Shown here in pieces: positions 1 to 64,000 of a stretch of DNA of 64,000 nucleotides. Position 1 is the stretch's first letter, and every line of letters begins with the position of its first letter. The notes beneath the pieces are model-generated. The model searched no databases. It had not been told where the DNA came from and worked only from the letters and a program-made list of their open reading frames with translations. A program made the translations under genes and the position numbers. The stretch is from an uncultured Chloroflexia bacterium (GTDB lineage: Bacteria > Chloroflexota > Chloroflexia > QHBQ01 > JADMIH01). The stretch spans positions 128,001 through 192,000 of the forward strand of contig CAWCNY010000005.1 of assembly GCA_963797095.1 (NCBI GenBank). The letters run 5' to 3'.

Positions 1-439
1 TGCCGCCTGAACTGCCGGAGCCGCTCCGCTGAGGGGCTTGCCTCTCATTGCGTGAGCCGGAGCCTTGGCCGCCGTTCTCGTCGCTGTAGCCGCCCTGCCC
101 GCTCTGTCGCGAGTCAAGGAGTTGCATGTCTTGAGCTACAACTTCCACGATCTGGCGCTCCTGGCCGTCCTGTCCTGTCCATTTGCGGGTCTGAAGCCTG
201 CCTTCGATGTACACCTTGCTACCTTTGTGCAGGTATTCGTTGCACGTTTCGGCGAGACGCTCCCAGGCCACCACTCGAAACCACTCAGTTTCATCTATGG
301 TCTGGCCGTCGGGACTCTTGCGAGTCCGGCTGACCGCCACCGAAAAGGTGGTTATGGGGGTGCCCTGCGGCGTATATTTCATCTCCGGGTCGCGGCCCAG
401 GTTGCCGATTATCATCACTTTGTTCAAGCCACGTGCCAT
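1..439 (-). CDS. ssb: single-stranded DNA-binding protein (3' end runs off window)
   Basis: Manual translation MARGLNKVMIIGNLGRDPEMKYTPQG...ETEWFRVVAW...KGSKVYIEGRLQTRKW; lies directly downstream of rpsF. Confidence 0.95.
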   Translation of the reverse strand, partial: MARGLNKVMIIGNLGRDPEMKYTPQGTPITTFSVAVSRTRKSPDGQTIDETEWFRVVAWERLAETCNEYLHKGSKVYIEGRLQTRKWTGQDGQERQIVEVVAQDMQLLDSRQSGQGGYSDENGGQGSGSRNERQAPQRSGSGSSGG

Positions 440-542
440 ATCTTTACTCCGTTAACAGTCTAAAAACTCAAATCTAAGGCTAATGCTCTGCAAATACATC
501 GAAGGAGGGACTAGCATACATAGCTCGTTGGATCCAACACCA

Positions 543-827
543 TTATACGATCAGGATGTGGCGTATGACGTCGTCGGAAATTCGAAGCTGCTCTTCGAGT
601 TCACGGGCGCGTGTGGGATCGAGCTTGATTTTCTCCACGATGTAATAGCCGTCTTCATACCGCTGAATCGGGTATGCCAGACGACGCTTGCCCCATTGGT
701 TCCTCTCGGTAACCTCTCCGCCCAGGCCCTGGATTAAGGACTCTACTTTGTCGGTAGCGCCTGCCAGTTCCTCGTCGGCAACATTAGGGCGAATGATATA
801 CATCAATTCGTAGTCGCGCTGTGCCAT
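543..827 (-). CDS. rpsF: 30S ribosomal protein S6
   Basis: RDYELMYIIRP...WGKRRLAYPI...EGYY...VIRHIL motifs; AGGAGG RBS favours ATG at 827. Confidence 0.95.
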   Translation of the reverse strand: MAQRDYELMYIIRPNVADEELAGATDKVESLIQGLGGEVTERNQWGKRRLAYPIQRYEDGYYIVEKIKLDPTRARELEEQLRISDDVIRHILIV

Positions 828-828
828 G

Positions 829-888
829 TTCACACCTCCTTCCTATGGGTTTGCGGCGCACCCTTGAAAGAGGCGGAGAGGTGTGAGT
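829..888 (-). promoter_or_regulatory. probable S6:S18 autoregulatory leader hairpin sequestering the rpsF RBS
   Basis: TCACACCTC (830-838) pairs with GAGGTGTGA (878-886); CCG next to the stem; position matches the known S6:S18 leader. Confidence 0.55.
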
Positions 889-982
889 TCCCCACATGGG
901 CGCGGCGCAGAAAGGTAGAAATTCTTCTACTCAATGCAACGACGGTGCAACCACCCGTCTTTTTGCACTATCTCGCATTATA

Positions 983-2572
983 TCACATCGCGTCGGCAAG
1001 GTCAAAAATCGCCGCCGTCTCTATGTGGAAGGTCTGAGGGAACATATCTACCAACCGGGCAGAAACGAGCCGGTGGGAGCGTGCCAGCACCCTAATATCG
1101 CGGGCCAGGGTGCTTGGATCGCACGACACGTAGATTACACGCGGAACCCGGCGGCGGGCGATCTCGGCCAGCAAAGAGGGATGGCACCCTGCACGCGGCG
1201 GGTCCAGGATTATCGCGGAGGGCCTCTCATTCTCGGCAAGTCGGGGCAGCAACTCTTCGGCCCGTCCCTTGCGGAACTCGACATTATCTGCGCCCATAGT
1301 GCCTGCCGACCATTGCGCGCTCTCCACGCTGCTCCCATCCGGCTCAAACGCCAGCACGCGCTTTGCCCAGCCCGCGAATTGCAATGCAAACGTACCGACG
1401 CCCGTATGTGCATCCACCAGCAAGTCGGCGTTTGCGGGAATATGGCGAGCCACCTCATCGATCAACTGCTCCGCGAGCGCAGTATTCGTCTGGAAGAAGG
1501 CCTCCGGTCCAACCCAATAGGTGCGCCCCTTGAGCCGCTCGATCCAGGCTCCCAACGGAGGCCGTAGCGCCTCACCTATTCGCTCCTGGGAGCTTCGGAG
1601 CGATGCACCTGACAGCATATCTGCCACCGCTTCAGTTGAGGCGCTTCCGGCCCCGCGCGTTTCGCCCAGGCGATTGATCGTGCCATCGTCCATCACCTCT
1701 ACCGCGAGCAGCACCGGGCGCTTCTCTCCTGTTGAGCGAGATAGCTCTCCGATGGCCTTGCGCACCGACCGCCGCGAAATGTTCATAGTACGTGCGTTAC
1801 CGGGGTCGTCACCCACAGGTGATGCAACATCTCGCTCGGCTGCTGCGCGTGTTGGCCTACCCCGGCGTTCAGGCCTGGGTTGCGCCCTCCCTCCCGCCAT
1901 CGAGTGAAACACCACTACGTTGTGCCCCGTTGTCTCGCTTGCGCGAGTCGTGATCTTCCACACGCGCATCACTCCCCGACTGTCAACTCGCATAATAGGA
2001 GAACCCGAGTCGGGAGACTCGGCCTCTTGCAGCAGCGAGTTCACAAAGGGCATCAAGCCGTTGATTCCTTCGTTGGAGATTGGACACGCCTCAACAGGGA
2101 TCAAGCTGTGCGTCTCACGCCTGTAATAGGCGAGTGAGCGCGCCACCGGATCGAGCGCAAAGTGGGAGGTATTGCGGTAATGGAAGACAGCAGGCGAAAC
2201 CAGGGGCGCCTGGAGTATCGCGTCGGGATCGGCGATACCTGCCAGCCGTACAAGTTGTGCGCGCAGAATGGCATGTTTGGCGTGCACTTGTTCTTCATAG
2301 GCCATGTGCTGCCACTGGCAGCCCCCGCATGACCCGAAATAGGGGCACAAGGCCACAACCCTTGCAGGTGATGGTTCGTGTATAGCCTGTACGACGCCGC
2401 GTAGCAGATTCTTGCTGCCCCTGGTCACAGAGACATCCACGTCCTCACCCGCGATCCCGGGCCAGGCAAACACCGCTATGCCGCTTTCAGGGTCGCGCCC
2501 TACGGCATCTCCACCGTAAGCCATATCGGCGAGTCGCAGGCGTATGGTTCTATGGTCAGGAGCAGTATTCAT
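983..2572 (-). CDS. 23S rRNA m5U methyltransferase, RlmD/TrmA family
   Basis: TRAM-like N-terminus, CPYFGSCGGCQWQH Fe-S motif, AFFQTN, LDPPRAGC, YVSCDPSTLARD, DMFPQTFHIE. Confidence 0.9.
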   Translation of the reverse strand: MNTAPDHRTIRLRLADMAYGGDAVGRDPESGIAVFAWPGIAGEDVDVSVTRGSKNLLRGVVQAIHEPSPARVVALCPYFGSCGGCQWQHMAYEEQVHAKHAILRAQLVRLAGIADPDAILQAPLVSPAVFHYRNTSHFALDPVARSLAYYRRETHSLIPVEACPISNEGINGLMPFVNSLLQEAESPDSGSPIMRVDSRGVMRVWKITTRASETTGHNVVVFHSMAGGRAQPRPERRGRPTRAAAERDVASPVGDDPGNARTMNISRRSVRKAIGELSRSTGEKRPVLLAVEVMDDGTINRLGETRGAGSASTEAVADMLSGASLRSSQERIGEALRPPLGAWIERLKGRTYWVGPEAFFQTNTALAEQLIDEVARHIPANADLLVDAHTGVGTFALQFAGWAKRVLAFEPDGSSVESAQWSAGTMGADNVEFRKGRAEELLPRLAENERPSAIILDPPRAGCHPSLLAEIARRRVPRVIYVSCDPSTLARDIRVLARSHRLVSARLVDMFPQTFHIETAAIFDLADAM

Positions 2573-2635
2573 AAGGAAAATCAGAGGGGCGAGACTGCGC
2601 CCGCCCCTCCTTACTCACACGCGTTCATTAGCGCC

Positions 2636-2941
2636 TTACAGGTGGAAATATCCTTCCAGTGGCAGCACGAACAGCGCCCCACGCCCGCTACCCTGCCCTT
2701 CGACGGGCGGCGGTGGAGGGGTCGCGGACCGGCGCTGCGGCGCAGTAAGCGCCCCACTACGCACAATCGCCATCACCGGCTCGACATCCTCGTCCTCCAC
2801 GCCCATCATCAACGTGGTATTCCCCTCGCGCCTGAAGCCTCCTGTAGAAGCGAGCCTGGTCGCGCGGAAGCCCGCCGCCAGCAGCGCGTCGGTAATATTG
2901 TCAGCCGCCTGGTTTGATACTATAGCCAGCACCAACTTCAT
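2636..2941 (-). CDS. cyclic-di-AMP receptor, PII-like DarA/PstA (DUF970) family
   Basis: MKLVLAIV...GFRATRLASTGGFRREGNTTLMMGVED...GALFVLP signature. Confidence 0.85.
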   Translation of the reverse strand: MKLVLAIVSNQAADNITDALLAAGFRATRLASTGGFRREGNTTLMMGVEDEDVEPVMAIVRSGALTAPQRRSATPPPPPVEGQGSGRGALFVLPLEGYFHL

Positions 2942-3121
2942 GCACAGGTCCCCCGTATTGTCACACAAGATCGCGGTAAGAAGCGGTCATGCGCCCCGAT
3001 TATATGTGGTGTGGCCCAACGTGTCAAATCGGGCCAAATTGGTCCGGAATCGCATTGCACTGTTAGCGGTGGTGTGGTAGGATTAACGCCACCAGTCGAT
3101 CCATGCTTTACGAGCACGCCC

Positions 3122-3925
3122 ATGCCCACTGCTACCGATAATCCGAATCGCGGCCTCGCGCCGTTGATCGATTCGCACGCCCATCTCGACTCAGATGATT
3201 ACGGCGAGGACAGGGATAGCGTGATCGAGCGCGCAAGGGAATTCGGATTGGTCGCGATTGTTACGGTAGGCATCGAGCCTGGGGATTGGGAAGGCACGCT
3301 GAGGATCGCGAGCGAGCACAGGCAGGTGTACGCCGCGCTGGGCATACACCCTAACAGCGCCGATCAAACGAGCGATCTCACGTTGTCGAGACTGCGAACT
3401 CTCTGCGAGGAGCATAACGCGGTGGCTCTCGGAGAGACAGGCCTTGATTATTATCGGAACTTCGTGCCACATGACAAACAACGCGAGTCGTTCAGGGAGC
3501 ATCTCGCGCTGGCACGCGAGCTTGATCTGCCCGTAATCATCCACAGCCGCGATGCAGGCGACGATGTTCTGGAGATTATTCGCAAGGATGGGCATGGCAC
3601 GCGTGGCGTGATGCACTCCTTCTCTGAGGACATCGACTACGCAAGAGAGTGCATCGAACTCGGCTATATGATCTCGCTGTCGGGTCCTGTGACATTCAAG
3701 AAGGCGGTAGACAGGCATCTGGTGGCACGAGATGTGCCGCTGGACTACCTGCTTGTGGAGACGGATTGTCCTTATCTTACGCCGGAGCCGTTCAGGGGTA
3801 GGCGAAACGAACCCGCTTACGTTGCCCACACGGCCAAAGCCATCGCCGACTTGCGAGGCATCTCGCTTGAAGAATTGGCAACGGCTACAACAGAGAACAC
3901 AAAGCGATTGTTCGGCATTGCCTAG
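3122..3925 (+). CDS. tatD: TatD family nuclease
   Basis: IDSHAHLD, ALGIHP, LGETGLDYY, IIHSRDA, GVMHSF, ETDCPYLTPEPFRGRRNEP. Confidence 0.93.
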   Translation: MPTATDNPNRGLAPLIDSHAHLDSDDYGEDRDSVIERAREFGLVAIVTVGIEPGDWEGTLRIASEHRQVYAALGIHPNSADQTSDLTLSRLRTLCEEHNAVALGETGLDYYRNFVPHDKQRESFREHLALARELDLPVIIHSRDAGDDVLEIIRKDGHGTRGVMHSFSEDIDYARECIELGYMISLSGPVTFKKAVDRHLVARDVPLDYLLVETDCPYLTPEPFRGRRNEPAYVAHTAKAIADLRGISLEELATATTENTKRLFGIA

Positions 3926-4015
3926 CAACAGCAAATGCCGGACTACAACATTATCTGTTTGTGTTGGGGGCGTTCGGTAATTCAGACTCAGGAGTGCCGC
4001 GAAGGGGGAGGGAAC

Positions 4016-5134
4016 ATGATCAACCTCTGGCAGTTACGGGTATTCCTTGTCGTATATGAAACTGGAAGCTTTTCGGCTGCCGCAACACGTTTGCACCTCA
4101 CTCAACCTGGGGTCAGCCAGCAGATCCGCGCACTCGAAAACTACCTCAACACCAAGTTGTTCGTGCGCCGTGGGCACGGAGTAGAATTGACCGCTGCAGG
4201 CGAGAGCCTGGTGGACCCGGCGCGCAGGCTCATCACCCTCTCGGAAACGACCGAACGCACTCTCATTTCCAAGCGAGGCGAGGTAAGCGGCAGAATACGG
4301 TTGGGGTGCGCACTTTCGTCAGGCAGCTATATCTTCAGCCCCTGGATATACGATTTTCGCTCAACATTCCCCGAAGTGACGGTCCAACTCGAACAGATCG
4401 AGCCTGGGCCATTGATCAGCGCCTTGAGGGCGCAGGAGCTTGACGGCGGCCTGGTACTGGGCCGCCTCAGAGGGCGCGGGCTGCTCCATCACAAACTGCT
4501 CGAAGACCCGTTGACCCTGATAGTGCCACTGAACCACGCATGGGCATTTCCAGGGCAACTACACAGGGTGGCCGGGGAACAAGCGAACGGCGGCGCGTTT
4601 CCAGGTTCAGATGGGCACATACCCAAGCAAGAGGATGATAGCTGGGTGCCCGCCGTCAAACTGAGCATGCTGAAGGAGCAGGCGCTTGTGCTCGAACACG
4701 GCATAGGCGAGAGCCACAGTGACGCACGCCGCGCCTTGAACGACGCCCTGGAGGAGCGCGGCTTCAATACGCGCGATCTGCACGTGGTGCTTGAACTTCC
4801 TAACCCGATGGCGGTGGCCTGCGCAGTGGCCGATGGCGCAGGCGTTGGATTGGTGCCCCAGTCCATCGCTCGACGCATGATCGGGCAGGTTGTCCCAGTC
4901 AAGATCGAGGGTTTCAACCTGAGCCAGCACGTTTACCTGATCCACGACCGCAAAGCGCTCCACACCCCGGCGGTGGGAGCCTGGTGGAAGTATATCGCGA
5001 CAAAGATGGGCAGCCAGAAACCTGCCGCCGACCAGGATGAAGAGAGCGAAACCGAGCAGGAAGAAAAGCGGGCTGTTGAACGACCAAAGGTAAAGAACGG
5101 AACCGGATTAGTGAGCGTGGGCAAAACACGATAG
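4016..5134 (+). CDS. LysR family transcriptional regulator
   Basis: N-terminal HTH LRVFLVVYETGSFSAAATRLHLTQPGVSQQIRALE; GGAGG RBS before ATG 4016. Confidence 0.92.
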   Translation: MINLWQLRVFLVVYETGSFSAAATRLHLTQPGVSQQIRALENYLNTKLFVRRGHGVELTAAGESLVDPARRLITLSETTERTLISKRGEVSGRIRLGCALSSGSYIFSPWIYDFRSTFPEVTVQLEQIEPGPLISALRAQELDGGLVLGRLRGRGLLHHKLLEDPLTLIVPLNHAWAFPGQLHRVAGEQANGGAFPGSDGHIPKQEDDSWVPAVKLSMLKEQALVLEHGIGESHSDARRALNDALEERGFNTRDLHVVLELPNPMAVACAVADGAGVGLVPQSIARRMIGQVVPVKIEGFNLSQHVYLIHDRKALHTPAVGAWWKYIATKMGSQKPAADQDEESETEQEEKRAVERPKVKNGTGLVSVGKTR

Positions 5135-5137
5135 CAA

Positions 5138-5169
5138 TGAAGGAGGCCCAGCGGCCTCCTTCACTTTTT
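5138..5169. terminator. intrinsic terminator between convergent LysR and lipB
   Basis: TGAAGGAGGCC-CAGC-GGCCTCCTTCA hairpin followed by a T-tract. Confidence 0.75.
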
Positions 5170-5187
5170 GTGTGCACTGAAAATTAC

Positions 5188-5958
5188 TCAAGGATCGCCA
5201 CTGGACGGAAGGGCAAAATCGAACCACTCTGCGAAATGCCGGGCAAAGGCGTCCTTCACCGCGAACATCGGCTGGGCGTTGCCCAGAACCCGCGAAATTG
5301 ATGACACCCCTTTGTCGGTGATGCCGCACGGCACTATGTAAGAAAAGAACTGTAAATCGGTGGTCACATTGAGCGCGATACCGTGTGTCGTTATGCCGCG
5401 CCCATCGACGCGCACCCCGATAGCGGCGATCTTCTCTTCGCCAGAGGAGCCATGCACCCACGCGCCACTGAAGCCGTCCAGTTGATGCGCCTCCACTCCA
5501 AGCTCTTCCAGCGTTCCGATCAGCACCTTTTCGAGCCTGCGAACATAGCCGGGGTAATCTATGTGCTCCCCATATTTATGCAGGTTGATGATGGGATAAG
5601 CCACCAGTTGGCCGGGGCCGTGGTAAGTCACATCGCCACCCCGGTCCACGTCAAGCACCGTGATCCCCTGTCGCTCTAGCTGATCGTCACCTATGAGGAT
5701 GTGGTCTCGCCCACCGCGCCGCCCACACGTATAGGTGTTGGTGTGCTCAAGAAGCAGCAGGGTTTCGGGTATCTCGCCTGACGATACATGCTGAGCAAGG
5801 TCGTTCTGCAAGTCCCAGCATTCCCGGTATGCGATCTGCCCAAGATCAACCACTTTGAGAGGGTGCGTAGTCGATCCCACTATGTCTTGTCTCAGCTTTT
5901 CTTCTATCAAGTTGGCTTCCACGTGTTCGGTGATGATTCGCCAATGCCGGTCGCTCAC
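5188..5958 (-). CDS. lipB: lipoyl(octanoyl) transferase
   Basis: LLLLEH..YTCGRR, DRGGDVTYHGPGQLVAYPI, KIAAIGV, HGIALNV, IVPCGI. Confidence 0.93.
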   Translation of the reverse strand: MSDRHWRIITEHVEANLIEEKLRQDIVGSTTHPLKVVDLGQIAYRECWDLQNDLAQHVSSGEIPETLLLLEHTNTYTCGRRGGRDHILIGDDQLERQGITVLDVDRGGDVTYHGPGQLVAYPIINLHKYGEHIDYPGYVRRLEKVLIGTLEELGVEAHQLDGFSGAWVHGSSGEEKIAAIGVRVDGRGITTHGIALNVTTDLQFFSYIVPCGITDKGVSSISRVLGNAQPMFAVKDAFARHFAEWFDFALPSSGDP

Positions 5959-5963
5959 TCCAC

Positions 5964-6458
5964 TTATGCCAGTCTGTTAGCGAGCCAGAACCCTACAATA
6001 CACGATTTGAGGAACAGCAGCCAGCCATAGGTGGCCCAATATACAGCGACGACACTGCCTGCATAGTTGAGTAGTGCCCCCAACCCTGTATCGATTGCTG
6101 ATACCTGTAAAGCCGGCATCCGGTTCAAACCGAGATGCAGCAGACTGGCAACCAGCGCCGGTATCAGGACGGTGGCTATTCCGCTAAACACGTTTAGATT
6201 CCCGGATTTTTGCAATAGCACCAGCGCTGCCACCGTTATCGTCAGCGGGAAAGTACTGACAAATACGTCGATTATTGTCTGTAGGTCAAGCAGCGGATTG
6301 GGGCGGGTAAACCCGAGCAGCCAGGGCATGAACGCAGCGAGACCAACAAACAGCACGTCAGCGCCAAGATCGCAAACACCAAGGATCAGAGCCAGTTTGC
6401 CAACCTCGTCCATGTTGAAACCCGCTTCGGCTTCCTTTGTCCCTACCGGATCGCTCAT
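5964..6458 (-). CDS. hypothetical multi-pass membrane protein
   Basis: Several hydrophobic segments; co-oriented between lipA and lipB. Confidence 0.7.
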   Translation of the reverse strand: MSDPVGTKEAEAGFNMDEVGKLALILGVCDLGADVLFVGLAAFMPWLLGFTRPNPLLDLQTIIDVFVSTFPLTITVAALVLLQKSGNLNVFSGIATVLIPALVASLLHLGLNRMPALQVSAIDTGLGALLNYAGSVVAVYWATYGWLLFLKSCIVGFWLANRLA

Positions 6459-6485
6459 CCCGCCCCTCTATCAAATTACAGCAGG

Positions 6486-7451
6486 TTAGACGGTGGCCTT
6501 CTGGACTTGCTCGTGAGCATGATATGATGAACGCACCAGCGGCCCGCTCTCAACATGTTTGAAGCCGAGGCCCTGCGCGATCTCCTTCAATTCTCGGAAC
6601 TCGGCAGGCGTGTAATATTTCATGACGGGCAGGTGGCGGAACGAGGGGCGGAGATACTGTCCTATCGTGACTATGTCCACGCTGTGGGCGCGCAAATCGT
6701 GAAGGACCTCCACAACCTCGTCCCACTCCTCACCAAGTCCAACCATCAGACCTGATTTGGTAAGGATCTTGCCCGAAGGGTCCATGTCGCGGGCCTTTTG
6801 AAGGAGTTCGAGCGATCGCTCGTACTTGGCCTGCGGTCGCACGATGTAGTACAGGCGCGGTACGGACTCGATATTATGATTGAGGATCTCAGGCCTGGCG
6901 TCCATTACACGCTTCAACGCCCACCAGACGCCTTTGAAATCGGGGATCAGCACTTCGATCCCACAATCGGGCACGTACTCGTGGGACTTGCGTATCAGCT
7001 CAGCAAATATGGATGCCCCGCCGTCCGCAAGTTCGTCGCGGTTCACAGATGTGATGACGCAATGCTTCAATTGCAATGACTCGATTGCCCTTGCCACGCG
7101 CTCCGGCTCTCCTTTATCTACAGCAGACGGTCTGCCCGTCTTGATAGCGCAAAAACCGCAAGATCTGGTGCACGTGTCGCCGAGGATTAGGAAAGTGGCG
7201 GTGCGATGCTCCCAGCACTCAGAGATGTTGGGACAGTGCGCCTCTTCGCAAACAGTATGCAGCCCGTTGCCGCGCATTAACCCTTTGAGGTCGAGATAAT
7301 TTTCGCCCTGCTGCCATTTTACCGTGAGCCAGGGGGGTTTGCGCTCTAACGGTACAGGAGTGGGGTTTACGGGGCGTGCAGGGCCGCCTGGACGGCTGTA
7401 CGGCCTCAATTCGAGCGGGGCAGAGGTTGAAGTAGTAGCTTGATCTGACAT
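6486..7451 (-). CDS. lipA: lipoyl synthase (radical SAM)
   Basis: [27 protein letters not shown] motifs. Confidence 0.96.
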
Positions 7452-7529
7452 TTTATGTTCTCCGATTCTTTATGTGCAATTCACGCTCTTTTGTCGCCAT
7501 CTCTATACAACCATTATAACAACAATGTG

Positions 7530-7555
7530 AAGGGGCACGGCGCGCCGTGCCCCTT
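7530..7555. terminator. 26-bp perfect palindrome, REP-like hairpin or terminator downstream of E2
   Basis: AAGGGGCACGGCG|CGCCGTGCCCCTT. Confidence 0.6.
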
Positions 7556-7585
7556 GCTTTATTCTTTCCGGCGCTGAGTAAGTAC

Positions 7586-9091
7586 CTACAGGGATATAGT
7601 GGAAGCGTTCATCCCTTCAAGGTTCTGTTTCAGCACTCGCAGGAAGCGCGCTCCCACCGCACCATCCAGGATCCTGTGGTCAAGAGCGATAGTGGAGAAC
7701 ATCATGCTCCTGATAGCGATGGCATCATCGATCACCACGGGGCGTTTTACGATAGCCTCCATAGTAATCAGGCACGCCTGCGGCTGGTTGATGATCGAGT
7801 GGGTCATCACCACCCCGAGCGAGCCTGTGTTATTGACTGTGATGGTGCCGCCCTCGATCTCAGGGAGGGTGAGCTTACCGGCGCGGGCCTTCTCAGCCAG
7901 TTCGTATAGTTTGCGGGCAATCCCGGTCACGCTCAAGTTATCCGCGCCCTGGATCACAGGCACAATCAATCCCTGGTCGCCAAGTTCAATAGGCACGCCC
8001 ACATTGATATTGCGCTTGAGTATCACGCCCTGCTCGTCGTTCCACACCGAGTTGACCTGTGGCACCTGCCTGATGGAGTCGACCACAGCCTTGATGAAGA
8101 ACGAGTAGTAAGTGACGGGGATGCCCTCTCTCTGCTCGAAATCGGCTTTGATGCTGTCGCGGTACTTGACCACGCTCGTCATATCGATCTCGATGGTGGT
8201 CCAGGCGTGCGGTGAAGTATGCACGCTCTCCACCATGTGCCTCGCGATTGCCCGCCTCATCGGAGTCAGGCCCATCGCGACATCGCCCATCATAGGCGCA
8301 GGCATGGCACCAGTTGGAGCGGGAGCGGCTGGAGCGGGAGCGGCTGGAGCAGCGGGAGTTGGCAAAGGCGAGGGTGCGGGTGCGACGGGTGCAAGTGCAG
8401 CCGCCGGAGCAGGTGCGGGAGCCGCGCCGCGCTGGGCCACGTACTGGAGAATGTCTTCTTTGGTCACGCGGCCACCAAGCCCTGTGCCTGGAACCTGACG
8501 CAGATCAACCCCGTGCTCTTCGGCCAACCGCCTCACCGCCGGAGTGGAGCGCCTTCGCAGTATCGCCTCTTCGCTCTCAACGCCACCTGCGGGAGCGGGA
8601 GCAGAGCCGCCCGCATACATCTCAGCAGGCGCAGCAGGCATAGCAGCGGCCACCGAAGCGCCCATATCGGCGGGCATGGCGGGCTGGGGCTGGTATTGAG
8701 GCTGGGAGCGCCCGTTGTCGGTCGCCTGTGGCGCAGGAGCGGCGGGTGGTGCAGGTGGAGCGGGGGCAGGTGCAGGAGCTTCTGCGACCGGCGCGGGGGC
8801 GGCGGTCTGTGCCGCCGATGGCTGCGGGGCCGGCGCGCTCACGGCGTCGCCGCCTTCATCGATTGAAAGTATCTCGGTGCCGACGGGCACGGTCGCGCCT
8901 TCCTCTATCTTGAGTTCCTTTATCACGCCGGCCACGGGCGAGGGAATCTCGGCGTTTACCTTGTCGGTAATGACTTCGGCAAGCGACTCGTACTTTTCGA
9001 CGGTGTCGCCCGGCTGCTTCAGCCATTTGCCAATGGTCCCTTCGGTGACGCTCTCGCCCAGTTGGGGCATTGTAACCGGGGTTACGGGCAT
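7586..9091 (-). CDS. 2-oxoacid dehydrogenase E2 (dihydrolipoamide acyltransferase)
   Basis: Lipoyl domain TDKVNAEIPSP, E3-binding TPAVRRLAEEHGVDL, catalytic DHRILDG; Ala/Pro linkers. Confidence 0.93.
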   Translation of the reverse strand: MPVTPVTMPQLGESVTEGTIGKWLKQPGDTVEKYESLAEVITDKVNAEIPSPVAGVIKELKIEEGATVPVGTEILSIDEGGDAVSAPAPQPSAAQTAAPAPVAEAPAPAPAPPAPPAAPAPQATDNGRSQPQYQPQPAMPADMGASVAAAMPAAPAEMYAGGSAPAPAGGVESEEAILRRRSTPAVRRLAEEHGVDLRQVPGTGLGGRVTKEDILQYVAQRGAAPAPAPAAALAPVAPAPSPLPTPAAPAAPAPAAPAPTGAMPAPMMGDVAMGLTPMRRAIARHMVESVHTSPHAWTTIEIDMTSVVKYRDSIKADFEQREGIPVTYYSFFIKAVVDSIRQVPQVNSVWNDEQGVILKRNINVGVPIELGDQGLIVPVIQGADNLSVTGIARKLYELAEKARAGKLTLPEIEGGTITVNNTGSLGVVMTHSIINQPQACLITMEAIVKRPVVIDDAIAIRSMMFSTIALDHRILDGAVGARFLRVLKQNLEGMNASTISL

Positions 9092-9191
9092 TCTATTTCC
9101 TCCAAGTCATATATTGAAAATATGTTGTACAAGCCTGAAAGCATCAAGTTCAAAGCCACCGGTCGACGTTGAGCGCTGAGCCTGGAACTAA

Positions 9192-10175
9192 CTAATAAGC
9201 CGCCAACTGCCTCATCGCATTGGCAATTTTCTCGGGATTGGGCATGAAATAGTGTTCCTGGTTGTGGTTATACGGCATGGCCGGTATGTCGGGTCCAGCC
9301 ACACGCATGATCGGCCCGTCCAGGTAGGCAAACGCAGCCTCCGAGATCGAAGCGCTGATTTCGGCGCCCCAACCACCGCTGTAGGTGTCCTCGTATACGA
9401 CGAGGGCCTTACCCGTCTTCTTGACCGAATTGACGATCGTCTCGCGGTCCAACGGGCTGATCGTGCGTACATCCACTACTTCCACGCTCACGCCCTCACC
9501 CTGAAGAGTCTCGGCGGCGGTGAGGCAGTGGTGGAGCATCATTCCATACGCGACTGCCGTCATATCCGTTCCTTCGCGTGCGATGGCGGCCTTTCCCAGC
9601 GGTACTGTGTAGTCCTCGTCGGGCACCTCGCCCTTGATCAGCCGGTAAGCGCCCTTGTGCTCAAGAAATATCACCGGATCGGGGTCGCGGATCGCGGCTT
9701 TGAGCAATCCCTTCGCATCGTAAGGGTTGGAAGGGATGACCACGATCAATCCTGGTATATGCCCGTACAGCGCTTCCACGCTCTGCGAGTGATAGAGCGC
9801 GCCGTGGATACCACCCCCATATGGCATACGTATAACCATGGGCACATTGAACGCATTATTCGAGCGAAAGCGAATCTTGGCCGCTTCGTTCATGATCTGG
9901 TCCATAGCAGGGTGGCTGAAGTCGGCGAATTGCATCTCGGCCACGGGCCTCATCCCATTTACCGCCGCGCCGATAGCCGCACCGGCGATCACCGACTCGG
10001 CGAGTGGGGTATCCAGCACGCGCAATGTCCCGAACTGCTTGGAGAACCCATCGGTCACGCCGAACACACCGCCGCGAGGGCCAACGTCCTCGCCCATCAC
10101 AAAGACGCGCTCATCGCGCTCCATCTCCTCGCGCAATCCGTCTCGGATCGCTTCAATCATGGTCTTTACCGCCAT
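9192..10175 (-). CDS. 2-oxoacid (probably branched-chain) dehydrogenase E1 beta
   Basis: GEDVGPRGGVF, DTPLAES, EMQFADF, HSQSVE. Confidence 0.93.
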   Translation of the reverse strand: MAVKTMIEAIRDGLREEMERDERVFVMGEDVGPRGGVFGVTDGFSKQFGTLRVLDTPLAESVIAGAAIGAAVNGMRPVAEMQFADFSHPAMDQIMNEAAKIRFRSNNAFNVPMVIRMPYGGGIHGALYHSQSVEALYGHIPGLIVVIPSNPYDAKGLLKAAIRDPDPVIFLEHKGAYRLIKGEVPDEDYTVPLGKAAIAREGTDMTAVAYGMMLHHCLTAAETLQGEGVSVEVVDVRTISPLDRETIVNSVKKTGKALVVYEDTYSGGWGAEISASISEAAFAYLDGPIMRVAGPDIPAMPYNHNQEHYFMPNPEKIANAMRQLAAY

Positions 10176-11239
10176 TTCGCGCGCTCCTCTGGCGTGGCAT
10201 AAACATGCAGGGTCGATTCTTCTTCCACCGGGTCGGGCTGTAGCTCGGTCCAGTCGGTGGCGTCATTCACCTCGCGGTCTATGCGCTTCTTGATCTCGTT
10301 CAATTCCTCTTCGGTAGCGATCCCGTTATCGAGCAAGTACTGCCTGAACTTGGGCATTGGCTCCTTAGCGCGCCACTCCTCCACCTCTTCGCGCTGGCGG
10401 TAGGTGCGGTCGTTGTCGTCGGATGAGTGGGCGGTCAGGCGATAAGTCTTGGCCTCTACAAGCGATGGCCCATCGCCCCTGCGCGCTCGGTCGGCGGCTT
10501 CCTTCATTACCTCGTAAACCGCAAGCACATCGGTCCCATCGACCTCAACACCGGGCATCCCATAGCCAACACCTCGCGCGGCCACGCTACCCCCGGCTAC
10601 CTGCTGAGGCACAGGCACCGAGATAGCATACTGGTTGTTCTGGCATAGGAAAACAATGGGCAGGTCATGAATACCCGCGAAATTGAGCGACTCGTGCCAG
10701 TCGCCCTTGCTGGTACCACCTTCCCCGACCGATACTACAGTCACCTCGCCCGAATTGCGCATCTTGGAGGCAAGAGCTACCCCAACCGCATGACAATTCT
10801 GAGTAGCCACCGGCGACGAACCGGTGACGACCTTATGTTTGGCATACCCGTAATGGCCAGGCATCTGGCGACCACCGCTGCTGGGGTCGTCCTTCTTGGC
10901 GAAGTGTTGCAACATTATCTCGCGAGGCGTAACGCCAAGCGTCACGATCATCCCCAGGTCGCGGTAATAAGGAAGGAACCAATCTTTGTCCCGTTCAAGG
11001 GCGAATACAGTGCCTACCTGGATTGCCTCGTGCCCCTGGCAGGAGATTACGAACGGAGCTTTGCCTTGCCTGTTCAACAGCCACATACGCTCGTCCAATG
11101 AACGCGCCAGTAGCATGTAGTACCACATGTCAAGCAATATCTCTTTGTCGAGGCCAAGGGCTTCATGCTTCGGCATCGATTTTGTCTCAGAGGCTCGTTT
11201 GCGGCTGCTCGATCCCACCTTGGTGCCGGTGGTTGCCAT
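10166..11239 (-). CDS. 2-oxoacid (probably branched-chain) dehydrogenase E1 alpha
   Basis: PFVISCQGHEA, SGGRQMPGH, GEGGTS..NNQYAIS TPP motif, HSSDD. Confidence 0.93.
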   Translation of the reverse strand: MATTGTKVGSSSRKRASETKSMPKHEALGLDKEILLDMWYYMLLARSLDERMWLLNRQGKAPFVISCQGHEAIQVGTVFALERDKDWFLPYYRDLGMIVTLGVTPREIMLQHFAKKDDPSSGGRQMPGHYGYAKHKVVTGSSPVATQNCHAVGVALASKMRNSGEVTVVSVGEGGTSKGDWHESLNFAGIHDLPIVFLCQNNQYAISVPVPQQVAGGSVAARGVGYGMPGVEVDGTDVLAVYEVMKEAADRARRGDGPSLVEAKTYRLTAHSSDDNDRTYRQREEVEEWRAKEPMPKFRQYLLDNGIATEEELNEIKKRIDREVNDATDWTELQPDPVEEESTLHVYATPEERAKWR

Positions 11240-11422
11240 ATGTTACCTCCTCGTAACTTATTAAGCAGAAATGGAAGTGGGCGGCGGCAGCACATGATCA
11301 TATCGCCGCCGTCTTTTGCATAATGCGCTTCTTCGCCTTGTTATGCAGTCCTCCTCTGAAAGGACATTGAACATCTTATCATAAGGGGTATGGCTTGTCA
11401 AAGCGATCGCCGCCACGCAGGA

Positions 11423-11552
11423 ACAGGGCTGAAGCAAAGTCGGTATCGGACACACCAAGTTTGGATGTGTCATTCTTCACTTCGTTCAGAATGACAAGGG
11501 CCTAGATGGGCGGCCTTTCCCACCCTCTTATCTGACTTTGCTTCAGCCCTGT
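11423..11552. mobile_element. MITE-like element with 19-bp perfect terminal inverted repeats
   Basis: ACAGGGCTGAAGCAAAGTC (11423-11441) / GACTTTGCTTCAGCCCTGT (11534-11552); no ORF; internal hairpin TGTCATTCT..AGAATGACA. Confidence 0.7.
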
Positions 11553-11669
11553 ATGCGGAAATGGGTCTTTAGCCGCCTGGAAGAGGTACGGGCCGAGGAC
11601 CCCTAATGGGGATGTCCAAAGACACTTGCCCTAAAATGAGAGCTTTCTGAAATAGAGGTAATCGGGCCC

Positions 11670-12995
11670 TCAATGATGGGCTTCAACGAGGACCTTTGCG
11701 ATCTGGGCCCTGGTCGCGGATGCATCCGGCAGGAAGCACCCATTAGCATAGCCATTGAAAGTACCGTGCTGAATTGCGACCTGAACATAAATCCACGCCC
11801 AGTGATTGGCAGGCACATCGCACAGAGCGATCGACGGTTGCCCCTGGAGAGAAATAGGCCAGCCGCGAGAGCGCACGAGCATCTTGGCTACCTGTGCGCG
11901 GGTCACGTAGCTATCGGGCTTGAATGTCTTGTTGGGGTAGCCGGAGAGAATGTTGTGGGCATAAGCCGTTTCAACATAAGAATAGAAGATGTTGGAGCGT
12001 TCGACATCAGTGAAGCTTGGCTCCGAAGGGTTGACCAGGGGCCAGTCTTCCGAGAGAACGATCATCTTTGCCAGTTGGGCGCGAGTAGTCGGATCGTCGG
12101 GGCGGAATTTGCCATTGGAGTGACCCGAAACTATACCCTCACAGGCAAGCTCCATGATATAGCGATAAGCCCAGTAGTTGGGGGTAACATCAGGAAAACT
12201 CAGGTCGCAAGTAACGAGCGTAGCGGTGGGAGACGGTGTCACGCCCTGAGTCGGAGGAAGCGGGGTGGGGATCACTCCTCCAGGGGGAGGGGTAAGCCCT
12301 TGATCGATGGCGATCAGCAGCAGATCGCGTCCAACCGTGTTCGAATCAAGGGAGCTAATCGGATCGCTTGTGCCGTGCAATGAAACACCGAATATCCAAT
12401 TATCGGCCAACCAACGCAGCCGGCGCTCGATGATGGACCCATCAGGTGCCGTGATAGTCGCTGAGTAAGCGGGATATGTGTAAAAGGTGGTCGGTTGCAC
12501 GGCGAAGCCTGATAGCCTGGCGTCCTCCTGTTCGGCGGAGAATGCGGCTTCGGCGCTGGGCCCGTAGGAGAATGGCCTGATCGCGGCCTGCGCCCAATCA
12601 CGTTCGGAGAGGTTCAGCTGCACCAGGTACATGCCTGTGCCGTCGACTATGACCGTAGCGGGCCAGCCAAGCTGATCTGCAAGCTCCAGAAGAGCCTGTT
12701 CCTCCCACCTGGCGGTCACCGTTGGCGAGAAGACGGCTGTAGCTTCAACCGCCGCCACTGTCGGGCTGTATGTAGCTACGGGCGTTTCGCCGTTCTCCGG
12801 GGTCTGAACTACCCCGTAGCCACCCACTTCATTGCCCGCAAAGGCGATGCCTGATGATGTGGATGTAATTGCGATAATGAGCAGGAACACAAAACCGGCA
12901 AGCGCTATTGCCAGCCCGGTGCCTCGCCAACCAGAGCGTTGGCGGCTTGCTGCCCGCTTTGTAATTACTGCCTTTGTGTTCTCTCTTTGCGCCAA
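11670..12995 (-). CDS. secreted or membrane protein with three C-terminal SLH domains
   Basis: N-terminal hydrophobic helix; FPDV..WAY..GIVSG..FRP...TRAQLAK repeated three times. Confidence 0.85.
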   Translation of the reverse strand: MAQRENTKAVITKRAASRQRSGWRGTGLAIALAGFVFLLIIAITSTSSGIAFAGNEVGGYGVVQTPENGETPVATYSPTVAAVEATAVFSPTVTARWEEQALLELADQLGWPATVIVDGTGMYLVQLNLSERDWAQAAIRPFSYGPSAEAAFSAEQEDARLSGFAVQPTTFYTYPAYSATITAPDGSIIERRLRWLADNWIFGVSLHGTSDPISSLDSNTVGRDLLLIAIDQGLTPPPGGVIPTPLPPTQGVTPSPTATLVTCDLSFPDVTPNYWAYRYIMELACEGIVSGHSNGKFRPDDPTTRAQLAKMIVLSEDWPLVNPSEPSFTDVERSNIFYSYVETAYAHNILSGYPNKTFKPDSYVTRAQVAKMLVRSRGWPISLQGQPSIALCDVPANHWAWIYVQVAIQHGTFNGYANGCFLPDASATRAQIAKVLVEAHH

Positions 12996-13009
12996 CTCGT
13001 TTTTCCGTT

Positions 13010-14227
13010 CTAAAGTTTCGTCTCCAGCCGCTCCAGCAAATGCTTGCGAAGAAGATTCAGAGCAGCGAGACTCACCAATCGCGTGATTTCACTCCCGGCG
13101 GTCTGCCAGGACTGCCTGATCTTCCAGACCGAGACCTTGCCCTTCCATTGTACAGCAACCAGGCAAATATCGGCGTCAAACTTGACCGTGTGTCCATCGT
13201 CCCCGACAGTTTCCTGGGCAACCTGGACAGCAAGAGCGAGCGCCGCACCGCTTTCGATCAGCAGGGACCGTGCCGCCAATTCGAGGTCGTCACGGCTGGC
13301 GTGCTGCTCCAGTGGTCTGGCAACAGCGGAAGCCAATTTGCCGCTTGCCGAAAGGAGGGGTGCCAGCGCACCGATAGCGCCGTTCCCTGATTCCAGCACT
13401 GCTACCTCGACATTAGCTGCGTTGAGCAGGTCACCTACAACACCGGCGGGTGTTTCGTTATCGACACCGTAGATGGCTGTGCCCAGGCGCTCGCGCACCC
13501 TGACTTCCAATTGCGCGATCATGGCGTTGGCGGCTCTGAGGTCACTGGCCTTAGCAGAGATACGCAGGTGAATGCCATCCGGTTTCGCATAAGGGGCAAG
13601 GGTCGGATTGGACCCGGTCATCAGGTCGGCTACAACTTCTTCGACCGCCGATTCGCCCATCCCCATGACCTTCAGTGTCCGGGACACAATTACCGTGCCC
13701 GTGATACCGGCCAGCTTCGGCTCTACTTCCTGCTCCCACATGCGCTTCATCTCAAACGGAACGCCCGGCATAGACACGATTGAGCGCGAGCCATGAGAAA
13801 CTTCACCACGCACCCACCAGCCTGGGGCCGTCCCCAAGGGGTTCGGAATGATGCTGGCAGATGGGATGGTGGTTGCCTGTTTCAAATTTCGTTCCGGCAT
13901 TCGCCCGCCCCGGCGAGAGAAGAAGGACCTGAGCGCTTCCTCAAGTTCAGGGACTACCACAGGTGGTTCACCAACGAGAGCCGCAATTGCTTCGCGGGTA
14001 AGGTCGTCCGATGTAGGGCCGAGGCCGCCGGTAGTGATCGTCAAATCGCTTCTTCCCCAGGCACGCTCCAGAACTTCGACGATGCGGCCTAGATTGTCAC
14101 CCACTTGCGAAATATAGTAGCAATCAATTCCCAGCCTGGCGAGACGCTGTGCCAGGTACTGGGCGTTTGTGTCGTTGATCGTTCCGAGGAGAAGCTCAGT
14201 GCCGATCGATACAATCTCAGCTTTCAT
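13010..14227 (-). CDS. cinA: competence/damage-inducible protein CinA
   Basis: MKAEIVSIGTELLLG..DTNAQYL, TGGLGPTSDDLT, GTAPG, MPGVPFEM; C-terminal domain divergent. Confidence 0.88.
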   Translation of the reverse strand: MKAEIVSIGTELLLGTINDTNAQYLAQRLARLGIDCYYISQVGDNLGRIVEVLERAWGRSDLTITTGGLGPTSDDLTREAIAALVGEPPVVVPELEEALRSFFSRRGGRMPERNLKQATTIPSASIIPNPLGTAPGWWVRGEVSHGSRSIVSMPGVPFEMKRMWEQEVEPKLAGITGTVIVSRTLKVMGMGESAVEEVVADLMTGSNPTLAPYAKPDGIHLRISAKASDLRAANAMIAQLEVRVRERLGTAIYGVDNETPAGVVGDLLNAANVEVAVLESGNGAIGALAPLLSASGKLASAVARPLEQHASRDDLELAARSLLIESGAALALAVQVAQETVGDDGHTVKFDADICLVAVQWKGKVSVWKIRQSWQTAGSEITRLVSLAALNLLRKHLLERLETKL

Positions 14228-14370
14228 AGCGTTGAATCGCCATTTTGTGCTGCAAGTGAATTCCGCCCAGTGTATGTCGATTATAGCACAGGATCAGGTG
14301 GATCGGAATATACTTTCTTACAGAATCCCTAATGATCATAACGTAAATCGGACTAGTCAGATTTTCGTAG

Positions 14371-15321
14371 TTAGGTCAACTTCGGCATGGATTGGCTGCC
14401 TGAGTCGGCTGTGGACATGCGCAGCTCAACGCCGGCCACCGTTTCATAAAGGCGTGCTACCGCCGAATAATCCATGCGCCCGTAGCCCTCGGCCTGGGCG
14501 AGGCGATAAAGCTGCTTAGCAACCGCCCCGCCGAAGGTCGGCAGGCCAATATCGTCAGCCCAACGGAGAGCCGCGTTGAGGTCCTTCATCAGAAGATCGA
14601 GCGCGAAGCCGCCCGACAGGTCCCCTGTGAAGAGGGTCTTCGACATCCAGTTTTCCATCAGGTAGTTGGAGCCGCTTGCAGTGCCGATCACCTCGGTCAA
14701 GACCTCAAGAGGCACGCCTCCCTTCACACCGAGGGTAAGCGCCTCAGCATTCGCAACCATGATAATTGAGATCATGAGCTGGTTCACCAGCTTGACCGCT
14801 TGCCCTGCGCCGGGTCCGCCAACGTGGATTACGTGCTTGCCGAGATCGTTCAGGACAGGTTGCGCTCGCTCGAACGCCTCCTTATCGCCTCCAACCATGA
14901 TGGTGAGGGTACCATCGGCGGCACGCACCGGCCCACCGCTCACGGGGGCATCGAGGGCGGCGATACCCAACTCGCTAAGCCTGGCATGATGCTCGCGCGC
15001 TGCGGTGGGGTTTATTGTGCTCATGTCTATATATAGCGGCCTGAGGTCGCGTCCCTCCTGCCTACCTGCCAGCAATCCTTCCTCTCCAAACAGCACCTGC
15101 TGGACCTGGGGGACATCCGGTACGCTTGTGATAACGACCTCGCACTCAGGCAGGAGGTCGGCGGCGCGGGTGCGGACTTCAGCGCCACGGGCGCTAAGTG
15201 CCTGGGCAGGGTCCAGGTTCCGGTGTGGCACGACTACCAGTTTGTGTTGCGCGTCCAACAACCTCATGCCGATTGGCAGCCCCATCGAGCCCAGACCTAC
15301 CAATCCAACTCTCATGGTCAT
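14371..15321 (-). CDS. NAD(P)-dependent beta-hydroxyacid dehydrogenase (3-hydroxyisobutyrate DH family)
   Basis: GLVGLGSMG, DAPVSGG, VKLVNQ, FALDLLMKDL. Confidence 0.9.
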   Translation of the reverse strand: MTMRVGLVGLGSMGLPIGMRLLDAQHKLVVVPHRNLDPAQALSARGAEVRTRAADLLPECEVVITSVPDVPQVQQVLFGEEGLLAGRQEGRDLRPLYIDMSTINPTAAREHHARLSELGIAALDAPVSGGPVRAADGTLTIMVGGDKEAFERAQPVLNDLGKHVIHVGGPGAGQAVKLVNQLMISIIMVANAEALTLGVKGGVPLEVLTEVIGTASGSNYLMENWMSKTLFTGDLSGGFALDLLMKDLNAALRWADDIGLPTFGGAVAKQLYRLAQAEGYGRMDYSAVARLYETVAGVELRMSTADSGSQSMPKLT

Positions 15322-15360
15322 CTTATTCTTGCTCCTTTACTTGTGTTCTCAATGGGCGTA

Positions 15361-15942
15361 TCAGGGTGCGGGCAACGGCAATTCGGTTGCCAGGCCGGGG
15401 AGAGGCTGGACCGGTTGTGGGAGCGGCGTCTCGGTATCGGTCGGGAAGACAACCAATACCGGTGTGTCAGAAGGGGTGACAAAGTCAGCCGGAGTTTCGC
15501 TGGTCAGCACGGTTGGTGTAGGCGTCATTGTGCTGGATGGCCCAGGCGTGACTGTCGACAGAACCGGCAGTGGAGTGGAGGTGCTGAACGGAGTTGGCGT
15601 AGGGAACGGAGTCAGCGTTTCGGTGGCTGTATTGGTAGGGACTGGCGTTCCGGACGTAGGGGACGGGCTGGGCGTGGCACTTGGAGTGTGAGTAGGGCTG
15701 GGAGTTGGAGTCCTGGTAGGGCGAGGGGTTGCCTGTCCCGGTGTGAATGAATTATCTATAGTATTAGGGTCGATGGTCGCTAGGGGTGTGGGCGTGGACA
15801 AGCGTTGCTTTTCCGAGTCATTGGGGAGGAGGTCGCACGCCGCGAGAAGAAAGAGCAGACCGATCGCAAAAAGGGTGATAGCCGCACTCGCGATATATCG
15901 GGCACCGCCGCGAGTTGCGGCATAGTTGGCATCGCTCGGCAT
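15361..15942 (-). CDS. Pro/Thr-rich lipoprotein
   Basis: Hydrophobic signal ending in LAAC lipobox, then (PT)-rich low-complexity chain; extended -10 (TG-n-TATAAT) 7 nt before ATG. Confidence 0.7.
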   Translation of the reverse strand: MPSDANYAATRGGARYIASAAITLFAIGLLFLLAACDLLPNDSEKQRLSTPTPLATIDPNTIDNSFTPGQATPRPTRTPTPSPTHTPSATPSPSPTSGTPVPTNTATETLTPFPTPTPFSTSTPLPVLSTVTPGPSSTMTPTPTVLTSETPADFVTPSDTPVLVVFPTDTETPLPQPVQPLPGLATELPLPAP

Positions 15943-15973
15943 ATTATAGATTATATCACAATAGATAGCTTCT

Positions 15974-17839
15974 TCAGGGGGCACCACCAGCCGAATCGGC
16001 CTCATAGACTTCGACCTTACTGAAGATTGCCTGGCTCGATGGGCCTGTCCAGAGCTTTGCAACCAACCGATCGGTGCCGGAAGGGCAAATCACCGCAGCC
16101 CGGCCTTGCACGCCCGGTTGGTCCCCCGATCTTTTCATGAGGACGGCATTGGTTGTCATGCGCGGTTGGTCCTGCGAGCCGGTGCAAGAGAGGCTACCCG
16201 CAACCTGGGTGCTGTCCGCCTCATCTACGTCAAATTCCAATAAGTAGAGAGTATCAGGCCGGGCTGGCGGGGATGTAACCGCTTGCGTGCCGCCTGGCAG
16301 GGTCAGGAAAGAATTCGTATTCTGAGAGTCTTCGGGCCTGGATGGAAGGAGCGACCAATCTGTGATTGGCAATGAAACATGGGACCGTGTGATAGGCTCA
16401 TTGATCTTCACATAGAGGTCAAGGTAAAGAGGGTTGAAGTAATATTTGTGCATGATACGCTCGTAGCCGAGCGCTTCCAGTTGCTGATGGTAGACCGCGA
16501 ATTTCGGTAAGTCGTGGTAGGGGAACCACACCGCGCTTGCCGTCGCGCTCGCGGGGGTATCTACCACGAGTCCGTTCAGCGCGCCAGGTTGGTAGGCATC
16601 TATTATGGTGCTGTCAACGGGGCGCACTATCAACACCTGGCTGTTGAGGGAGTCGACCGCGGCGACATCGTTGGACATGGTCTCCCAGTCCTGCTTGAAC
16701 GCATCGCTGTACATCAGGCCAACGGATGATAGAGAAAACAGCACCATGACAGCGCAGCCGAGCGCAGCCAATGTGCCTACCCACCGAGACGATTTTCCGA
16801 TCCAGACTATCGTGGCCCCCGCGATAATCACCCAACCCAGCAGGGCGTAAATGGTGGTACGTGACGCCAGTCCTGGGCTAACCAGACTGAGCACAACAGC
16901 CGCTAGCACCGTGCCTGCCCACAGCACTAACGCCGAGATTAAAGCCGTCACCGAACTTTTCAAAAGTGCCATGACCCCCACTACCAGGATCACGAGCGCC
17001 GAAGCCCCCGCCAACCAGTAGAGGAGTGGCTGCATCTCCCAGGGGAGCGCCGATTGAGAGAGATAAAATCCCCTGTTGGCGACCCCCGCGATTTCGAGTA
17101 GTTGTGTGCCCACCTTTTCGTACGCTATGCCCAGATACGTTACTCTGAAAGGGTCTGCATCCTCGACCGCCGTGAACCACTGAGGTATCCAGGGCAGATA
17201 AGCTAGCACTGCCAGCGCAAGCGAAGTGAAGAGCGGAATAAAGTCGCGGCGATGCTTCCTTAGCAAGAGCACAAACAACACGGCCTGGGGAAGCAGCGCA
17301 TAAAACGAGCTGTAGCTGAAGTACATTGCCAGCAGGGTTGCAAAACCATAGAGGACTGCCCAACCTCGGCGCGGAGAGTTAAGATACTCGATAAGCGCCC
17401 AATACGAAACAGCTACAAATAGCATGGAAGGCACATACATGCGTGCCTCTTGCGAGTACCAGATGTGCAAAGGTGATATCGCCAGCAAGAAGGTTGCAAC
17501 CAGCGCGACCCATGCGCCTGCCACGCGCCTTGCCAGCAGGTAAAGGACCGGCAAGGTCAGGATGCCACACACGACACTGACCATACGGCCTGCGGTCAGT
17601 TCGGGAAATATTCTTTCGAACAGCTTGGCGGACGCAAAATAGAGGGGTGGGTGCGAGTCGTAAGCGCCGTTGAACCCAAGGACATCAGGCCACTTCATGC
17701 GTGCGAACATGATCGTGTAGCCCTCATCGATCCAAAGGCCCATCCCCGTGGAATTGTAGAGGCGCAGCACAGCGCCCAGTATGATAGCGCCCCATACCAG
17801 TACGTCCGGTGACCGGTAAATTCTTCGGGTGTCAGTCAA
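15974..17839 (-). CDS. GT-C glycosyltransferase, GT39/PMT-like
   Basis: LWIDE, HPPLYF, SQEARMY motifs and many TM helices. Confidence 0.88.
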   Translation of the reverse strand: MTDTRRIYRSPDVLVWGAIILGAVLRLYNSTGMGLWIDEGYTIMFARMKWPDVLGFNGAYDSHPPLYFASAKLFERIFPELTAGRMVSVVCGILTLPVLYLLARRVAGAWVALVATFLLAISPLHIWYSQEARMYVPSMLFVAVSYWALIEYLNSPRRGWAVLYGFATLLAMYFSYSSFYALLPQAVLFVLLLRKHRRDFIPLFTSLALAVLAYLPWIPQWFTAVEDADPFRVTYLGIAYEKVGTQLLEIAGVANRGFYLSQSALPWEMQPLLYWLAGASALVILVVGVMALLKSSVTALISALVLWAGTVLAAVVLSLVSPGLASRTTIYALLGWVIIAGATIVWIGKSSRWVGTLAALGCAVMVLFSLSSVGLMYSDAFKQDWETMSNDVAAVDSLNSQVLIVRPVDSTIIDAYQPGALNGLVVDTPASATASAVWFPYHDLPKFAVYHQQLEALGYERIMHKYYFNPLYLDLYVKINEPITRSHVSLPITDWSLLPSRPEDSQNTNSFLTLPGGTQAVTSPPARPDTLYLLEFDVDEADSTQVAGSLSCTGSQDQPRMTTNAVLMKRSGDQPGVQGRAAVICPSGTDRLVAKLWTGPSSQAIFSKVEVYEADSAGGAP

Positions 17840-17864
17840 CTGTGCTCACGCGTGAATGACGGAG

Positions 17865-17891
17865 GACGAAGGTTTGCCGTCCTTCGTCCTC
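17865..17891 (-). terminator. hairpin downstream of groES
   Basis: GAGGACGAAGG...CCTTCGTCCTC inverted repeat. Confidence 0.55.
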
Positions 17892-17910
17892 TGCCGTTGC
17901 TCGTTCAAGA

Positions 17911-18201
17911 CTAGTCCAGCACGGCAAGTACGTCTCGCTCCGAGAGAATGAGGTAGTCGTTGCCGTCGAGCTTGAACTCCGTCCCTGAGTACTTAGAATA
18001 GATCACCTTATTGCCGGCTTGAATCTCAAGGGGCACGCGCTCGCCGCTTTCCAGAAGCCTACCGGGGCCAACCGCTATCACCATACCCTCCTGAGGTTTC
18101 TCCTTAGCCGTATCGGGCAACACGATGCCGCTCGCTGTCATTGTTTCCTGCTCGACCGCCTGTATTACTATCCGGTCGCCTAGAGGCCTTAAATTTGACA
18201 T
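17911..18201 (-). CDS. groES: co-chaperonin GroES
   Basis: [39 protein letters not shown]. Confidence 0.96.
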
Positions 18202-18306
18202 GTGCTCCTCCATACAAGATTGCTGAACACTCTATACCGCAAACCGCTTGACAGTGCAACCCCGATCCTGAATCCACCGTTGAATTGATTTGACTCGCAT
18301 GATTGC

Positions 18307-19314
18307 ATGCTATATGATCTCGTTGTGCAGACATCGATACACTCGCAAACTCAGGAGCCACCTGGGGCCGATGCAGCCTCACCGACTACACAGGTGAAAT
18401 CGCAACCTCTTCCGTTACTGCTGTTGAAGGCCATGAGGCCCAAGCAGTGGACGAAAAATGTGCTTCTGTTTGCGGCGCTCGGGTTCGCGCTGAAGTTTAC
18501 CGACATCAACTCGATCTGGCGGTCTATAGCCGGGTTCGGCTTATTCTGTCTCTTTTCGAGTTGCGTATACATCATAAACGACCTGCGCGACCGCGAAAAG
18601 GATCGCCTGAACAAACGCACGGCATCGAGGCCAATTGCATCGGGCGCACTCAAGCCCTCGATAGCAACCGCGTTTGTGAGCGTGCTGCTGCCGGTGACCT
18701 TTATCCTGGGCTACTGGCTTAGCCCCTGGTTCGCCTTCATAGGCGCTATCTATATGGCAAAAGATTTCGGCTATTCTTTCGGGCTAAAGCACGTAGTTAT
18801 TCTCGACGTCTTCTTGATCGCGGCGGGCTTCACCATACGTGCGGCGGCGGGAGCGGTCGTGATTGGGGCCAATATATCGGAGTGGCTGTATATTGTGACC
18901 ACTCTCGGTGCTCTGTTCCTGGCTCTCAATAAGCGCAAACATGAACTGATCCTTCTGGGCGTGGACGCTGGCAGCCACCGCCGCGTGCTAGATGAGTATT
19001 CCCCGGCATTGGTCGAAGAGATGCTCGCCGTGGTCACAGCCTCGACGGTCATGGCCTACAGCCTGTATACGTTCACGGCGGAGAACCTTCCTCAACCCCT
19101 GCGCGACAACCACCTGATGATGCTGACCATCCCGTTCGTGCTGTACGGCATTTTCCGATACCTCTACCTCGTTTATCAGAAGGACGTGGGCAGCACCCCT
19201 GAGGAGGTCTTTCTGACCGACAAGCCTTTGCTCATCTGTGGTCTGCTGTACGTAGTCACCACGGCCACTCTCCTCTACATTTTCTCTCCTCTTAGCGGCT
19301 TGTTCCCCCGGTGA
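18307..19314 (+). CDS. UbiA-family decaprenyl-phosphate phosphoribosyltransferase-like protein (start uncertain)
   Basis: MRPKQWTKN, YIINDLRDREKDR, RPIASG, KRKHE motifs. Confidence 0.85.
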   Translation: MLYDLVVQTSIHSQTQEPPGADAASPTTQVKSQPLPLLLLKAMRPKQWTKNVLLFAALGFALKFTDINSIWRSIAGFGLFCLFSSCVYIINDLRDREKDRLNKRTASRPIASGALKPSIATAFVSVLLPVTFILGYWLSPWFAFIGAIYMAKDFGYSFGLKHVVILDVFLIAAGFTIRAAAGAVVIGANISEWLYIVTTLGALFLALNKRKHELILLGVDAGSHRRVLDEYSPALVEEMLAVVTASTVMAYSLYTFTAENLPQPLRDNHLMMLTIPFVLYGIFRYLYLVYQKDVGSTPEEVFLTDKPLLICGLLYVVTTATLLYIFSPLSGLFPR

Positions 19315-19442
19315 GATTGCCCTGAAAGGCTCAGCGGATGAGCCGGAAAAATGGTATAATTGTTCTATAGGCAAACACAGTTTGTCTTGCAACGATGCTC
19401 CAATGGAGTGAGTATGATAGCCGTGATAAGAGGAGTTAGCGC

Positions 19443-20048
19443 GTGAGCATCCAATCCACCGTTGAACCTGTTGCTCGTTTGATTGACGAGCTTAACAAGC
19501 TGCCCGGCATCGGCCCGAAGAGCGCGGCTCGCCTGGCATTCCACTTATTGAAAAGTCCCAAAGAGCAGACGCAAGCGCTTGCCGAAGCGATTCTCGATAT
19601 GAAGGAGAGGATCGTGTTCTGCTCTGTGTGCTTCAACATTACCGAACAAGACCCCTGCCTGATCTGCCAGGATAACAGCCGCGACCGCAGCAAAATCTGC
19701 GTGGTGGAAGAGCCGTTGGACGTGATCGCAATCGAGCGCACCAATGATTACAAGGGTTTGTATCACGTCCTGCATGGGGCTCTGAACTATATGGAGGGGA
19801 TCACACCACAGCAGTTGAAGATCGAGGAGTTGATCAAGCGGGCGCAAGCTGAGGAAGTTGATGAGATTATCCTGGCTACCAACGCCACCACAGAAGGCGA
19901 TGCCACGGCAATGCTGATCAACCGCCAGCTTGCCAAAATGGGCGTCCGCACCACTCGCATAGCAAGGGGCCTCCCAATGGGAGGCGACCTCGAATACGCC
20001 GATGAAGTTACATTGAGCAGGGCGCTTGAGGGCCGAAGGGAGATGTGA
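19443..20048 (+). CDS. recR: recombination mediator RecR
   Basis: LPGIGPKSAARLA HhH, C4 zinc finger, YHVLHG, ARGLPMGGDLEYAD. Confidence 0.96.
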   Translation: MSIQSTVEPVARLIDELNKLPGIGPKSAARLAFHLLKSPKEQTQALAEAILDMKERIVFCSVCFNITEQDPCLICQDNSRDRSKICVVEEPLDVIAIERTNDYKGLYHVLHGALNYMEGITPQQLKIEELIKRAQAEEVDEIILATNATTEGDATAMLINRQLAKMGVRTTRIARGLPMGGDLEYADEVTLSRALEGRREM

Positions 20049-20049
20049 C

Positions 20050-20944
20050 ATGGCAACTCAGTATGCTCAGCCCCAGCAGCCTCGCAGGCGCTTCACCGTC
20101 AATGAATATCATAAGGTGAGGGAGACCGGCATTTTTGGGCGCGGATGACCGCGTTGAACTGATTGATGGGGAGATCGTGGAGATGAGTCCCATAAACGTA
20201 CCTCGCTCGGCTTGTGTCGACATGCTGGGAATGCATTTGAGCCGCAGGGTCCCTGAGGGAATTATCGTGATGACTCCGCATGGCGTAAACGCCAGCAGCT
20301 TCTACGGTTTTGCACCGATGCATACTCATCCATATGCCATTAAGGTTGCACTATAGGAGACACCTAAGATGCTTTTACGCTGCACAAGGGTTTCGTGCAA
20401 CAACCCGCTAACATCTTGCATTATCAAAGTGCGGACTACTACCCGAAGGCAATAGTGGCGTGTAGCATTGGTTAGCTTCCACGTTACTTCAATTATGCGA
20501 CAAAGGAGAGACTATGAGCAACCTTTTATCAGCCGAACCACAGCCCATAAATGGGCATGGCTTTCAAGGTTTTCTGTAAGAGTGCAAAACCCTATCTACA
20601 TCGATGACATAAACGAACCGCAGCCTGACCTGACAGTCCTCAAACCCGGTAACTACACGGATATGGCGCAGCATCCCACGGCAGACGATATCTCACCTGT
20701 AATCGAAGTCGCCGATACAACACTCCAGCCGGATCGGCACGTCAAAATCCCTCGCTACGCGCAAGCAGGCATTCCAGAAGCCTGGATCGTCAACCTCTCA
20801 GGAAGAATAGTGGAAGTCTATTCGGAGCCTGTTCAGGACAAATATGCAAACATCCATCGCATGGGGCATGGGCGCTCAATCACGCCCAGACTGCTGCCCG
20901 GCGTTACAATTGCTGTTGATGACTTCCTGGGCAAACCACGATAA
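20050..20944 (+). pseudogene. Uma2-family endonuclease, frameshifted near 20132-20139 and interrupted by a 309-bp element
   Basis: RRFTVNEYHK / DDRVELIDGEIVEMSPI / removing 20267-20575 restores PEGII-VRVQNPI..EPQPDL..IEVADT..KIPRYAQAGIPEAWIV. Confidence 0.85.
20267..20575 (-). mobile_element. non-autonomous IS200/IS605-family element (PATE-like), no transposase or TnpB
   Basis: Minus strand: target TTAC | LE with guide AAAG and hairpin GCCCAT-TT-ATGGGC ... RE with guide GAAG, hairpin TGGCGT-TT-ACGCCA, ending TCAC; no TSD; precise removal restores the Uma2 frame. Confidence 0.85.
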
Positions 20945-21020
20945 TCCGAAGAACTGCGCATCGAAAGCTCATCAGAGAAGGACCGTCGAAAAATAGGTCT
21001 AAAGATGTAGTCGATCTTCC

Positions 21021-21049
21021 TTGACAAGGCGATTCGACTTCTGTATAAT
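21021..21049 (+). promoter_or_regulatory. rRNA sigma70 promoter
   Basis: TTGACA-17 bp-TATAAT consensus upstream of 16S. Confidence 0.9.
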
Positions 21050-21289
21050 AACTCAGGTCGCAGAAGTGCGGACTTACAAAGAGCAGAAGGGGGCCAGCGA
21101 TACAACACTGACCAGAATACGAGACCAAAAGTCGAGTAGGTGTGTTGCGTCGCCGGTGGGGAACCACCGGTTTCCTTTTGCAAAGTGGGCACATTAACAA
21201 TTGAAGAGTGGTGATGAAGCGAAAACCATAGTCAGTTCTTCCAAACGAAACTTGCGGAAGTCTGTGTGACAGATTTCCACGGAAATTCT

Positions 21290-22849
<1,560 letters not shown>

Positions 22850-23038
22850 CTAGGGAGTTTGTTCCTCGCTTGGTGAGCTTGCTCACTCCAAGTTCGGACG
22901 ATCCCAGGTCAACCGCCTATCGCAAGATAGGTGACCTACCATCAAGCAGGCGCATTGATACCCGATGCGTATTGCTTAAAGAACCGAACTCGTGGACACT
23001 TCTTCACCACTCTTCAGTTGTATAATATGCCCACTCTT

Positions 23039-23069
23039 GCCACGTCCTTTAAGGACGTGGCTTTTGTTT
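23039..23069 (+). terminator. terminator ending the 16S transcript
   Basis: GCCACGTCCTT-T-AAGGACGTGGC followed by TTTTGTTT. Confidence 0.85.
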
Positions 23070-23071
23070 AT

Positions 23072-25354
23072 TCAGGGTTCCAACCCGGCAAGTTCCGCCA
23101 GCTTCTCTTCGATAAGAGCCGAGTAGACCTGTTGCCCCTTGACTTGCAAGTGATACCCATCTTTGGCGAAGTAGTCACTGTGATCGACGCTCACGGCACG
23201 CCAGTCCACCATCACGGTGTTTGGGTAGCGGGCCACGCCTTCCGCAATCACAGTATTGTTTGACGTTTCCCACGATCTAGGCACTTTGACATTAACAAAG
23301 ACAACCCACTTTTGGTCCGACAGGGTGCTCATCATCTGGTCGAATTGTTTGGCCGTAAAAGTGCCGTTGCTTCCCATATGGATCACAACCACATCCCCAA
23401 ATTGGCCGCTATCCTTGTACGATTTCAGCAGTGCAATAGCAGCTGAGACTTGTCGGGAGACTTTGGCGTCGATCCCGATGTTAGGTATCTCCTTTGTTAG
23501 CTCTTTGGCTGAGCCGAGCATCACCGAGTCTCCGATTGCCACGATCCTTCCCAACTTCTGAATATCACCCAGGACAGGTGTGGCCGACGGCGTCGAATTG
23601 GTCGGAGTGCCGTCTGTGCTTGTTATGGTTTCGGTAGGGACAATGTCAGTCGGCGTTTCTATTCCCCATATGGGAGAAGGTGTCAGGCCTCGCTCGACAG
23701 CGGTCACCGAAGCTTCGACAGTTGGAACATCGGTGGATGGCATAGTTGTCGGCTCGACAGTTGGAACCTCAAAAACCGTTGGGGTAGCGGTCGGTTTATC
23801 GGTTGGCTCAACGGTGGAGGTCAGCGATTTAGTTGGCTCAAGCGCAGGAGTAAAAGTAGGTTCGGCGGTAGGCGTGCTCGATGCGGTCGGGGCCTCGGTT
23901 GGTAGCTCAGTCGGGGAAGGTTGTAGAGTTGGTGTGCTCACCGAGGTCGCCGGGGCCAGGGTGGAAGACAACCATAGCACCCGCGCTGTGGGCGATGGCT
24001 CTGATATGGATTGGTCGACAGTGGCGGACGCAGACGGCACATCATCGGGAGCACTTATGCTGGGGTCAATCGTGTTTATGGACTCCGTCGACAAATAATC
24101 GGGTGGTGGCGGCGGCTTGGCCGAGACGATCGCAGGGCCAACAGCCGCGAGAAGCAGCAGTACGGTTGTAGGGGCCGCAAGCCAGCGAAGATGTGGTATT
24201 GGGCTAAGCTTACCCCTCGGCGTGCGAAAATCGCGCCAGAGCCGCTGGAGAACACCATTTCTGATCGGTGTCTCAATGAAGCGATAGCTTAGCTCCGCAA
24301 GCACGATAGTAATTGCCAGGCGTAACGCCAGCAAAGGAAAGTCATCGAATTGTACATCGATCTCAGGCATCGTCAGAGCGAAGACGGGCCAATGCCATAA
24401 ATAAATGCCATACGACCGCAAGCCGATCCATCGTGGCACGCTGGACCCAAGCAAGCGAGGAAGCAGCCGCGCACCTGGTAGAGCCAGAGAGGCGATCAAG
24501 AGGGCCGTGACAATTTCGAGCAAGAGGAAGCCGCCCTGGTAAAGGAAGGGGTCGGTTTCATCGGCGAAGATGAAGAACAGTCCTACCGCTCCCAGGGCCA
24601 GAGTACCTACGAGGTCACAGGCTATGCTGCTCACCCACCGTTGGCGTGATTCTGTGCCTGACGTACAACTCAAGAGAACGGCTAGCGCCACTCCAACCAA
24701 CAGACCAGCCGCGCGGGTATCGGTCCCGTAGTATACCCTCGAAGGGTCAACATCGGGCGAATATAGAAGGGCCATCAAGAGTGTTGAGACAAGCGCGCCC
24801 ACTGCCACAATGCAAAGGAGAAGTCGCCGCGCAACTTTCATCAAGAGCGCGAATATTAGAGGCCAAAGGACGTAGAATTGTTCTTCAACGGCGAGCGACC
24901 AGAGGTGCTGGAACAACGATGGTCGCCCCATAGTTTCAAAGTAAGATTGCCGGTTGAAGATCAGATACCAGTTGGTGATATAAGCGAAAGCAGCAGTGGC
25001 ATCGCTTCGCAGTCGAGCAACCTCGTCCTGCAGGAAGAAGACCGAATAGACAAGCACAAGCGCCAGGAGAAGATAGAGGGCAGGCAGCAATCGCCGGGCG
25101 CGCCGCAGCCAAAATGCCCCGAAGTCGATCCTGTTCGTTTGGTCCCACTCGCCCAATAGGAGGGAGGTGATCAGGTAGCCGCTGATGACAAAGAAGACAT
25201 CCACGCCCAGGAAGCCACCTTTAGAGAGCGGAATCTGGGCATGATAGAGCAGCACACCTGCAACCGCGACGGCCCGCAAACCATCGATGGCAGGCAAATA
25301 TTGCAGACGCGAATGCCGTCGCGCCTGTTGTTCCTTATGTGCTGTGTTCTTCAT
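23072..25354 (-). CDS. OatA-like O-acetyltransferase (Acyl_transf_3 + SGNH) with long Pro/Thr linker
   Basis: IDGLRAVAV, GVDVFFVISGYLIT, HLWSLAVEEQFY, YYGTDTR; SGNH GDSVM..GSNG..DGYH. Confidence 0.9.
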   Translation of the reverse strand: MKNTAHKEQQARRHSRLQYLPAIDGLRAVAVAGVLLYHAQIPLSKGGFLGVDVFFVISGYLITSLLLGEWDQTNRIDFGAFWLRRARRLLPALYLLLALVLVYSVFFLQDEVARLRSDATAAFAYITNWYLIFNRQSYFETMGRPSLFQHLWSLAVEEQFYVLWPLIFALLMKVARRLLLCIVAVGALVSTLLMALLYSPDVDPSRVYYGTDTRAAGLLVGVALAVLLSCTSGTESRQRWVSSIACDLVGTLALGAVGLFFIFADETDPFLYQGGFLLLEIVTALLIASLALPGARLLPRLLGSSVPRWIGLRSYGIYLWHWPVFALTMPEIDVQFDDFPLLALRLAITIVLAELSYRFIETPIRNGVLQRLWRDFRTPRGKLSPIPHLRWLAAPTTVLLLLAAVGPAIVSAKPPPPPDYLSTESINTIDPSISAPDDVPSASATVDQSISEPSPTARVLWLSSTLAPATSVSTPTLQPSPTELPTEAPTASSTPTAEPTFTPALEPTKSLTSTVEPTDKPTATPTVFEVPTVEPTTMPSTDVPTVEASVTAVERGLTPSPIWGIETPTDIVPTETITSTDGTPTNSTPSATPVLGDIQKLGRIVAIGDSVMLGSAKELTKEIPNIGIDAKVSRQVSAAIALLKSYKDSGQFGDVVVIHMGSNGTFTAKQFDQMMSTLSDQKWVVFVNVKVPRSWETSNNTVIAEGVARYPNTVMVDWRAVSVDHSDYFAKDGYHLQVKGQQVYSALIEEKLAELAGLEP

Positions 25355-25482
25355 AAGGTAAGGACGTTCAGACGAAGGCCAAAGTTTCAGCGCAAGAGGA
25401 AATGGGTAGTGTTCACCACGCAGGCCGTATTATAACGGACAGCGTGTGGGGTCGCAAAGGATCTTAGGTGAGCAGATCGTAC

Positions 25483-25767
25483 CTATGGCAGGGGGTACTT
25501 ATCGCCCAAGATCTCTTCGGGCGTAGCGTTCGCCAGCGTCACCGTCAGAACAGAAGGTCCACCCTCGTTGGCACGTTGGAAAACAGCCCGGATCGCGCCG
25601 AAGACCGTGTCTGGGGCGCCCGTCACGACCGTACTCAAGGGACCGACCTTAGGGTTCAGGCCGTGCAACTCAAGAGTGAGTATCGCGGCATCTACATCAG
25701 ACTTGTAGGCGGGGCGGCCCAACGCATATAAACTCAGTTGGGCCGTGATTCTCTCTTTCTCTGCCAC
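25483..25767 (-). CDS. YkoF/thiamine-binding-like small protein
   Basis: ITAQLSLYAL...VGPLSTVVTG..DTVFGAI pattern; GGAGG RBS before GTG 25767. Confidence 0.65.
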   Translation of the reverse strand: MAEKERITAQLSLYALGRPAYKSDVDAAILTLELHGLNPKVGPLSTVVTGAPDTVFGAIRAVFQRANEGGPSVLTVTLANATPEEILGDKYPLP

Positions 25768-25891
25768 TATTTTTCCTCCTCGGTCAGGTTGTAGCGCCGG
25801 TTTCGGCCATAAATGCGTGCAAGCGTAGACCACAGCTGTGCTACGAAAGCAGAGACTGGCGATTCGGGGACGGGCAGAACCTGACGCGGAC

Positions 25892-26947
25892 TCAAGGCAA
25901 CGGGTGCCAGCGCAACGCAAAGAACATGGCAAGCGCCACCAGGAGAGCACCAATCCCGGCGAAGGCAACGCTTATCTCCATGACGTCGTGCTTCATGATC
26001 AAGTAAGTGGGCAGGTTCTGGAACACGTTCTGTAGCTCACTGGCGCTTGATGCGGCGTAGTACTTCCCATCGGTCACACTCGCGACCTGCTTCAATGTGT
26101 CCTCGTCAATGCCTCTGCGGAACCCGCCACCTCCGCCGAACTGCCCGCCACCTGGAGGTGGACCGCCCCTTCCGAATGGATCAGGGCCAAAAAACCGGCT
26201 GGACCCGTTCTCGGTGCCAAAACCGATGGTGTATATCCGAACGCCACGATCCGCGGCCTGCTGTGCAGCGTCTACGGGCAACGGACCGGTGGTAGCAACG
26301 CCGTCGGTGAGAAGTACGATGATATCGGGAGCAAAGTCCCCCTGTGGAACCGGGGTTGGGATTTCGGTCGGCGATGTAAACTCGTCCACACTGGGGGCAA
26401 CGCTCGGATCGATCTCAGAAATGGCGTCCAAAGCTTTCAGGATGCCGCTACCAATTGCAGTACCACGCGCGGTGGTCAAACTCTCGACCGCTATCTCAAG
26501 TGATTCCTGATCGGACGTGGGAGGCTGGATCAACTCTGCGTAACCGGCGAAGGCCACAATCCCGATCTGAGTGTTCGGTTTCTGGCTTTCGATGAAAGAT
26601 AAGGCTGCCGCCTGAGCGGCTTCGAGACGACTCGGTTGTATATCGGTCTGTCGCATGCTGCCGGACATATCCAGGGCGAGAATGATCGTAGCCTGCCCGC
26701 TCGGTACGTCCACGATCTGGACGGGACGCCCAAGCGCCACGATCAAGCTGACGAGCGAGAGGAGGAAGAGAGCAAACGGGAGATGACGCCGCAGCATCGA
26801 GTAACGGGGAATTGCTGCACGCACCAGGGACAGGCTTGAGTAGCGCAGCCCAACGTGCCTACGTCGTAGCATCCAGATATAGACTGCGATTATGAGAGGC
26901 ACCAGCAACAGGAGGACCAGGAACCCCGGCCAAAGTAAGCTCATCAA
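25892..26947 (-). CDS. BatA-like VWA domain membrane protein
   Basis: LDMSGSM MIDAS, LLTDG, IYTIGFG. Confidence 0.9.
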   Translation of the reverse strand: MMSLLWPGFLVLLLLVPLIIAVYIWMLRRRHVGLRYSSLSLVRAAIPRYSMLRRHLPFALFLLSLVSLIVALGRPVQIVDVPSGQATIILALDMSGSMRQTDIQPSRLEAAQAAALSFIESQKPNTQIGIVAFAGYAELIQPPTSDQESLEIAVESLTTARGTAIGSGILKALDAISEIDPSVAPSVDEFTSPTEIPTPVPQGDFAPDIIVLLTDGVATTGPLPVDAAQQAADRGVRIYTIGFGTENGSSRFFGPDPFGRGGPPPGGGQFGGGGGFRRGIDEDTLKQVASVTDGKYYAASSASELQNVFQNLPTYLIMKHDVMEISVAFAGIGALLVALAMFFALRWHPLP

Positions 26948-27018
26948 TTACCTCTTTGCATTCTCGGACTTCAACTTAGGATCGCCGCCAATCATAATGT
27001 CACACTCTAAAGCTGAAA

Positions 27019-28029
27019 TCACGGCACTCGCCCCAGCCACAATAGTGACAATGCGCCGCCGATCATCAACACAAGGACTCCTGCACCTGCGAGAAGAGAA
27101 GTCACTTCTGTCTTCTGCTCCCGGATAATTACTTGCGGGTCAAGGTTATCGTAAATCGCATTCAGGTCTTGCTCGTTCTCGGCGTTGTAGTAGGTACCAC
27201 CGGTCATTTGAGATATTTGCTGAAGAGTGTCCTCGTCCAAACGCGAACGAACCGAAAAGCCGTCGATATTGATCGTGGCCCCCGAAGTACTACCTACCCC
27301 CACGGTGTATACGCGGATGCCTCGGTCTGCGGCAGTCTGCGCCAGCGAGAAAGGATCGGGCGATAGATTGTTCTCTCCGTCGGTCAGAAGCACTATGACA
27401 GCGGAAGTATAGGTCCCTTTCGGCACAGGTGTCGGCGCAGGCGTGGGTACTTCCGATTGCTGGCGGGTGGACATTGTCAGGGGCGGGTTAATTGACAGGT
27501 CTATGGCCTTGAGAGACGAGTTTATACCTCTTGCCAGCGAAGTGCCGTTAGCTATGGAAAGCCTGTTGATAGCAGCCAGAACCGCACTCTGATCATTGGT
27601 GGGGGCCTGGGTCGAAAAACCCGCGTCGCTGAAGGAGACAACGCCGATCTGCACGCTGGACGGCTGGCGCTGCACGAAGTCGATGGCGGCGGCCTTGGCC
27701 GCTTCCAACCGTGTGGGCTTCAAATCGTCGGCGGCCATGCTGCCCGAAACATCGAACGCGAGGATTATCGTGCCTTCCAGCCTGGGTAGGCTGACGGTTG
27801 TTTGGGGCCGCGCCAACGCGACGATTAGAATGGCAAGAGCGATAAGAAAGACAAAGGAAGGAATGTGGCGGCGTAGCCCGGTCTTGAGTCCGGTGGTCCC
27901 CTGTACAAGCCCGTGACTCCCGTATCTCGCAACTAAGAGCCGTCGGCGCTGTTGCATCCCGATGTAGGCTGCCATGAAAGCAGGTAGCAACAGCAAGCCT
28001 ATTAGCATTTCAGGCCAGATGAATGTCAT
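27019..28029 (-). CDS. BatA-like VWA domain membrane protein
   Basis: FDVSGSM MIDAS, LLTDGE, VYTVGVG. Confidence 0.9.
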   Translation of the reverse strand: MTFIWPEMLIGLLLLPAFMAAYIGMQQRRRLLVARYGSHGLVQGTTGLKTGLRRHIPSFVFLIALAILIVALARPQTTVSLPRLEGTIILAFDVSGSMAADDLKPTRLEAAKAAAIDFVQRQPSSVQIGVVSFSDAGFSTQAPTNDQSAVLAAINRLSIANGTSLARGINSSLKAIDLSINPPLTMSTRQQSEVPTPAPTPVPKGTYTSAVIVLLTDGENNLSPDPFSLAQTAADRGIRVYTVGVGSTSGATINIDGFSVRSRLDEDTLQQISQMTGGTYYNAENEQDLNAIYDNLDPQVIIREQKTEVTSLLAGAGVLVLMIGGALSLLWLGRVP

Positions 28030-28033
28030 GTTG

Positions 28034-28933
28034 TTATTTCCGGCGTTGCCGCCTCAACATCGCAAAGCGCACGATAGCGCGTACCATGTCTTCGTCGGTT
28101 GAAAGCGACAGCATATCTACTCCGGCCCGCTTGAACGATTCGGTCAAGGCGGCTTCGCGCTGCATGGCAGCTTCACGAAAGCGCCTGCGGAAACTGCGGT
28201 CGTGAGTGTCTACGTAGAGGTTCTCACCTGTCTCAGCATCCTGCATTATGATCGGGCCAATGTCGGGAAGCTGGGTCTCGCGGGGGTCCCACAGTCGAAT
28301 CGCCAGGACTTCATGCCGCTTGTTGAGTAAGCTCAGGGGGCGCTCCCAGCCGGGCGCACAGATAAAATCGGAGATGACAAAGACGAGTGAGCGTCTCTTT
28401 ATTAAGTCCAGGCCCGCGCCCAGCAGCGGATTCAGGTCGGTGAGCGGTGCTCTCGCCAGTTGCGGTTGGTCCAGTAGATCGTTGATAAGGTGCAGCACCT
28501 GGACCTTGCCCCCACGGGCAGGGATTGTGCGCTCGACATCGTTACCGTAGAAGATCGCCCCGACCCGGTTCCCATGGCGAGTTAGCAGGCGCGCCAGCGT
28601 TGCGACGAAGTCGATCAGTACGGAGCTTTTCAAGCTTTCGCGGCTGCCGAAGTCCATGGAAGGGCTTAGGTCAAGGAGAAACCAGGCGGTGATTTCGCGG
28701 TCTTCCGTGTACTGGCGAACATAAGGAGCGTCCATACGCGCGGTGACGTTCCAATCTATGTAGCGGACGTCATCGCCGGGTTGGTACTCGCGCAGATCGG
28801 CGAAGTCCACTCCGTAACCATAGAAGAGACTCCGATAATCGCCTTGCAGCATGCCATCCAACCGGCGGATCACCTGCCAGTCGAGGCGCTGTAAGATTCT
28901 CTCAGGCGCTGGCGCGGACTTTTGCATGCTCAT
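28034..28933 (-). CDS. DUF58 protein
   Basis: DFADLREYQPGDDVRYIDWNVTAR. Confidence 0.92.
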   Translation of the reverse strand: MSMQKSAPAPERILQRLDWQVIRRLDGMLQGDYRSLFYGYGVDFADLREYQPGDDVRYIDWNVTARMDAPYVRQYTEDREITAWFLLDLSPSMDFGSRESLKSSVLIDFVATLARLLTRHGNRVGAIFYGNDVERTIPARGGKVQVLHLINDLLDQPQLARAPLTDLNPLLGAGLDLIKRRSLVFVISDFICAPGWERPLSLLNKRHEVLAIRLWDPRETQLPDIGPIIMQDAETGENLYVDTHDRSFRRRFREAAMQREAALTESFKRAGVDMLSLSTDEDMVRAIVRFAMLRRQRRK

Positions 28934-29912
28934 GTAAAGGCACCACCGGAATAGGCACGCGCTCCAGAATTCTCTTAAGGAGATCGTCGCTGGTCACATT
29001 GTCAGATAGCGCCTCGTAGGATAAGACGAGGCGGTGGCGGAGGACATCCAGCACCATGTCGAGAACATCCTGGGGCAGCGTGTACATTCGGCCACGAACG
29101 AAGGCAAGGGCTCGCGCCGCTCGGATCAGATTGATCGAGGCACGTGGGCTGGCACCGAACACTATATATGGCTGTAACTCCTTCAAGCCGACCGCCTGCG
29201 GTGCCCTGGTCGCCGCGACAACACGAATCGCGTACTGGATGAGAGCCGGGTCCACGTACACCTGGTCTGCAACGTTCTGGAGGTCCAGGAGTTGATCGGT
29301 GTTCAACACTTTTTGTACATCTTGAAGCACGCCGATCATGCGCTCAACGATGACAAACTCTTCGGCATGGCTTGGGTAGCCCACGAGCACCTTGAGCATG
29401 AAGCGATCGACCTGGGCCTCCGGCAGGGGATATGTGCCCTCGGTCTCGATGGGGTTCTGCGTTGCCAGCACGAGGAAGGGATTCGGTACTTTGAAGGTTT
29501 GGGAGCCAATAGTCACCTGCCGCTCCTGCATCACTTCGAGCAGTGCGCTCTGTACTTTAGCGGGGGCGCGGTTGATCTCGTCCGCCAGCAGAAGGTTTGT
29601 GAATACCGGACCGAGGGACGTGCTGAAGTCGCCCGTTTTCTGGTTATAGATGCGTGTGCCGACGAGGTCTGCTGGCACAAGGTCGGGCGTGAACTGGATG
29701 CGCTTAAACTCGCCTCCAATTGATTCGGCCAGGGTCTTGATCGCCATCGTCTTAGCCAGGCCGGGCACGCCTTCAACGAGCATGTGGCCATGAGCGAGGA
29801 GAGCGACGATCATGCGTTCCAGGAGGTGATCCTGGCCGACGATAATCTTCTTCACTTCATAGAGTACACGCTCCATTGGGAGCGCGTGGTCGGGTTTCTT
29901 AGTTTGCTCCAT
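28902..29912 (-). CDS. MoxR-family AAA+ ATPase
   Basis: EGVPGLAKT, RIQFTPDL, DEINRAPAKVQSALLE, LPEAQVDRF, GASPR. Confidence 0.95.
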   Translation of the reverse strand: MEQTKKPDHALPMERVLYEVKKIIVGQDHLLERMIVALLAHGHMLVEGVPGLAKTMAIKTLAESIGGEFKRIQFTPDLVPADLVGTRIYNQKTGDFSTSLGPVFTNLLLADEINRAPAKVQSALLEVMQERQVTIGSQTFKVPNPFLVLATQNPIETEGTYPLPEAQVDRFMLKVLVGYPSHAEEFVIVERMIGVLQDVQKVLNTDQLLDLQNVADQVYVDPALIQYAIRVVAATRAPQAVGLKELQPYIVFGASPRASINLIRAARALAFVRGRMYTLPQDVLDMVLDVLRHRLVLSYEALSDNVTSDDLLKRILERVPIPVVPLHEHAKVRASA

Positions 29913-29977
29913 AGTCAATCTCCTTTTGGGGTGACAATTGGCCGGTATAGTGTGTATTGCCGTGAGGTGGGTTGCGT

Positions 29978-30904
29978 CTAGTATCGCGGCTCGCCAGCGG
30001 CGGTGGCTGCCGTGGTGATGGGAACCGCAAAACCGACGCCAACGAAGAAATTCTGCTCTGTGGGGTTCACAAGCCCGGTGATGATGCCTATCACCTCGCC
30101 GTTTCGATTCAGCAGCGGACCACCGGAATTACCCGGATTCACGGCGGCATCAATTTGAATCAGGTCTTTCAACGTGTAACTGCTGTCGACAGGTTGGAAG
30201 GTGCGGTTAAAGCCGGAGATCACCCCCGCGCTCATCGAGCCGTATAGACCGAAGGGATTACCCACGGCAAACGCCTCGTCGCCGACACGCATTGCGTTTG
30301 GATTCCCAAGTACGGCGGGCACAATTTGCTCCGGAGGTTGGATGGCTTGAAGGACGGCGATGTCGTTTTCGGGCTGAGTATCCGTCACCTGGGCGATCGA
30401 TTGGGTGCCATCCGCGAATGTCACCTGTATATTGTTGGTCTGAGTGACCACATGCAGGGCCGTGAGGATATCGCCCTGGGCATCGACTACGACGCCGCTT
30501 CCAAGATGATATTCGGCTTCGCCGTTTGAATTGGCATCAGACATCTGTGCCTGCACGAGCACAAGGGATGGCTGGATGACCTGATACACTTGCTCAGAGA
30601 AGGCGGGCGGAGGTGTCGCTGACGCGAAAGCCTGGGCGATTGAGTCGTTTACCTCCTGGGTTGTTATCTGATGTGCGGGAGGATTGAAAGCTTGATAAGC
30701 GAGAATCGCCAGGAACGCGGCCACGATACCTGCAACGAAAAGTAGAACACGAAATGCCGGGCCGCGCCATTGACGCAAGCGTGCCAGCCATTGCTCCTGC
30801 CAGGTAGGAGCAGGCTCAGTTGTGGCCGGTTCCCCATCCTCGGAGTAATTCAGTCCGAAGAAATCATCCTGTCTTATTGGAGAAGAACCGACGTCAGTTA
30901 CCAT
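29978..30904 (-). CDS. membrane-anchored S1C (HtrA-like) serine protease without PDZ
   Basis: TALHVV, NDIAVL, QIDAAVNPGNSGGPL catalytic triad. Confidence 0.88.
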   Translation of the reverse strand: MVTDVGSSPIRQDDFFGLNYSEDGEPATTEPAPTWQEQWLARLRQWRGPAFRVLLFVAGIVAAFLAILAYQAFNPPAHQITTQEVNDSIAQAFASATPPPAFSEQVYQVIQPSLVLVQAQMSDANSNGEAEYHLGSGVVVDAQGDILTALHVVTQTNNIQVTFADGTQSIAQVTDTQPENDIAVLQAIQPPEQIVPAVLGNPNAMRVGDEAFAVGNPFGLYGSMSAGVISGFNRTFQPVDSSYTLKDLIQIDAAVNPGNSGGPLLNRNGEVIGIITGLVNPTEQNFFVGVGFAVPITTAATAAGEPRY

Positions 30905-31142
30905 GTGAAGCAACTTTCCATAGGAGTATGTTCATGTATGTCGAATCCTTCCGGGGAGTTCAGGGAGTTGGGAGGTGGCCCACCTGAATTCAGTCTACCC
31001 GAAGAAGGTTAAAAGAGATGAGGGGTAAAATGAAGTTTCTATTAAGAAGGTAGGGAAGGGACCTGATCGCTTGGAATGGCCGTCGGTAATACTCAATTTA
31101 CCAGTTAGCGCTGTTTCTTGCAATAAGATCGCGCACACAAGA

Positions 31143-31180
31143 TCAAAAAGAATGGACCGCCACAGGTCCATTCTTTTTGA
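31143..31180 (-). terminator. terminator downstream of ftsH
   Basis: TCAAAAAGAATGGACC...GGTCCATTCTTTTTGA inverted repeat. Confidence 0.8.
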
Positions 31181-31212
31181 ATTGCAATTGAGTTGTTGGC
31201 TTATCCGAAGGG

Positions 31213-33204
31213 CTATTCCTCCGGCGTATCGTGGATAAAGGCCATGCCGGGCGCTCCCTCAAGGCGTGGGACACCGCGAGGCTGCTCGGCGGCAGGCTTG
31301 GTGGCGGCAGGCTTCTCAGGACGCTCCGGTGCAATCAGTTTCGGCTCCGGCCTCGGCATCCCCTCGAACAGCGCCTCGAAGTCGGCGGCATCCAGGGTTT
31401 CCTTATCGATCAGAAGCTCGCTGATCTCGATCAGCTTGTTTTTGTAGGTGGTCAGGATCTCTTTGGCTTTCTCGTAAGCCTCGTCCACCAGAGCGCGAAC
31501 TTCCTTGTCGATTTCGTATGCAATTTCGTCTGAGTAATTGCGCTGCTCGGAGATTTCGCGGCCCAGGAAGACTAACTCTTCCTTGCGCCCCAGGGCAACC
31601 AGGCCCAATTTCTGGCTCATGCCGTAGCGAGTGACCATCATGCGTGCCATCTCGGTAACGCGCTCAATGTCGTTGCTCGCTCCGGTCGTGATCTCATGGA
31701 ATATGGTCTCTTCGGCAGCACGACCACCCAGCGCGAAAGCAAGGTTGTCTTTGAACTGCCCCTTCGACCACATATATCTATCTTCGCCTGGGAGGACGCG
31801 AGTGTAACCGCCCATCATGCCCCTGGCGATGATGCTGATCTTGTGCACAGGATCGACGTTGGGCAACATACGCGCTACCAGCGCGTGGCCCACCTCGTGG
31901 TAGGCGGTGATCGCCTTTTCGCGCTCCGAAATGATTCGGCTGCGGCGCTCAGGCCCTGCGATCACGCGGTCGATGGCCTCTTCCAACTCGCTCATAGTGA
32001 TCGTCTTGCGGTTGCGGCGGGCAGCCAGGATCGCACCTTCGTTCACCAGGTTCTCAAGGTCCGCCCCCGAGAAGCCGGGGGTCTGCTTGGCGAGAGTTTC
32101 AAGGCTGACACCCTTGTCCAGCGGCTTGCCCCTGGTGTGGACCTGCAAGATAGCCATTCTGCCCTTGATGTCGGGCCTGTCAAGCACCACCTGTCGGTCG
32201 AACCTGCCGGGTCGCAACAGCGCCGGATCTAGCACGTCCGGTCTATTGGTAGCAGCTATCACTATGATGTTAGTCTGGCTGTCGAAGCCATCCATCTCGA
32301 CCAGGATCTGGTTGAGCGTCTGCTCGCGCTCGTCGTGGGAGCCACCAAGGCCCGCGCCACGCTGGCGTCCTACGGCGTCTATCTCGTCTATGAAGATGAT
32401 ACAGGGGGAATTGCGCTTGGCCTGGTCAAAGAGGTCGCGCACGCGGCTGGCGCCCACACCCACGAACATCTCCACGAACTCGGAACCGGAGATAGAGAAG
32501 AAAGGCACGCCTGCTTCACCCGCAACGGCACGCGAAAGCATGGTTTTGCCTGTGCCCGGAGGGCCTACAAGCAGGACGCCACGCGGGATGCGCGCGCCCA
32601 GAGAGTTGAACTTGTCCGGATATTTCAGGAACTCAACCACCTCCGCAAGTTCCTGTTTAGCCTCCTCCACACCCGCAACATCAGCAAAGGTGATGGTGGG
32701 CTTGTTGCCGGTGAACAGTCGAGCACGAGATTTGCCGAACGACATAGCCTGGCTGTTGGTGCCCTGCGCCTGGCGCATCATAAAGAGGAAGGCTCCAACC
32801 AGGATCAGAGTTGGCAACAGGAAGCCCAAAATGCTCAGCAGACTGCCCCAGGACTGGGCAGGCTCTACCTCGATGACGACTGCATCGGGGCCGAGAAGTC
32901 GATCTTTGGATACACCGGCCTTCTCAAGGACGCCATAGATACTATCCTGAGGCTCCTTGAGGGAGGTCTTGAAGTTCTTGCAGCTATCAGGTGCGTCATA
33001 GCAGACAGTTATCTCGCTGCTATCCTCGCGTGCCTCGATCTTGGTAACCTTGCCAGCGTTGACGTCCTGCGCGACCTGGGAGATCGGAATCTCCTCGTTT
33101 GTTGGCGGACGGTTGACAAATACAAAAAAGAGCAACAGGATGGCGGCCATAATGATGATCCACACGAAGCTGTTGCGAAGCCAGCGGTTATCGGTCATTT
33201 TCAT
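31213..33204 (-). CDS. ftsH: ATP-dependent zinc metalloprotease FtsH
   Basis: Two TM helices, [27 protein letters not shown]. Confidence 0.97.
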
Positions 33205-34513
33205 GTTTCCTCACGATTGCCATTTTACCGGCGAGCGGCGTCTGAGTCAGGTAACAGCCGATCCGGTGGCACATTTCAAGTTTATTATCCTTGAGGTATG
33301 CAATTTGCGGGCCACGAATAGCAAGATTCGGACAGGCGATACTGTGGTGTAACCCGCCCGCTGGGGACTTACCCTCAAGACCTTCTACAAACCTACTATA
33401 TATGTTAACGCCTTTTGCAACCTTGCGGTTCTCAAGGTCGCCCGGCACTTCTTCTAAACATTATACTCGCACTTCAAAACCCCTGTCAAAGCGTAAGGCC
33501 GTTGTATGCGGTCAGACTTGAGGTGGAGCAATTTCCACTGTATTCTATGAAGTATGAACCTGGAAGAAGAACTAGCCCATCTGCGGGCAGAGAATGCACA
33601 ACTCAAAGAGCAATTGCGCCTTGCTCTGGAGCGCATCGCCGAGTTGGAAGCCAGGTTGGAGCAGATGCAGACACAGCTAGCCTCTGGCTCTGGCTCGCCA
33701 GGTGCCCCATCATTCGTCAAGCCCTCCACTCCCAAGAAGAACAACACCCCAAAGCCTCCCAGACGCCCCAGAGCTAAAGAGCACAATGGTGCCCGCCGCC
33801 GTGAACAATCGCCCACCTCAACAATTGAGCACCACCTGCAGCAGTGTCCCGATTGTGGCTACACCCTTCGTCAGCACCAACTCGCCTCCAGACGCCAGGT
33901 GATAGAACTCCCTCCACCCCCTCCTGTGCAAGTCACTGAGCACCAGCTATTCAAGGGGTGGTGTGCTCGTTGTGGGAGGTGGCACTACCCCACTGTCGAC
34001 CTTACAGGTCAGGTGATTGGGCAAGGCAGAATGGGGGTGCGTATCGCCTCCCTCATAGCTCATCTGCGCACATCGTTGAGGATGCCCCTCCTCCTCATAA
34101 AAGAGTACCTGTACACCATACACAAGTTGACCATCTCTTCGGGTGAGGTTGTGGAGTTGTTGCATCGAATGGTGCAAGCCGAACCTCTGAAGGAGGCTGC
34201 TGCCTCCATAAAGAAGAGGGTTCGAAGGAGCCATAGCCATGTGGTACATGGTGACGAAACCACCTGGCGAGAAGGGGGACAAAACGGCTATATCTGGGGC
34301 TTCTTCACGCCCGATGGAGAGCGATTGTACGAGTACGACCAGAGCCGAGGGGGAGCGGTAGCCAAACGAATAATGGGGTCTAACTTTGGGGAAAAGGGTC
34401 AAGTAATGTCGAGTGACTTCTACGGTGGCTACAACGACTTCCCAGGAGAGCACCAGCGGTGCTGGGCACATCTGCTCCGTGATTTGCATAAGCTGAAAGA
34501 GGAGCACCCCATC

Positions 34514-34657
34514 AACCCTACCAACCCTACCAACCCTACCAACCCTACCAACCCTACCAACCCTACCAACCCTACCAACCCTACCAACCCTACCAACCCT
34601 ACCAACCCTACCAACCCTACCAACCCTACCAACCCTACCAACCCCACTAACCCCACT
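34514..34657 (+). repeat. 9-bp tandem repeat, 14x AACCCTACC + 2x AACCCCACT, encoding (NPT)16
   Basis: Read directly; 144 bp, in frame. Confidence 0.95.
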
Positions 34658-34901
34658 AACGAGGAAGTGCATGAATGGGCCAGGGGAGTGCGAGCACTGT
34701 ACGATGATGCCCATAAGCTGTTGGAAGAACACGAACTTGGCCCTCCCACTGCAGACGAAGCCACAAAAGAGCCACACAAGTGGGAGCAGCGTGTAAGAGA
34801 GTACCGGCGGTTGGTGGAAGGGGTTGCCAAGCTAGGTGCGCAGTATGCCGATGCCAAGGAGTTCGGGCCACAGGGCGGGGGCAAACAAGGGCCACAGGGC
34901 A

Positions 34902-34936
34902 GGGGCGGGGGCGGGGGCGGGGGCGGGGGCGGGGGC
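34902..34936 (+). repeat. (GGGGGC)n hexamer repeat encoding poly-Gly
   Basis: Read directly. Confidence 0.9.
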
Positions 34937-35152
34937 AAGAACGGTAACGGCCCCCAAAGAGCAAGCACCCATGCCACACCTTGTGCAAGAGACTGCTGCG
35001 CCACCAGGAGGAGTTATTCCAGTTCGTGATAGTGCCCACCTTATCCTCTGACAACAACCTGGCGGAACGGTCAATCCGTCCTGTGGTGGGGGTTTTTGCA
35101 TATCCCCCCAAAACGGTGCACTTCCCTTTCAGAGATATTTGGCGCTCCTCTG

Positions 35153-35497
35153 CTATTTGGCGAAGTTGTCCAGGCCGAATTGCTCCATGGGTAGGAAGAC
35201 ATTTTCTGGTTCGGGTTGCCCGCCGAAAATATAGTATGTATCCGCCCCTTTGGTGGCTCCTATCTCATAAACAGCCCACTCATAGCTAATATCGGCGAGG
35301 AAAATGAGCCAGTCTGCGGCTATTGTGGGGAGTTGCCTGGCTTGCACTGTCGCTTCGGTGAAGTATTCCCCCTTCAATTCATGCAGCTTATATAGGGGTG
35401 CAGTCCAAACATAAACTCTGTTATAGTTAAGCCAGCAAATGACGAACGGGCTTGTCTGACTGGCCTTTCTGTTATCTGAGTAAAGAGCCTTTCTCAC
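35153..35497 (-). CDS. hypothetical protein or gene fragment
   Basis: Protein-like ORF ending next to the left IR; no motif recognised. Confidence 0.35.
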   Translation of the reverse strand: MRKALYSDNRKASQTSPFVICWLNYNRVYVWTAPLYKLHELKGEYFTEATVQARQLPTIAADWLIFLADISYEWAVYEIGATKGADTYYIFGGQPEPENVFLPMEQFGLDNFAK

Positions 35498-35764
35498 TCG
35501 CTTAGGAGGTCAGGTGTGAATACTCATGGCATCAGCCCATTTATGGGGCTTTTGTTGATATTTCTGGCTATAATAGCGGCTGTAATCGTGTTCTCAGCAA
35601 ACTCCGATCATAAGCGGCCGACAGAAGTAGCGTTAGTGACTGAACTAACAGCATCGCCAGCTATCAGCATAACGCCTAGTGTTAGCCGGGGTATGAGTAG
35701 CAACGGAGCAGAGAAGTACGTTTAGCTGTTCAGTTTGGTGAACATAGTGCCTGGTTAGCGGAGC

Positions 35765-36406
35765 TTACTCGGGTGGTAAACCTGCCTCAGTCCGGAGCAG
35801 CATCCGTTCTTCGCGTAGACTCAGTCGTCGTTTCTGCTCTGGCGGTTCCGATGGTTCCGCTAACCTACGTCGATGTCTTGCTTCTTCAGTTTCTTCAGGC
35901 CCCAAAGGCCCGGAAGGTCCGGATTGAGCTTCCACCCTTCCTTCCCATGTGCCGGCCAACTCATCCACATCTGAGGCGATCCGACCCAAGATCCTGCGTA
36001 TCCGTTTCCCCATCGAATGGCACATATTCGGTTTGGGGTCTGTCTCCAGTCGCAGATTTACTGCTACCTGCTTTCCTTGCTCCAGTTGTTCAAGCCAACC
36101 AATACATTGCCGCAGTGCATCGGATCGTTGCTTAAGTTGCTCACGTTCGACTCCCGTGCTGTATGCAACTCGCACTATGGCTTCGATGAACTGAAACAGG
36201 GCGGATGGCGGCGCTCTAAGAAACGAACGTTTTCCGGTCCTGATACAGGCGGATAGCCGATGTAGCCACATGAGTGCCACACATGAGCCTACTGGCGCTT
36301 CAGCATACCACAAATCATGGGAGGTATGCCCCCGACTTTTCACTGCTCCCCCTTCTTGGGAGGCGAGGGTTTGTAAGACAGCAGTACTTGGGGTAAGTTC
36401 AGGCAT
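35765..36406 (-). CDS. hypothetical protein with hairpin-sequestered RBS
   Basis: AAAGGAG RBS before ATG; helical, charged C-terminus; no motif recognised. Confidence 0.5.
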   Translation of the reverse strand: MPELTPSTAVLQTLASQEGGAVKSRGHTSHDLWYAEAPVGSCVALMWLHRLSACIRTGKRSFLRAPPSALFQFIEAIVRVAYSTGVEREQLKQRSDALRQCIGWLEQLEQGKQVAVNLRLETDPKPNMCHSMGKRIRRILGRIASDVDELAGTWEGRVEAQSGPSGPLGPEETEEARHRRRLAEPSEPPEQKRRLSLREERMLLRTEAGLPPE

Positions 36407-36890
36407 CAGGAACTCCTTTCGGCTGTAGGATTGGGTTTGCTACCTCCTATCATGCCAAAAAGGGTTCCTTTATTCAGTTTGTGAATTGCTTAACTTGACG
36501 CGGATGGGGGTTCTGGCCTATAACCGTTGTGGCAAATGCCGCTGTTGTATAGGCCCCGTTATGGACTACTCTCGTGATATCCACGGCTTTTTAGTGCATT
36601 CCCCAATCACTTATAAAGTACACCTTGGCCTTGGTTATTGATTGGCATCAAGAATAGTGATTACTCACGTATCGATTTTCACCAATCCTTCACCATTCTG
36701 TTACCCGTATTATTACTAATGCTCGTTAAGCTACAGTAAACCAACCATGCAGTTCGGAGCATTGATATGTAACTTACTAATGGCGGACAGTTGGTGATTG
36801 GGTATTAGCTAATGACGCTCTGAGCTATCGGTTTGCTGAGTACCTTGCGGCGCCCTCAACTGTTCTACACGGGTAAAACAGGAGGCTACT

Positions 36891-38237
36891 ATGCGAAGCG
36901 AAAGTTACAAGGATTTCACCAGAGGCTTGCTTTTTACTCTGCTGCTTGGGTTGGCCATGGCGATAGCGCTTGCAGGCATTTTGTCGCGTGGGACTGGTCA
37001 ATCCGCTGGGAGCAAGGATCAGTCATCTCAGGGTGGCAATGTGGCGCAGGTACCGCTTCCACCAGGCACTCAGGAGCCTACTATTATTCCTGAAGTGACG
37101 CCATCGCGACCCGTCCCCTCCAACACACCTCTTCCTGCATCTTTGGGGGCCGCAACTATTGTCACGCCTACAACGTCAACTCTGCTCGTCAACGCGAACC
37201 TAAACCTCGGCGAAAAGATCTCGGTTGATCGTCCAGAACCAGTACATTCCCTTGCTTTTGCTCCGACGGGCGACAAACTCGTATACATGACGATATCGGG
37301 GAACTTGTACTGGTCAGATATTGATGGTTCTAATGCTACATTAATCGATACCTATGACCCAGCTGCGAATTACAGTATCCTTGATGATCAGATGCCAAAG
37401 GGCAATACCCTGTTTGTACCGGGCTATGCAATGCAATTCACTCCCGGCCAAGCACCCCAAATAACCGCTGCGCCTGCTACGTTGGGACTATCTCAGATTC
37501 GTTGGTGGAGCGCAATCAGAGCAAGCGGGGTCACAGGTGGTCCATTGCGCGACGGCTATGTAGGTGGTGAGCAACTGGTTACCCTGGAAGCTAGCGGGGG
37601 AGTCGTATCCACCCTCAATGTGCCCTATATGGAAACTGGTGCTGTGAAACCAGGAGGTCAATGGTTGGCATATGCCACCAGCCAACAAACTACCGATACG
37701 CCATTTGTTGGATCGACACCTCAAACCATTTATTTGCTGAACCTGTTGACCGGTGACCGCCTTCAACTCACCCAACCTGGGATGGGATGGGAAGTCTTTA
37801 GCTGGTCCCCTGATGCAAACTGGATATATGCCAGTGCGATCGTTAACGGCGATTTGTATGGTGTGATGATCAGTGCGGATGGACTTCAATGGGTGGTCGT
37901 TACGCCGCCTGGTCACAGTGGTTACGATGCTGTTTGGAGCCCTAACAGCAGTCTGCTTGCCTTCTCTGTCATAGACGGTGGATGCGACGGTGACACGAGT
38001 CCTTGCCCTCCACGGGAGAGCCAAGTATATGTGGTCAACGTCCCAGAGCGCAAGAAGACGTCAATTGGTACCGGGCCCGGCCCTTTTATGAGTAGCGGTG
38101 CAGAGATGATGCGGCCCAAATGGTCTCCTGATGGCTCTCTGTTAGCTTTGCTATCCTTCAACCCCGACTGTGAGCCGAATTGCCCATGTACAGGGCTTGC
38201 GCCAGCATACTTCATGATGAACGCGCCAACCAATTGA
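36891..38237 (+). CDS. membrane-anchored TolB/WD40-like beta-propeller protein
   Basis: N-terminal TM, Pro/Thr linker, repeats LAFAPTGD, FSWSPDA, AVWSPNS, PKWSPDG; GGAGG RBS. Confidence 0.8.
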   Translation: MRSESYKDFTRGLLFTLLLGLAMAIALAGILSRGTGQSAGSKDQSSQGGNVAQVPLPPGTQEPTIIPEVTPSRPVPSNTPLPASLGAATIVTPTTSTLLVNANLNLGEKISVDRPEPVHSLAFAPTGDKLVYMTISGNLYWSDIDGSNATLIDTYDPAANYSILDDQMPKGNTLFVPGYAMQFTPGQAPQITAAPATLGLSQIRWWSAIRASGVTGGPLRDGYVGGEQLVTLEASGGVVSTLNVPYMETGAVKPGGQWLAYATSQQTTDTPFVGSTPQTIYLLNLLTGDRLQLTQPGMGWEVFSWSPDANWIYASAIVNGDLYGVMISADGLQWVVVTPPGHSGYDAVWSPNSSLLAFSVIDGGCDGDTSPCPPRESQVYVVNVPERKKTSIGTGPGPFMSSGAEMMRPKWSPDGSLLALLSFNPDCEPNCPCTGLAPAYFMMNAPTN

Positions 38238-38338
38238 CCTCAGTCGTGGCTGTAAACTCTATTCTCAAACACACTTCGAAGTATTTGCTCGATCGTATGT
38301 CATGCGATTTTGCAGAGCAAAAGAGGAGCGACGAAACC

Positions 38339-39304
38339 ATGAACCAGAAACTAAGCCGTACTCATCGGAGAATGAGCGTGGCGCTTATATGGTGTGCTGC
38401 ACTGGTCGGACTGCTGGTGTGGTTGACGGCGTCACAAAGCACAGACAGTTTTGCTAGCACAGAAGGTTCGCAGCACAATAGCCAACCAGCTGGATATGCT
38501 GTTCCAACTCCATCAGCGTTTAAGAATCAAGACAACCAGGGCACCGAGGGATCGGATTCACCAACCGTGAATTTCCGTGAATTGACTAATTTCAAGTTTG
38601 TGCTGGATCCAGGACATGGCGGTACAGAACACCATGCGGTGGGACCGCGGGGTTCTCTGGAGAAGAACTGGAATTTGAGCATTTCCGAGAATTTGTACCC
38701 CAAATTGTCGGGTCATGGGGCTGTCGTATATCGTACTCGGACCTGTGACTGCACGGTATCGCTCGATGATCGTGTACGATTTAACAACAATCTGTACCAA
38801 AGTGGTGGCACCATAAATAACTGGCGCCTGATCTCGATCCACTTGAACGGGGCTTCTGATCCGGCGACTAACTATACCAGTACTTGGTATCGATATCAGA
38901 CTCCAAATGCCCCCAGCCAGGAACTGGCACGGGCCTTTGCAACTCAGATTGGAAGGACGACTAATCTGACTTCCTACGCCTGGACTGAAGATCTTGAGAT
39001 GACTAGATGTACGGAGCCGATAGGGTACAACATTCTGACGGAAAGCGGTTTCCTGACCAACGCGGCTTTCGAGAATAGACTGCTTGATCAAGGTTTTGCG
39101 AGTAGCCTGGCCGATGCTCATTATCGTTCGGCAGTGGATTACTGGCTGGTTGGCTATACAGGTCCACATCAGAACCTGAAACAGGACATTTACAACTCCT
39201 ACTGGGATAATCTCAATAATGGGATTGATCCAGGTGTGCCATTCGATAATGGAGGCGGCTATTATGCCCACCAATGGAACGATGCATTCACACAGGAGTT
39301 CAAG
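38339..39304 (+). pseudogene. secreted N-acetylmuramoyl-L-alanine amidase (Amidase_3), 5' part of an IS21-split gene
   Basis: Signal-like N-terminus; LDPGHGG, EKNWNL, ISIHLN, LTESGFLTN zinc/catalytic motifs. Confidence 0.87.
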
Positions 39305-39885
39305 TGTTTTTGTCAATAGAAAAGGGAGCCATTTGATAACCAAAAAGGGAGCCACTTCTCCTCCCCGACGAAAATATTGATAATTAAAAAAGGGAGCCAT
39401 TTGATAATCGAAAAGGGGGCCACACGGAAATCGCAAGTCTAGTGGGGACATCACGGACATGACTCTAGTCGACATTTGGAACAACATGGACCGCAGCACG
39501 GTCGTGGCTTATCGAACGGTCTTTGACGCTTCGCAACAATCGTTTGCATGGTGGGTTGTAATAATCCCTCTGGCGGTTGCGTTCGTCGGTGTTGGAATAT
39601 TGGTCAATCGCAGCCGCATACCCAAGGTACCTAGTGCCATAAGGATATCTGGATCTGTAACCCTGATCTGTGCTGGTTTGTGCGTTGCGATCTTCCTCTT
39701 TGCGTCGACGCTTTCCGCATATCATACTGGCAGCGATTTGCTCGCCACTAATCAGGCACAGGTTGCTGAGGGGCAAGTAATAGACCTAACCAGTACGGCC
39801 AGTGGCAAGGCCGAGAGCTTTAGGGTGCAAGGGGTCCAGTTTAGTTACTCCGAATACAGCGAGAGCCTTGGCTTTCACCATGTAA

Positions 39886-41184
39886 GGGACTCTCGATGAA
39901 TAAACTAGCCTCTTCTGGTGTTATACTCCAGTGATCACACTCTGGAGGTATGTTGATGGAACTAACCAACTCTCTCAAGACAATGCTAATCGAGACCGCT
40001 AAGTCCCTCAAAGGCAGTGACCGCCGCTTGTTTATGGCCCGTACCGTCAAAGAACTCGGTCCTGGTGGTCAAGCTCTCGCAGCCCGTGAACTGCACTGGG
40101 GCCGCATGACTATTCGCAAAGGTATCCATGAACTTGACACTGGCATCAGATGTGTCGATGCTTTCGCTGCGCGTGGCCGCAAGCGGTCAGAAGTTCATCT
40201 GCCCAACCTATTACCGGATCTGCAAGCTATAGTCGATAGCCAGAGCCAGGCTGATCCTCAGTTTCGTACTAACCGCCTCTATACCCGCCTCTCTGCCGCC
40301 GAAGTGCGCCGTCAGTTGATCGCGCAAAAGGGCTACACCGACCCGCAGTTGCCTACCCCAGAAACCATCGGGGGCAAGTTGAATGACCTGGGCTACTACC
40401 CCAAGAAGGTTGCCAAGTCGCAACCCCAAAAAAAGTCCCCCAAACTGATGCCATCTTCGAGCAAGTAAATGCGGTCAATCGCGCAGCCGATGCTAATGAG
40501 AGGGAATTGCGCATTTCTATGGACGCCAAAGCGGCTGTTTTAGTCGGGCCATTCTCCCGTGGTGGTAAGTCTCGTGTGCCGACCGCAGCCGCTGACCACG
40601 ACTTTGAAGCGCTGGCAAAGGTGACGCCAGTGGGGATTATGCTACCCCAGTCGAACGAATTGTTTCTATATGGCATTACTTCCAAAGTGACGAGTGACTG
40701 CCTGGTCGATTGTCTGGAGCAGTGGTGGCAGAGCGTGCGCAGTCGCTTCGCCACAATCAGGACGCTGGTGATCAATCTGGATAATGGACCGGAGAACCAC
40801 AGTCGGCGCACCCAATTCGTGCAGCGACTGCTGAATTTCGCATCGGACTACGGGATAAAGGTGCGGCTGGCTTACTACCCACCGTACCACAGCAAGTACA
40901 ATGCGGTTGAGCGCTGTTGGGGCATCCTGGAAAACCATTGGAACGGTGCATTACTCAACTCCATAGAGGCAGTAATTGCGTATGCGGGGACGATGACCTG
41001 GAAGGGGCGCCGACCGGCAGTGGAACTGGTGACAACAAGGTATGCCAGTGGGGTGAAACTGAGCAAAGAGGCGATGAAGGCAGTAGAAGGGCAACTCATA
41101 CGCCATAAAACGTTGGGCAAATGGTTTCTCGACATCACTCCTGCTCCACTCTACTCCCAGGCTTGTTAATTTCTTGAGAGTCCC
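39886..41184 (+). mobile_element. ISAzo13-family IS, 1299 bp
   Basis: IR GGGACTCTC / GAGAGTCCC; 3-bp TSD TAA. Confidence 0.88.
39950..41169 (+). CDS. ISAzo13 transposase, two ORFs joined by a probable -1 frameshift at A AAA AAG (40428-40435)
   Basis: RGRKRSE..QADPQFR; -1 frame PQTDAIFEQV, RISMDAKA, LDNGPEN, YYPPYHSKYNAVERCWG. Confidence 0.87.
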
Positions 41185-41399
41185 TAAGTACACTTGGGGG
41201 GCCAATGAAAGAGGGGCTACAAGTCAAGATTTGGTATGCCCACATAGACGGCGATCCCTCGGATCCGGTGATATTGAAGCTAGAGATATCACAGTGAATG
41301 GTTATAGCCATTTGGCATCGGAAGAGTAGGCACAGGGACCATCCTGCTCATTTACCCAGACGCAATAAGGCTCGGTGTGCCAATTAGGATACGCTCAGT

Positions 41400-41723
41400 T
41401 CACCAATTCCAAGGCTTGCGAGGCCGTCCTACCCGTGGTCGCCATCCGTAGGGGCTAGTGTCTCGCTTGCGCTTCTCCCGCTGGCGCGCCGTGTTCATCG
41501 CCCTTTGGGCTTCCCTTCGGCAACCATCGCAGTAACGCGGAGCTGCCCCTGGATACTGCCACACCTCTCGCTCCTCGCTGCACCACTCGCAACGGAACGA
41601 AACGAGTTGAGCGTGGAGGGTTCGTGTGTAGCCCCGGCAGGTCGTTACCACCTTCGAGGGCGGTTCGACGGCAGGTTCGCTAGCTGGGAGTGCGCTTGGG
41701 TTAGAGCTGGAGTTAGAGGTCAT
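41400..41723 (-). CDS. small zinc-finger-like protein (CxxC..CxxC, basic tail), IS21 passenger
   Basis: FRCEWC...PRYCDGCRREA..RQREKRKR; co-oriented just after istB. Confidence 0.6.
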   Translation of the reverse strand: MTSNSSSNPSALPASEPAVEPPSKVVTTCRGYTRTLHAQLVSFRCEWCSEEREVWQYPGAAPRYCDGCRREAQRAMNTARQREKRKRDTSPYGWRPRVGRPRKPWNW

Positions 41724-41764
41724 GACTTAATTTCGGCCATTTTGAGGTCAATTTTGCGAAAAAA

Positions 41765-42841
41765 CTAAGGCCGATCAGCGATGCTTGCCATTTGCGCCGG
41801 TTCTGCTTCCTCTGTCTCCCCGCTCTCCCCGATCTCCCCGCTCTCCCCGCTCTCCCCGCTCTCCCCGATCTCCCCCGCTTCTGCCCCCTCGTCTTCCTCC
41901 CCTCCTTCCATCTCTCGGCTCTCCAGACTCTGAATAGAACCGTACCCGAAATTCCCGTTCGCACCATCACCTGTTCTTTCACTTCGCCCCTGCCCCTGCC
42001 CCTGCACCTGTTGCTGTTGAAGACGCTGGCGAAAACGAAACAACTCTCCAACAAACTCCAGAATGTGTGCTTTGTGCGTGAGCCGGTCCAAAAGTGCAGC
42101 CGTCATTCGCTCATCTCCTAACACACTGTTCCAATCTCCAAATCGCAGGTTCGTAGTTATGATGATTGCCACTCTCTCGTAAAGGGTCGAACAGAACTGG
42201 AAGAGCAACTGCGCACCCGCCGCTGTAAATGGTATGAAGCCTAGCTCGTCCAGCACAATCACCTGCTGCTTGCACATCTGTGTCATGAAACGGGACAATC
42301 GCAGCTCCTGTTGTGCCTGGATCATATCATTGATTAAGCCTGCTACGTTGTAGAAGCGCACATGATGGCCCTGACGGCAAGCCGCAAGGGCAAGACTTGT
42401 GGCAATATGGGTCTTGCCAAGCCCTGGATTGCCAACCAAAAGGATCGGCTCTGCCCTCTGAATGTACCCACCCTGAGCCAGTTCAAGTACCCTCGTCTTG
42501 GCTAAACCCTGCACGACACTGAAATCGAAGTCAGCAAGCTCTTTGAGCACCGGGAATTTGGCGGAGGCGATAGAGCGTTCCACTCGATGCACTTCTCGTT
42601 GGCCTACCTCTCCTTCAGCCAGAGCTAACAGAAAACGTTCATAGCTGAGGTTGGTCTGTGCGGCATCTTGAGCCAACTTCTGGTAGTGTTGCACGAAGCT
42701 GGGCAATCGTAACTGGCGTAGATAGCTTTCCAGCAACATGTGATGTTCTGTCGCCCTTGCTGCCCTTGCTGGCTTTACCGTGTTCGTATTCGCCGTGTTC
42801 ACGGTCTGCGTCCTCTCCGTTCTCTCCCTCTCTTTCTCCAA
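41765..42841 (-). CDS. istB: IS21 helper ATPase IstB with low-complexity tail
   Basis: [35 protein letters not shown]; TTG start after GGAGG. Confidence 0.93.
41812..41878 (-). repeat. 9-bp tandem repeat (C/A)TCTCCCCG encoding GES/GEI in the IstB tail
   Basis: Read directly. Confidence 0.85.
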
Positions 42842-42842
42842 T

Positions 42843-44537
42843 TCATCCTCCTTGAAGCAGTTGCTCATAACGACGTAAGTCGATGGGCTGGCTGCCGATT
42901 TTGCCAATGGCTTGCAGGTGTGGGTGATCGGCCAGCCCTACCAGATCAAGACCTGCAAGCATGGTCAGCTCTGTTTCAGGCGTGGTGAGTTGCCTCAAAC
43001 AATGGGTAACTCCATCAAAATGAACACACCCATACGAAAGAGCCTGCCCAACTGCTCGCTCCACAAGCACAGCGGGATAATCCTGATGAAGTTGCAAGAT
43101 GCGGACAAACTCCTTCACTCCTCTGCCTTCCGGCCACTTCTCCCGTAACAGTTCCAACGCCTTCTCATATGTAGGTGGCCATTTGGCTCGCCACCGGCGC
43201 AATGGTTTGGCATAATCGAATGCCCCTGGCCGCTGAGCGAGCAAAGGCAGGTAATGCAGTGGCTCGAAGATATCCTGCTCTCGCTCGTAGCAGCGGGGAT
43301 GACGGGCAAGCAATCCTGGTAGGCCGGAGCGGCCGGGCTGGTCATGCGATTGATTACGTGGCTGGCCATCGTTGGGATTGGGGTTGGGATTGGGGTCGAA
43401 TATGTCCACATGGAAAGGGTAAGCCTTGACGATCACTTCTCGCCTTGCTCTCTCGACGGGCACCGAGTAGCGATTGGTCTCAAAGATCACCTGGCTGTAT
43501 GGAGTGAGATGTGCCGTGCTCGTCACGCAACATTCATATTGGTAGGAAGGTAGAGGACGCAGATGAGGTAGCTCCTGCTCCCAGGCTTCTTTGATGGTGG
43601 TGGGTTGGCGCGCAACCCGGCGCTGATCATCTCGCAGGCACTCGCTCAGAAGAAAGATGTTCAATGCTTCAAATGAGGCCACATCTGGGATAGGTACCAG
43701 GAAGTTGCGGCGGCTAAACCCTACGCTGTGTTCAACACCTCCCTTCTCATGCCCTTGTCCAGGCGTGCAGAAGTGGCTCTCGAACAGGTAATGACTACGA
43801 AAGGCTACGAATGCTCTCTGCTCTCGTCGTACTCGTCCTTCGATCAGGAGGCGCACCGAGCTGAAAGAGGCAACCGGATCCACCGCCGAGGCCAGGTTGT
43901 CGTAGCTGATACGTTGGGGAACTCCACCAAAGTGCTGGAAAGCTGCCACATGACCGGCAAAGAAGGCTTCTTGTTTCTGCGAGGGGTAGGCCATCACGAA
44001 GGATCGCCTTGAGTAGTTCAGACGCATGATGAACAACTGCACGGTTTGGCGCTCGCCACCGATGACGGCAACAGCTTCACCCCAGTCAACCTGGGCGTCC
44101 TTCCCAGGCTCGAACTCTAGTGGTATGAACAGGGGTGGTGCGTGATGGGCTTTGCGATATCTGCTCACGTGCAATCGCACGCGAGACTCGCTACCCTGGT
44201 AGCCTTCCTTGACCAAAAGTTCAAAGATCTTGCGAGCGGTGTAGCGTTGTTTGCGTGGGAGACGGTCGTTTTGCTGTAGGAGTTCGTCGACACGGGTCTG
44301 GAAAGAGCCGAACACCGGAGCGGGTCTAGGTTTGGTGCGCCGGTAAGTTGGGTAAGGGTACGGTTGGTAGAATTGGGACTGGGATGGGTCCTGAGCCTGG
44401 GCTTGGGCTTGGGCAATGGCTTTGTCAACAGTCTTGCGGGAGTGCCTTTGTTCTCGTGCGATCTGCCTGACACTCTTGTGTTCGAGGTAGAAGGCGCGGC
44501 GGATGGCTTCGTGTTGTTCCACGGTAATCATCTCCAC
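42843..44537 (-). CDS. istA: IS21 transposase IstA
   Basis: [34 protein letters not shown]. Confidence 0.93.
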
Positions 44538-44704
44538 CTCTCTTTGCTATCGTATCGTTTGCGGTCTAACGGTCTAGCCGAGTAACCGAAAGGCAACATC
44601 TTTGCCTTGTCCCAACGATAGCAAAGAGAGAGCTAAGTGGCTCCCTTTTTGACTGTCAAGATTTCATCGAATGGCTCCCTTTTACATTAGCAGAAACATT
44701 CAAG

Positions 44705-45679
44705 AGTGGTGGAGGCCCCTATGGCTCTCCCAAGGGTTCTATATTGGGCCCCTCGGGCGGCGGTAGAGCCTTCTATGTACCGGACCCGATCTGGCAGAAG
44801 TTCATCGATAAAGGAGGTCCAACACGCAGTGGGCCTGGACTTCCCTTCAGTACGGACCCTTATCCTTTGAACTGGAGGGCAGTACATTCGTGGAATCCTG
44901 TGAGAGGCGTGCGGGGCGTGCAGTACCACTATCCGAGCAGTGGTACAGGCCCAGGTGTGGTGAACTTCCAGAACGGCGCGATCACTAATAATAGCTACGA
45001 GGGTACCGTCTTCCTGCCAAACTGCAATGCTGTCGATTTGGTCGTGTACAATCCACCGCATTGGGCACGTGACTTCGCTCTTGGAATGATCAAGCGGTTT
45101 GCTGTCAGCAACGAACCATATTCCAATGGTGCAATCAATCTAGACAACTATCCATTTCGTACTGTGGAACAGCCCGCGACCAGGGCACAAGTAGCACAGA
45201 GCCTAATGCTCGCTGAGGGCTATGCCCCGTACAGCGGTCCTGACCTGTTCACAGACATAGCCAGCCATTGGGGTAGGCAGTGGATAAACATGGCTGCAAG
45301 AGAAGGCACCATCAATGGCTATCCGGACGGCACGTTCCGTCCAAACAATACCGTGACGCGTGGCCAGTTCTCCCAAATGGTCGTACTCGCTCGCAGGCCG
45401 AATTGGCCCATCACTACCCCACCGGCTACACACTTTGACAACCCTGGTTGCCCCAACGGGTATCGCAGTTTCGCTGATATCTGCTATGGCAGCACTTTCT
45501 ATACATACATAGAGATCGCCAAGGATCACGGTCTCATCAGTGGCTATGCATGCGGTGGTCCCGGTGAGCCGTGCCTGCCAAGCCACGCGCCCTACTTCAG
45601 ACAGAATGCTTCGCTTTCCCGCGGGCACATAATGAAGATGATAGACCTAGCGGTCCCACCCTCTGGTGTCTGCTGGTAA
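44705..45679 (+). pseudogene. 3' part of the amidase gene: LGFP-like repeats plus SLH domains
   Basis: In frame with ...QEFK after TSD removal; IWQKFIDKGG..GLP, NFQNGAI; FTDI..HWG..INGYPDGTFRP..TRGQF. Confidence 0.85.
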
Positions 45680-45808
45680 GCGATAACCAGAGGGAGTGCG
45701 TCGAGAATAAGAATAACTGAAGCGAGCCAGGAGAGGAAGACAGGTTCACCTGGCTCGCCCTTACATGGTACACACTCAACCAAGAGCCGCCAGGTATCGT
45801 AGTATGAC

Positions 45809-47665
45809 CTAGCGTTGGCTTGATTGAGCTATTGCTTGGAATGATTGAGCTATTGCTTGGAATACTATTTTTGAAACCTGTGCTCTAGTTGCAGGGCCCA
45901 TGGGGCGGAAAGTGCCATCCTGATAGCCTGAGATCACCCCATGATTGTAAGCCGTTTCCACATAAGTGTAGAAGGTGCTTTCAGGGACAACATCGGAGAA
46001 ATGCGGTCCGCCTTGTGTGTTTATCACCCACTCTTCAGCCAGAACCACAATCTTACACACCTGACTTCTTGCCGCGTCGTCGGCAGGGCGGAAAGTGCCA
46101 TCCGGGTAGCCTGAGATCACCCCATGATTGTAAGCCGTTTCTATATAGATATAGAACGGGTGACTAACGGGCACATCGGAGAAATGTTGTTGTAGTTGCG
46201 TGTCAATGGGCCAGCCTTTGCTCAATACCACAACCTTGGCTAGCTGGCCGCGCGTGGTAGTGTTGGCGGGGCGAAAGGTGCCGTCCGGATAGCCAATCAT
46301 AACCCCATGACAGGCAAGATACTGGGCTGCATCGTAGAAGTAGCTTCCGGGAAGAACATCGAAGAAATGAGGCGTGCGTTGCCCAACATACCGCTCAATT
46401 AGCGATCCTGAGGGAGATACCGATGGGGTGTTGTAACTCCCCACGGCCCATACCATGTCCTTTGATAGCGCGAGGACGGCCATTAGCTGATTTTCGATAG
46501 TGCCTACACTGGGGCTGGGCACAATATTCCACTGGCTGCCATTCCAATGCATTACGATTACCTGTTCTGCATAATAGGGCGCATAAGCTCCCACAGCCCA
46601 CACATCATCGGACGCGGTGGCTGAGACCCCGTAGAGGCGGGTTTCCGTGCCAAAGTTAGGGCTGAGCACAACGCTCCATAATGTGCCGTCCCAATGCATA
46701 ATCAGCCCTTTTTGCACTTGGTCATATCGACCTTGGAATCCAACAGCCCACACGTCATCCGAAGCAAGAGCGAAAACTCCTCGCAAATCGTTGAGATCAC
46801 TATCGGGGTTAGGACTATCGATCTGTACCCAACTCTTGCCGTCCCAATGCACGACAAACGTTTGATCATGACCAGTATCATCGAAGTTATAACCCACAGC
46901 CCATATGTCACTCGGTGAAATTATGGATACGGAGTTCAGTTGGTTGTACAGATTGGGACTTGGAGAAGGGTGCTGGAGCCAGTGGTTACCATCCCAATGT
47001 TCAATCAGAGTTTGATTACCATTGTCGCTTTGATAATAGCCAACTGCCCACACATCGTCAGAAGTGACCGCGCCGACACCAATGAGAAAGTTCGAGCTAC
47101 CTGGATTTGGGCTAGGAACTATGGTCCACTGGTTACCGTCCCAGTGCTCAATGAGAGTCTGTTCCTGGTATAAGCGGCCAAAATATCCCACAGCCCATAC
47201 ATTGTCAGAGGCAATGGCTGCCACACCTGAAAGCTTATTCGTCTGGAGGCCGTTTGGGCTTGGAACCTGAGTCCACCTCATGCCATCCCAGTGTACAGAA
47301 AGCGTTTCTATGCTACCGTATCCCCAGGTATTGCCGACAGCCCATATATCCTGCGTGGAGATCGCCGCAATCCCCGACAGCGCATTGTAAATAGCACCTG
47401 GACTAGGGCTAGACACGACCTCCCAAGGTATGCAGCCCCTAATTGATGGTGGGGCTACAACATGTGAAAGCGGTGAGCGGCCAGTTGAAGGAGCTAAATA
47501 CTTCTTTGCTTCCGAAGTTGCGAGCTGACGCTCATTCGCAGAAGCAGTAGCAACAACCCTATTCGATTGTTCTGCCGGGTTAGCGCCGGCAATTCCGTTA
47601 GTACAAATAAACACGAAGAGGAGCGATGCCCAAACATACACTATAGCATTTATGGCATTTCTCAT
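45809..47665 (-). CDS. secreted repeat (beta-propeller-like) protein with three SLH domains
   Basis: Signal peptide; about 7 repeats of DVWAVG...IEHWDG.W...SPN; three SLH repeats. Confidence 0.88.
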   Translation of the reverse strand: MRNAINAIVYVWASLLFVFICTNGIAGANPAEQSNRVVATASANERQLATSEAKKYLAPSTGRSPLSHVVAPPSIRGCIPWEVVSSPSPGAIYNALSGIAAISTQDIWAVGNTWGYGSIETLSVHWDGMRWTQVPSPNGLQTNKLSGVAAIASDNVWAVGYFGRLYQEQTLIEHWDGNQWTIVPSPNPGSSNFLIGVGAVTSDDVWAVGYYQSDNGNQTLIEHWDGNHWLQHPSPSPNLYNQLNSVSIISPSDIWAVGYNFDDTGHDQTFVVHWDGKSWVQIDSPNPDSDLNDLRGVFALASDDVWAVGFQGRYDQVQKGLIMHWDGTLWSVVLSPNFGTETRLYGVSATASDDVWAVGAYAPYYAEQVIVMHWNGSQWNIVPSPSVGTIENQLMAVLALSKDMVWAVGSYNTPSVSPSGSLIERYVGQRTPHFFDVLPGSYFYDAAQYLACHGVMIGYPDGTFRPANTTTRGQLAKVVVLSKGWPIDTQLQQHFSDVPVSHPFYIYIETAYNHGVISGYPDGTFRPADDAARSQVCKIVVLAEEWVINTQGGPHFSDVVPESTFYTYVETAYNHGVISGYQDGTFRPMGPATRAQVSKIVFQAIAQSFQAIAQSSQR

Positions 47666-47773
47666 GGAAGCCTCCTGGAGAACACGTAAGCAAGTAGGTA
47701 TGTTCTAAGTTCTGGTGATAGGTTACATCTTACTGGATAACCAGACTGATTGGAGCGTGAAGCAGTCGGTTAG

Positions 47774-48794
47774 GGAAGTGTCAGAAGTGAGGGCTCGCAA
47801 TCTCCCCAGCCATGTCCAATCCGTCTCAGCCAAGCCTCAACCCTGGCTTTCGTCTGCCTTCAGGCTGCCATTAGCATGTTTTACAGGGCACCAAATCGCC
47901 TCAGGAACAGCTGCCGTTGCTCCGATAGGGATAACTTTTCCCTCGACTTGCTACGATAGCGGAAATACTGCCGCTGCTCGCCGTACGCACTGCAGAACCG
48001 GGATGCCGAATCGAAACTACCAAATCCTCTCATTGACTAATATCGCTGCTTGATGCCCCGCTTGATGCCCCGATGATCCTGCTCCATACGGTTATTCAAA
48101 TAGCGATTTGTGCGGTGAACCACTTTCCGGCTAAGTATTCGACGTATGGCTCTTGGATAAGCATTATGCCCGTCTGTGGTCACCAGATCCGGGCGGCAAC
48201 CGGTCACTTCTTTGACCCCTTGAAGAAGCGCTTGGCTGCACCCATGTCCCGCCTCTTGGAGAGCATAGAGTCCACCAAATTGCCGTCCATATCTATGGCG
48301 CTGCACAGATAGCGCCACTTACCACCACCTTGACACAGCTCTCATCAATATACCACGAGCGGCCAGCCTTGCCCCTGCATTTGGGTCGGAGCAGTTATGT
48401 GAGCAAGGGGGCGAAGCGTGCTTCCCAGTCCCTCACCACCTCGTGAGTGAATTCGAACCCGTGGTCCAAGAACATTTCTGCCAGGTCCCTCAGGCTGAGC
48501 TTGTATCGCAATCTCCTCAAGACAACAAGTAGTACAAGGTCGGTTGGAAACTGCAGGTGGTTGAATTGAGTACCAGTGCGCTCATTGAAGACGCGAGTGC
48601 ATACTCTGCAACGGAACACGTTGTAGCCGAGGGAGATTTTCCTGGAGAGAAGGGTAGTGAAAGAGGAGGAGGAGCAGTGAGGGCAATTCATCGGCAGTCC
48701 TTGGGTATTCTTTGCTAGGAGATGGATAGAGTAGGGTAAGCATACCCCATAATCGTCATCATCGCTACCGCCTGTTCTCATTTCTGACCCTTCC
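47774..48794 (-). mobile_element. IS6-family element with degenerate transposase (47860-48691)
   Basis: IRs GGAAGTGTCAGAAGTGAG / GGAAGGGTCAGAAATGAG; MNCPHC, RYKLSLRDLAEM, TTDG, NNRMEQDHRGIK, MRGFGSF with stops and frameshifts; no TSD. Confidence 0.82.
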
Positions 48795-49225
48795 CCCACA
48801 GTGGGCTCGAGTATATCTCCTCCACTAGTTGGGCGCAATTTGTGCCTGCTATTGGCAGAGAGTAGGACACGAAGTGTGGAAAAATACTAAAGTGCCACTG
48901 CCAAGATGCGATAAGGAACTCTTGATTCGAAACACGGCGATATTCATGGCAAGCTATGTGATTGTATGGCATTCCGAGGAGCAATTGGCCCTGCCACTAG
49001 TGGCAGATTCATTGCATGTACCACATGTATGTTGTCTCCAGCATTGTCCACCTGGTGATATTCGTTGTCAAATGGGTAAAGCTAAAGCGTAAAAATATTA
49101 ACACCATGTCAACTTATTCTTTACCGGCGTTTCAACCTCCAAATGCTAAAGTTGTGATGCAATGGCTTATTGTCACCACAAAGCGGACGTTCCGCGCCAT
49201 GGGAGTTTCAACGAGGAGGTTAATC

Positions 49226-50638
49226 ATGGTAAAGCTTAGAAATATGAAGCGGTATGTCGGGATCTTGCTGACCTTGATAGCAACGGTTCTTGTAGTGTGG
49301 CTTTTGATCGGGCTGACATTTCCACCAAACCGAAATCCGATCAGGGCGGTGAGCGCACAAACAGGAGCAGACATGTTATTTGCGCAGGTGCCGCCACCTC
49401 CTGTCGAGACAGGAGTACCAACCTTCGTACCATTTTCTTCTCCCACTCCGGTTGCTACATACACTACTGAACCGGATCCTCCGCTCGCCCAGCCGCCTGT
49501 GGCGGTCAGCCTACCAAGGGGCGCCCATCCAGCACCGAACATAGCTTGGGCCATCCAAACCAGAAACACCCTGGCTATTTGGATAGGGACATATGCCGAA
49601 GTTGGGTCGCCTAGGGTTCAGGATCCTAGACCAATAGTGCGATGGAATGCTCCGCTTGAAGTCATTGATCTGGTGCCATCACCAGACGGCCAGGCACTTG
49701 CTGTTCTGGCCTATGATCGCCAAGCCAGAGAAACCGGAGATATGCTGCCAAATTGGCTTTGGACTGTGGATCTCAACACGAATGCTGTACAATCTCTGCC
49801 CGATTATACGCATTACGATCTGTACAAATGGTATTACTTTGGTTCGCCCGGTCGTATCCTTGGCTGGATCGATGTGAATCGTCTAGCAGTTCAGCGAACG
49901 GGTGGCTTCCCTGTAATTGCACGCCGGGATGGAACTTCCTATGATGAGGTTACATTCCCACAAGGCGGAGTTGGGCAGGTGGCACTCTCCCCGGATCGTA
50001 CGACGTTTTTCGCGGACGCTTTCAGCAGAGACACCTATGAATACGGCTTATGGTTGAACAACATTGACGGCAGCAATCCGCGCTTGTTGGTGGATGAGGC
50101 TCATGTTCGCCCCGTGGACAATCCTCAATGGTCACCAAATGGTAGATACGTCAGTTTCGGAACTCCTAAGCAGGCCACAATCCCTGATGGCAGCAAACAG
50201 GTCGTACAAGGCTATCGGAGTATCTGCCTGCTAGATGTGTCGACCCACACACTTTCAATTCTGGGCAATGAGGACAGTTGGGATGCTTCTCCGCAATGGT
50301 CTAGTGATAGCTCAACACTTGCGTTCCTACGTGCTCCGGCCCCAGTCGCCAATGACGGTGAGGCCTACTATGGCGCATATGAGAAGGTGAGTACCCACCT
50401 CTATTCAGTAGATGTGCGCGACCCTCAATTGCAGGCCAGGCAGTTGCTTCCACGCGCAGGCAACACCAGTATTCTCAAGTGGATACCCGACGCTGGGCTC
50501 TTGTTAGCTTCGACATTGGACGCACCCGACAACCAGCCAAGGATGGCCCTCTTCTCACTCGGATCAGGTAACCTAATCTCGTTGCTAGAGCGCACACAGG
50601 GTGAGACTATGGTACATCCGGTCTACATCTCTCGTTAG
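49226..50638 (+). CDS. membrane-anchored TolB/WD40-like beta-propeller protein
   Basis: GGAGG RBS, N-terminal TM, Pro/Thr linker, PSPDG, LSPDR, PQWSPNG, PQWSSDS repeats. Confidence 0.82.
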   Translation: MVKLRNMKRYVGILLTLIATVLVVWLLIGLTFPPNRNPIRAVSAQTGADMLFAQVPPPPVETGVPTFVPFSSPTPVATYTTEPDPPLAQPPVAVSLPRGAHPAPNIAWAIQTRNTLAIWIGTYAEVGSPRVQDPRPIVRWNAPLEVIDLVPSPDGQALAVLAYDRQARETGDMLPNWLWTVDLNTNAVQSLPDYTHYDLYKWYYFGSPGRILGWIDVNRLAVQRTGGFPVIARRDGTSYDEVTFPQGGVGQVALSPDRTTFFADAFSRDTYEYGLWLNNIDGSNPRLLVDEAHVRPVDNPQWSPNGRYVSFGTPKQATIPDGSKQVVQGYRSICLLDVSTHTLSILGNEDSWDASPQWSSDSSTLAFLRAPAPVANDGEAYYGAYEKVSTHLYSVDVRDPQLQARQLLPRAGNTSILKWIPDAGLLLASTLDAPDNQPRMALFSLGSGNLISLLERTQGETMVHPVYISR

Positions 50639-50705
50639 CAGCTCCTTCTTTGAGGTTCTATCAAGTATTAATCAAGACATACATGAGCAGTGTCTAGGAG
50701 GATTA

Positions 50706-52556
50706 ATGATATGAAGAGTTCGAACTCTTCTGCGTACCTTGCTCGTCTCAGCTGTCGCTGCTGCCATGTTCCAACTTCCAGTTGTGAATACTTTAGTAGA
50801 TGGCGACCCTACGGCCCAGGCAAGCGGGTTTGTGAGTCCTGTTACGATGCAGGCCCAACGCACCAATGAAAGTAGTGCAAAACCATCCAATCCAGAAGCC
50901 AGTAGTAGCCAAGACATACCTGACAGTGAATTCTTCCTACTCAGCTTCCCACTCTCTTCAAGATGGTATGTGTGGCGAATGCCCTCCGACCAGTGGACTT
51001 ACCAAATCTATACCTCAATGGTCGACCATAACCCCCCCTTCTATAGTGGCAACTCCACTCTTGAACCTTACACTGGTGAGTATGGTCCAACGTCTGGAGC
51101 ACCTCTTGCGAACAGTTGTGGAGATCTGCACTGGACGCATAGAGGTTACTGCTATGATGGCCATCCAGGTTTGGACCTAGCAGTAGTGGAATATACCCCG
51201 GTCTATGCTTCACATAGCGGGCGAGTGATCAGGGCTAGTGACATAGCTGATGGCTATGGTGTCACGGTGCTGCTTCGGGATGAAACCAACCCGAGCTATA
51301 TAACCCGCTACTCGCACTTCTTTGACGCTTCCGTGGTCGTGGGTGCGCATGTTGCTCGTGGTCAACAGATAGGTAGAAGTGGACACTCCGGAAGTGGCAC
51401 CGGCCAACATCTGCACTTTGGACTCTACTACGACAGTACCTGGAACAACAATGATCCCCACGATTGGGTTGGGCAGGTAGTCGACCCCTATGGCTGGTTC
51501 TCGTTGAGGCCCAATGGTTTAGGTGCTCCGGTGAATGACAATAAATGGGCAGGGGGCTATTCCTCGCAAGGAGCCACAAACGAACCGCCGTCAATCAACT
51601 TTAACGATGGTACGCTACAAGGCCACCAATATAGAAGCAAGTCTCTCATCTGGTCGGGTGTCCACAAAGTAGGTGCGTCAGGTCCGGACGAAATTGAGGA
51701 ATGGTGGGCCAACACTTATGGAGCAGCCGGACCACCTCTCAATGACAAATACAATCCTAAAGGCCAGACCTATTGGTGCCAGGACTTTGAAGGTGGAAAG
51801 TACTGCACTAATGGTATTGGCTACCAACCTTACTATGCCTTCACCGACGTGCCTATATCCCAGTGGGCACATCGCGACATTGAATGGGCGAAGCGCGAAG
51901 GTATATCGGATGGATATACAGACCCCTCTCGGTGTCCAAATGGTATACCATGCTTCCGCCCATACGATTTCGTATCAAGGGGGCAGATATCGAAGATGAT
52001 CGTGAACGCCTTCAGCTTCCCCATCAGTACGTCAGGTGGTCCACATTTTGCAGATGTTCCGGTGGGATCTACCTTCTACGACTACATCGAGACTCTTTAC
52101 AATCGGATTGTCGACAGCCAGAGAATAATCTCAGGCTATCCAGGCGATCCAAACCATTGGAATGCATGTCTTAGTCCTCCTGCATACGAGATGTCGGGCC
52201 TCACGTACTTCAGGTGGTGCGAGAACGTCAAACGTGGGCAGATGGCGAAGTTTACCGCCATGTCAATGGTAAGTAAGCTCTGGCTTACTCACGGCCTTGA
52301 TGCGACAACGCTCGGATCCGATCATGGCGCTGATTACTTTGACGTGCCAAGTTACGATACCTACTTCCGCGTTGTTAGGACCTTGCAGGATATTGGCGTC
52401 GTTCAATACCATCGAGCCGATGGTGATCCAGGTTGTACCAGTTACGGCTTTACATCTGAGCAATGCCAGTCTCTGGGGCATTTCTATACCTACTGGGATG
52501 CAACCCGCGCACAAGTGGCTCAGATTCTTCACGAAGCCATTTACTCTGTTCCATAA
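50706..52556 (+). pseudogene. secreted M23 peptidase + LGFP-like + SLH protein; TGA at codon 3 after the best RBS
   Basis: AGGAGG-ATG ATA TGA AGA GTT CGA... continues in frame into a signal peptide; GHPGLD, YSHF, GQQIGRSG..HLHFG; SLH repeats. Confidence 0.75.
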
Positions 52557-52569
52557 GCAACGTTTTACG

Positions 52570-52619
52570 TCTTGCGTCGATGCTATGTCTGGCGCGCCAG
52601 ACATAGCATCGACGCAAGA
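52570..52619. repeat. 50-bp perfect, loopless palindrome
   Basis: TCTTGCGTCGATGCTATGTCTGGCG|CGCCAGACATAGCATCGACGCAAGA. Confidence 0.95.
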
Positions 52620-52786
52620 TTTGCGGAGATATGATGCCAAGCCAAATACCAACCAAGCAGACATCGACTGTTTCCACCTGTGCCTTAACCACTCCTTCGA
52701 CATGATAGATGGGAAAGCATTGGAATTGATGGCCGTTTTGTGCTTCTGTGATATTGTCTCACGCGCTACCAACAAAGGAGGATAAA

Positions 52787-53626
52787 ATGCTTAAGAAATC
52801 ACTGCCACTCGTTCTCATTTCTGCGATCGCGATTGTACTCATTACTACCTATCAGCCAATGTCTCTCGTTCAGTCAATTACCAAAAGTCAACCGGAACAG
52901 GTGCAAAGTACAGACACCGCAACATGTCAACGCTTCAACGAGACTGGTTTCCAAGTGTGTGGGAGGCTATTAGCTTATTGGTATAAGTATGGCGGGCTAC
53001 AGCAGTTCGGTTATCCGGTCAGCGAACCTTTCAAAGAGATCTCCGAAGTGGATGGAGAGGAGCATACTGTACAATACTTCGAGCGTGCAGTATTCGAGTT
53101 ACATCCCAAGAACCAGCCACCTTATGACTTATTGCTCTCCCAGTTGGGAAGACAGAAGTACCAGCAAAAATATCCGTCCGGCACCTCAGGTACTGAATGG
53201 ACAGGAGATCCACAACCAGATCTCAACATAAGCAAGCAATTACGCACCGGAATCAATATCAAGCTGATACGGGCAGAGCAAGGCGCAATAACTGGATTAT
53301 ACTCTGGATACTGTGGGCTCCAGATGACGTGGGTACTGCAAATCGAAAACACAGGCAACACACCCTTTGATGCAGAACTGGATACGGGAAATCTGAGGAT
53401 GGCAGACAGCACTGGCAAGAGCTATTCCCCCACTCGTGAGTGTGGCGGAAGCTCTGTTACTCCTTATAGTGGGTCATTTGCGCAACCTACTCGTATGATG
53501 CCCGGTGACATCCTGAGAGGTACGATAGCTTTCAATGCTAGTGACATTCCGTTGAGCGCATCCTACTTTCAAATCAGAGTCAACTTCTCAGGTATGCCAG
53601 TTGAGTTTCGGTATATGCTACCATAG
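52787..53626 (+). CDS. secreted protein with Chloroflexi-type F.ETG/QYFER repeat and C-terminal Ig-like domain
   Basis: Signal peptide; RFNETGFQVCGRLLAYW..GGLQQFGYPVSE..VQYFERAVFELHP; AAGGAGG RBS. Confidence 0.8.
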   Translation: MLKKSLPLVLISAIAIVLITTYQPMSLVQSITKSQPEQVQSTDTATCQRFNETGFQVCGRLLAYWYKYGGLQQFGYPVSEPFKEISEVDGEEHTVQYFERAVFELHPKNQPPYDLLLSQLGRQKYQQKYPSGTSGTEWTGDPQPDLNISKQLRTGINIKLIRAEQGAITGLYSGYCGLQMTWVLQIENTGNTPFDAELDTGNLRMADSTGKSYSPTRECGGSSVTPYSGSFAQPTRMMPGDILRGTIAFNASDIPLSASYFQIRVNFSGMPVEFRYMLP

Positions 53627-53861
53627 CTACCAGGATAACCCAGATGAGCATAATATCAACAAGTCTGGCAATGCAGTGATTATATGAAACGGATGTGGAT
53701 GAAAGGCTCGACATTTCGGCCCTACTCCAACCATGTCAGCCCACAATCCCTGAAAACTCTACTCTTGGTTGAGCCCATTCAAAACCGGGGGCGGGAGGAC
53801 AGGCGTACAACACTTACGCTGCGCATTGCTGATCCTCTACCTTTGGTGGCGCTGCCATACC

Positions 53862-54037
53862 AAGCCAAAAGAGAAGGTGACATTGTCTGAACAACGGCGA
53901 ATGTTCAGGCAGAGATTTGGTGCCCTGCAATACCTGTTGATGGCGACCTAAGGGCACATACTGGTTGTAGTACAGCCATGGCTAAGGCGCCCAAGACGCG
54001 ACAGAGGGGATGGCGAGTTCCCAGTCCTGACACTTCC
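53862..54037 (+). mobile_element. IS6 3' remnant
   Basis: LSEQRRMFRQRFGALQYLLMAT* matches the C-terminus of the 47.8-kb IS6; ends in IR CTGACACTTCC. Confidence 0.75.
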
Positions 54038-54145
54038 ATCCTAGGGCCCAACAGCGTCGATATCCTCAAAACTGTTTGAATCCGGCCCCGGATTCGGGCC
54101 GGTAACTATTATCCAGCCTGGCGTGCAGCTAGGTGTGGCAGTAGG
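54038..54145 (-). pseudogene. fragment of a paralogue of the 45809-47665 repeat protein
   Basis: PTATPSCTPGWIIVTGPNPGPDSNSFEDIDAVGP resembles GCIPWEVVSSPSPGAIYNALSGIAAIST. Confidence 0.55.
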
Positions 54146-54618
54146 CCTGTTGCTAAGATTACGACGAAAAGCTACATCGTGCTAGATAACCAGACAGATT
54201 CGAGTGTGAATCAGTTGGTCAATGTCTGCTCAAACGCCAACTTTGAGCAGATGCAACGGCAAACGTTGTCCGGTAGTTATCTGGCACCCTGGAGCGTCAC
54301 AACAGCGCAGTTATCTTGTGCGTTGTAGGATTCCGTCAGGATCTTAGCAACAGGCCAATAACTGGGGGATCTTTCCCGGTAGATAATGCTACAAGCTATA
54401 ACTTGCTTGTTAATGGTGGAGCAATTGCAGCAGGACTTAACCGCACGCTAATGTTGAAGTTTCTTGTGTTTGACCGTTCACTACTGCAAGAAGGTGCGAC
54501 GTTGGGCGTGGTTGCCTCACCACCGAGAACCCTGCCGTCACCAGGCGACAACACACTGCCTGAACGGCTCCATTTCCAACCCTAGCAAAGGGGAGTAGAG
54601 ATGAAGACAAGCCATCGT

Positions 54619-55194
54619 TCATGAGGTCATGGAAGCCTGAAGGTAGCGATAAACCGTCGCTTTGGAGACGCCATATTCCTTCATCAGGGTTCGGATCGTC
54701 GTCCCTTGCTGCCGCTTGGTTTGCATATCGGCAATCTGCTGCGCCTTCAAGGTCTTGCGCCGACCAAACGGCACGCCTCGCGCTTTGGCCTTCGCAATGC
54801 CATCCATTTGACGTTCGGCACGGAGCTCTGTCTCAAATTGGCTAATAGCTCCCAACATATTAAACAGTAGCCGTCCGGTGGCATCGTTGGTATTGATTTG
54901 CTGATCCAGCACCTGCAATTGAACTCCTTTGCGTGCGAGCTGTTCAGCAATCTGACACAGATGAAGTGTTGAACGCGCCAGGCGGTCCAGGCGGGTAATG
55001 ACTAGTGTATCGCCTTCACGGGCGTACTCTAGGCAGGCCACCAAGCGTGGGCGTCTATCCGACGTGCCTGTACCACCTGTGCTTGTAGCACTGCGCTTCT
55101 CCTCAAAGAGCTTGTCGCAGTGCTTCAGTTTATCTTGTTGGACTTCGAGACTCTGGCCCACCGAGCTGACCCGGGCATAACCAATCAACGCCAT
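54619..55194 (-). CDS. tnpR: serine resolvase of the Tn3 element
   Basis: IGYARVSS, TRLDRLARS, C-terminal HTH VSKATVYRYL. Confidence 0.93.
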   Translation of the reverse strand: MALIGYARVSSVGQSLEVQQDKLKHCDKLFEEKRSATSTGGTGTSDRRPRLVACLEYAREGDTLVITRLDRLARSTLHLCQIAEQLARKGVQLQVLDQQINTNDATGRLLFNMLGAISQFETELRAERQMDGIAKAKARGVPFGRRKTLKAQQIADMQTKRQQGTTIRTLMKEYGVSKATVYRYLQASMTS

Positions 55195-55399
55195 TGCATA
55201 CTCCTATACTCCTGTTGTCTTTCCTATCGATTCGTTTCTACTGTTGTCATTGTCTCGGAAGGTCTTAGACGCTATGATAACTGGATTATGAGACATATTC
55301 TGAGACGCGTCAAAGTGCTGGGACTTGATAGGATTTAATTGTATACTTTTTGAGACTTTGGGCGCTGACACGATTGTCCTCTCATAACGAAGGAGCAGT
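55195..55399. promoter_or_regulatory. probable res site and divergent tnpR/tnpA promoters
   Basis: Canonical location; recurring GAGAC/GTCTC half-site-like motifs. Confidence 0.6.
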
Positions 55400-58300
55400 G
55401 TGACCAATCTTGTGACAAACCTGGAAGTGGGTGAGGCCAAGGCCAGCGAGCCCAGCAAGACACCAAAGCGGCTATACATCCTCGATGACCAGGAAATCGA
55501 GGCCCTCTACGCTAGACCGCTCTTCACTGAAGACGATAGAATCCAAGCTTTCATGCTCACCCAGTCCGAGAAGGACCTACTCGCTTCCTTTTCACCCATT
55601 CACGTCCAGCTATACTTCATCCTCCAACTGGGCTACTTCAAAGCCAAACAGCTTTTCTTCACCTTTACCTTTCATGACGTTGCTAACGATGTGACGCACC
55701 TCCTCCAACGCTATTTCCCTGGGGTGCCACTCGACCCACTTGGGCCAGATAGGCCAGGTGGGTCGAGTGGCACTGATGGCCAACATGAACCACAGCCAAA
55801 ACTGCGCCCTCTCAATAAACGCACCATCCTCAAACAGCGGCAGCGTATCCTGGAACTGTTCCAGTATCGGCTCTGCACGCCTACGGACCGCAAGCGCTTG
55901 TTCCTTCGTGCCCAACAGGCCGCTCGCATCAGCAGCAAACCTGTCTATGTCTTTCGCGAGATACTTCACTATCTGACCGAACAGCGCATTGTCAGCCCCG
56001 GCTATACCGTACTCCAGGAGGAGATCGTCGGCAAGGCGCTAACTGCGGAAGCCAAGCGCTTGATGACCATGCTTCAGACAAAGTTGTCTCCCACTGTGTG
56101 TGTAGCGCTCGACCAACTCGTCGCTCTCGCCGAAACCGAGGGGCTCTATGCCATCACGCTGCTGAAACATCAGCCCAGAGACTTCAGCCTGGGAGAAATG
56201 CGCCGTGAAATAACCTGCGGCGAGCAACTCGCTCCGCTATACCATCTGGCCATGCAGATCGTGCCGCAGTTGGGCATCTCCAACGAAGCCATTACCTACT
56301 ACTCTTCCTTGGTCTCGTACTATTCCGTCTTCCGGCTCAAGCAACTGGACCCATGGATGGTGTACTTGTATCTGCTCTGTTTTATCGTCCATCGATATCA
56401 GTGCTTCTCGGACAATCTGCTCACCTGCTTCATTCATCTGGTGAAGCAGTACAATGATGAAGCCAAAACTGCCGCCAAGGAAGCGGTCTATCAGCAAAGG
56501 GTGCTAAACAACCGGGACTTGCCCAGGGCCGGCCAGGTTCTCAAGCTCTTCACGACCGATTACGCGCCGGAAACCTCATTCAGGGATGTCCAAGCCACAG
56601 CCTTTACCATGCTTGACCGTATGCGCTTGGCTGCGGTTGCGGACTACATTGCAGGGGAGGCGAGCTTTGACGAAACCGACCTTCAATGGGCGCATCTTGA
56701 CCTGATGGCTCGGCGCTTCAAGCAGCATTTACGTCCCATCCTACGAGCGGTCGATCTTGAGGCCACCCGTGCTAATGCCCCCATTCTGGAGGCAGGAGAG
56801 TTTCTCAAGATGGCCTTTCAAAAAGACCGCTCCCTCCGGCAGATAGATGCAGTGGACTTCCCTACCCACTTCATGCCGGTTCGAGACAAACGCTGCCTCT
56901 ATCACCGTCATACCCGCGATCAGCGTGATCGCGACCGTAACGGCACCGGCGCTACTGGCCACAAACAACTCAACCCTGACCGCTACGAGTTTCTTGTCTA
57001 TCGGCTACTACGCAATGGGTTGGAGGCCGGCGATCTCTATTGCCCCACCAGCGTGCGGTTCCGCAGTTTTGAGGATGATCTCATTGATGAACAGGAATGG
57101 CAACAAAACAAGGCCACCTTACTCACCGAAACGGGCTTGTCCTCTCTGTTACAACCCATCCAGGAGCATCTTGCTGACCTCGAATGTCAGTTGGAGGAGC
57201 GTATTGCCGCTGTCAACGCGCGCATCAGTGCCGGGGAGAACAGCCACTTTCAGATCAAGGGCAAGAGCAGGGATAAGGGAGGAGGCAGCCGCACGCCCCG
57301 GACGCGCTGGACCCTGCAGTATCCCAAAAGCACCGAGCCTATCAACCACCCTGTGTTCGACACGCTAGGCCAGGTCAATATTGCCAGTCTGCTCCATTTC
57401 GTTGACTGCCATTGCCACTTCATGGACTGCTTTGAGCATGTTCTCGGGCGTTATAGCAAACAAGAGGTTGATGATCGTATCACCCACGTGATCAGTGCCT
57501 GCCTTGTAGCATGGGGGACCAACATGGGCCTGGGGCGGATGGGCGAAATCTCCGACATTGGCTTCTACACGCTCGCACGCACCTCGGAGAACTTTCTACG
57601 CCTCGAAACTTTGAAAGCTGCCAACGATTGTGTGGCAAACGCCATCGCGGCCCTCCCTATCTTTCGGCAGTATGATCTGGGCGGTGTAGTCCATTCGAGT
57701 AGCGACGGGCAGAAGTTTGAGACAGCTGTGCCTACATTCAATGCCCGTCATTCGCCAAAGTACTTCGGCCTCAAAAAGGGGGTGGTTGCCTACACGCTGA
57801 TTGCCAACCATGTGCCGGTGAATGCAGACATGATAGGCGCTCACGACCATGAGAGCCGTTATGTCTTCGATCTGCTCTTCAACAACACAACGGACATTCA
57901 GCCCGAAGTACATTCCACAGATACCCACGGGACCAACCAGGTGAATTTCGCTCTGCTCTCCATTTTCGGCTACCAGTTTGCTCCGCGCTATGCTGGAATC
58001 GAGGAAAAGGTGCGCACCTCATTGTATGGCTTTGCGCATCCCAGCCAATACAGCGACGTGATCCTCAAACCGGTCCGCAAGCTGAATACAGAGTTGATCC
58101 TGGCGGAATGGGACAACCTGCGGAGGATCTTCGTTTCATTGGCACTGAAAACGACTACGCAGAGTATCATCGTGGGCAAACTCAACGCGTACGCTCGGAG
58201 AAACAAAACTCGCCAGGCTCTGTGGGAATACGACAATATCATCAGCAGTCTGTATCTGCTCGACTTTGTGGACTCGCCGCTCATACGCAAGAACGTGCAG

Positions 58301-58675
58301 AAGGCACTGAACCGGGGCGAGAATTATCATCAGTTGCGCCGAGCGGTCTCCTACGCCAACTTTGGGAAGCTACGCTTTAGGACCACAGAAGATCAAGGGC
58401 TGTGGCACGAGTGCAGTCGATTGATAACCAACTGCATCATCTTCTACAACACAAGCATTCTATCGGGGTTGTGGACACACAAAGAAGCTGCTGGGAATAT
58501 GGCGGGCGCCGAGTTGATCGCTCAGATCTCCCCAGTGGCGTGGCAGCACATCAATTTCCATGGACGCTATGAGTTCACCACCAGCCCGCAATCCATTGAC
58601 CTCGACGCGGTTGTGCAAGAACTTGCCGATCGCCCAATCATTGCAGTAGAGGAAGTGGAAGGGGAAGAGGAATAG
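55400..58675 (+). CDS. tnpA: Tn3-family transposase
   Basis: LQLGYFKAK, SSSDGQKF, STDTHG, YQFAPR, LNRGENYHQL, ISPVAWQHINFHGRYEF. Confidence 0.95.
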   Translation: MTNLVTNLEVGEAKASEPSKTPKRLYILDDQEIEALYARPLFTEDDRIQAFMLTQSEKDLLASFSPIHVQLYFILQLGYFKAKQLFFTFTFHDVANDVTHLLQRYFPGVPLDPLGPDRPGGSSGTDGQHEPQPKLRPLNKRTILKQRQRILELFQYRLCTPTDRKRLFLRAQQAARISSKPVYVFREILHYLTEQRIVSPGYTVLQEEIVGKALTAEAKRLMTMLQTKLSPTVCVALDQLVALAETEGLYAITLLKHQPRDFSLGEMRREITCGEQLAPLYHLAMQIVPQLGISNEAITYYSSLVSYYSVFRLKQLDPWMVYLYLLCFIVHRYQCFSDNLLTCFIHLVKQYNDEAKTAAKEAVYQQRVLNNRDLPRAGQVLKLFTTDYAPETSFRDVQATAFTMLDRMRLAAVADYIAGEASFDETDLQWAHLDLMARRFKQHLRPILRAVDLEATRANAPILEAGEFLKMAFQKDRSLRQIDAVDFPTHFMPVRDKRCLYHRHTRDQRDRDRNGTGATGHKQLNPDRYEFLVYRLLRNGLEAGDLYCPTSVRFRSFEDDLIDEQEWQQNKATLLTETGLSSLLQPIQEHLADLECQLEERIAAVNARISAGENSHFQIKGKSRDKGGGSRTPRTRWTLQYPKSTEPINHPVFDTLGQVNIASLLHFVDCHCHFMDCFEHVLGRYSKQEVDDRITHVISACLVAWGTNMGLGRMGEISDIGFYTLARTSENFLRLETLKAANDCVANAIAALPIFRQYDLGGVVHSSSDGQKFETAVPTFNARHSPKYFGLKKGVVAYTLIANHVPVNADMIGAHDHESRYVFDLLFNNTTDIQPEVHSTDTHGTNQVNFALLSIFGYQFAPRYAGIEEKVRTSLYGFAHPSQYSDVILKPVRKLNTELILAEWDNLRRIFVSLALKTTTQSIIVGKLNAYARRNKTRQALWEYDNIISSLYLLDFVDSPLIRKNVQKALNRGENYHQLRRAVSYANFGKLRFRTTEDQGLWHECSRLITNCIIFYNTSILSGLWTHKEAAGNMAGAELIAQISPVAWQHINFHGRYEFTTSPQSIDLDAVVQELADRPIIAVEEVEGEEE

Positions 58676-58724
58676 CCGGAGCCAAATGCACCGTTTTGGG
58701 GGGATATGCAAAAACCCCCGTGGT

Positions 58725-58893
58725 GGTGATGCGCAAGGTATCAGGTGGTAGTCAATCGCCCAAGGGATCAGCCACCCGGATGACGTTGGCTACCCTGTTC
58801 GGCACCTGGCGAGCTAAGGGTCTCAACCCCTTCTTTGAGTGTTTCACCCTCCTCTCTCAACCCCAACCCCAGCCCCTCACACCCTTAATCTGA
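58725..58893 (+). pseudogene. C-terminal fragment of the IS66 transposase
   Basis: VMRKVSGGSQSPKGSATRMTLATLFGTWRAKGLNPF continues the frame of DNNLAERSIRPV. Confidence 0.9.
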
Positions 58894-59245
58894 ACGCTAT
58901 CAGGCCGTTGATATTAAAGATACGATGCGATGGGCTATCAAGGTTTCCTTATTCGAAGTCAATGTTGGCCCGCTCAGGCACTGAAAGGACATGATTTGAG
59001 ATTATCAGCCTGAAATCACACAACCTATTCTGACTGAGTGCGTTAATCATACATACACTCACAGTTACATTGACAGTTACGCCGGTCTGTGGAAAAAGGT
59101 GCTTACAACTCCCCGGCACGCTAACATAGGGCGTGAGCAGTTCTTCCGTTTTTAGAGGCAAACTGGGCAGCCTGAAATGGGCGTCGGGCTATGCAGTAAC
59201 CCTACTGTATTTTCCGTAATAGTACGAAAGAACTACTTGATTGTG

Positions 59246-59275
59246 TTGACAGGCGCGACGGGGATTCCCTATACT
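59246..59275 (+). promoter_or_regulatory. candidate sigma70 promoter
   Basis: TTGACA-18 bp-TATACT. Confidence 0.55.
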
Positions 59276-59811
59276 TGGCAAAGCTAGAAGACGCAAATAT
59301 GCCAGCAGAGGTCACCATAAGCGGTACAAGTCACTTTTTTTTTACAGGCCTGCGTAGACCCTGCATCTACTGCCCACCCCCACTCCGGGTCCCGGTCACG
59401 CCATCTGCGCACCACGTCTTACACTTTCTCACAACCGGCAGCCGGTTTGAGGCAGCGTCGCCTCCCAGTGTTTCGCCCGAAACAGAGCCTGGTACTTCGT
59501 ACACCCCAACGCAACCTCAAAGCGATATGTGCACAAGATATGCGTGGCCGCACACGCAGCAGCGAGACTATTAAGGTGGCCTCAGCCGGAGGGCACAGTT
59601 AGCCTCGCGTCACGGCTTTGACTCCTCGACAGAGGGGTGAAGCAACCAAAATCGCCTCCGCACCACCGGTTGGCACGGTGGTCAGCACGAGCGGTAGGCG
59701 ATGCAGTACGGGCAAGCTTGAATTCTCAGATGAAAGCCAGGAAATCGCATTTCCAGCCCGTACCGAATGCCACTCGCGGCGCAAACGGTAAACACGAAAG
59801 GAGACATTTCA

Positions 59812-60597
59812 TTGAAGCTCAATAGACTGTTAATCCCGGTGGTGGCTGTGCTCCTCATCGCGGGGGCAGCCCTTATGCTCGGCGCCCAACCAAAGCCGAG
59901 TTTCCACGTGCCCCCAGGCGACCTTGTCGACTCGCCCAACGCCTCGTCGATGCAGGAAATGGCCCGTAAGCCGGTCCCTGACGCTCCGGCCCTGCCTGAT
60001 GGTAGTCAGGAGGGCGCAACCATAGAGAGTTTCGACGGAAGCTCAACCGACGGCTGGCAGGGCATCAACGAGTTGGAGGTAAACTGGATAGCCAGCGATG
60101 GCAGACTCCAGCAGAACATCCCCGTAAGCGAGGTACCGGGCGAGCAGAACGCCATGTTTGTCACGCGTGACACAAGTTTTGCTGACGGTTCGGTAGAGAC
60201 TTATTTCTACCCAACAGCCGGTTCGCCGCTCGGCATCGTCCTGCGCGGCTCGGCCAATGGCTACTATCGCGTGGTGTTCTACATGAACGTTAACACAAAT
60301 CAATTATCGAAGGCCGAAATCCAGCTTGTAACAACAAACAGCGATGGCAACACGCAGAGCAAGACCCTGACGCAAGCCGATTATGCTACATGGCGCGGTT
60401 ACGACCTCGAGCGTTGGACCCTAGCACAGGCCACCATCAAGGGGGACCGGATAGCGGTTTCCATAGATGGGCACGAGATCATGTCGGCCTCCGATGACAC
60501 GAACGCCTTTACTCAGGGCTGGGCGGGCGTATGGACCCAGTCCGATGGAGGCACCCAATTCGATAACATCCGCATCCAGCGTTCGGCTGGCCGCTAG
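59812..60597 (+). CDS. secreted beta-sandwich (ConA/LamG-like) protein
   Basis: AAAGGAG RBS with TTG start, signal peptide, LGIVLR..GYYR..IAVSIDG..GWAGVW..FDNIRI. Confidence 0.72.
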   Translation: MKLNRLLIPVVAVLLIAGAALMLGAQPKPSFHVPPGDLVDSPNASSMQEMARKPVPDAPALPDGSQEGATIESFDGSSTDGWQGINELEVNWIASDGRLQQNIPVSEVPGEQNAMFVTRDTSFADGSVETYFYPTAGSPLGIVLRGSANGYYRVVFYMNVNTNQLSKAEIQLVTTNSDGNTQSKTLTQADYATWRGYDLERWTLAQATIKGDRIAVSIDGHEIMSASDDTNAFTQGWAGVWTQSDGGTQFDNIRIQRSAGR

Positions 60598-60620
60598 TCA
60601 AGGTAGGAGATAAGAGATTT

Positions 60621-62903
60621 ATGACTGCTAACAACCGAAAACTCAAGTCAGCCTTGCTGGTGCTCATGGGAGTGCTAATCACGACGCTGGCGTTTTGGGC
60701 CCAAAAAGCCAATCCTGGGGGCATCGCGAGTGCCGCAGCGCCCGTGAGCAATGCTGCGACAAGCAACAGTGCTGCGCAGGATGCCCCCGACTCCGATTTC
60801 AGTACACCCGACCTCCTATCATACATCGGCCAGTATGATAGCTTTCCGGGCATCGCGGCCTCGCCCCTGGATGGTTCTATCACAGCCGATTGGGGTGCAG
60901 CCCCCGATGATAGTACCGGCATAATTTATGCGGCCACCAACACGGAGTTTGGTCAGGATACCTTGCCTACAACCATAGATCGAGACGCGCCCAATCTGAT
61001 CAACTGCAAGAATCAGTTTGGCCCATGCCCACTTGTTGCAGACAGCCTGGGCCGCAGGCACTTGCTGTACTGGAACTGGCCTCACGGCGGTAGTTTCTGC
61101 GCCTACTATGTGATGATCTTACCGGGTGGCACGATCGCCACCGACGAGGTAGTACCCGGCAGCTGCGATTCGGGCGTGCCACGCAAGCTCCTCGCTATCG
61201 CAGTCGATAGCAACCTGACGGTGCATATTGCGGCGAGTCGCGACAATCAATACGTCACTCGTTACTGGGAGCGCCTGAACGATGGCACCTGGAGCGTAAT
61301 CAACGAGACGATACCACAGCCATGCGGTCAAACAGGCGACCTTACTTTGGGCGTTTCTAAGAATGGTGTCGTGATGGCCGCGTTCAAAGATTGTGGGGTT
61401 TACGGGAGTGGCACGGATATCTGGACGGCTACACGTACTGCCCCAAACGATTGGCAGCTTGACGACATTTCTGCTTCGTGTTGCGAGGCCTGCCCCAACG
61501 TGTCGAACGCTTATCTGCCAAACCTGGCGGCCTCACCGGACGGCGGACTGAGGATCTCCTGGGCGGACGGCCGGTGCTCGGGGAGTGAGACTGACATATA
61601 TTACAGGGAGTGGAATCCCGGAACGGGGTGGGATGGCACGCCAATTGTGCGGGTCGCGCAAAACTCCGGTAAGTCGTATCACAATGCGATCGCGGTGGAC
61701 GACTCCGGTGAGGCCCATATCGTATGGGCTGACGACACAAGCAGCCCCGTCGGTTACTACCGCGTGTTCTACGCCCACGGGCGAGGCAGCGTATTCACAC
61801 ACGTGGAGCTGCCCTTCGACCATTGGGCCGGGACCGCCTGGCAGCGCGACGTGGCAATCGACTCTGCTTTCGGATATATCCATGTGGCGTTCAGCACGAT
61901 CCGCACCGACCCGAAAAAAGACAATTACTACTCCTATAGTATGGTGGCCCCGCCACCGACGCCCACACCAACGAATACTCCTACACCGCCGTGCCTCGGC
62001 CAGTCGGGATTGGACTTCCAGGATGTGTGTGTTGGCAGTACGTTCTACACTTATGTACATGACATCTACACCGCAGGCATCATGACAGGGTACAACTGCG
62101 GAGGACCCGGCGAACCATGCGCACCTCCGGGTAACAAGCCGTACTTCCGGCCCAACAACAGCACTACAAGAGGCCAGATGGCTAAGATCGTGGTGCTTGG
62201 GGCCAATCTCACCATCCTTTCACCGAATGTGGCGCACTTCGAAGATGTACCCGTTGGCAGTACGTTCTTCACCTATGTAGAAACGGCCTATGCCAACGAT
62301 GTAATCAACGGCTACGCCTGTGGTGGTGAAGGCGAGCCGTGTAATCCACCAGGCAACCGCCCATACTACAGGCCAAACAGCACTGTAACGCGTGGGCAGC
62401 TTACCAAGATGGTGAGCACAGCCTTTGGCTTCGATGAGTCCGTTGTTGGGCAGACCTTCGAAGATGCGCCTCCAGGCTCAACATTCTACACGTTCATACA
62501 AAGACTGAGCAATCGGGGCGTAGTCAATGGATATGCCTGCGGTGGTGAAGGCGAGCCATGCGGCGTCGGAAACAGGCCGTACTTCCGGCCAGGGAGCAGT
62601 GTCACGCGTGCTCAGACGGCCAAGATCGTTGACGAGTCGCGTATGCAGCCAACACCAACGCCAACACCCGCAACACCTACTACCACGCCGACGGCAGCAC
62701 CTACTCATACGCCAACCCCCATCCCCACCACTACACCCACTTCAACCGCAACTGTCACAGAAGAGGCATCGGCAACGCCTGAGGACACGGCCACTGCGAC
62801 ACCTCAGGAAACCGAAACCTCGACCCCAGAGGCTACAGCCACTGAAGAGGCTACGGCGACTGAGACAGAGACGACACTGGCACGTACCGATCCAAACTCA
62901 TAA
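60621..62903 (+). CDS. secreted Cys-rich beta-propeller protein with three SLH domains and Thr/Glu-rich tail
   Basis: Signal peptide; IAVD..VHI blade repeats; SLH with GY.CGG.GEPC inserts. Confidence 0.85.
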   Translation: MTANNRKLKSALLVLMGVLITTLAFWAQKANPGGIASAAAPVSNAATSNSAAQDAPDSDFSTPDLLSYIGQYDSFPGIAASPLDGSITADWGAAPDDSTGIIYAATNTEFGQDTLPTTIDRDAPNLINCKNQFGPCPLVADSLGRRHLLYWNWPHGGSFCAYYVMILPGGTIATDEVVPGSCDSGVPRKLLAIAVDSNLTVHIAASRDNQYVTRYWERLNDGTWSVINETIPQPCGQTGDLTLGVSKNGVVMAAFKDCGVYGSGTDIWTATRTAPNDWQLDDISASCCEACPNVSNAYLPNLAASPDGGLRISWADGRCSGSETDIYYREWNPGTGWDGTPIVRVAQNSGKSYHNAIAVDDSGEAHIVWADDTSSPVGYYRVFYAHGRGSVFTHVELPFDHWAGTAWQRDVAIDSAFGYIHVAFSTIRTDPKKDNYYSYSMVAPPPTPTPTNTPTPPCLGQSGLDFQDVCVGSTFYTYVHDIYTAGIMTGYNCGGPGEPCAPPGNKPYFRPNNSTTRGQMAKIVVLGANLTILSPNVAHFEDVPVGSTFFTYVETAYANDVINGYACGGEGEPCNPPGNRPYYRPNSTVTRGQLTKMVSTAFGFDESVVGQTFEDAPPGSTFYTFIQRLSNRGVVNGYACGGEGEPCGVGNRPYFRPGSSVTRAQTAKIVDESRMQPTPTPTPATPTTTPTAAPTHTPTPIPTTTPTSTATVTEEASATPEDTATATPQETETSTPEATATEEATATETETTLARTDPNS

Positions 62904-62917
62904 CCATCTTATGATTG

Positions 62918-62953
62918 GGAACGGGAACTTGTACGAATCAGGTTCCCGTTCTC
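62918..62953 (+). terminator. hairpin between the tandem paralogues
   Basis: GGGAACGGGAACTTG...CAGGTTCCCGTTCTC. Confidence 0.55.
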
Positions 62954-62989
62954 TCTATAGGTGCATAAGGATGGCAGGAGGTAACACCG

Positions 62990-64000
62990 TTGCGTAAGAA
63001 GCAAGCGCTCCTTTTACTCTTCGCGGCATTCCTCTCCACCACGCTCTTGATAACGCCCGCCACGCAGGATGCGCGGGCTAATCCTTTTTCCGGCCATAAG
63101 CCTGGGCAATCCGGCACCATTCCGGAGACAATTGACGCCTGGAGCAGCCCAATTGTTGCCTCTACGCGCAGTGGCTACCAGAACTTTGGCTCAATAGCTG
63201 CTTCGCCCGTCGATGGCTCGGCTGATATAGCTTGGGCATTTGCCGGGTCGAGTAATAACGCGGAGATTATCGTATCGGGCAATTCTTCATTAGGGGGAGC
63301 CTTCTCCGACCGCACCGTAGCAAGCGGCCAGGTAGATCTCCTTGGCGGTGCTGCTACTGCGCACGATAGCCTGGGTCGAACACATGTCCTCTACTGGAAA
63401 TGGCCACCATCCAGTGTTCTTTGTGACTACTATGCACTTCTAGATGCCAACCATAATGTGCTGGTGAACGAGGCGATTCCCGGTACGTGCGAAAATGGCG
63501 TGCCCCGCAAGTTGCTCGCGGTCGCGGTTGACAGCAACTTGACCGTCCATGTGGCCCTGGCCCGCGACCAAACTCCAGGCAGTCTCATGTACTGGGAGCG
63601 TTCCAATTCGGGCACCTGGACCGTGCAACGGGAAACTATACCTGGGACATGTTCGCCAGGCGATATCTCGATTGCCGTCACCACGGCGAACACGGTTATG
63701 GTGGTCCGAAGAGATTGTCCCTTATCAGGAACTGGAACGGACATTTATTCGTCAGTTCGTAATTCACCCGGCAATTGGACGACAGATAATATCTCGTCCT
63801 CCTGTTGCAGCTATTGCCCGAACCAATCAAACGCTTATCTGCCCGACATTTTTGCAGCGTCAGATGGCGGTATCCGTGCAGCCTGGGCTGACGGTCGATG
63901 TGGCTCGCATGATACTGACATCTACTATAGAGAGTGGGTTCCGAGTACCGGCTGGAATGGCAAGCCCATTGTCCAGGTTGTGAACAACAGCGGCGCTTCA
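62990..64000 (+). CDS. paralogue of the 60621 protein (runs off window)
   Basis: GGAGG RBS with TTG; LRKKQALLLL signal; IAASPVDGS, GVPRKLLAVAVDSNLTVH, ISSSCC..CPN..NAYLP closely match the upstream gene. Confidence 0.85.
   Translation, partial: MRKKQALLLLFAAFLSTTLLITPATQDARANPFSGHKPGQSGTIPETIDAWSSPIVASTRSGYQNFGSIAASPVDGSADIAWAFAGSSNNAEIIVSGNSSLGGAFSDRTVASGQVDLLGGAATAHDSLGRTHVLYWKWPPSSVLCDYYALLDANHNVLVNEAIPGTCENGVPRKLLAVAVDSNLTVHVALARDQTPGSLMYWERSNSGTWTVQRETIPGTCSPGDISIAVTTANTVMVVRRDCPLSGTGTDIYSSVRNSPGNWTTDNISSSCCSYCPNQSNAYLPDIFAASDGGIRAAWADGRCGSHDTDIYYREWVPSTGWNGKPIVQVVNNSGAS

Follow-up and report, generated by a model that had tools for sequence, protein, structure and literature searches.

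What does it mean that a beta-propeller gene stands directly before a gene for a wall-cutting enzyme, and does so twice, in one region of an uncultured Chloroflexia genome? To our knowledge, little is known about the control of such enzymes outside the model phyla. The 64-kb stretch of DNA that we analyzed (the window) carries this layout as an Amidase_3 pair and an M23 pair, each with a PD40/TolB-like propeller gene immediately 5' of a gene for a secreted, SLH-anchored peptidoglycan hydrolase. A sequence-only reading had described the same repeated arrangement, correctly, and had explained it as a polymorphic system for contact killing or wall remodelling, carried by a transposon and able to swap its catalytic domain. 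In our interpretation, the pairs form two chromosomal envelope modules of two genes each, specific to a lineage of uncultured Chloroflexia, and we give a probability of about 0.5 to the reading that each propeller is a cognate envelope partner directly controlling its hydrolase. The genes concerned are:

36891..38237 (+): propeller 1 (448 aa): a membrane anchor at the N-terminus, then a P/T-rich linker and a beta-propeller of PD40/TolB-like type (PD40 E 1.3e-3)
38339..39304 (+): 5' part of the amidase gene, signal peptide and Amidase_3 catalytic domain, 322 codons (Amidase_3 E 8.7e-23)
44699..45679 (+): 3' part of the amidase gene, linker without known family and Cys-rich SLH anchor (SLH E 1.1e-15)
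45809..47665 (-): repeat protein of 618 aa that carries three SLH domains (SLH E 1.6e-34), convergent to the amidase gene
49226..50638 (+): propeller 2 (470 aa): again a membrane anchor, then a P/T-rich linker and a beta-propeller of PD40/TolB-like type (PD40 E 6.6e-4)
50706..52556 (+): SLH-anchored M23 endopeptidase; a TGA lies in frame at 50712-14, and the gene is open from TTG 50739 for 605 codons

Both propeller genes have the composition first read from the sequence, that is, an N-terminal anchor, a P/T linker (residues 36-110 are 45-52% Pro, Thr, Ser, and Ala in both proteins) and a TolB-like propeller. The PD40 matches of the two window proteins are themselves weak, and homologues of propeller 1 reach 7e-12. 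Family profiles match TolB structures for propeller 1 (E 1.8e-9) and S9-peptidase plus TolB structures for propeller 2 (E 9e-10 to 3e-9). Most propeller-2 orthologues have a lipobox Cys, at which position the window protein has Leu. BLASTP finds no significant similarity between propellers 1 and 2, and hhalign joins only their last blades (97.8%, E 8e-13, 112 columns); by sequence they belong to different families, as divergent from one another as had been claimed. We rejected the candidate identity of either propeller as TolB of Tol-Pal: their scores with the TolB equivalog TIGR02800, 25 and 29 bits, fall far below its cut-off of 343, and no tol or pal genes were found among their neighbors.

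The amidase gene is split by an IS21-family element. Removing the element together with one copy of its target duplication restores a single frame (...TQEFK|SGGGPYG), as had been proposed. The Amidase_3 match (PF01520; 38339-39319) covers 170/174 model positions at 81.7 bits against a cut-off of 27, and the SLH region (44744-45679) scores 57.7 bits against 20.8. The protein aligns to the solved amidases 4rn7, 7rag, and 1jwq with metal and catalytic residues conserved, and residues 87-268 align end to end with 6-181 of the helix-less 4rn7. The motifs GHGG, E (LEKNW), SIHLN, and E-GF (LTESGF) are kept at the same positions in 4rn7 and CwlD (7rag), so that the metal ligands His, Glu, and His and the catalytic Glu, with roles as given in the available text of PMC9245657, are all present. 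Its active-site signature is H-L-N (H-x-N). It has neither the blocking helix nor the H-x-D found in LytH, AmiB, and AmiC, enzymes that depend on activators; CwlD, however, also has H-L-N, so the signature is not decisive. An "LGFP-like" repeat had also been suggested for both hydrolases, but a Pfam search returned no match even at E<=10.

The M23 protein, read from 50739 to 52556, contains a Peptidase_M23 domain (PF01551; E 6.8e-21, 74.7 bits, cut-off 28.7) and an SLH match (E 1.1e-6, 28.9 bits, cut-off 20.8). It aligns to solved active M23 enzymes, and 7 orthologues all keep the residues of its HxxxD, H, and HxH (HLH) motifs (H142, D146, H193, H224, and H226). By its motifs, this domain is probably an active form rather than a degenerate LytM; the earlier statement that catalytic motifs are kept thus stands for both hydrolases. 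The "early TGA" reported for this gene does exist, at 50712-14 behind an ATG at 50706. However, the likely start is an ATG-AAG at 50711, which lies behind AGGAGG and out of frame. Since orthologues begin MK(R), 1-2 nt must have been inserted or deleted at the very start, unless the assembly is wrong there; beyond its start region the gene is intact.

Both SLH matches exceed the cut-off, and the source genome has a csaB-type pyruvyl transferase gene for wall-polymer pyruvylation (PF04230, 108 bits, C6:937702-938631), so both hydrolases are predicted to be SLH-anchored surface proteins that bind the wall. SLH proteins are very abundant in the clade, which, together with the SLH domains and the csaB homologue, supports anchoring on the producer's own wall. 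The 618-aa SLH protein is a conserved third neighbor of the amidase pair: homologues adjoin the pair in genomes G019 (51%), G127 (42%), and G074 (36%), while none is found beside it in G109.

Mobile elements crowd 33.5-58.7 kb of the window, a point in favor of the transposon-borne explanation:

33504..35089 (+): IS66-family element flanking the locus (DDE_Tnp_IS66 E 2.2e-22)
35087..38395 (no strand): 3.3-kb duplicated segment with a 213-aa ORF, propeller 1, and the first 57 nt of the amidase gene
39305..44698 (-): IS21-family element inside the amidase gene (IstA 42843-44537, IstB 41765-42907)
39885..41185 (+): ISAzo13-type element nested in the IS21-family element, transposase split into two ORFs
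54619..58719 (+): Tn3-family element, resolvase 54619-55194 (-) and transposase 55400-58675

The IS21-family element has istA (with rve and Mu-transposase C-terminal domains), istB (IstB_IS21 E 5e-70), terminal inverted repeats, and a 6-bp duplication, TTCAAG, at 39299-39304 and 44699-44704. Four other copies lie on contigs C1 and C3 at 99.4-100% identity, uninterrupted at the point where the ISAzo13-type element (DDE_Tnp_ISAZ013 E 3.3e-61 and 1.2e-8) is nested; the latter has two copies on C2 (99.9-100%). IS66-family copies occur on C4 and C6 (98.7-100%), and 55331-58719 of the Tn3-family element (Resolvase E 6.6e-37; DDE_Tnp_Tn3 E 1.8e-123) matches C1 at 99.97%. The 3.3-kb segment recurs at C3:89425-86117 (99.97% identity), with an identical second propeller 1 at C3:86278-87621, and there adjoins a Tn3-family transposase and a tyrosine recombinase. 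This duplication, and the similar SLH tails of the two catalytic types (35% identity, E 1e-16), would suit a mobile cassette.

The surroundings of the pairs argue otherwise. We found no inverted repeats enclosing the C3 copy, and in the window the Tn3-family element is a separate unit 3' of the M23 pair. In relatives, each of the two pairs has a contig of its own and is surrounded by housekeeping genes (gatB, gdh, an aminoacyl-tRNA synthetase gene, selA, tgt, dnaN, and ychF), with no transposase found beside it. The M23 pair is at an ancestral chromosomal site, marked by selA and tgt in two families: the order is propeller-M23-selA in G085 and propeller-M23-tgt in G112, and both selA and tgt are preserved 12.4 kb behind the M23 gene in the source genome. 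Transposon carriage is not supported; the IS and Tn3-family elements beside or inside the genes are near-identical recent copies, and the insertion sequences are recent invaders of the source genome alone. Nor do the pairs resemble the polymorphic toxins whose features are listed in the available text of PMC3482391. Neither hydrolase has a trafficking domain of T5, T6, T7, or RHS type, only a Sec-type signal; catalysis is N-terminal and SLH C-terminal; the partner gene is upstream in 12/12 orthologue pairs, not directly downstream like the immunity gene of a polymorphic toxin; and no locus shows arrays of spare toxin or immunity cassettes. Just two lytic domain types were seen. We regard a transposon-borne, polymorphic contact-killing cassette as very improbable.

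The pairing itself is conserved. A lack of such conservation had been named beforehand as one refutation of the proposed system; we find the pairing kept, in different genome contexts, wherever the hydrolase orthologues occur among 40 genomes of the order. A propeller-2 homologue lies directly 5' of the full-length M23-SLH orthologue in 8/8 loci (7/7 without the unpublished genome G013), and amidase-SLH orthologues lie behind a propeller-1 homologue in 4/4 (three at E<=1e-20, plus the fragmented G127). The genes are on the same strand with a gap of 12-143 nt in 10 pairs; an eleventh, in G112, has an apparent overlap, which we attribute to an ORF start called too early. No terminator-like site was found between propeller and hydrolase genes in the window. 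The pairing holds down to 29-33% propeller identity and spans two families; G085 even has two pairs that are mutually only 37%/40% identical. Throughout, each hydrolase type is found with its own propeller family.

This fidelity bears on whether the link might be indirect, with the propeller binding the substrate or product of the enzyme (stem peptides or wall polymer), or sensing the wall, and being merely co-expressed. PD40 propellers classically bind or gate peptides, as in S9 and tricorn-type enzymes. In the source genome, PD40 propellers are otherwise found beside or inside S9, S41/PDZ, and M1 peptidases, including a split propeller-then-S41 pair in the same gene order as the window pairs, and they also accompany a FemAB-family gene. 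Close propeller-2 relatives have an N-terminal extension, and their genes overlap by 4 nt with a preceding gene for an ECF sigma factor, an arrangement typical of anti-sigma sensors; no anti-sigma domain was detected. The persistence of propellers without a hydrolase would also fit. Set against this are the 8/8 and 4/4 counts, taken from the hydrolase side, and the loyalty of two propeller families to one hydrolase type each over deep divergence, for which protein-protein recognition is an easier explanation than a small ligand that both share. We therefore consider an indirect link improbable. The pairing is also specific: of the 6 M23 and 3 Amidase_3 genes of the source genome, only those of the window pairs have a PD40 neighbor. 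The source genome encodes another SLH-bearing M23 protein, this one with three SLH domains, that has no propeller neighbor, so SLH-anchored hydrolases in general do not require one.

The pairs are accessory, occurring in only part of the genus. The M23 pair is present in 8/40 and the amidase pair in 5/40 genomes of the order, and both are missing from several genomes of 90-93% completeness. Within the genus, propellers and hydrolases share 29-54% identity, against 63-88% for housekeeping genes of the same genomes; such fast divergence fits conflict genes as much as surface proteins. Propellers also outlast hydrolases, as had been suggested. Intact propellers without a hydrolase are nested in paired clades in G066 (twice), G074, and G142, and G054 has lost the M23 domain while its propeller is whole.

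This asymmetry is what an immunity function predicts. The SLH hydrolases might be released to lyse related filaments with the same wall polymer, while the tethered propeller serves as the producer's inhibitor and orphan propellers shield weaponless cells; this is the core idea of the earlier reading minus its transposon and polymorphic parts. The hydrolase is never found without its propeller, the distribution is patchy, both partners diverge fast, and in the source genome both hydrolases are damaged whereas both propellers are intact and propeller 1 is duplicated. There is also a precedent in Tsi1, a partial DPP-IV-like beta-propeller that inhibits the peptidoglycan amidase Tse1 (PMC3391265, available text). 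However, no release or delivery feature is present, SLH is how this clade usually anchors its own surface proteins, and a csaB homologue is present. Inheritance is vertical at a conserved chromosomal site, and neither cassette arrays nor additional immunity genes are seen. The insertion sequence copies are 99.4-100% identical, so the damage is very recent and the intact propellers of the source genome say little. The orphans may be paralogues with other roles; relatives are found next to topA or to genes for ABC transporters or an ECF sigma factor. Finally, the 2012 polymorphic toxin survey, in its available text, reports no beta-propeller immunity proteins (PMC3482391). We regard a secreted lysin with immunity as the main rival, possible but unlikely. 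Slightly more doubtful is the wider proposal that membrane-tethered PD40 propellers are a new class of cognate peptidoglycan hydrolase inhibitors, giving immunity to Sec-secreted, SLH-targeted lysins exchanged between filamentous Chloroflexia neighbors, with two families recruited independently for amidase and M23 and orphans kept as protection after weapon loss.

We thus return to the propeller as a cognate partner that controls its own hydrolase. Directly observed are the domains of the proteins, the order of their genes, the strictness of the pairing, the kept chromosomal synteny, and the fast divergence of both partners together; that the genes are transcribed together, that the proteins bind each other directly, and which way control runs are inferred. 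Gene 1 would be transcribed just before gene 2, and its propeller, anchored in the membrane by a lipid or a helix, would be extended into the wall zone by the long Pro/Thr-rich linker. Gene 2 would supply a Sec-exported peptidoglycan hydrolase held by its SLH domains on the producer's own wall. Amidase_3 enzymes cut stem peptides off the glycan, and M23 endopeptidases cut peptide bridges. The propeller would bind its own hydrolase and control its activity on that wall. We lean slightly toward an inhibitory gate, which would keep the enzyme from newly made, membrane-proximal wall, over an activator or positioning partner. Precedents for such control are ActH-LytH, GerS-CwlD, and EnvC/NlpD-AmiA/B/C, in which Amidase_3 enzymes are controlled by direct binding of membrane- or lipid-anchored partners; in the available text of PMC9245657 these partners are structurally unrelated, and few such partners are known. 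The habit of PD40 propellers in the source genome to lie beside or inside peptidases, the propeller-then-S41 pair included, is a further precedent. Against such control count the accessory distribution of the pairs, the fast divergence, the propellers without a hydrolase, the propeller-free second M23-SLH protein, and the missing helix and H-x-D signature of the amidase.

The pairing points to a new kind of partner for wall hydrolases rather than a mobile killing system. Strict pairing of two hydrolase types with two PD40 propellers would add a new partner fold, and would provide a directly testable protein pair from the envelope of the Chloroflexia, which has been little studied. Should the propellers turn out to be inhibitors, they would be the first hydrolase inhibitors built as a full beta-propeller and could mark an antagonism among SLH-walled bacteria that needs no secretion system. 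This is a narrow clade: the 150 best matches listed, out of 1.84 billion representatives, include about 50 full-length propeller-2 clusters, and 400 other genomes of the phylum yielded no orthologue of the enzyme. The general reach is therefore uncertain.

Among known systems, TolB of Tol-Pal shares the PD40 repeat type and, in profile searches, is among the closest relatives of known structure (E about 1e-9); the window propellers, however, begin with an anchor and P/T linker rather than the TolB N-terminal domain, and no tolQRA or pal genes are nearby. SLH-anchored autolysins, of which Bacillus anthracis provides examples, likewise join a catalytic domain to an SLH wall anchor. No conserved propeller partner of such autolysins is described in the literature text searched. 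SLH is among the wall-binding modules of type-3 amidases (PMC6403190, available text).

Tse1-Tsi1 of the Pseudomonas aeruginosa type VI system also places a gene for a peptidoglycan-cleaving enzyme beside one for an extracytoplasmic propeller, and Tsi1, of DPP-IV-like propeller architecture, is cognate to Tse1 and blocks it (PMC3391265, available text). However, Tsi1 is a small three-sheet partial propeller and Tse1, delivered by type VI secretion, is neither Amidase_3 nor M23; the window pairs are without secretion system, delivery domain, or effector-then-immunity order. AmiA/B/C of Escherichia coli are Amidase_3 enzymes reliant on the dedicated partners EnvC and NlpD (PMC9245657, available text). 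Those amidases have an active-site blocking helix, whereas the window amidase aligns to helix-less enzymes; the activators are degenerate M23 (LytM) proteins, whereas the window M23 enzyme is catalytically intact by its motifs and belongs to the other pair.

LytH-ActH of Staphylococcus aureus and CwlD-GerS of Clostridioides difficile likewise combine an Amidase_3 enzyme with a dedicated anchored extracytoplasmic partner, which is putative here. The window amidase aligns to solved CwlD and LytH and scores best with the CwlD model, but at 65 bits against a cut-off of 221; it is SLH-anchored, unlike both, and has H-x-N where LytH has H-x-D. The partner here is a PD40 propeller, in contrast to the TPR repeats or beta-sheet lipoprotein there, and the window, unlike either system, holds a parallel module for an M23 peptidase.

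We find that the pairing of propeller and hydrolase is strictly conserved when viewed from the hydrolase. The two-gene layout described in the sequence-only reading is indeed present twice in the window, each time as a gene for a membrane-anchored PD40/TolB-like propeller followed directly by one for an Amidase_3 or M23 enzyme, both with an SLH tail, across gaps of 101 and 67 nt, respectively:

36891–38237, plus strand: propeller 1
38339–45679: Amidase_3-SLH gene, split
49226–50638, plus strand: propeller 2
50706–52556: M23-SLH gene

Among 40 genomes of the order, full-length M23-SLH orthologs occupy eight places (seven genomes besides the window's own, G000), and all eight lie directly behind a propeller-2 homolog; one of these, G013:C234, is from an unpublished genome, and the count without it is 7/7. 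Amidase orthologs at E ≤ 1e-20 are behind a propeller-1 homolog in 3/3 cases, as is a fragmented copy in the relative G127. The expectation that pairing would be conserved across genomes is thus borne out by every hydrolase ortholog (8/8 M23 and 4/4 amidase). Four of five loci with weaker amidase paralogs have no propeller within 1.5 kb; at the paralog in G130:C540, a generic PD40 ORF lies on the opposite strand and was not counted as a pair. Within G000, only these two among six M23 and three Amidase_3 genes have a PD40 neighbor; a further M23 protein, which also carries three SLH domains, lacks one. In a phylum-wide sample of 400 further genomes, no ortholog of the enzyme's catalytic part was detected (E ≤ 1e-25), and a metagenome scan with the M23 alignment returned five distant M23 proteins with other architectures and without SLH, which are uninformative on pairing. 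We found no description of this pairing in the non-subscription literature searched. Most relatives are fragmented MAGs (57 to 93% complete), and the genomes searched are samples.

Viewed from the propeller, the association is looser. Of 151 genomes of the class, 10 contain a match to propeller 1, and each of these belongs to the window's own order. Ten loci were fetched from published genomes, excluding two rows of unpublished G097 (a 2-kb contig). An Amidase_3-SLH gene is next downstream in four (G074:C47, G019:C91, G109:C7, and G127:C16, where it is fragmented), while the other six have an AAA ATPase, PfkB, a convergent GGDEF-EAL gene, a C5-epimerase, isocitrate dehydrogenase, or an unknown gene. 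Downstream of a paralog in G000 (42% identical) lie an IS66 element and parAB. Propeller 2 was matched in 19 of the 151 genomes, and 20 published loci were fetched (excluding unpublished G013, G031, and G097 and three contig-end rows), two of which end just past the propeller. Downstream of the remaining 18 are the M23 gene (7), an M23-less remnant (1), or something else (10). In the remnant (G054:C110; L067 1425–2412, minus strand), the gene behind an intact propeller-2 homolog has lost its M23 domain but retains the SLH tail and the N-terminal 114 residues, which share 45% identity with the G085 enzyme. Hydrolase-less propellers nest in paired clades in quick trees with SH-aLRT support only and several forks unresolved. 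A propeller alignment scan of genome contigs gave no new loci save one weak Poribacteria match. The hydrolase is never found without the propeller, whereas the propeller is sometimes found without the hydrolase. In G127 (L063, L028, L079), internal stops divide both pairs into several short ORFs (one TGA and three TAG in the propeller match); because these breaks look more like indel noise from assembly than like decay of the genes, we counted G127 as paired and kept it out of the alignments.

The first-gene products are predicted to be beta-propellers. Both have an N-terminal hydrophobic anchor followed by a Pro/Thr/Ser/Ala-rich linker. As single sequences, their C-terminal bodies match PD40 weakly; the family profiles match TolB and S9-peptidase propellers of known structure at E of about 1e-9. 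Neither is TolB itself (25 to 29 bits against a cut-off of 343). The two propellers are as divergent as first supposed, being unlike by BLASTP, with profile kinship confined to the last blades. No fused propeller-hydrolase was found among longer proteins, which is weak evidence. Within the 150 best matches listed out of 1.84 billion representative proteins, about 50 clusters belong to the propeller-2 family proper; none of them is an enzyme fusion, and all full-length family matches are ≤604 aa.

Other PD40 genes of G000 adjoin S9, S41/PDZ, or M1 peptidases or a FemAB-family gene. At C5:221670–224437 (L139), a 418-aa propeller gene precedes one for a 493-aa Tricorn_C1, PDZ, and S41 protein, which looks like a tricorn-type protease in two genes, propeller-first like the hydrolase pairs. 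At C2:1075976–1078245 (L008), a gene of the FemAB family, which acts in peptidoglycan bridge formation, shares a few bases with the 350-aa PD40 propeller gene downstream of it, a further link between PD40 proteins and wall peptides in this genome. A 1239-aa protein with PD40 repeats fused to SLH (L147; C2:392170–395892) adjoins an 809-aa Kelch-repeat SLH protein, and propellers are thus probably also displayed directly on the wall of this organism. Elsewhere, propeller-2 relatives of about 32% identity (L074, G118:C382, 2–5218; L075, G085:C235) have a 150-aa N-terminal extension and a 4-nt overlap with an upstream ECF sigma factor gene, as in anti-sigma sensors; Pfam detected no anti-sigma domain in them. 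The next gene in L074 encodes an FAD oxidoreductase that carries three SLH domains.

Both hydrolases retain the catalytic motifs seen in active enzymes of known structure, in keeping with the earlier view that their catalytic residues are intact. Disruption of the amidase gene by IS21 is likewise upheld: the element, bounded by terminal inverted repeats and a 6-bp TTCAAG duplication, splits the gene cleanly, the reading frame resuming across the insertion site. The early TGA claimed for the M23 gene stands in part. The in-frame ATG at 50706 meets a TGA two codons on; however, 605 codons are open, and an ATG-AAG at 50711, properly spaced behind AGGAGG and in a different frame from the M23 body, would suit the MK(R) N-terminus of the orthologs. 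We interpret the defect as either an indel of 1 to 2 nt right at the start of the gene or an error of assembly. The proposed LGFP-like linker repeat found no counterpart, as neither LGFP nor any other Pfam family matched the hydrolase linkers at E ≤ 10. Directly behind the M23 gene, 52748–53626 (plus strand) encodes a 292-aa secreted-looking protein with no Pfam or NCBIfam match, absent from this position in the relatives examined.

The pairs are chromosomal. They lie in an ordinary chromosomal stretch of contig C5 (window, C5:128001–192000) in a 6.0-Mb genome of eight contigs, and mobile elements are dense from 33.5 kb onward in the window:

Upstream of the region: ssb, lipAB, pyruvate dehydrogenase genes, recR, a MoxR/DUF58/VWA cluster, ftsH
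33504–35089: IS66-family element
39305–44698: IS21-family element, inside the amidase gene
about 39885–41185: ISAzo13-type element, nested in the IS21-family element
about 54.6–58.7 kb: Tn3-family element

Each of the four elements is also present in near-identical form at other sites in the genome. The IS copies are 99.4 to 100% identical to their sisters, so the gene damage in the window is recent. Without its nested passenger, the IS21-family element measures about 4.1 kb, large for its family, and has at its left end an extra 146-aa membrane-protein ORF (39459–39899); the transposase of the ISAzo13-type element is split into two ORFs (39950–40468 and 40507–41169), and two other copies on C2 are 99.9 to 100% identical over the element. 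A 3.3-kb duplicate of window 35087–38395 lies at C3:86117–89425 (L006 8118–11426; 99.97% identity), with a 213-aa ORF, an identical propeller 1, and the initial 57 nt of the amidase gene, where it ends at a Tn3-family element whose transposase is downstream of the propeller. This transposase and a tyrosine recombinase flank the duplicate at one end, and a further integrase gene lies at its other end; no inverted repeats were found around it. An Rfam scan of 33000–56000 matched only a chance microRNA, below threshold. Among the public sequencing runs listed as containing the sampled sequence words there is no RNA run; one soil DNA run contains a small share of them.

In relatives, the two pairs are on different contigs, amid housekeeping genes. 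The order is propeller-M23-selA in G085 and propeller-M23-tgt in G112, and in G000 selA and tgt adjoin 12.4 kb behind the M23 gene; this common context indicates that the M23 site was in place before two families diverged. The amidase pair and a convergent 618-aa SLH repeat protein are arranged alike in G000 and G019, and homologs of that protein adjoin the amidase pair in three of four relatives. The protein itself (45809–47665, minus strand) has about eight 'WAVG'-type repeats with weak Rax2/DUF2510 matches, three SLH domains, and at least five paralogs in the genome. The proposal of a transposon-borne polymorphic toxin fails: the housekeeping setting and old selA/tgt context, against recent IS insertions, contradict transposon carriage, and each architectural feature of a polymorphic toxin that could be tested comes out against it.

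The pairs are accessory (M23 pair in 8/40 and amidase pair in 5/40 genomes of the order). Within the genus, housekeeping proteins are 63 to 88% identical to those of G000, propellers 37 to 54%, and M23 proteins 44 to 50%. Propeller and enzyme identity matrices correlate (r = 0.71), as shared descent alone would yield. This patchy distribution and fast divergence, together with the hydrolase never occurring alone, would fit a secreted lysin with an immunity propeller, which we consider a less likely but live alternative.

Across these genomes, we show a deep, specific genetic coupling of what are predicted to be an exported, wall-anchored hydrolase and a membrane-tethered propeller. The simplest reading is that the propeller would control the hydrolase directly by binding it, and its long linker could carry it from the membrane into the wall. 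It is possible that the propeller is an activator or positioning partner. We lean toward inhibition of the hydrolase by its propeller, because both enzymes look complete and unblocked, the gene order is protector-first, the hydrolase is never alone, and a precedent exists in Tsi1. Control by binding is itself precedented: Amidase_3 enzymes are controlled in this way by partners of unrelated folds, according to PMC9245657. For one Amidase-partner system, GerS-CwlD, we found no statement on gene adjacency in PMC8496864. Tsi1 is described in PMC3391265 as a propeller-like protein able to plug a wall amidase.
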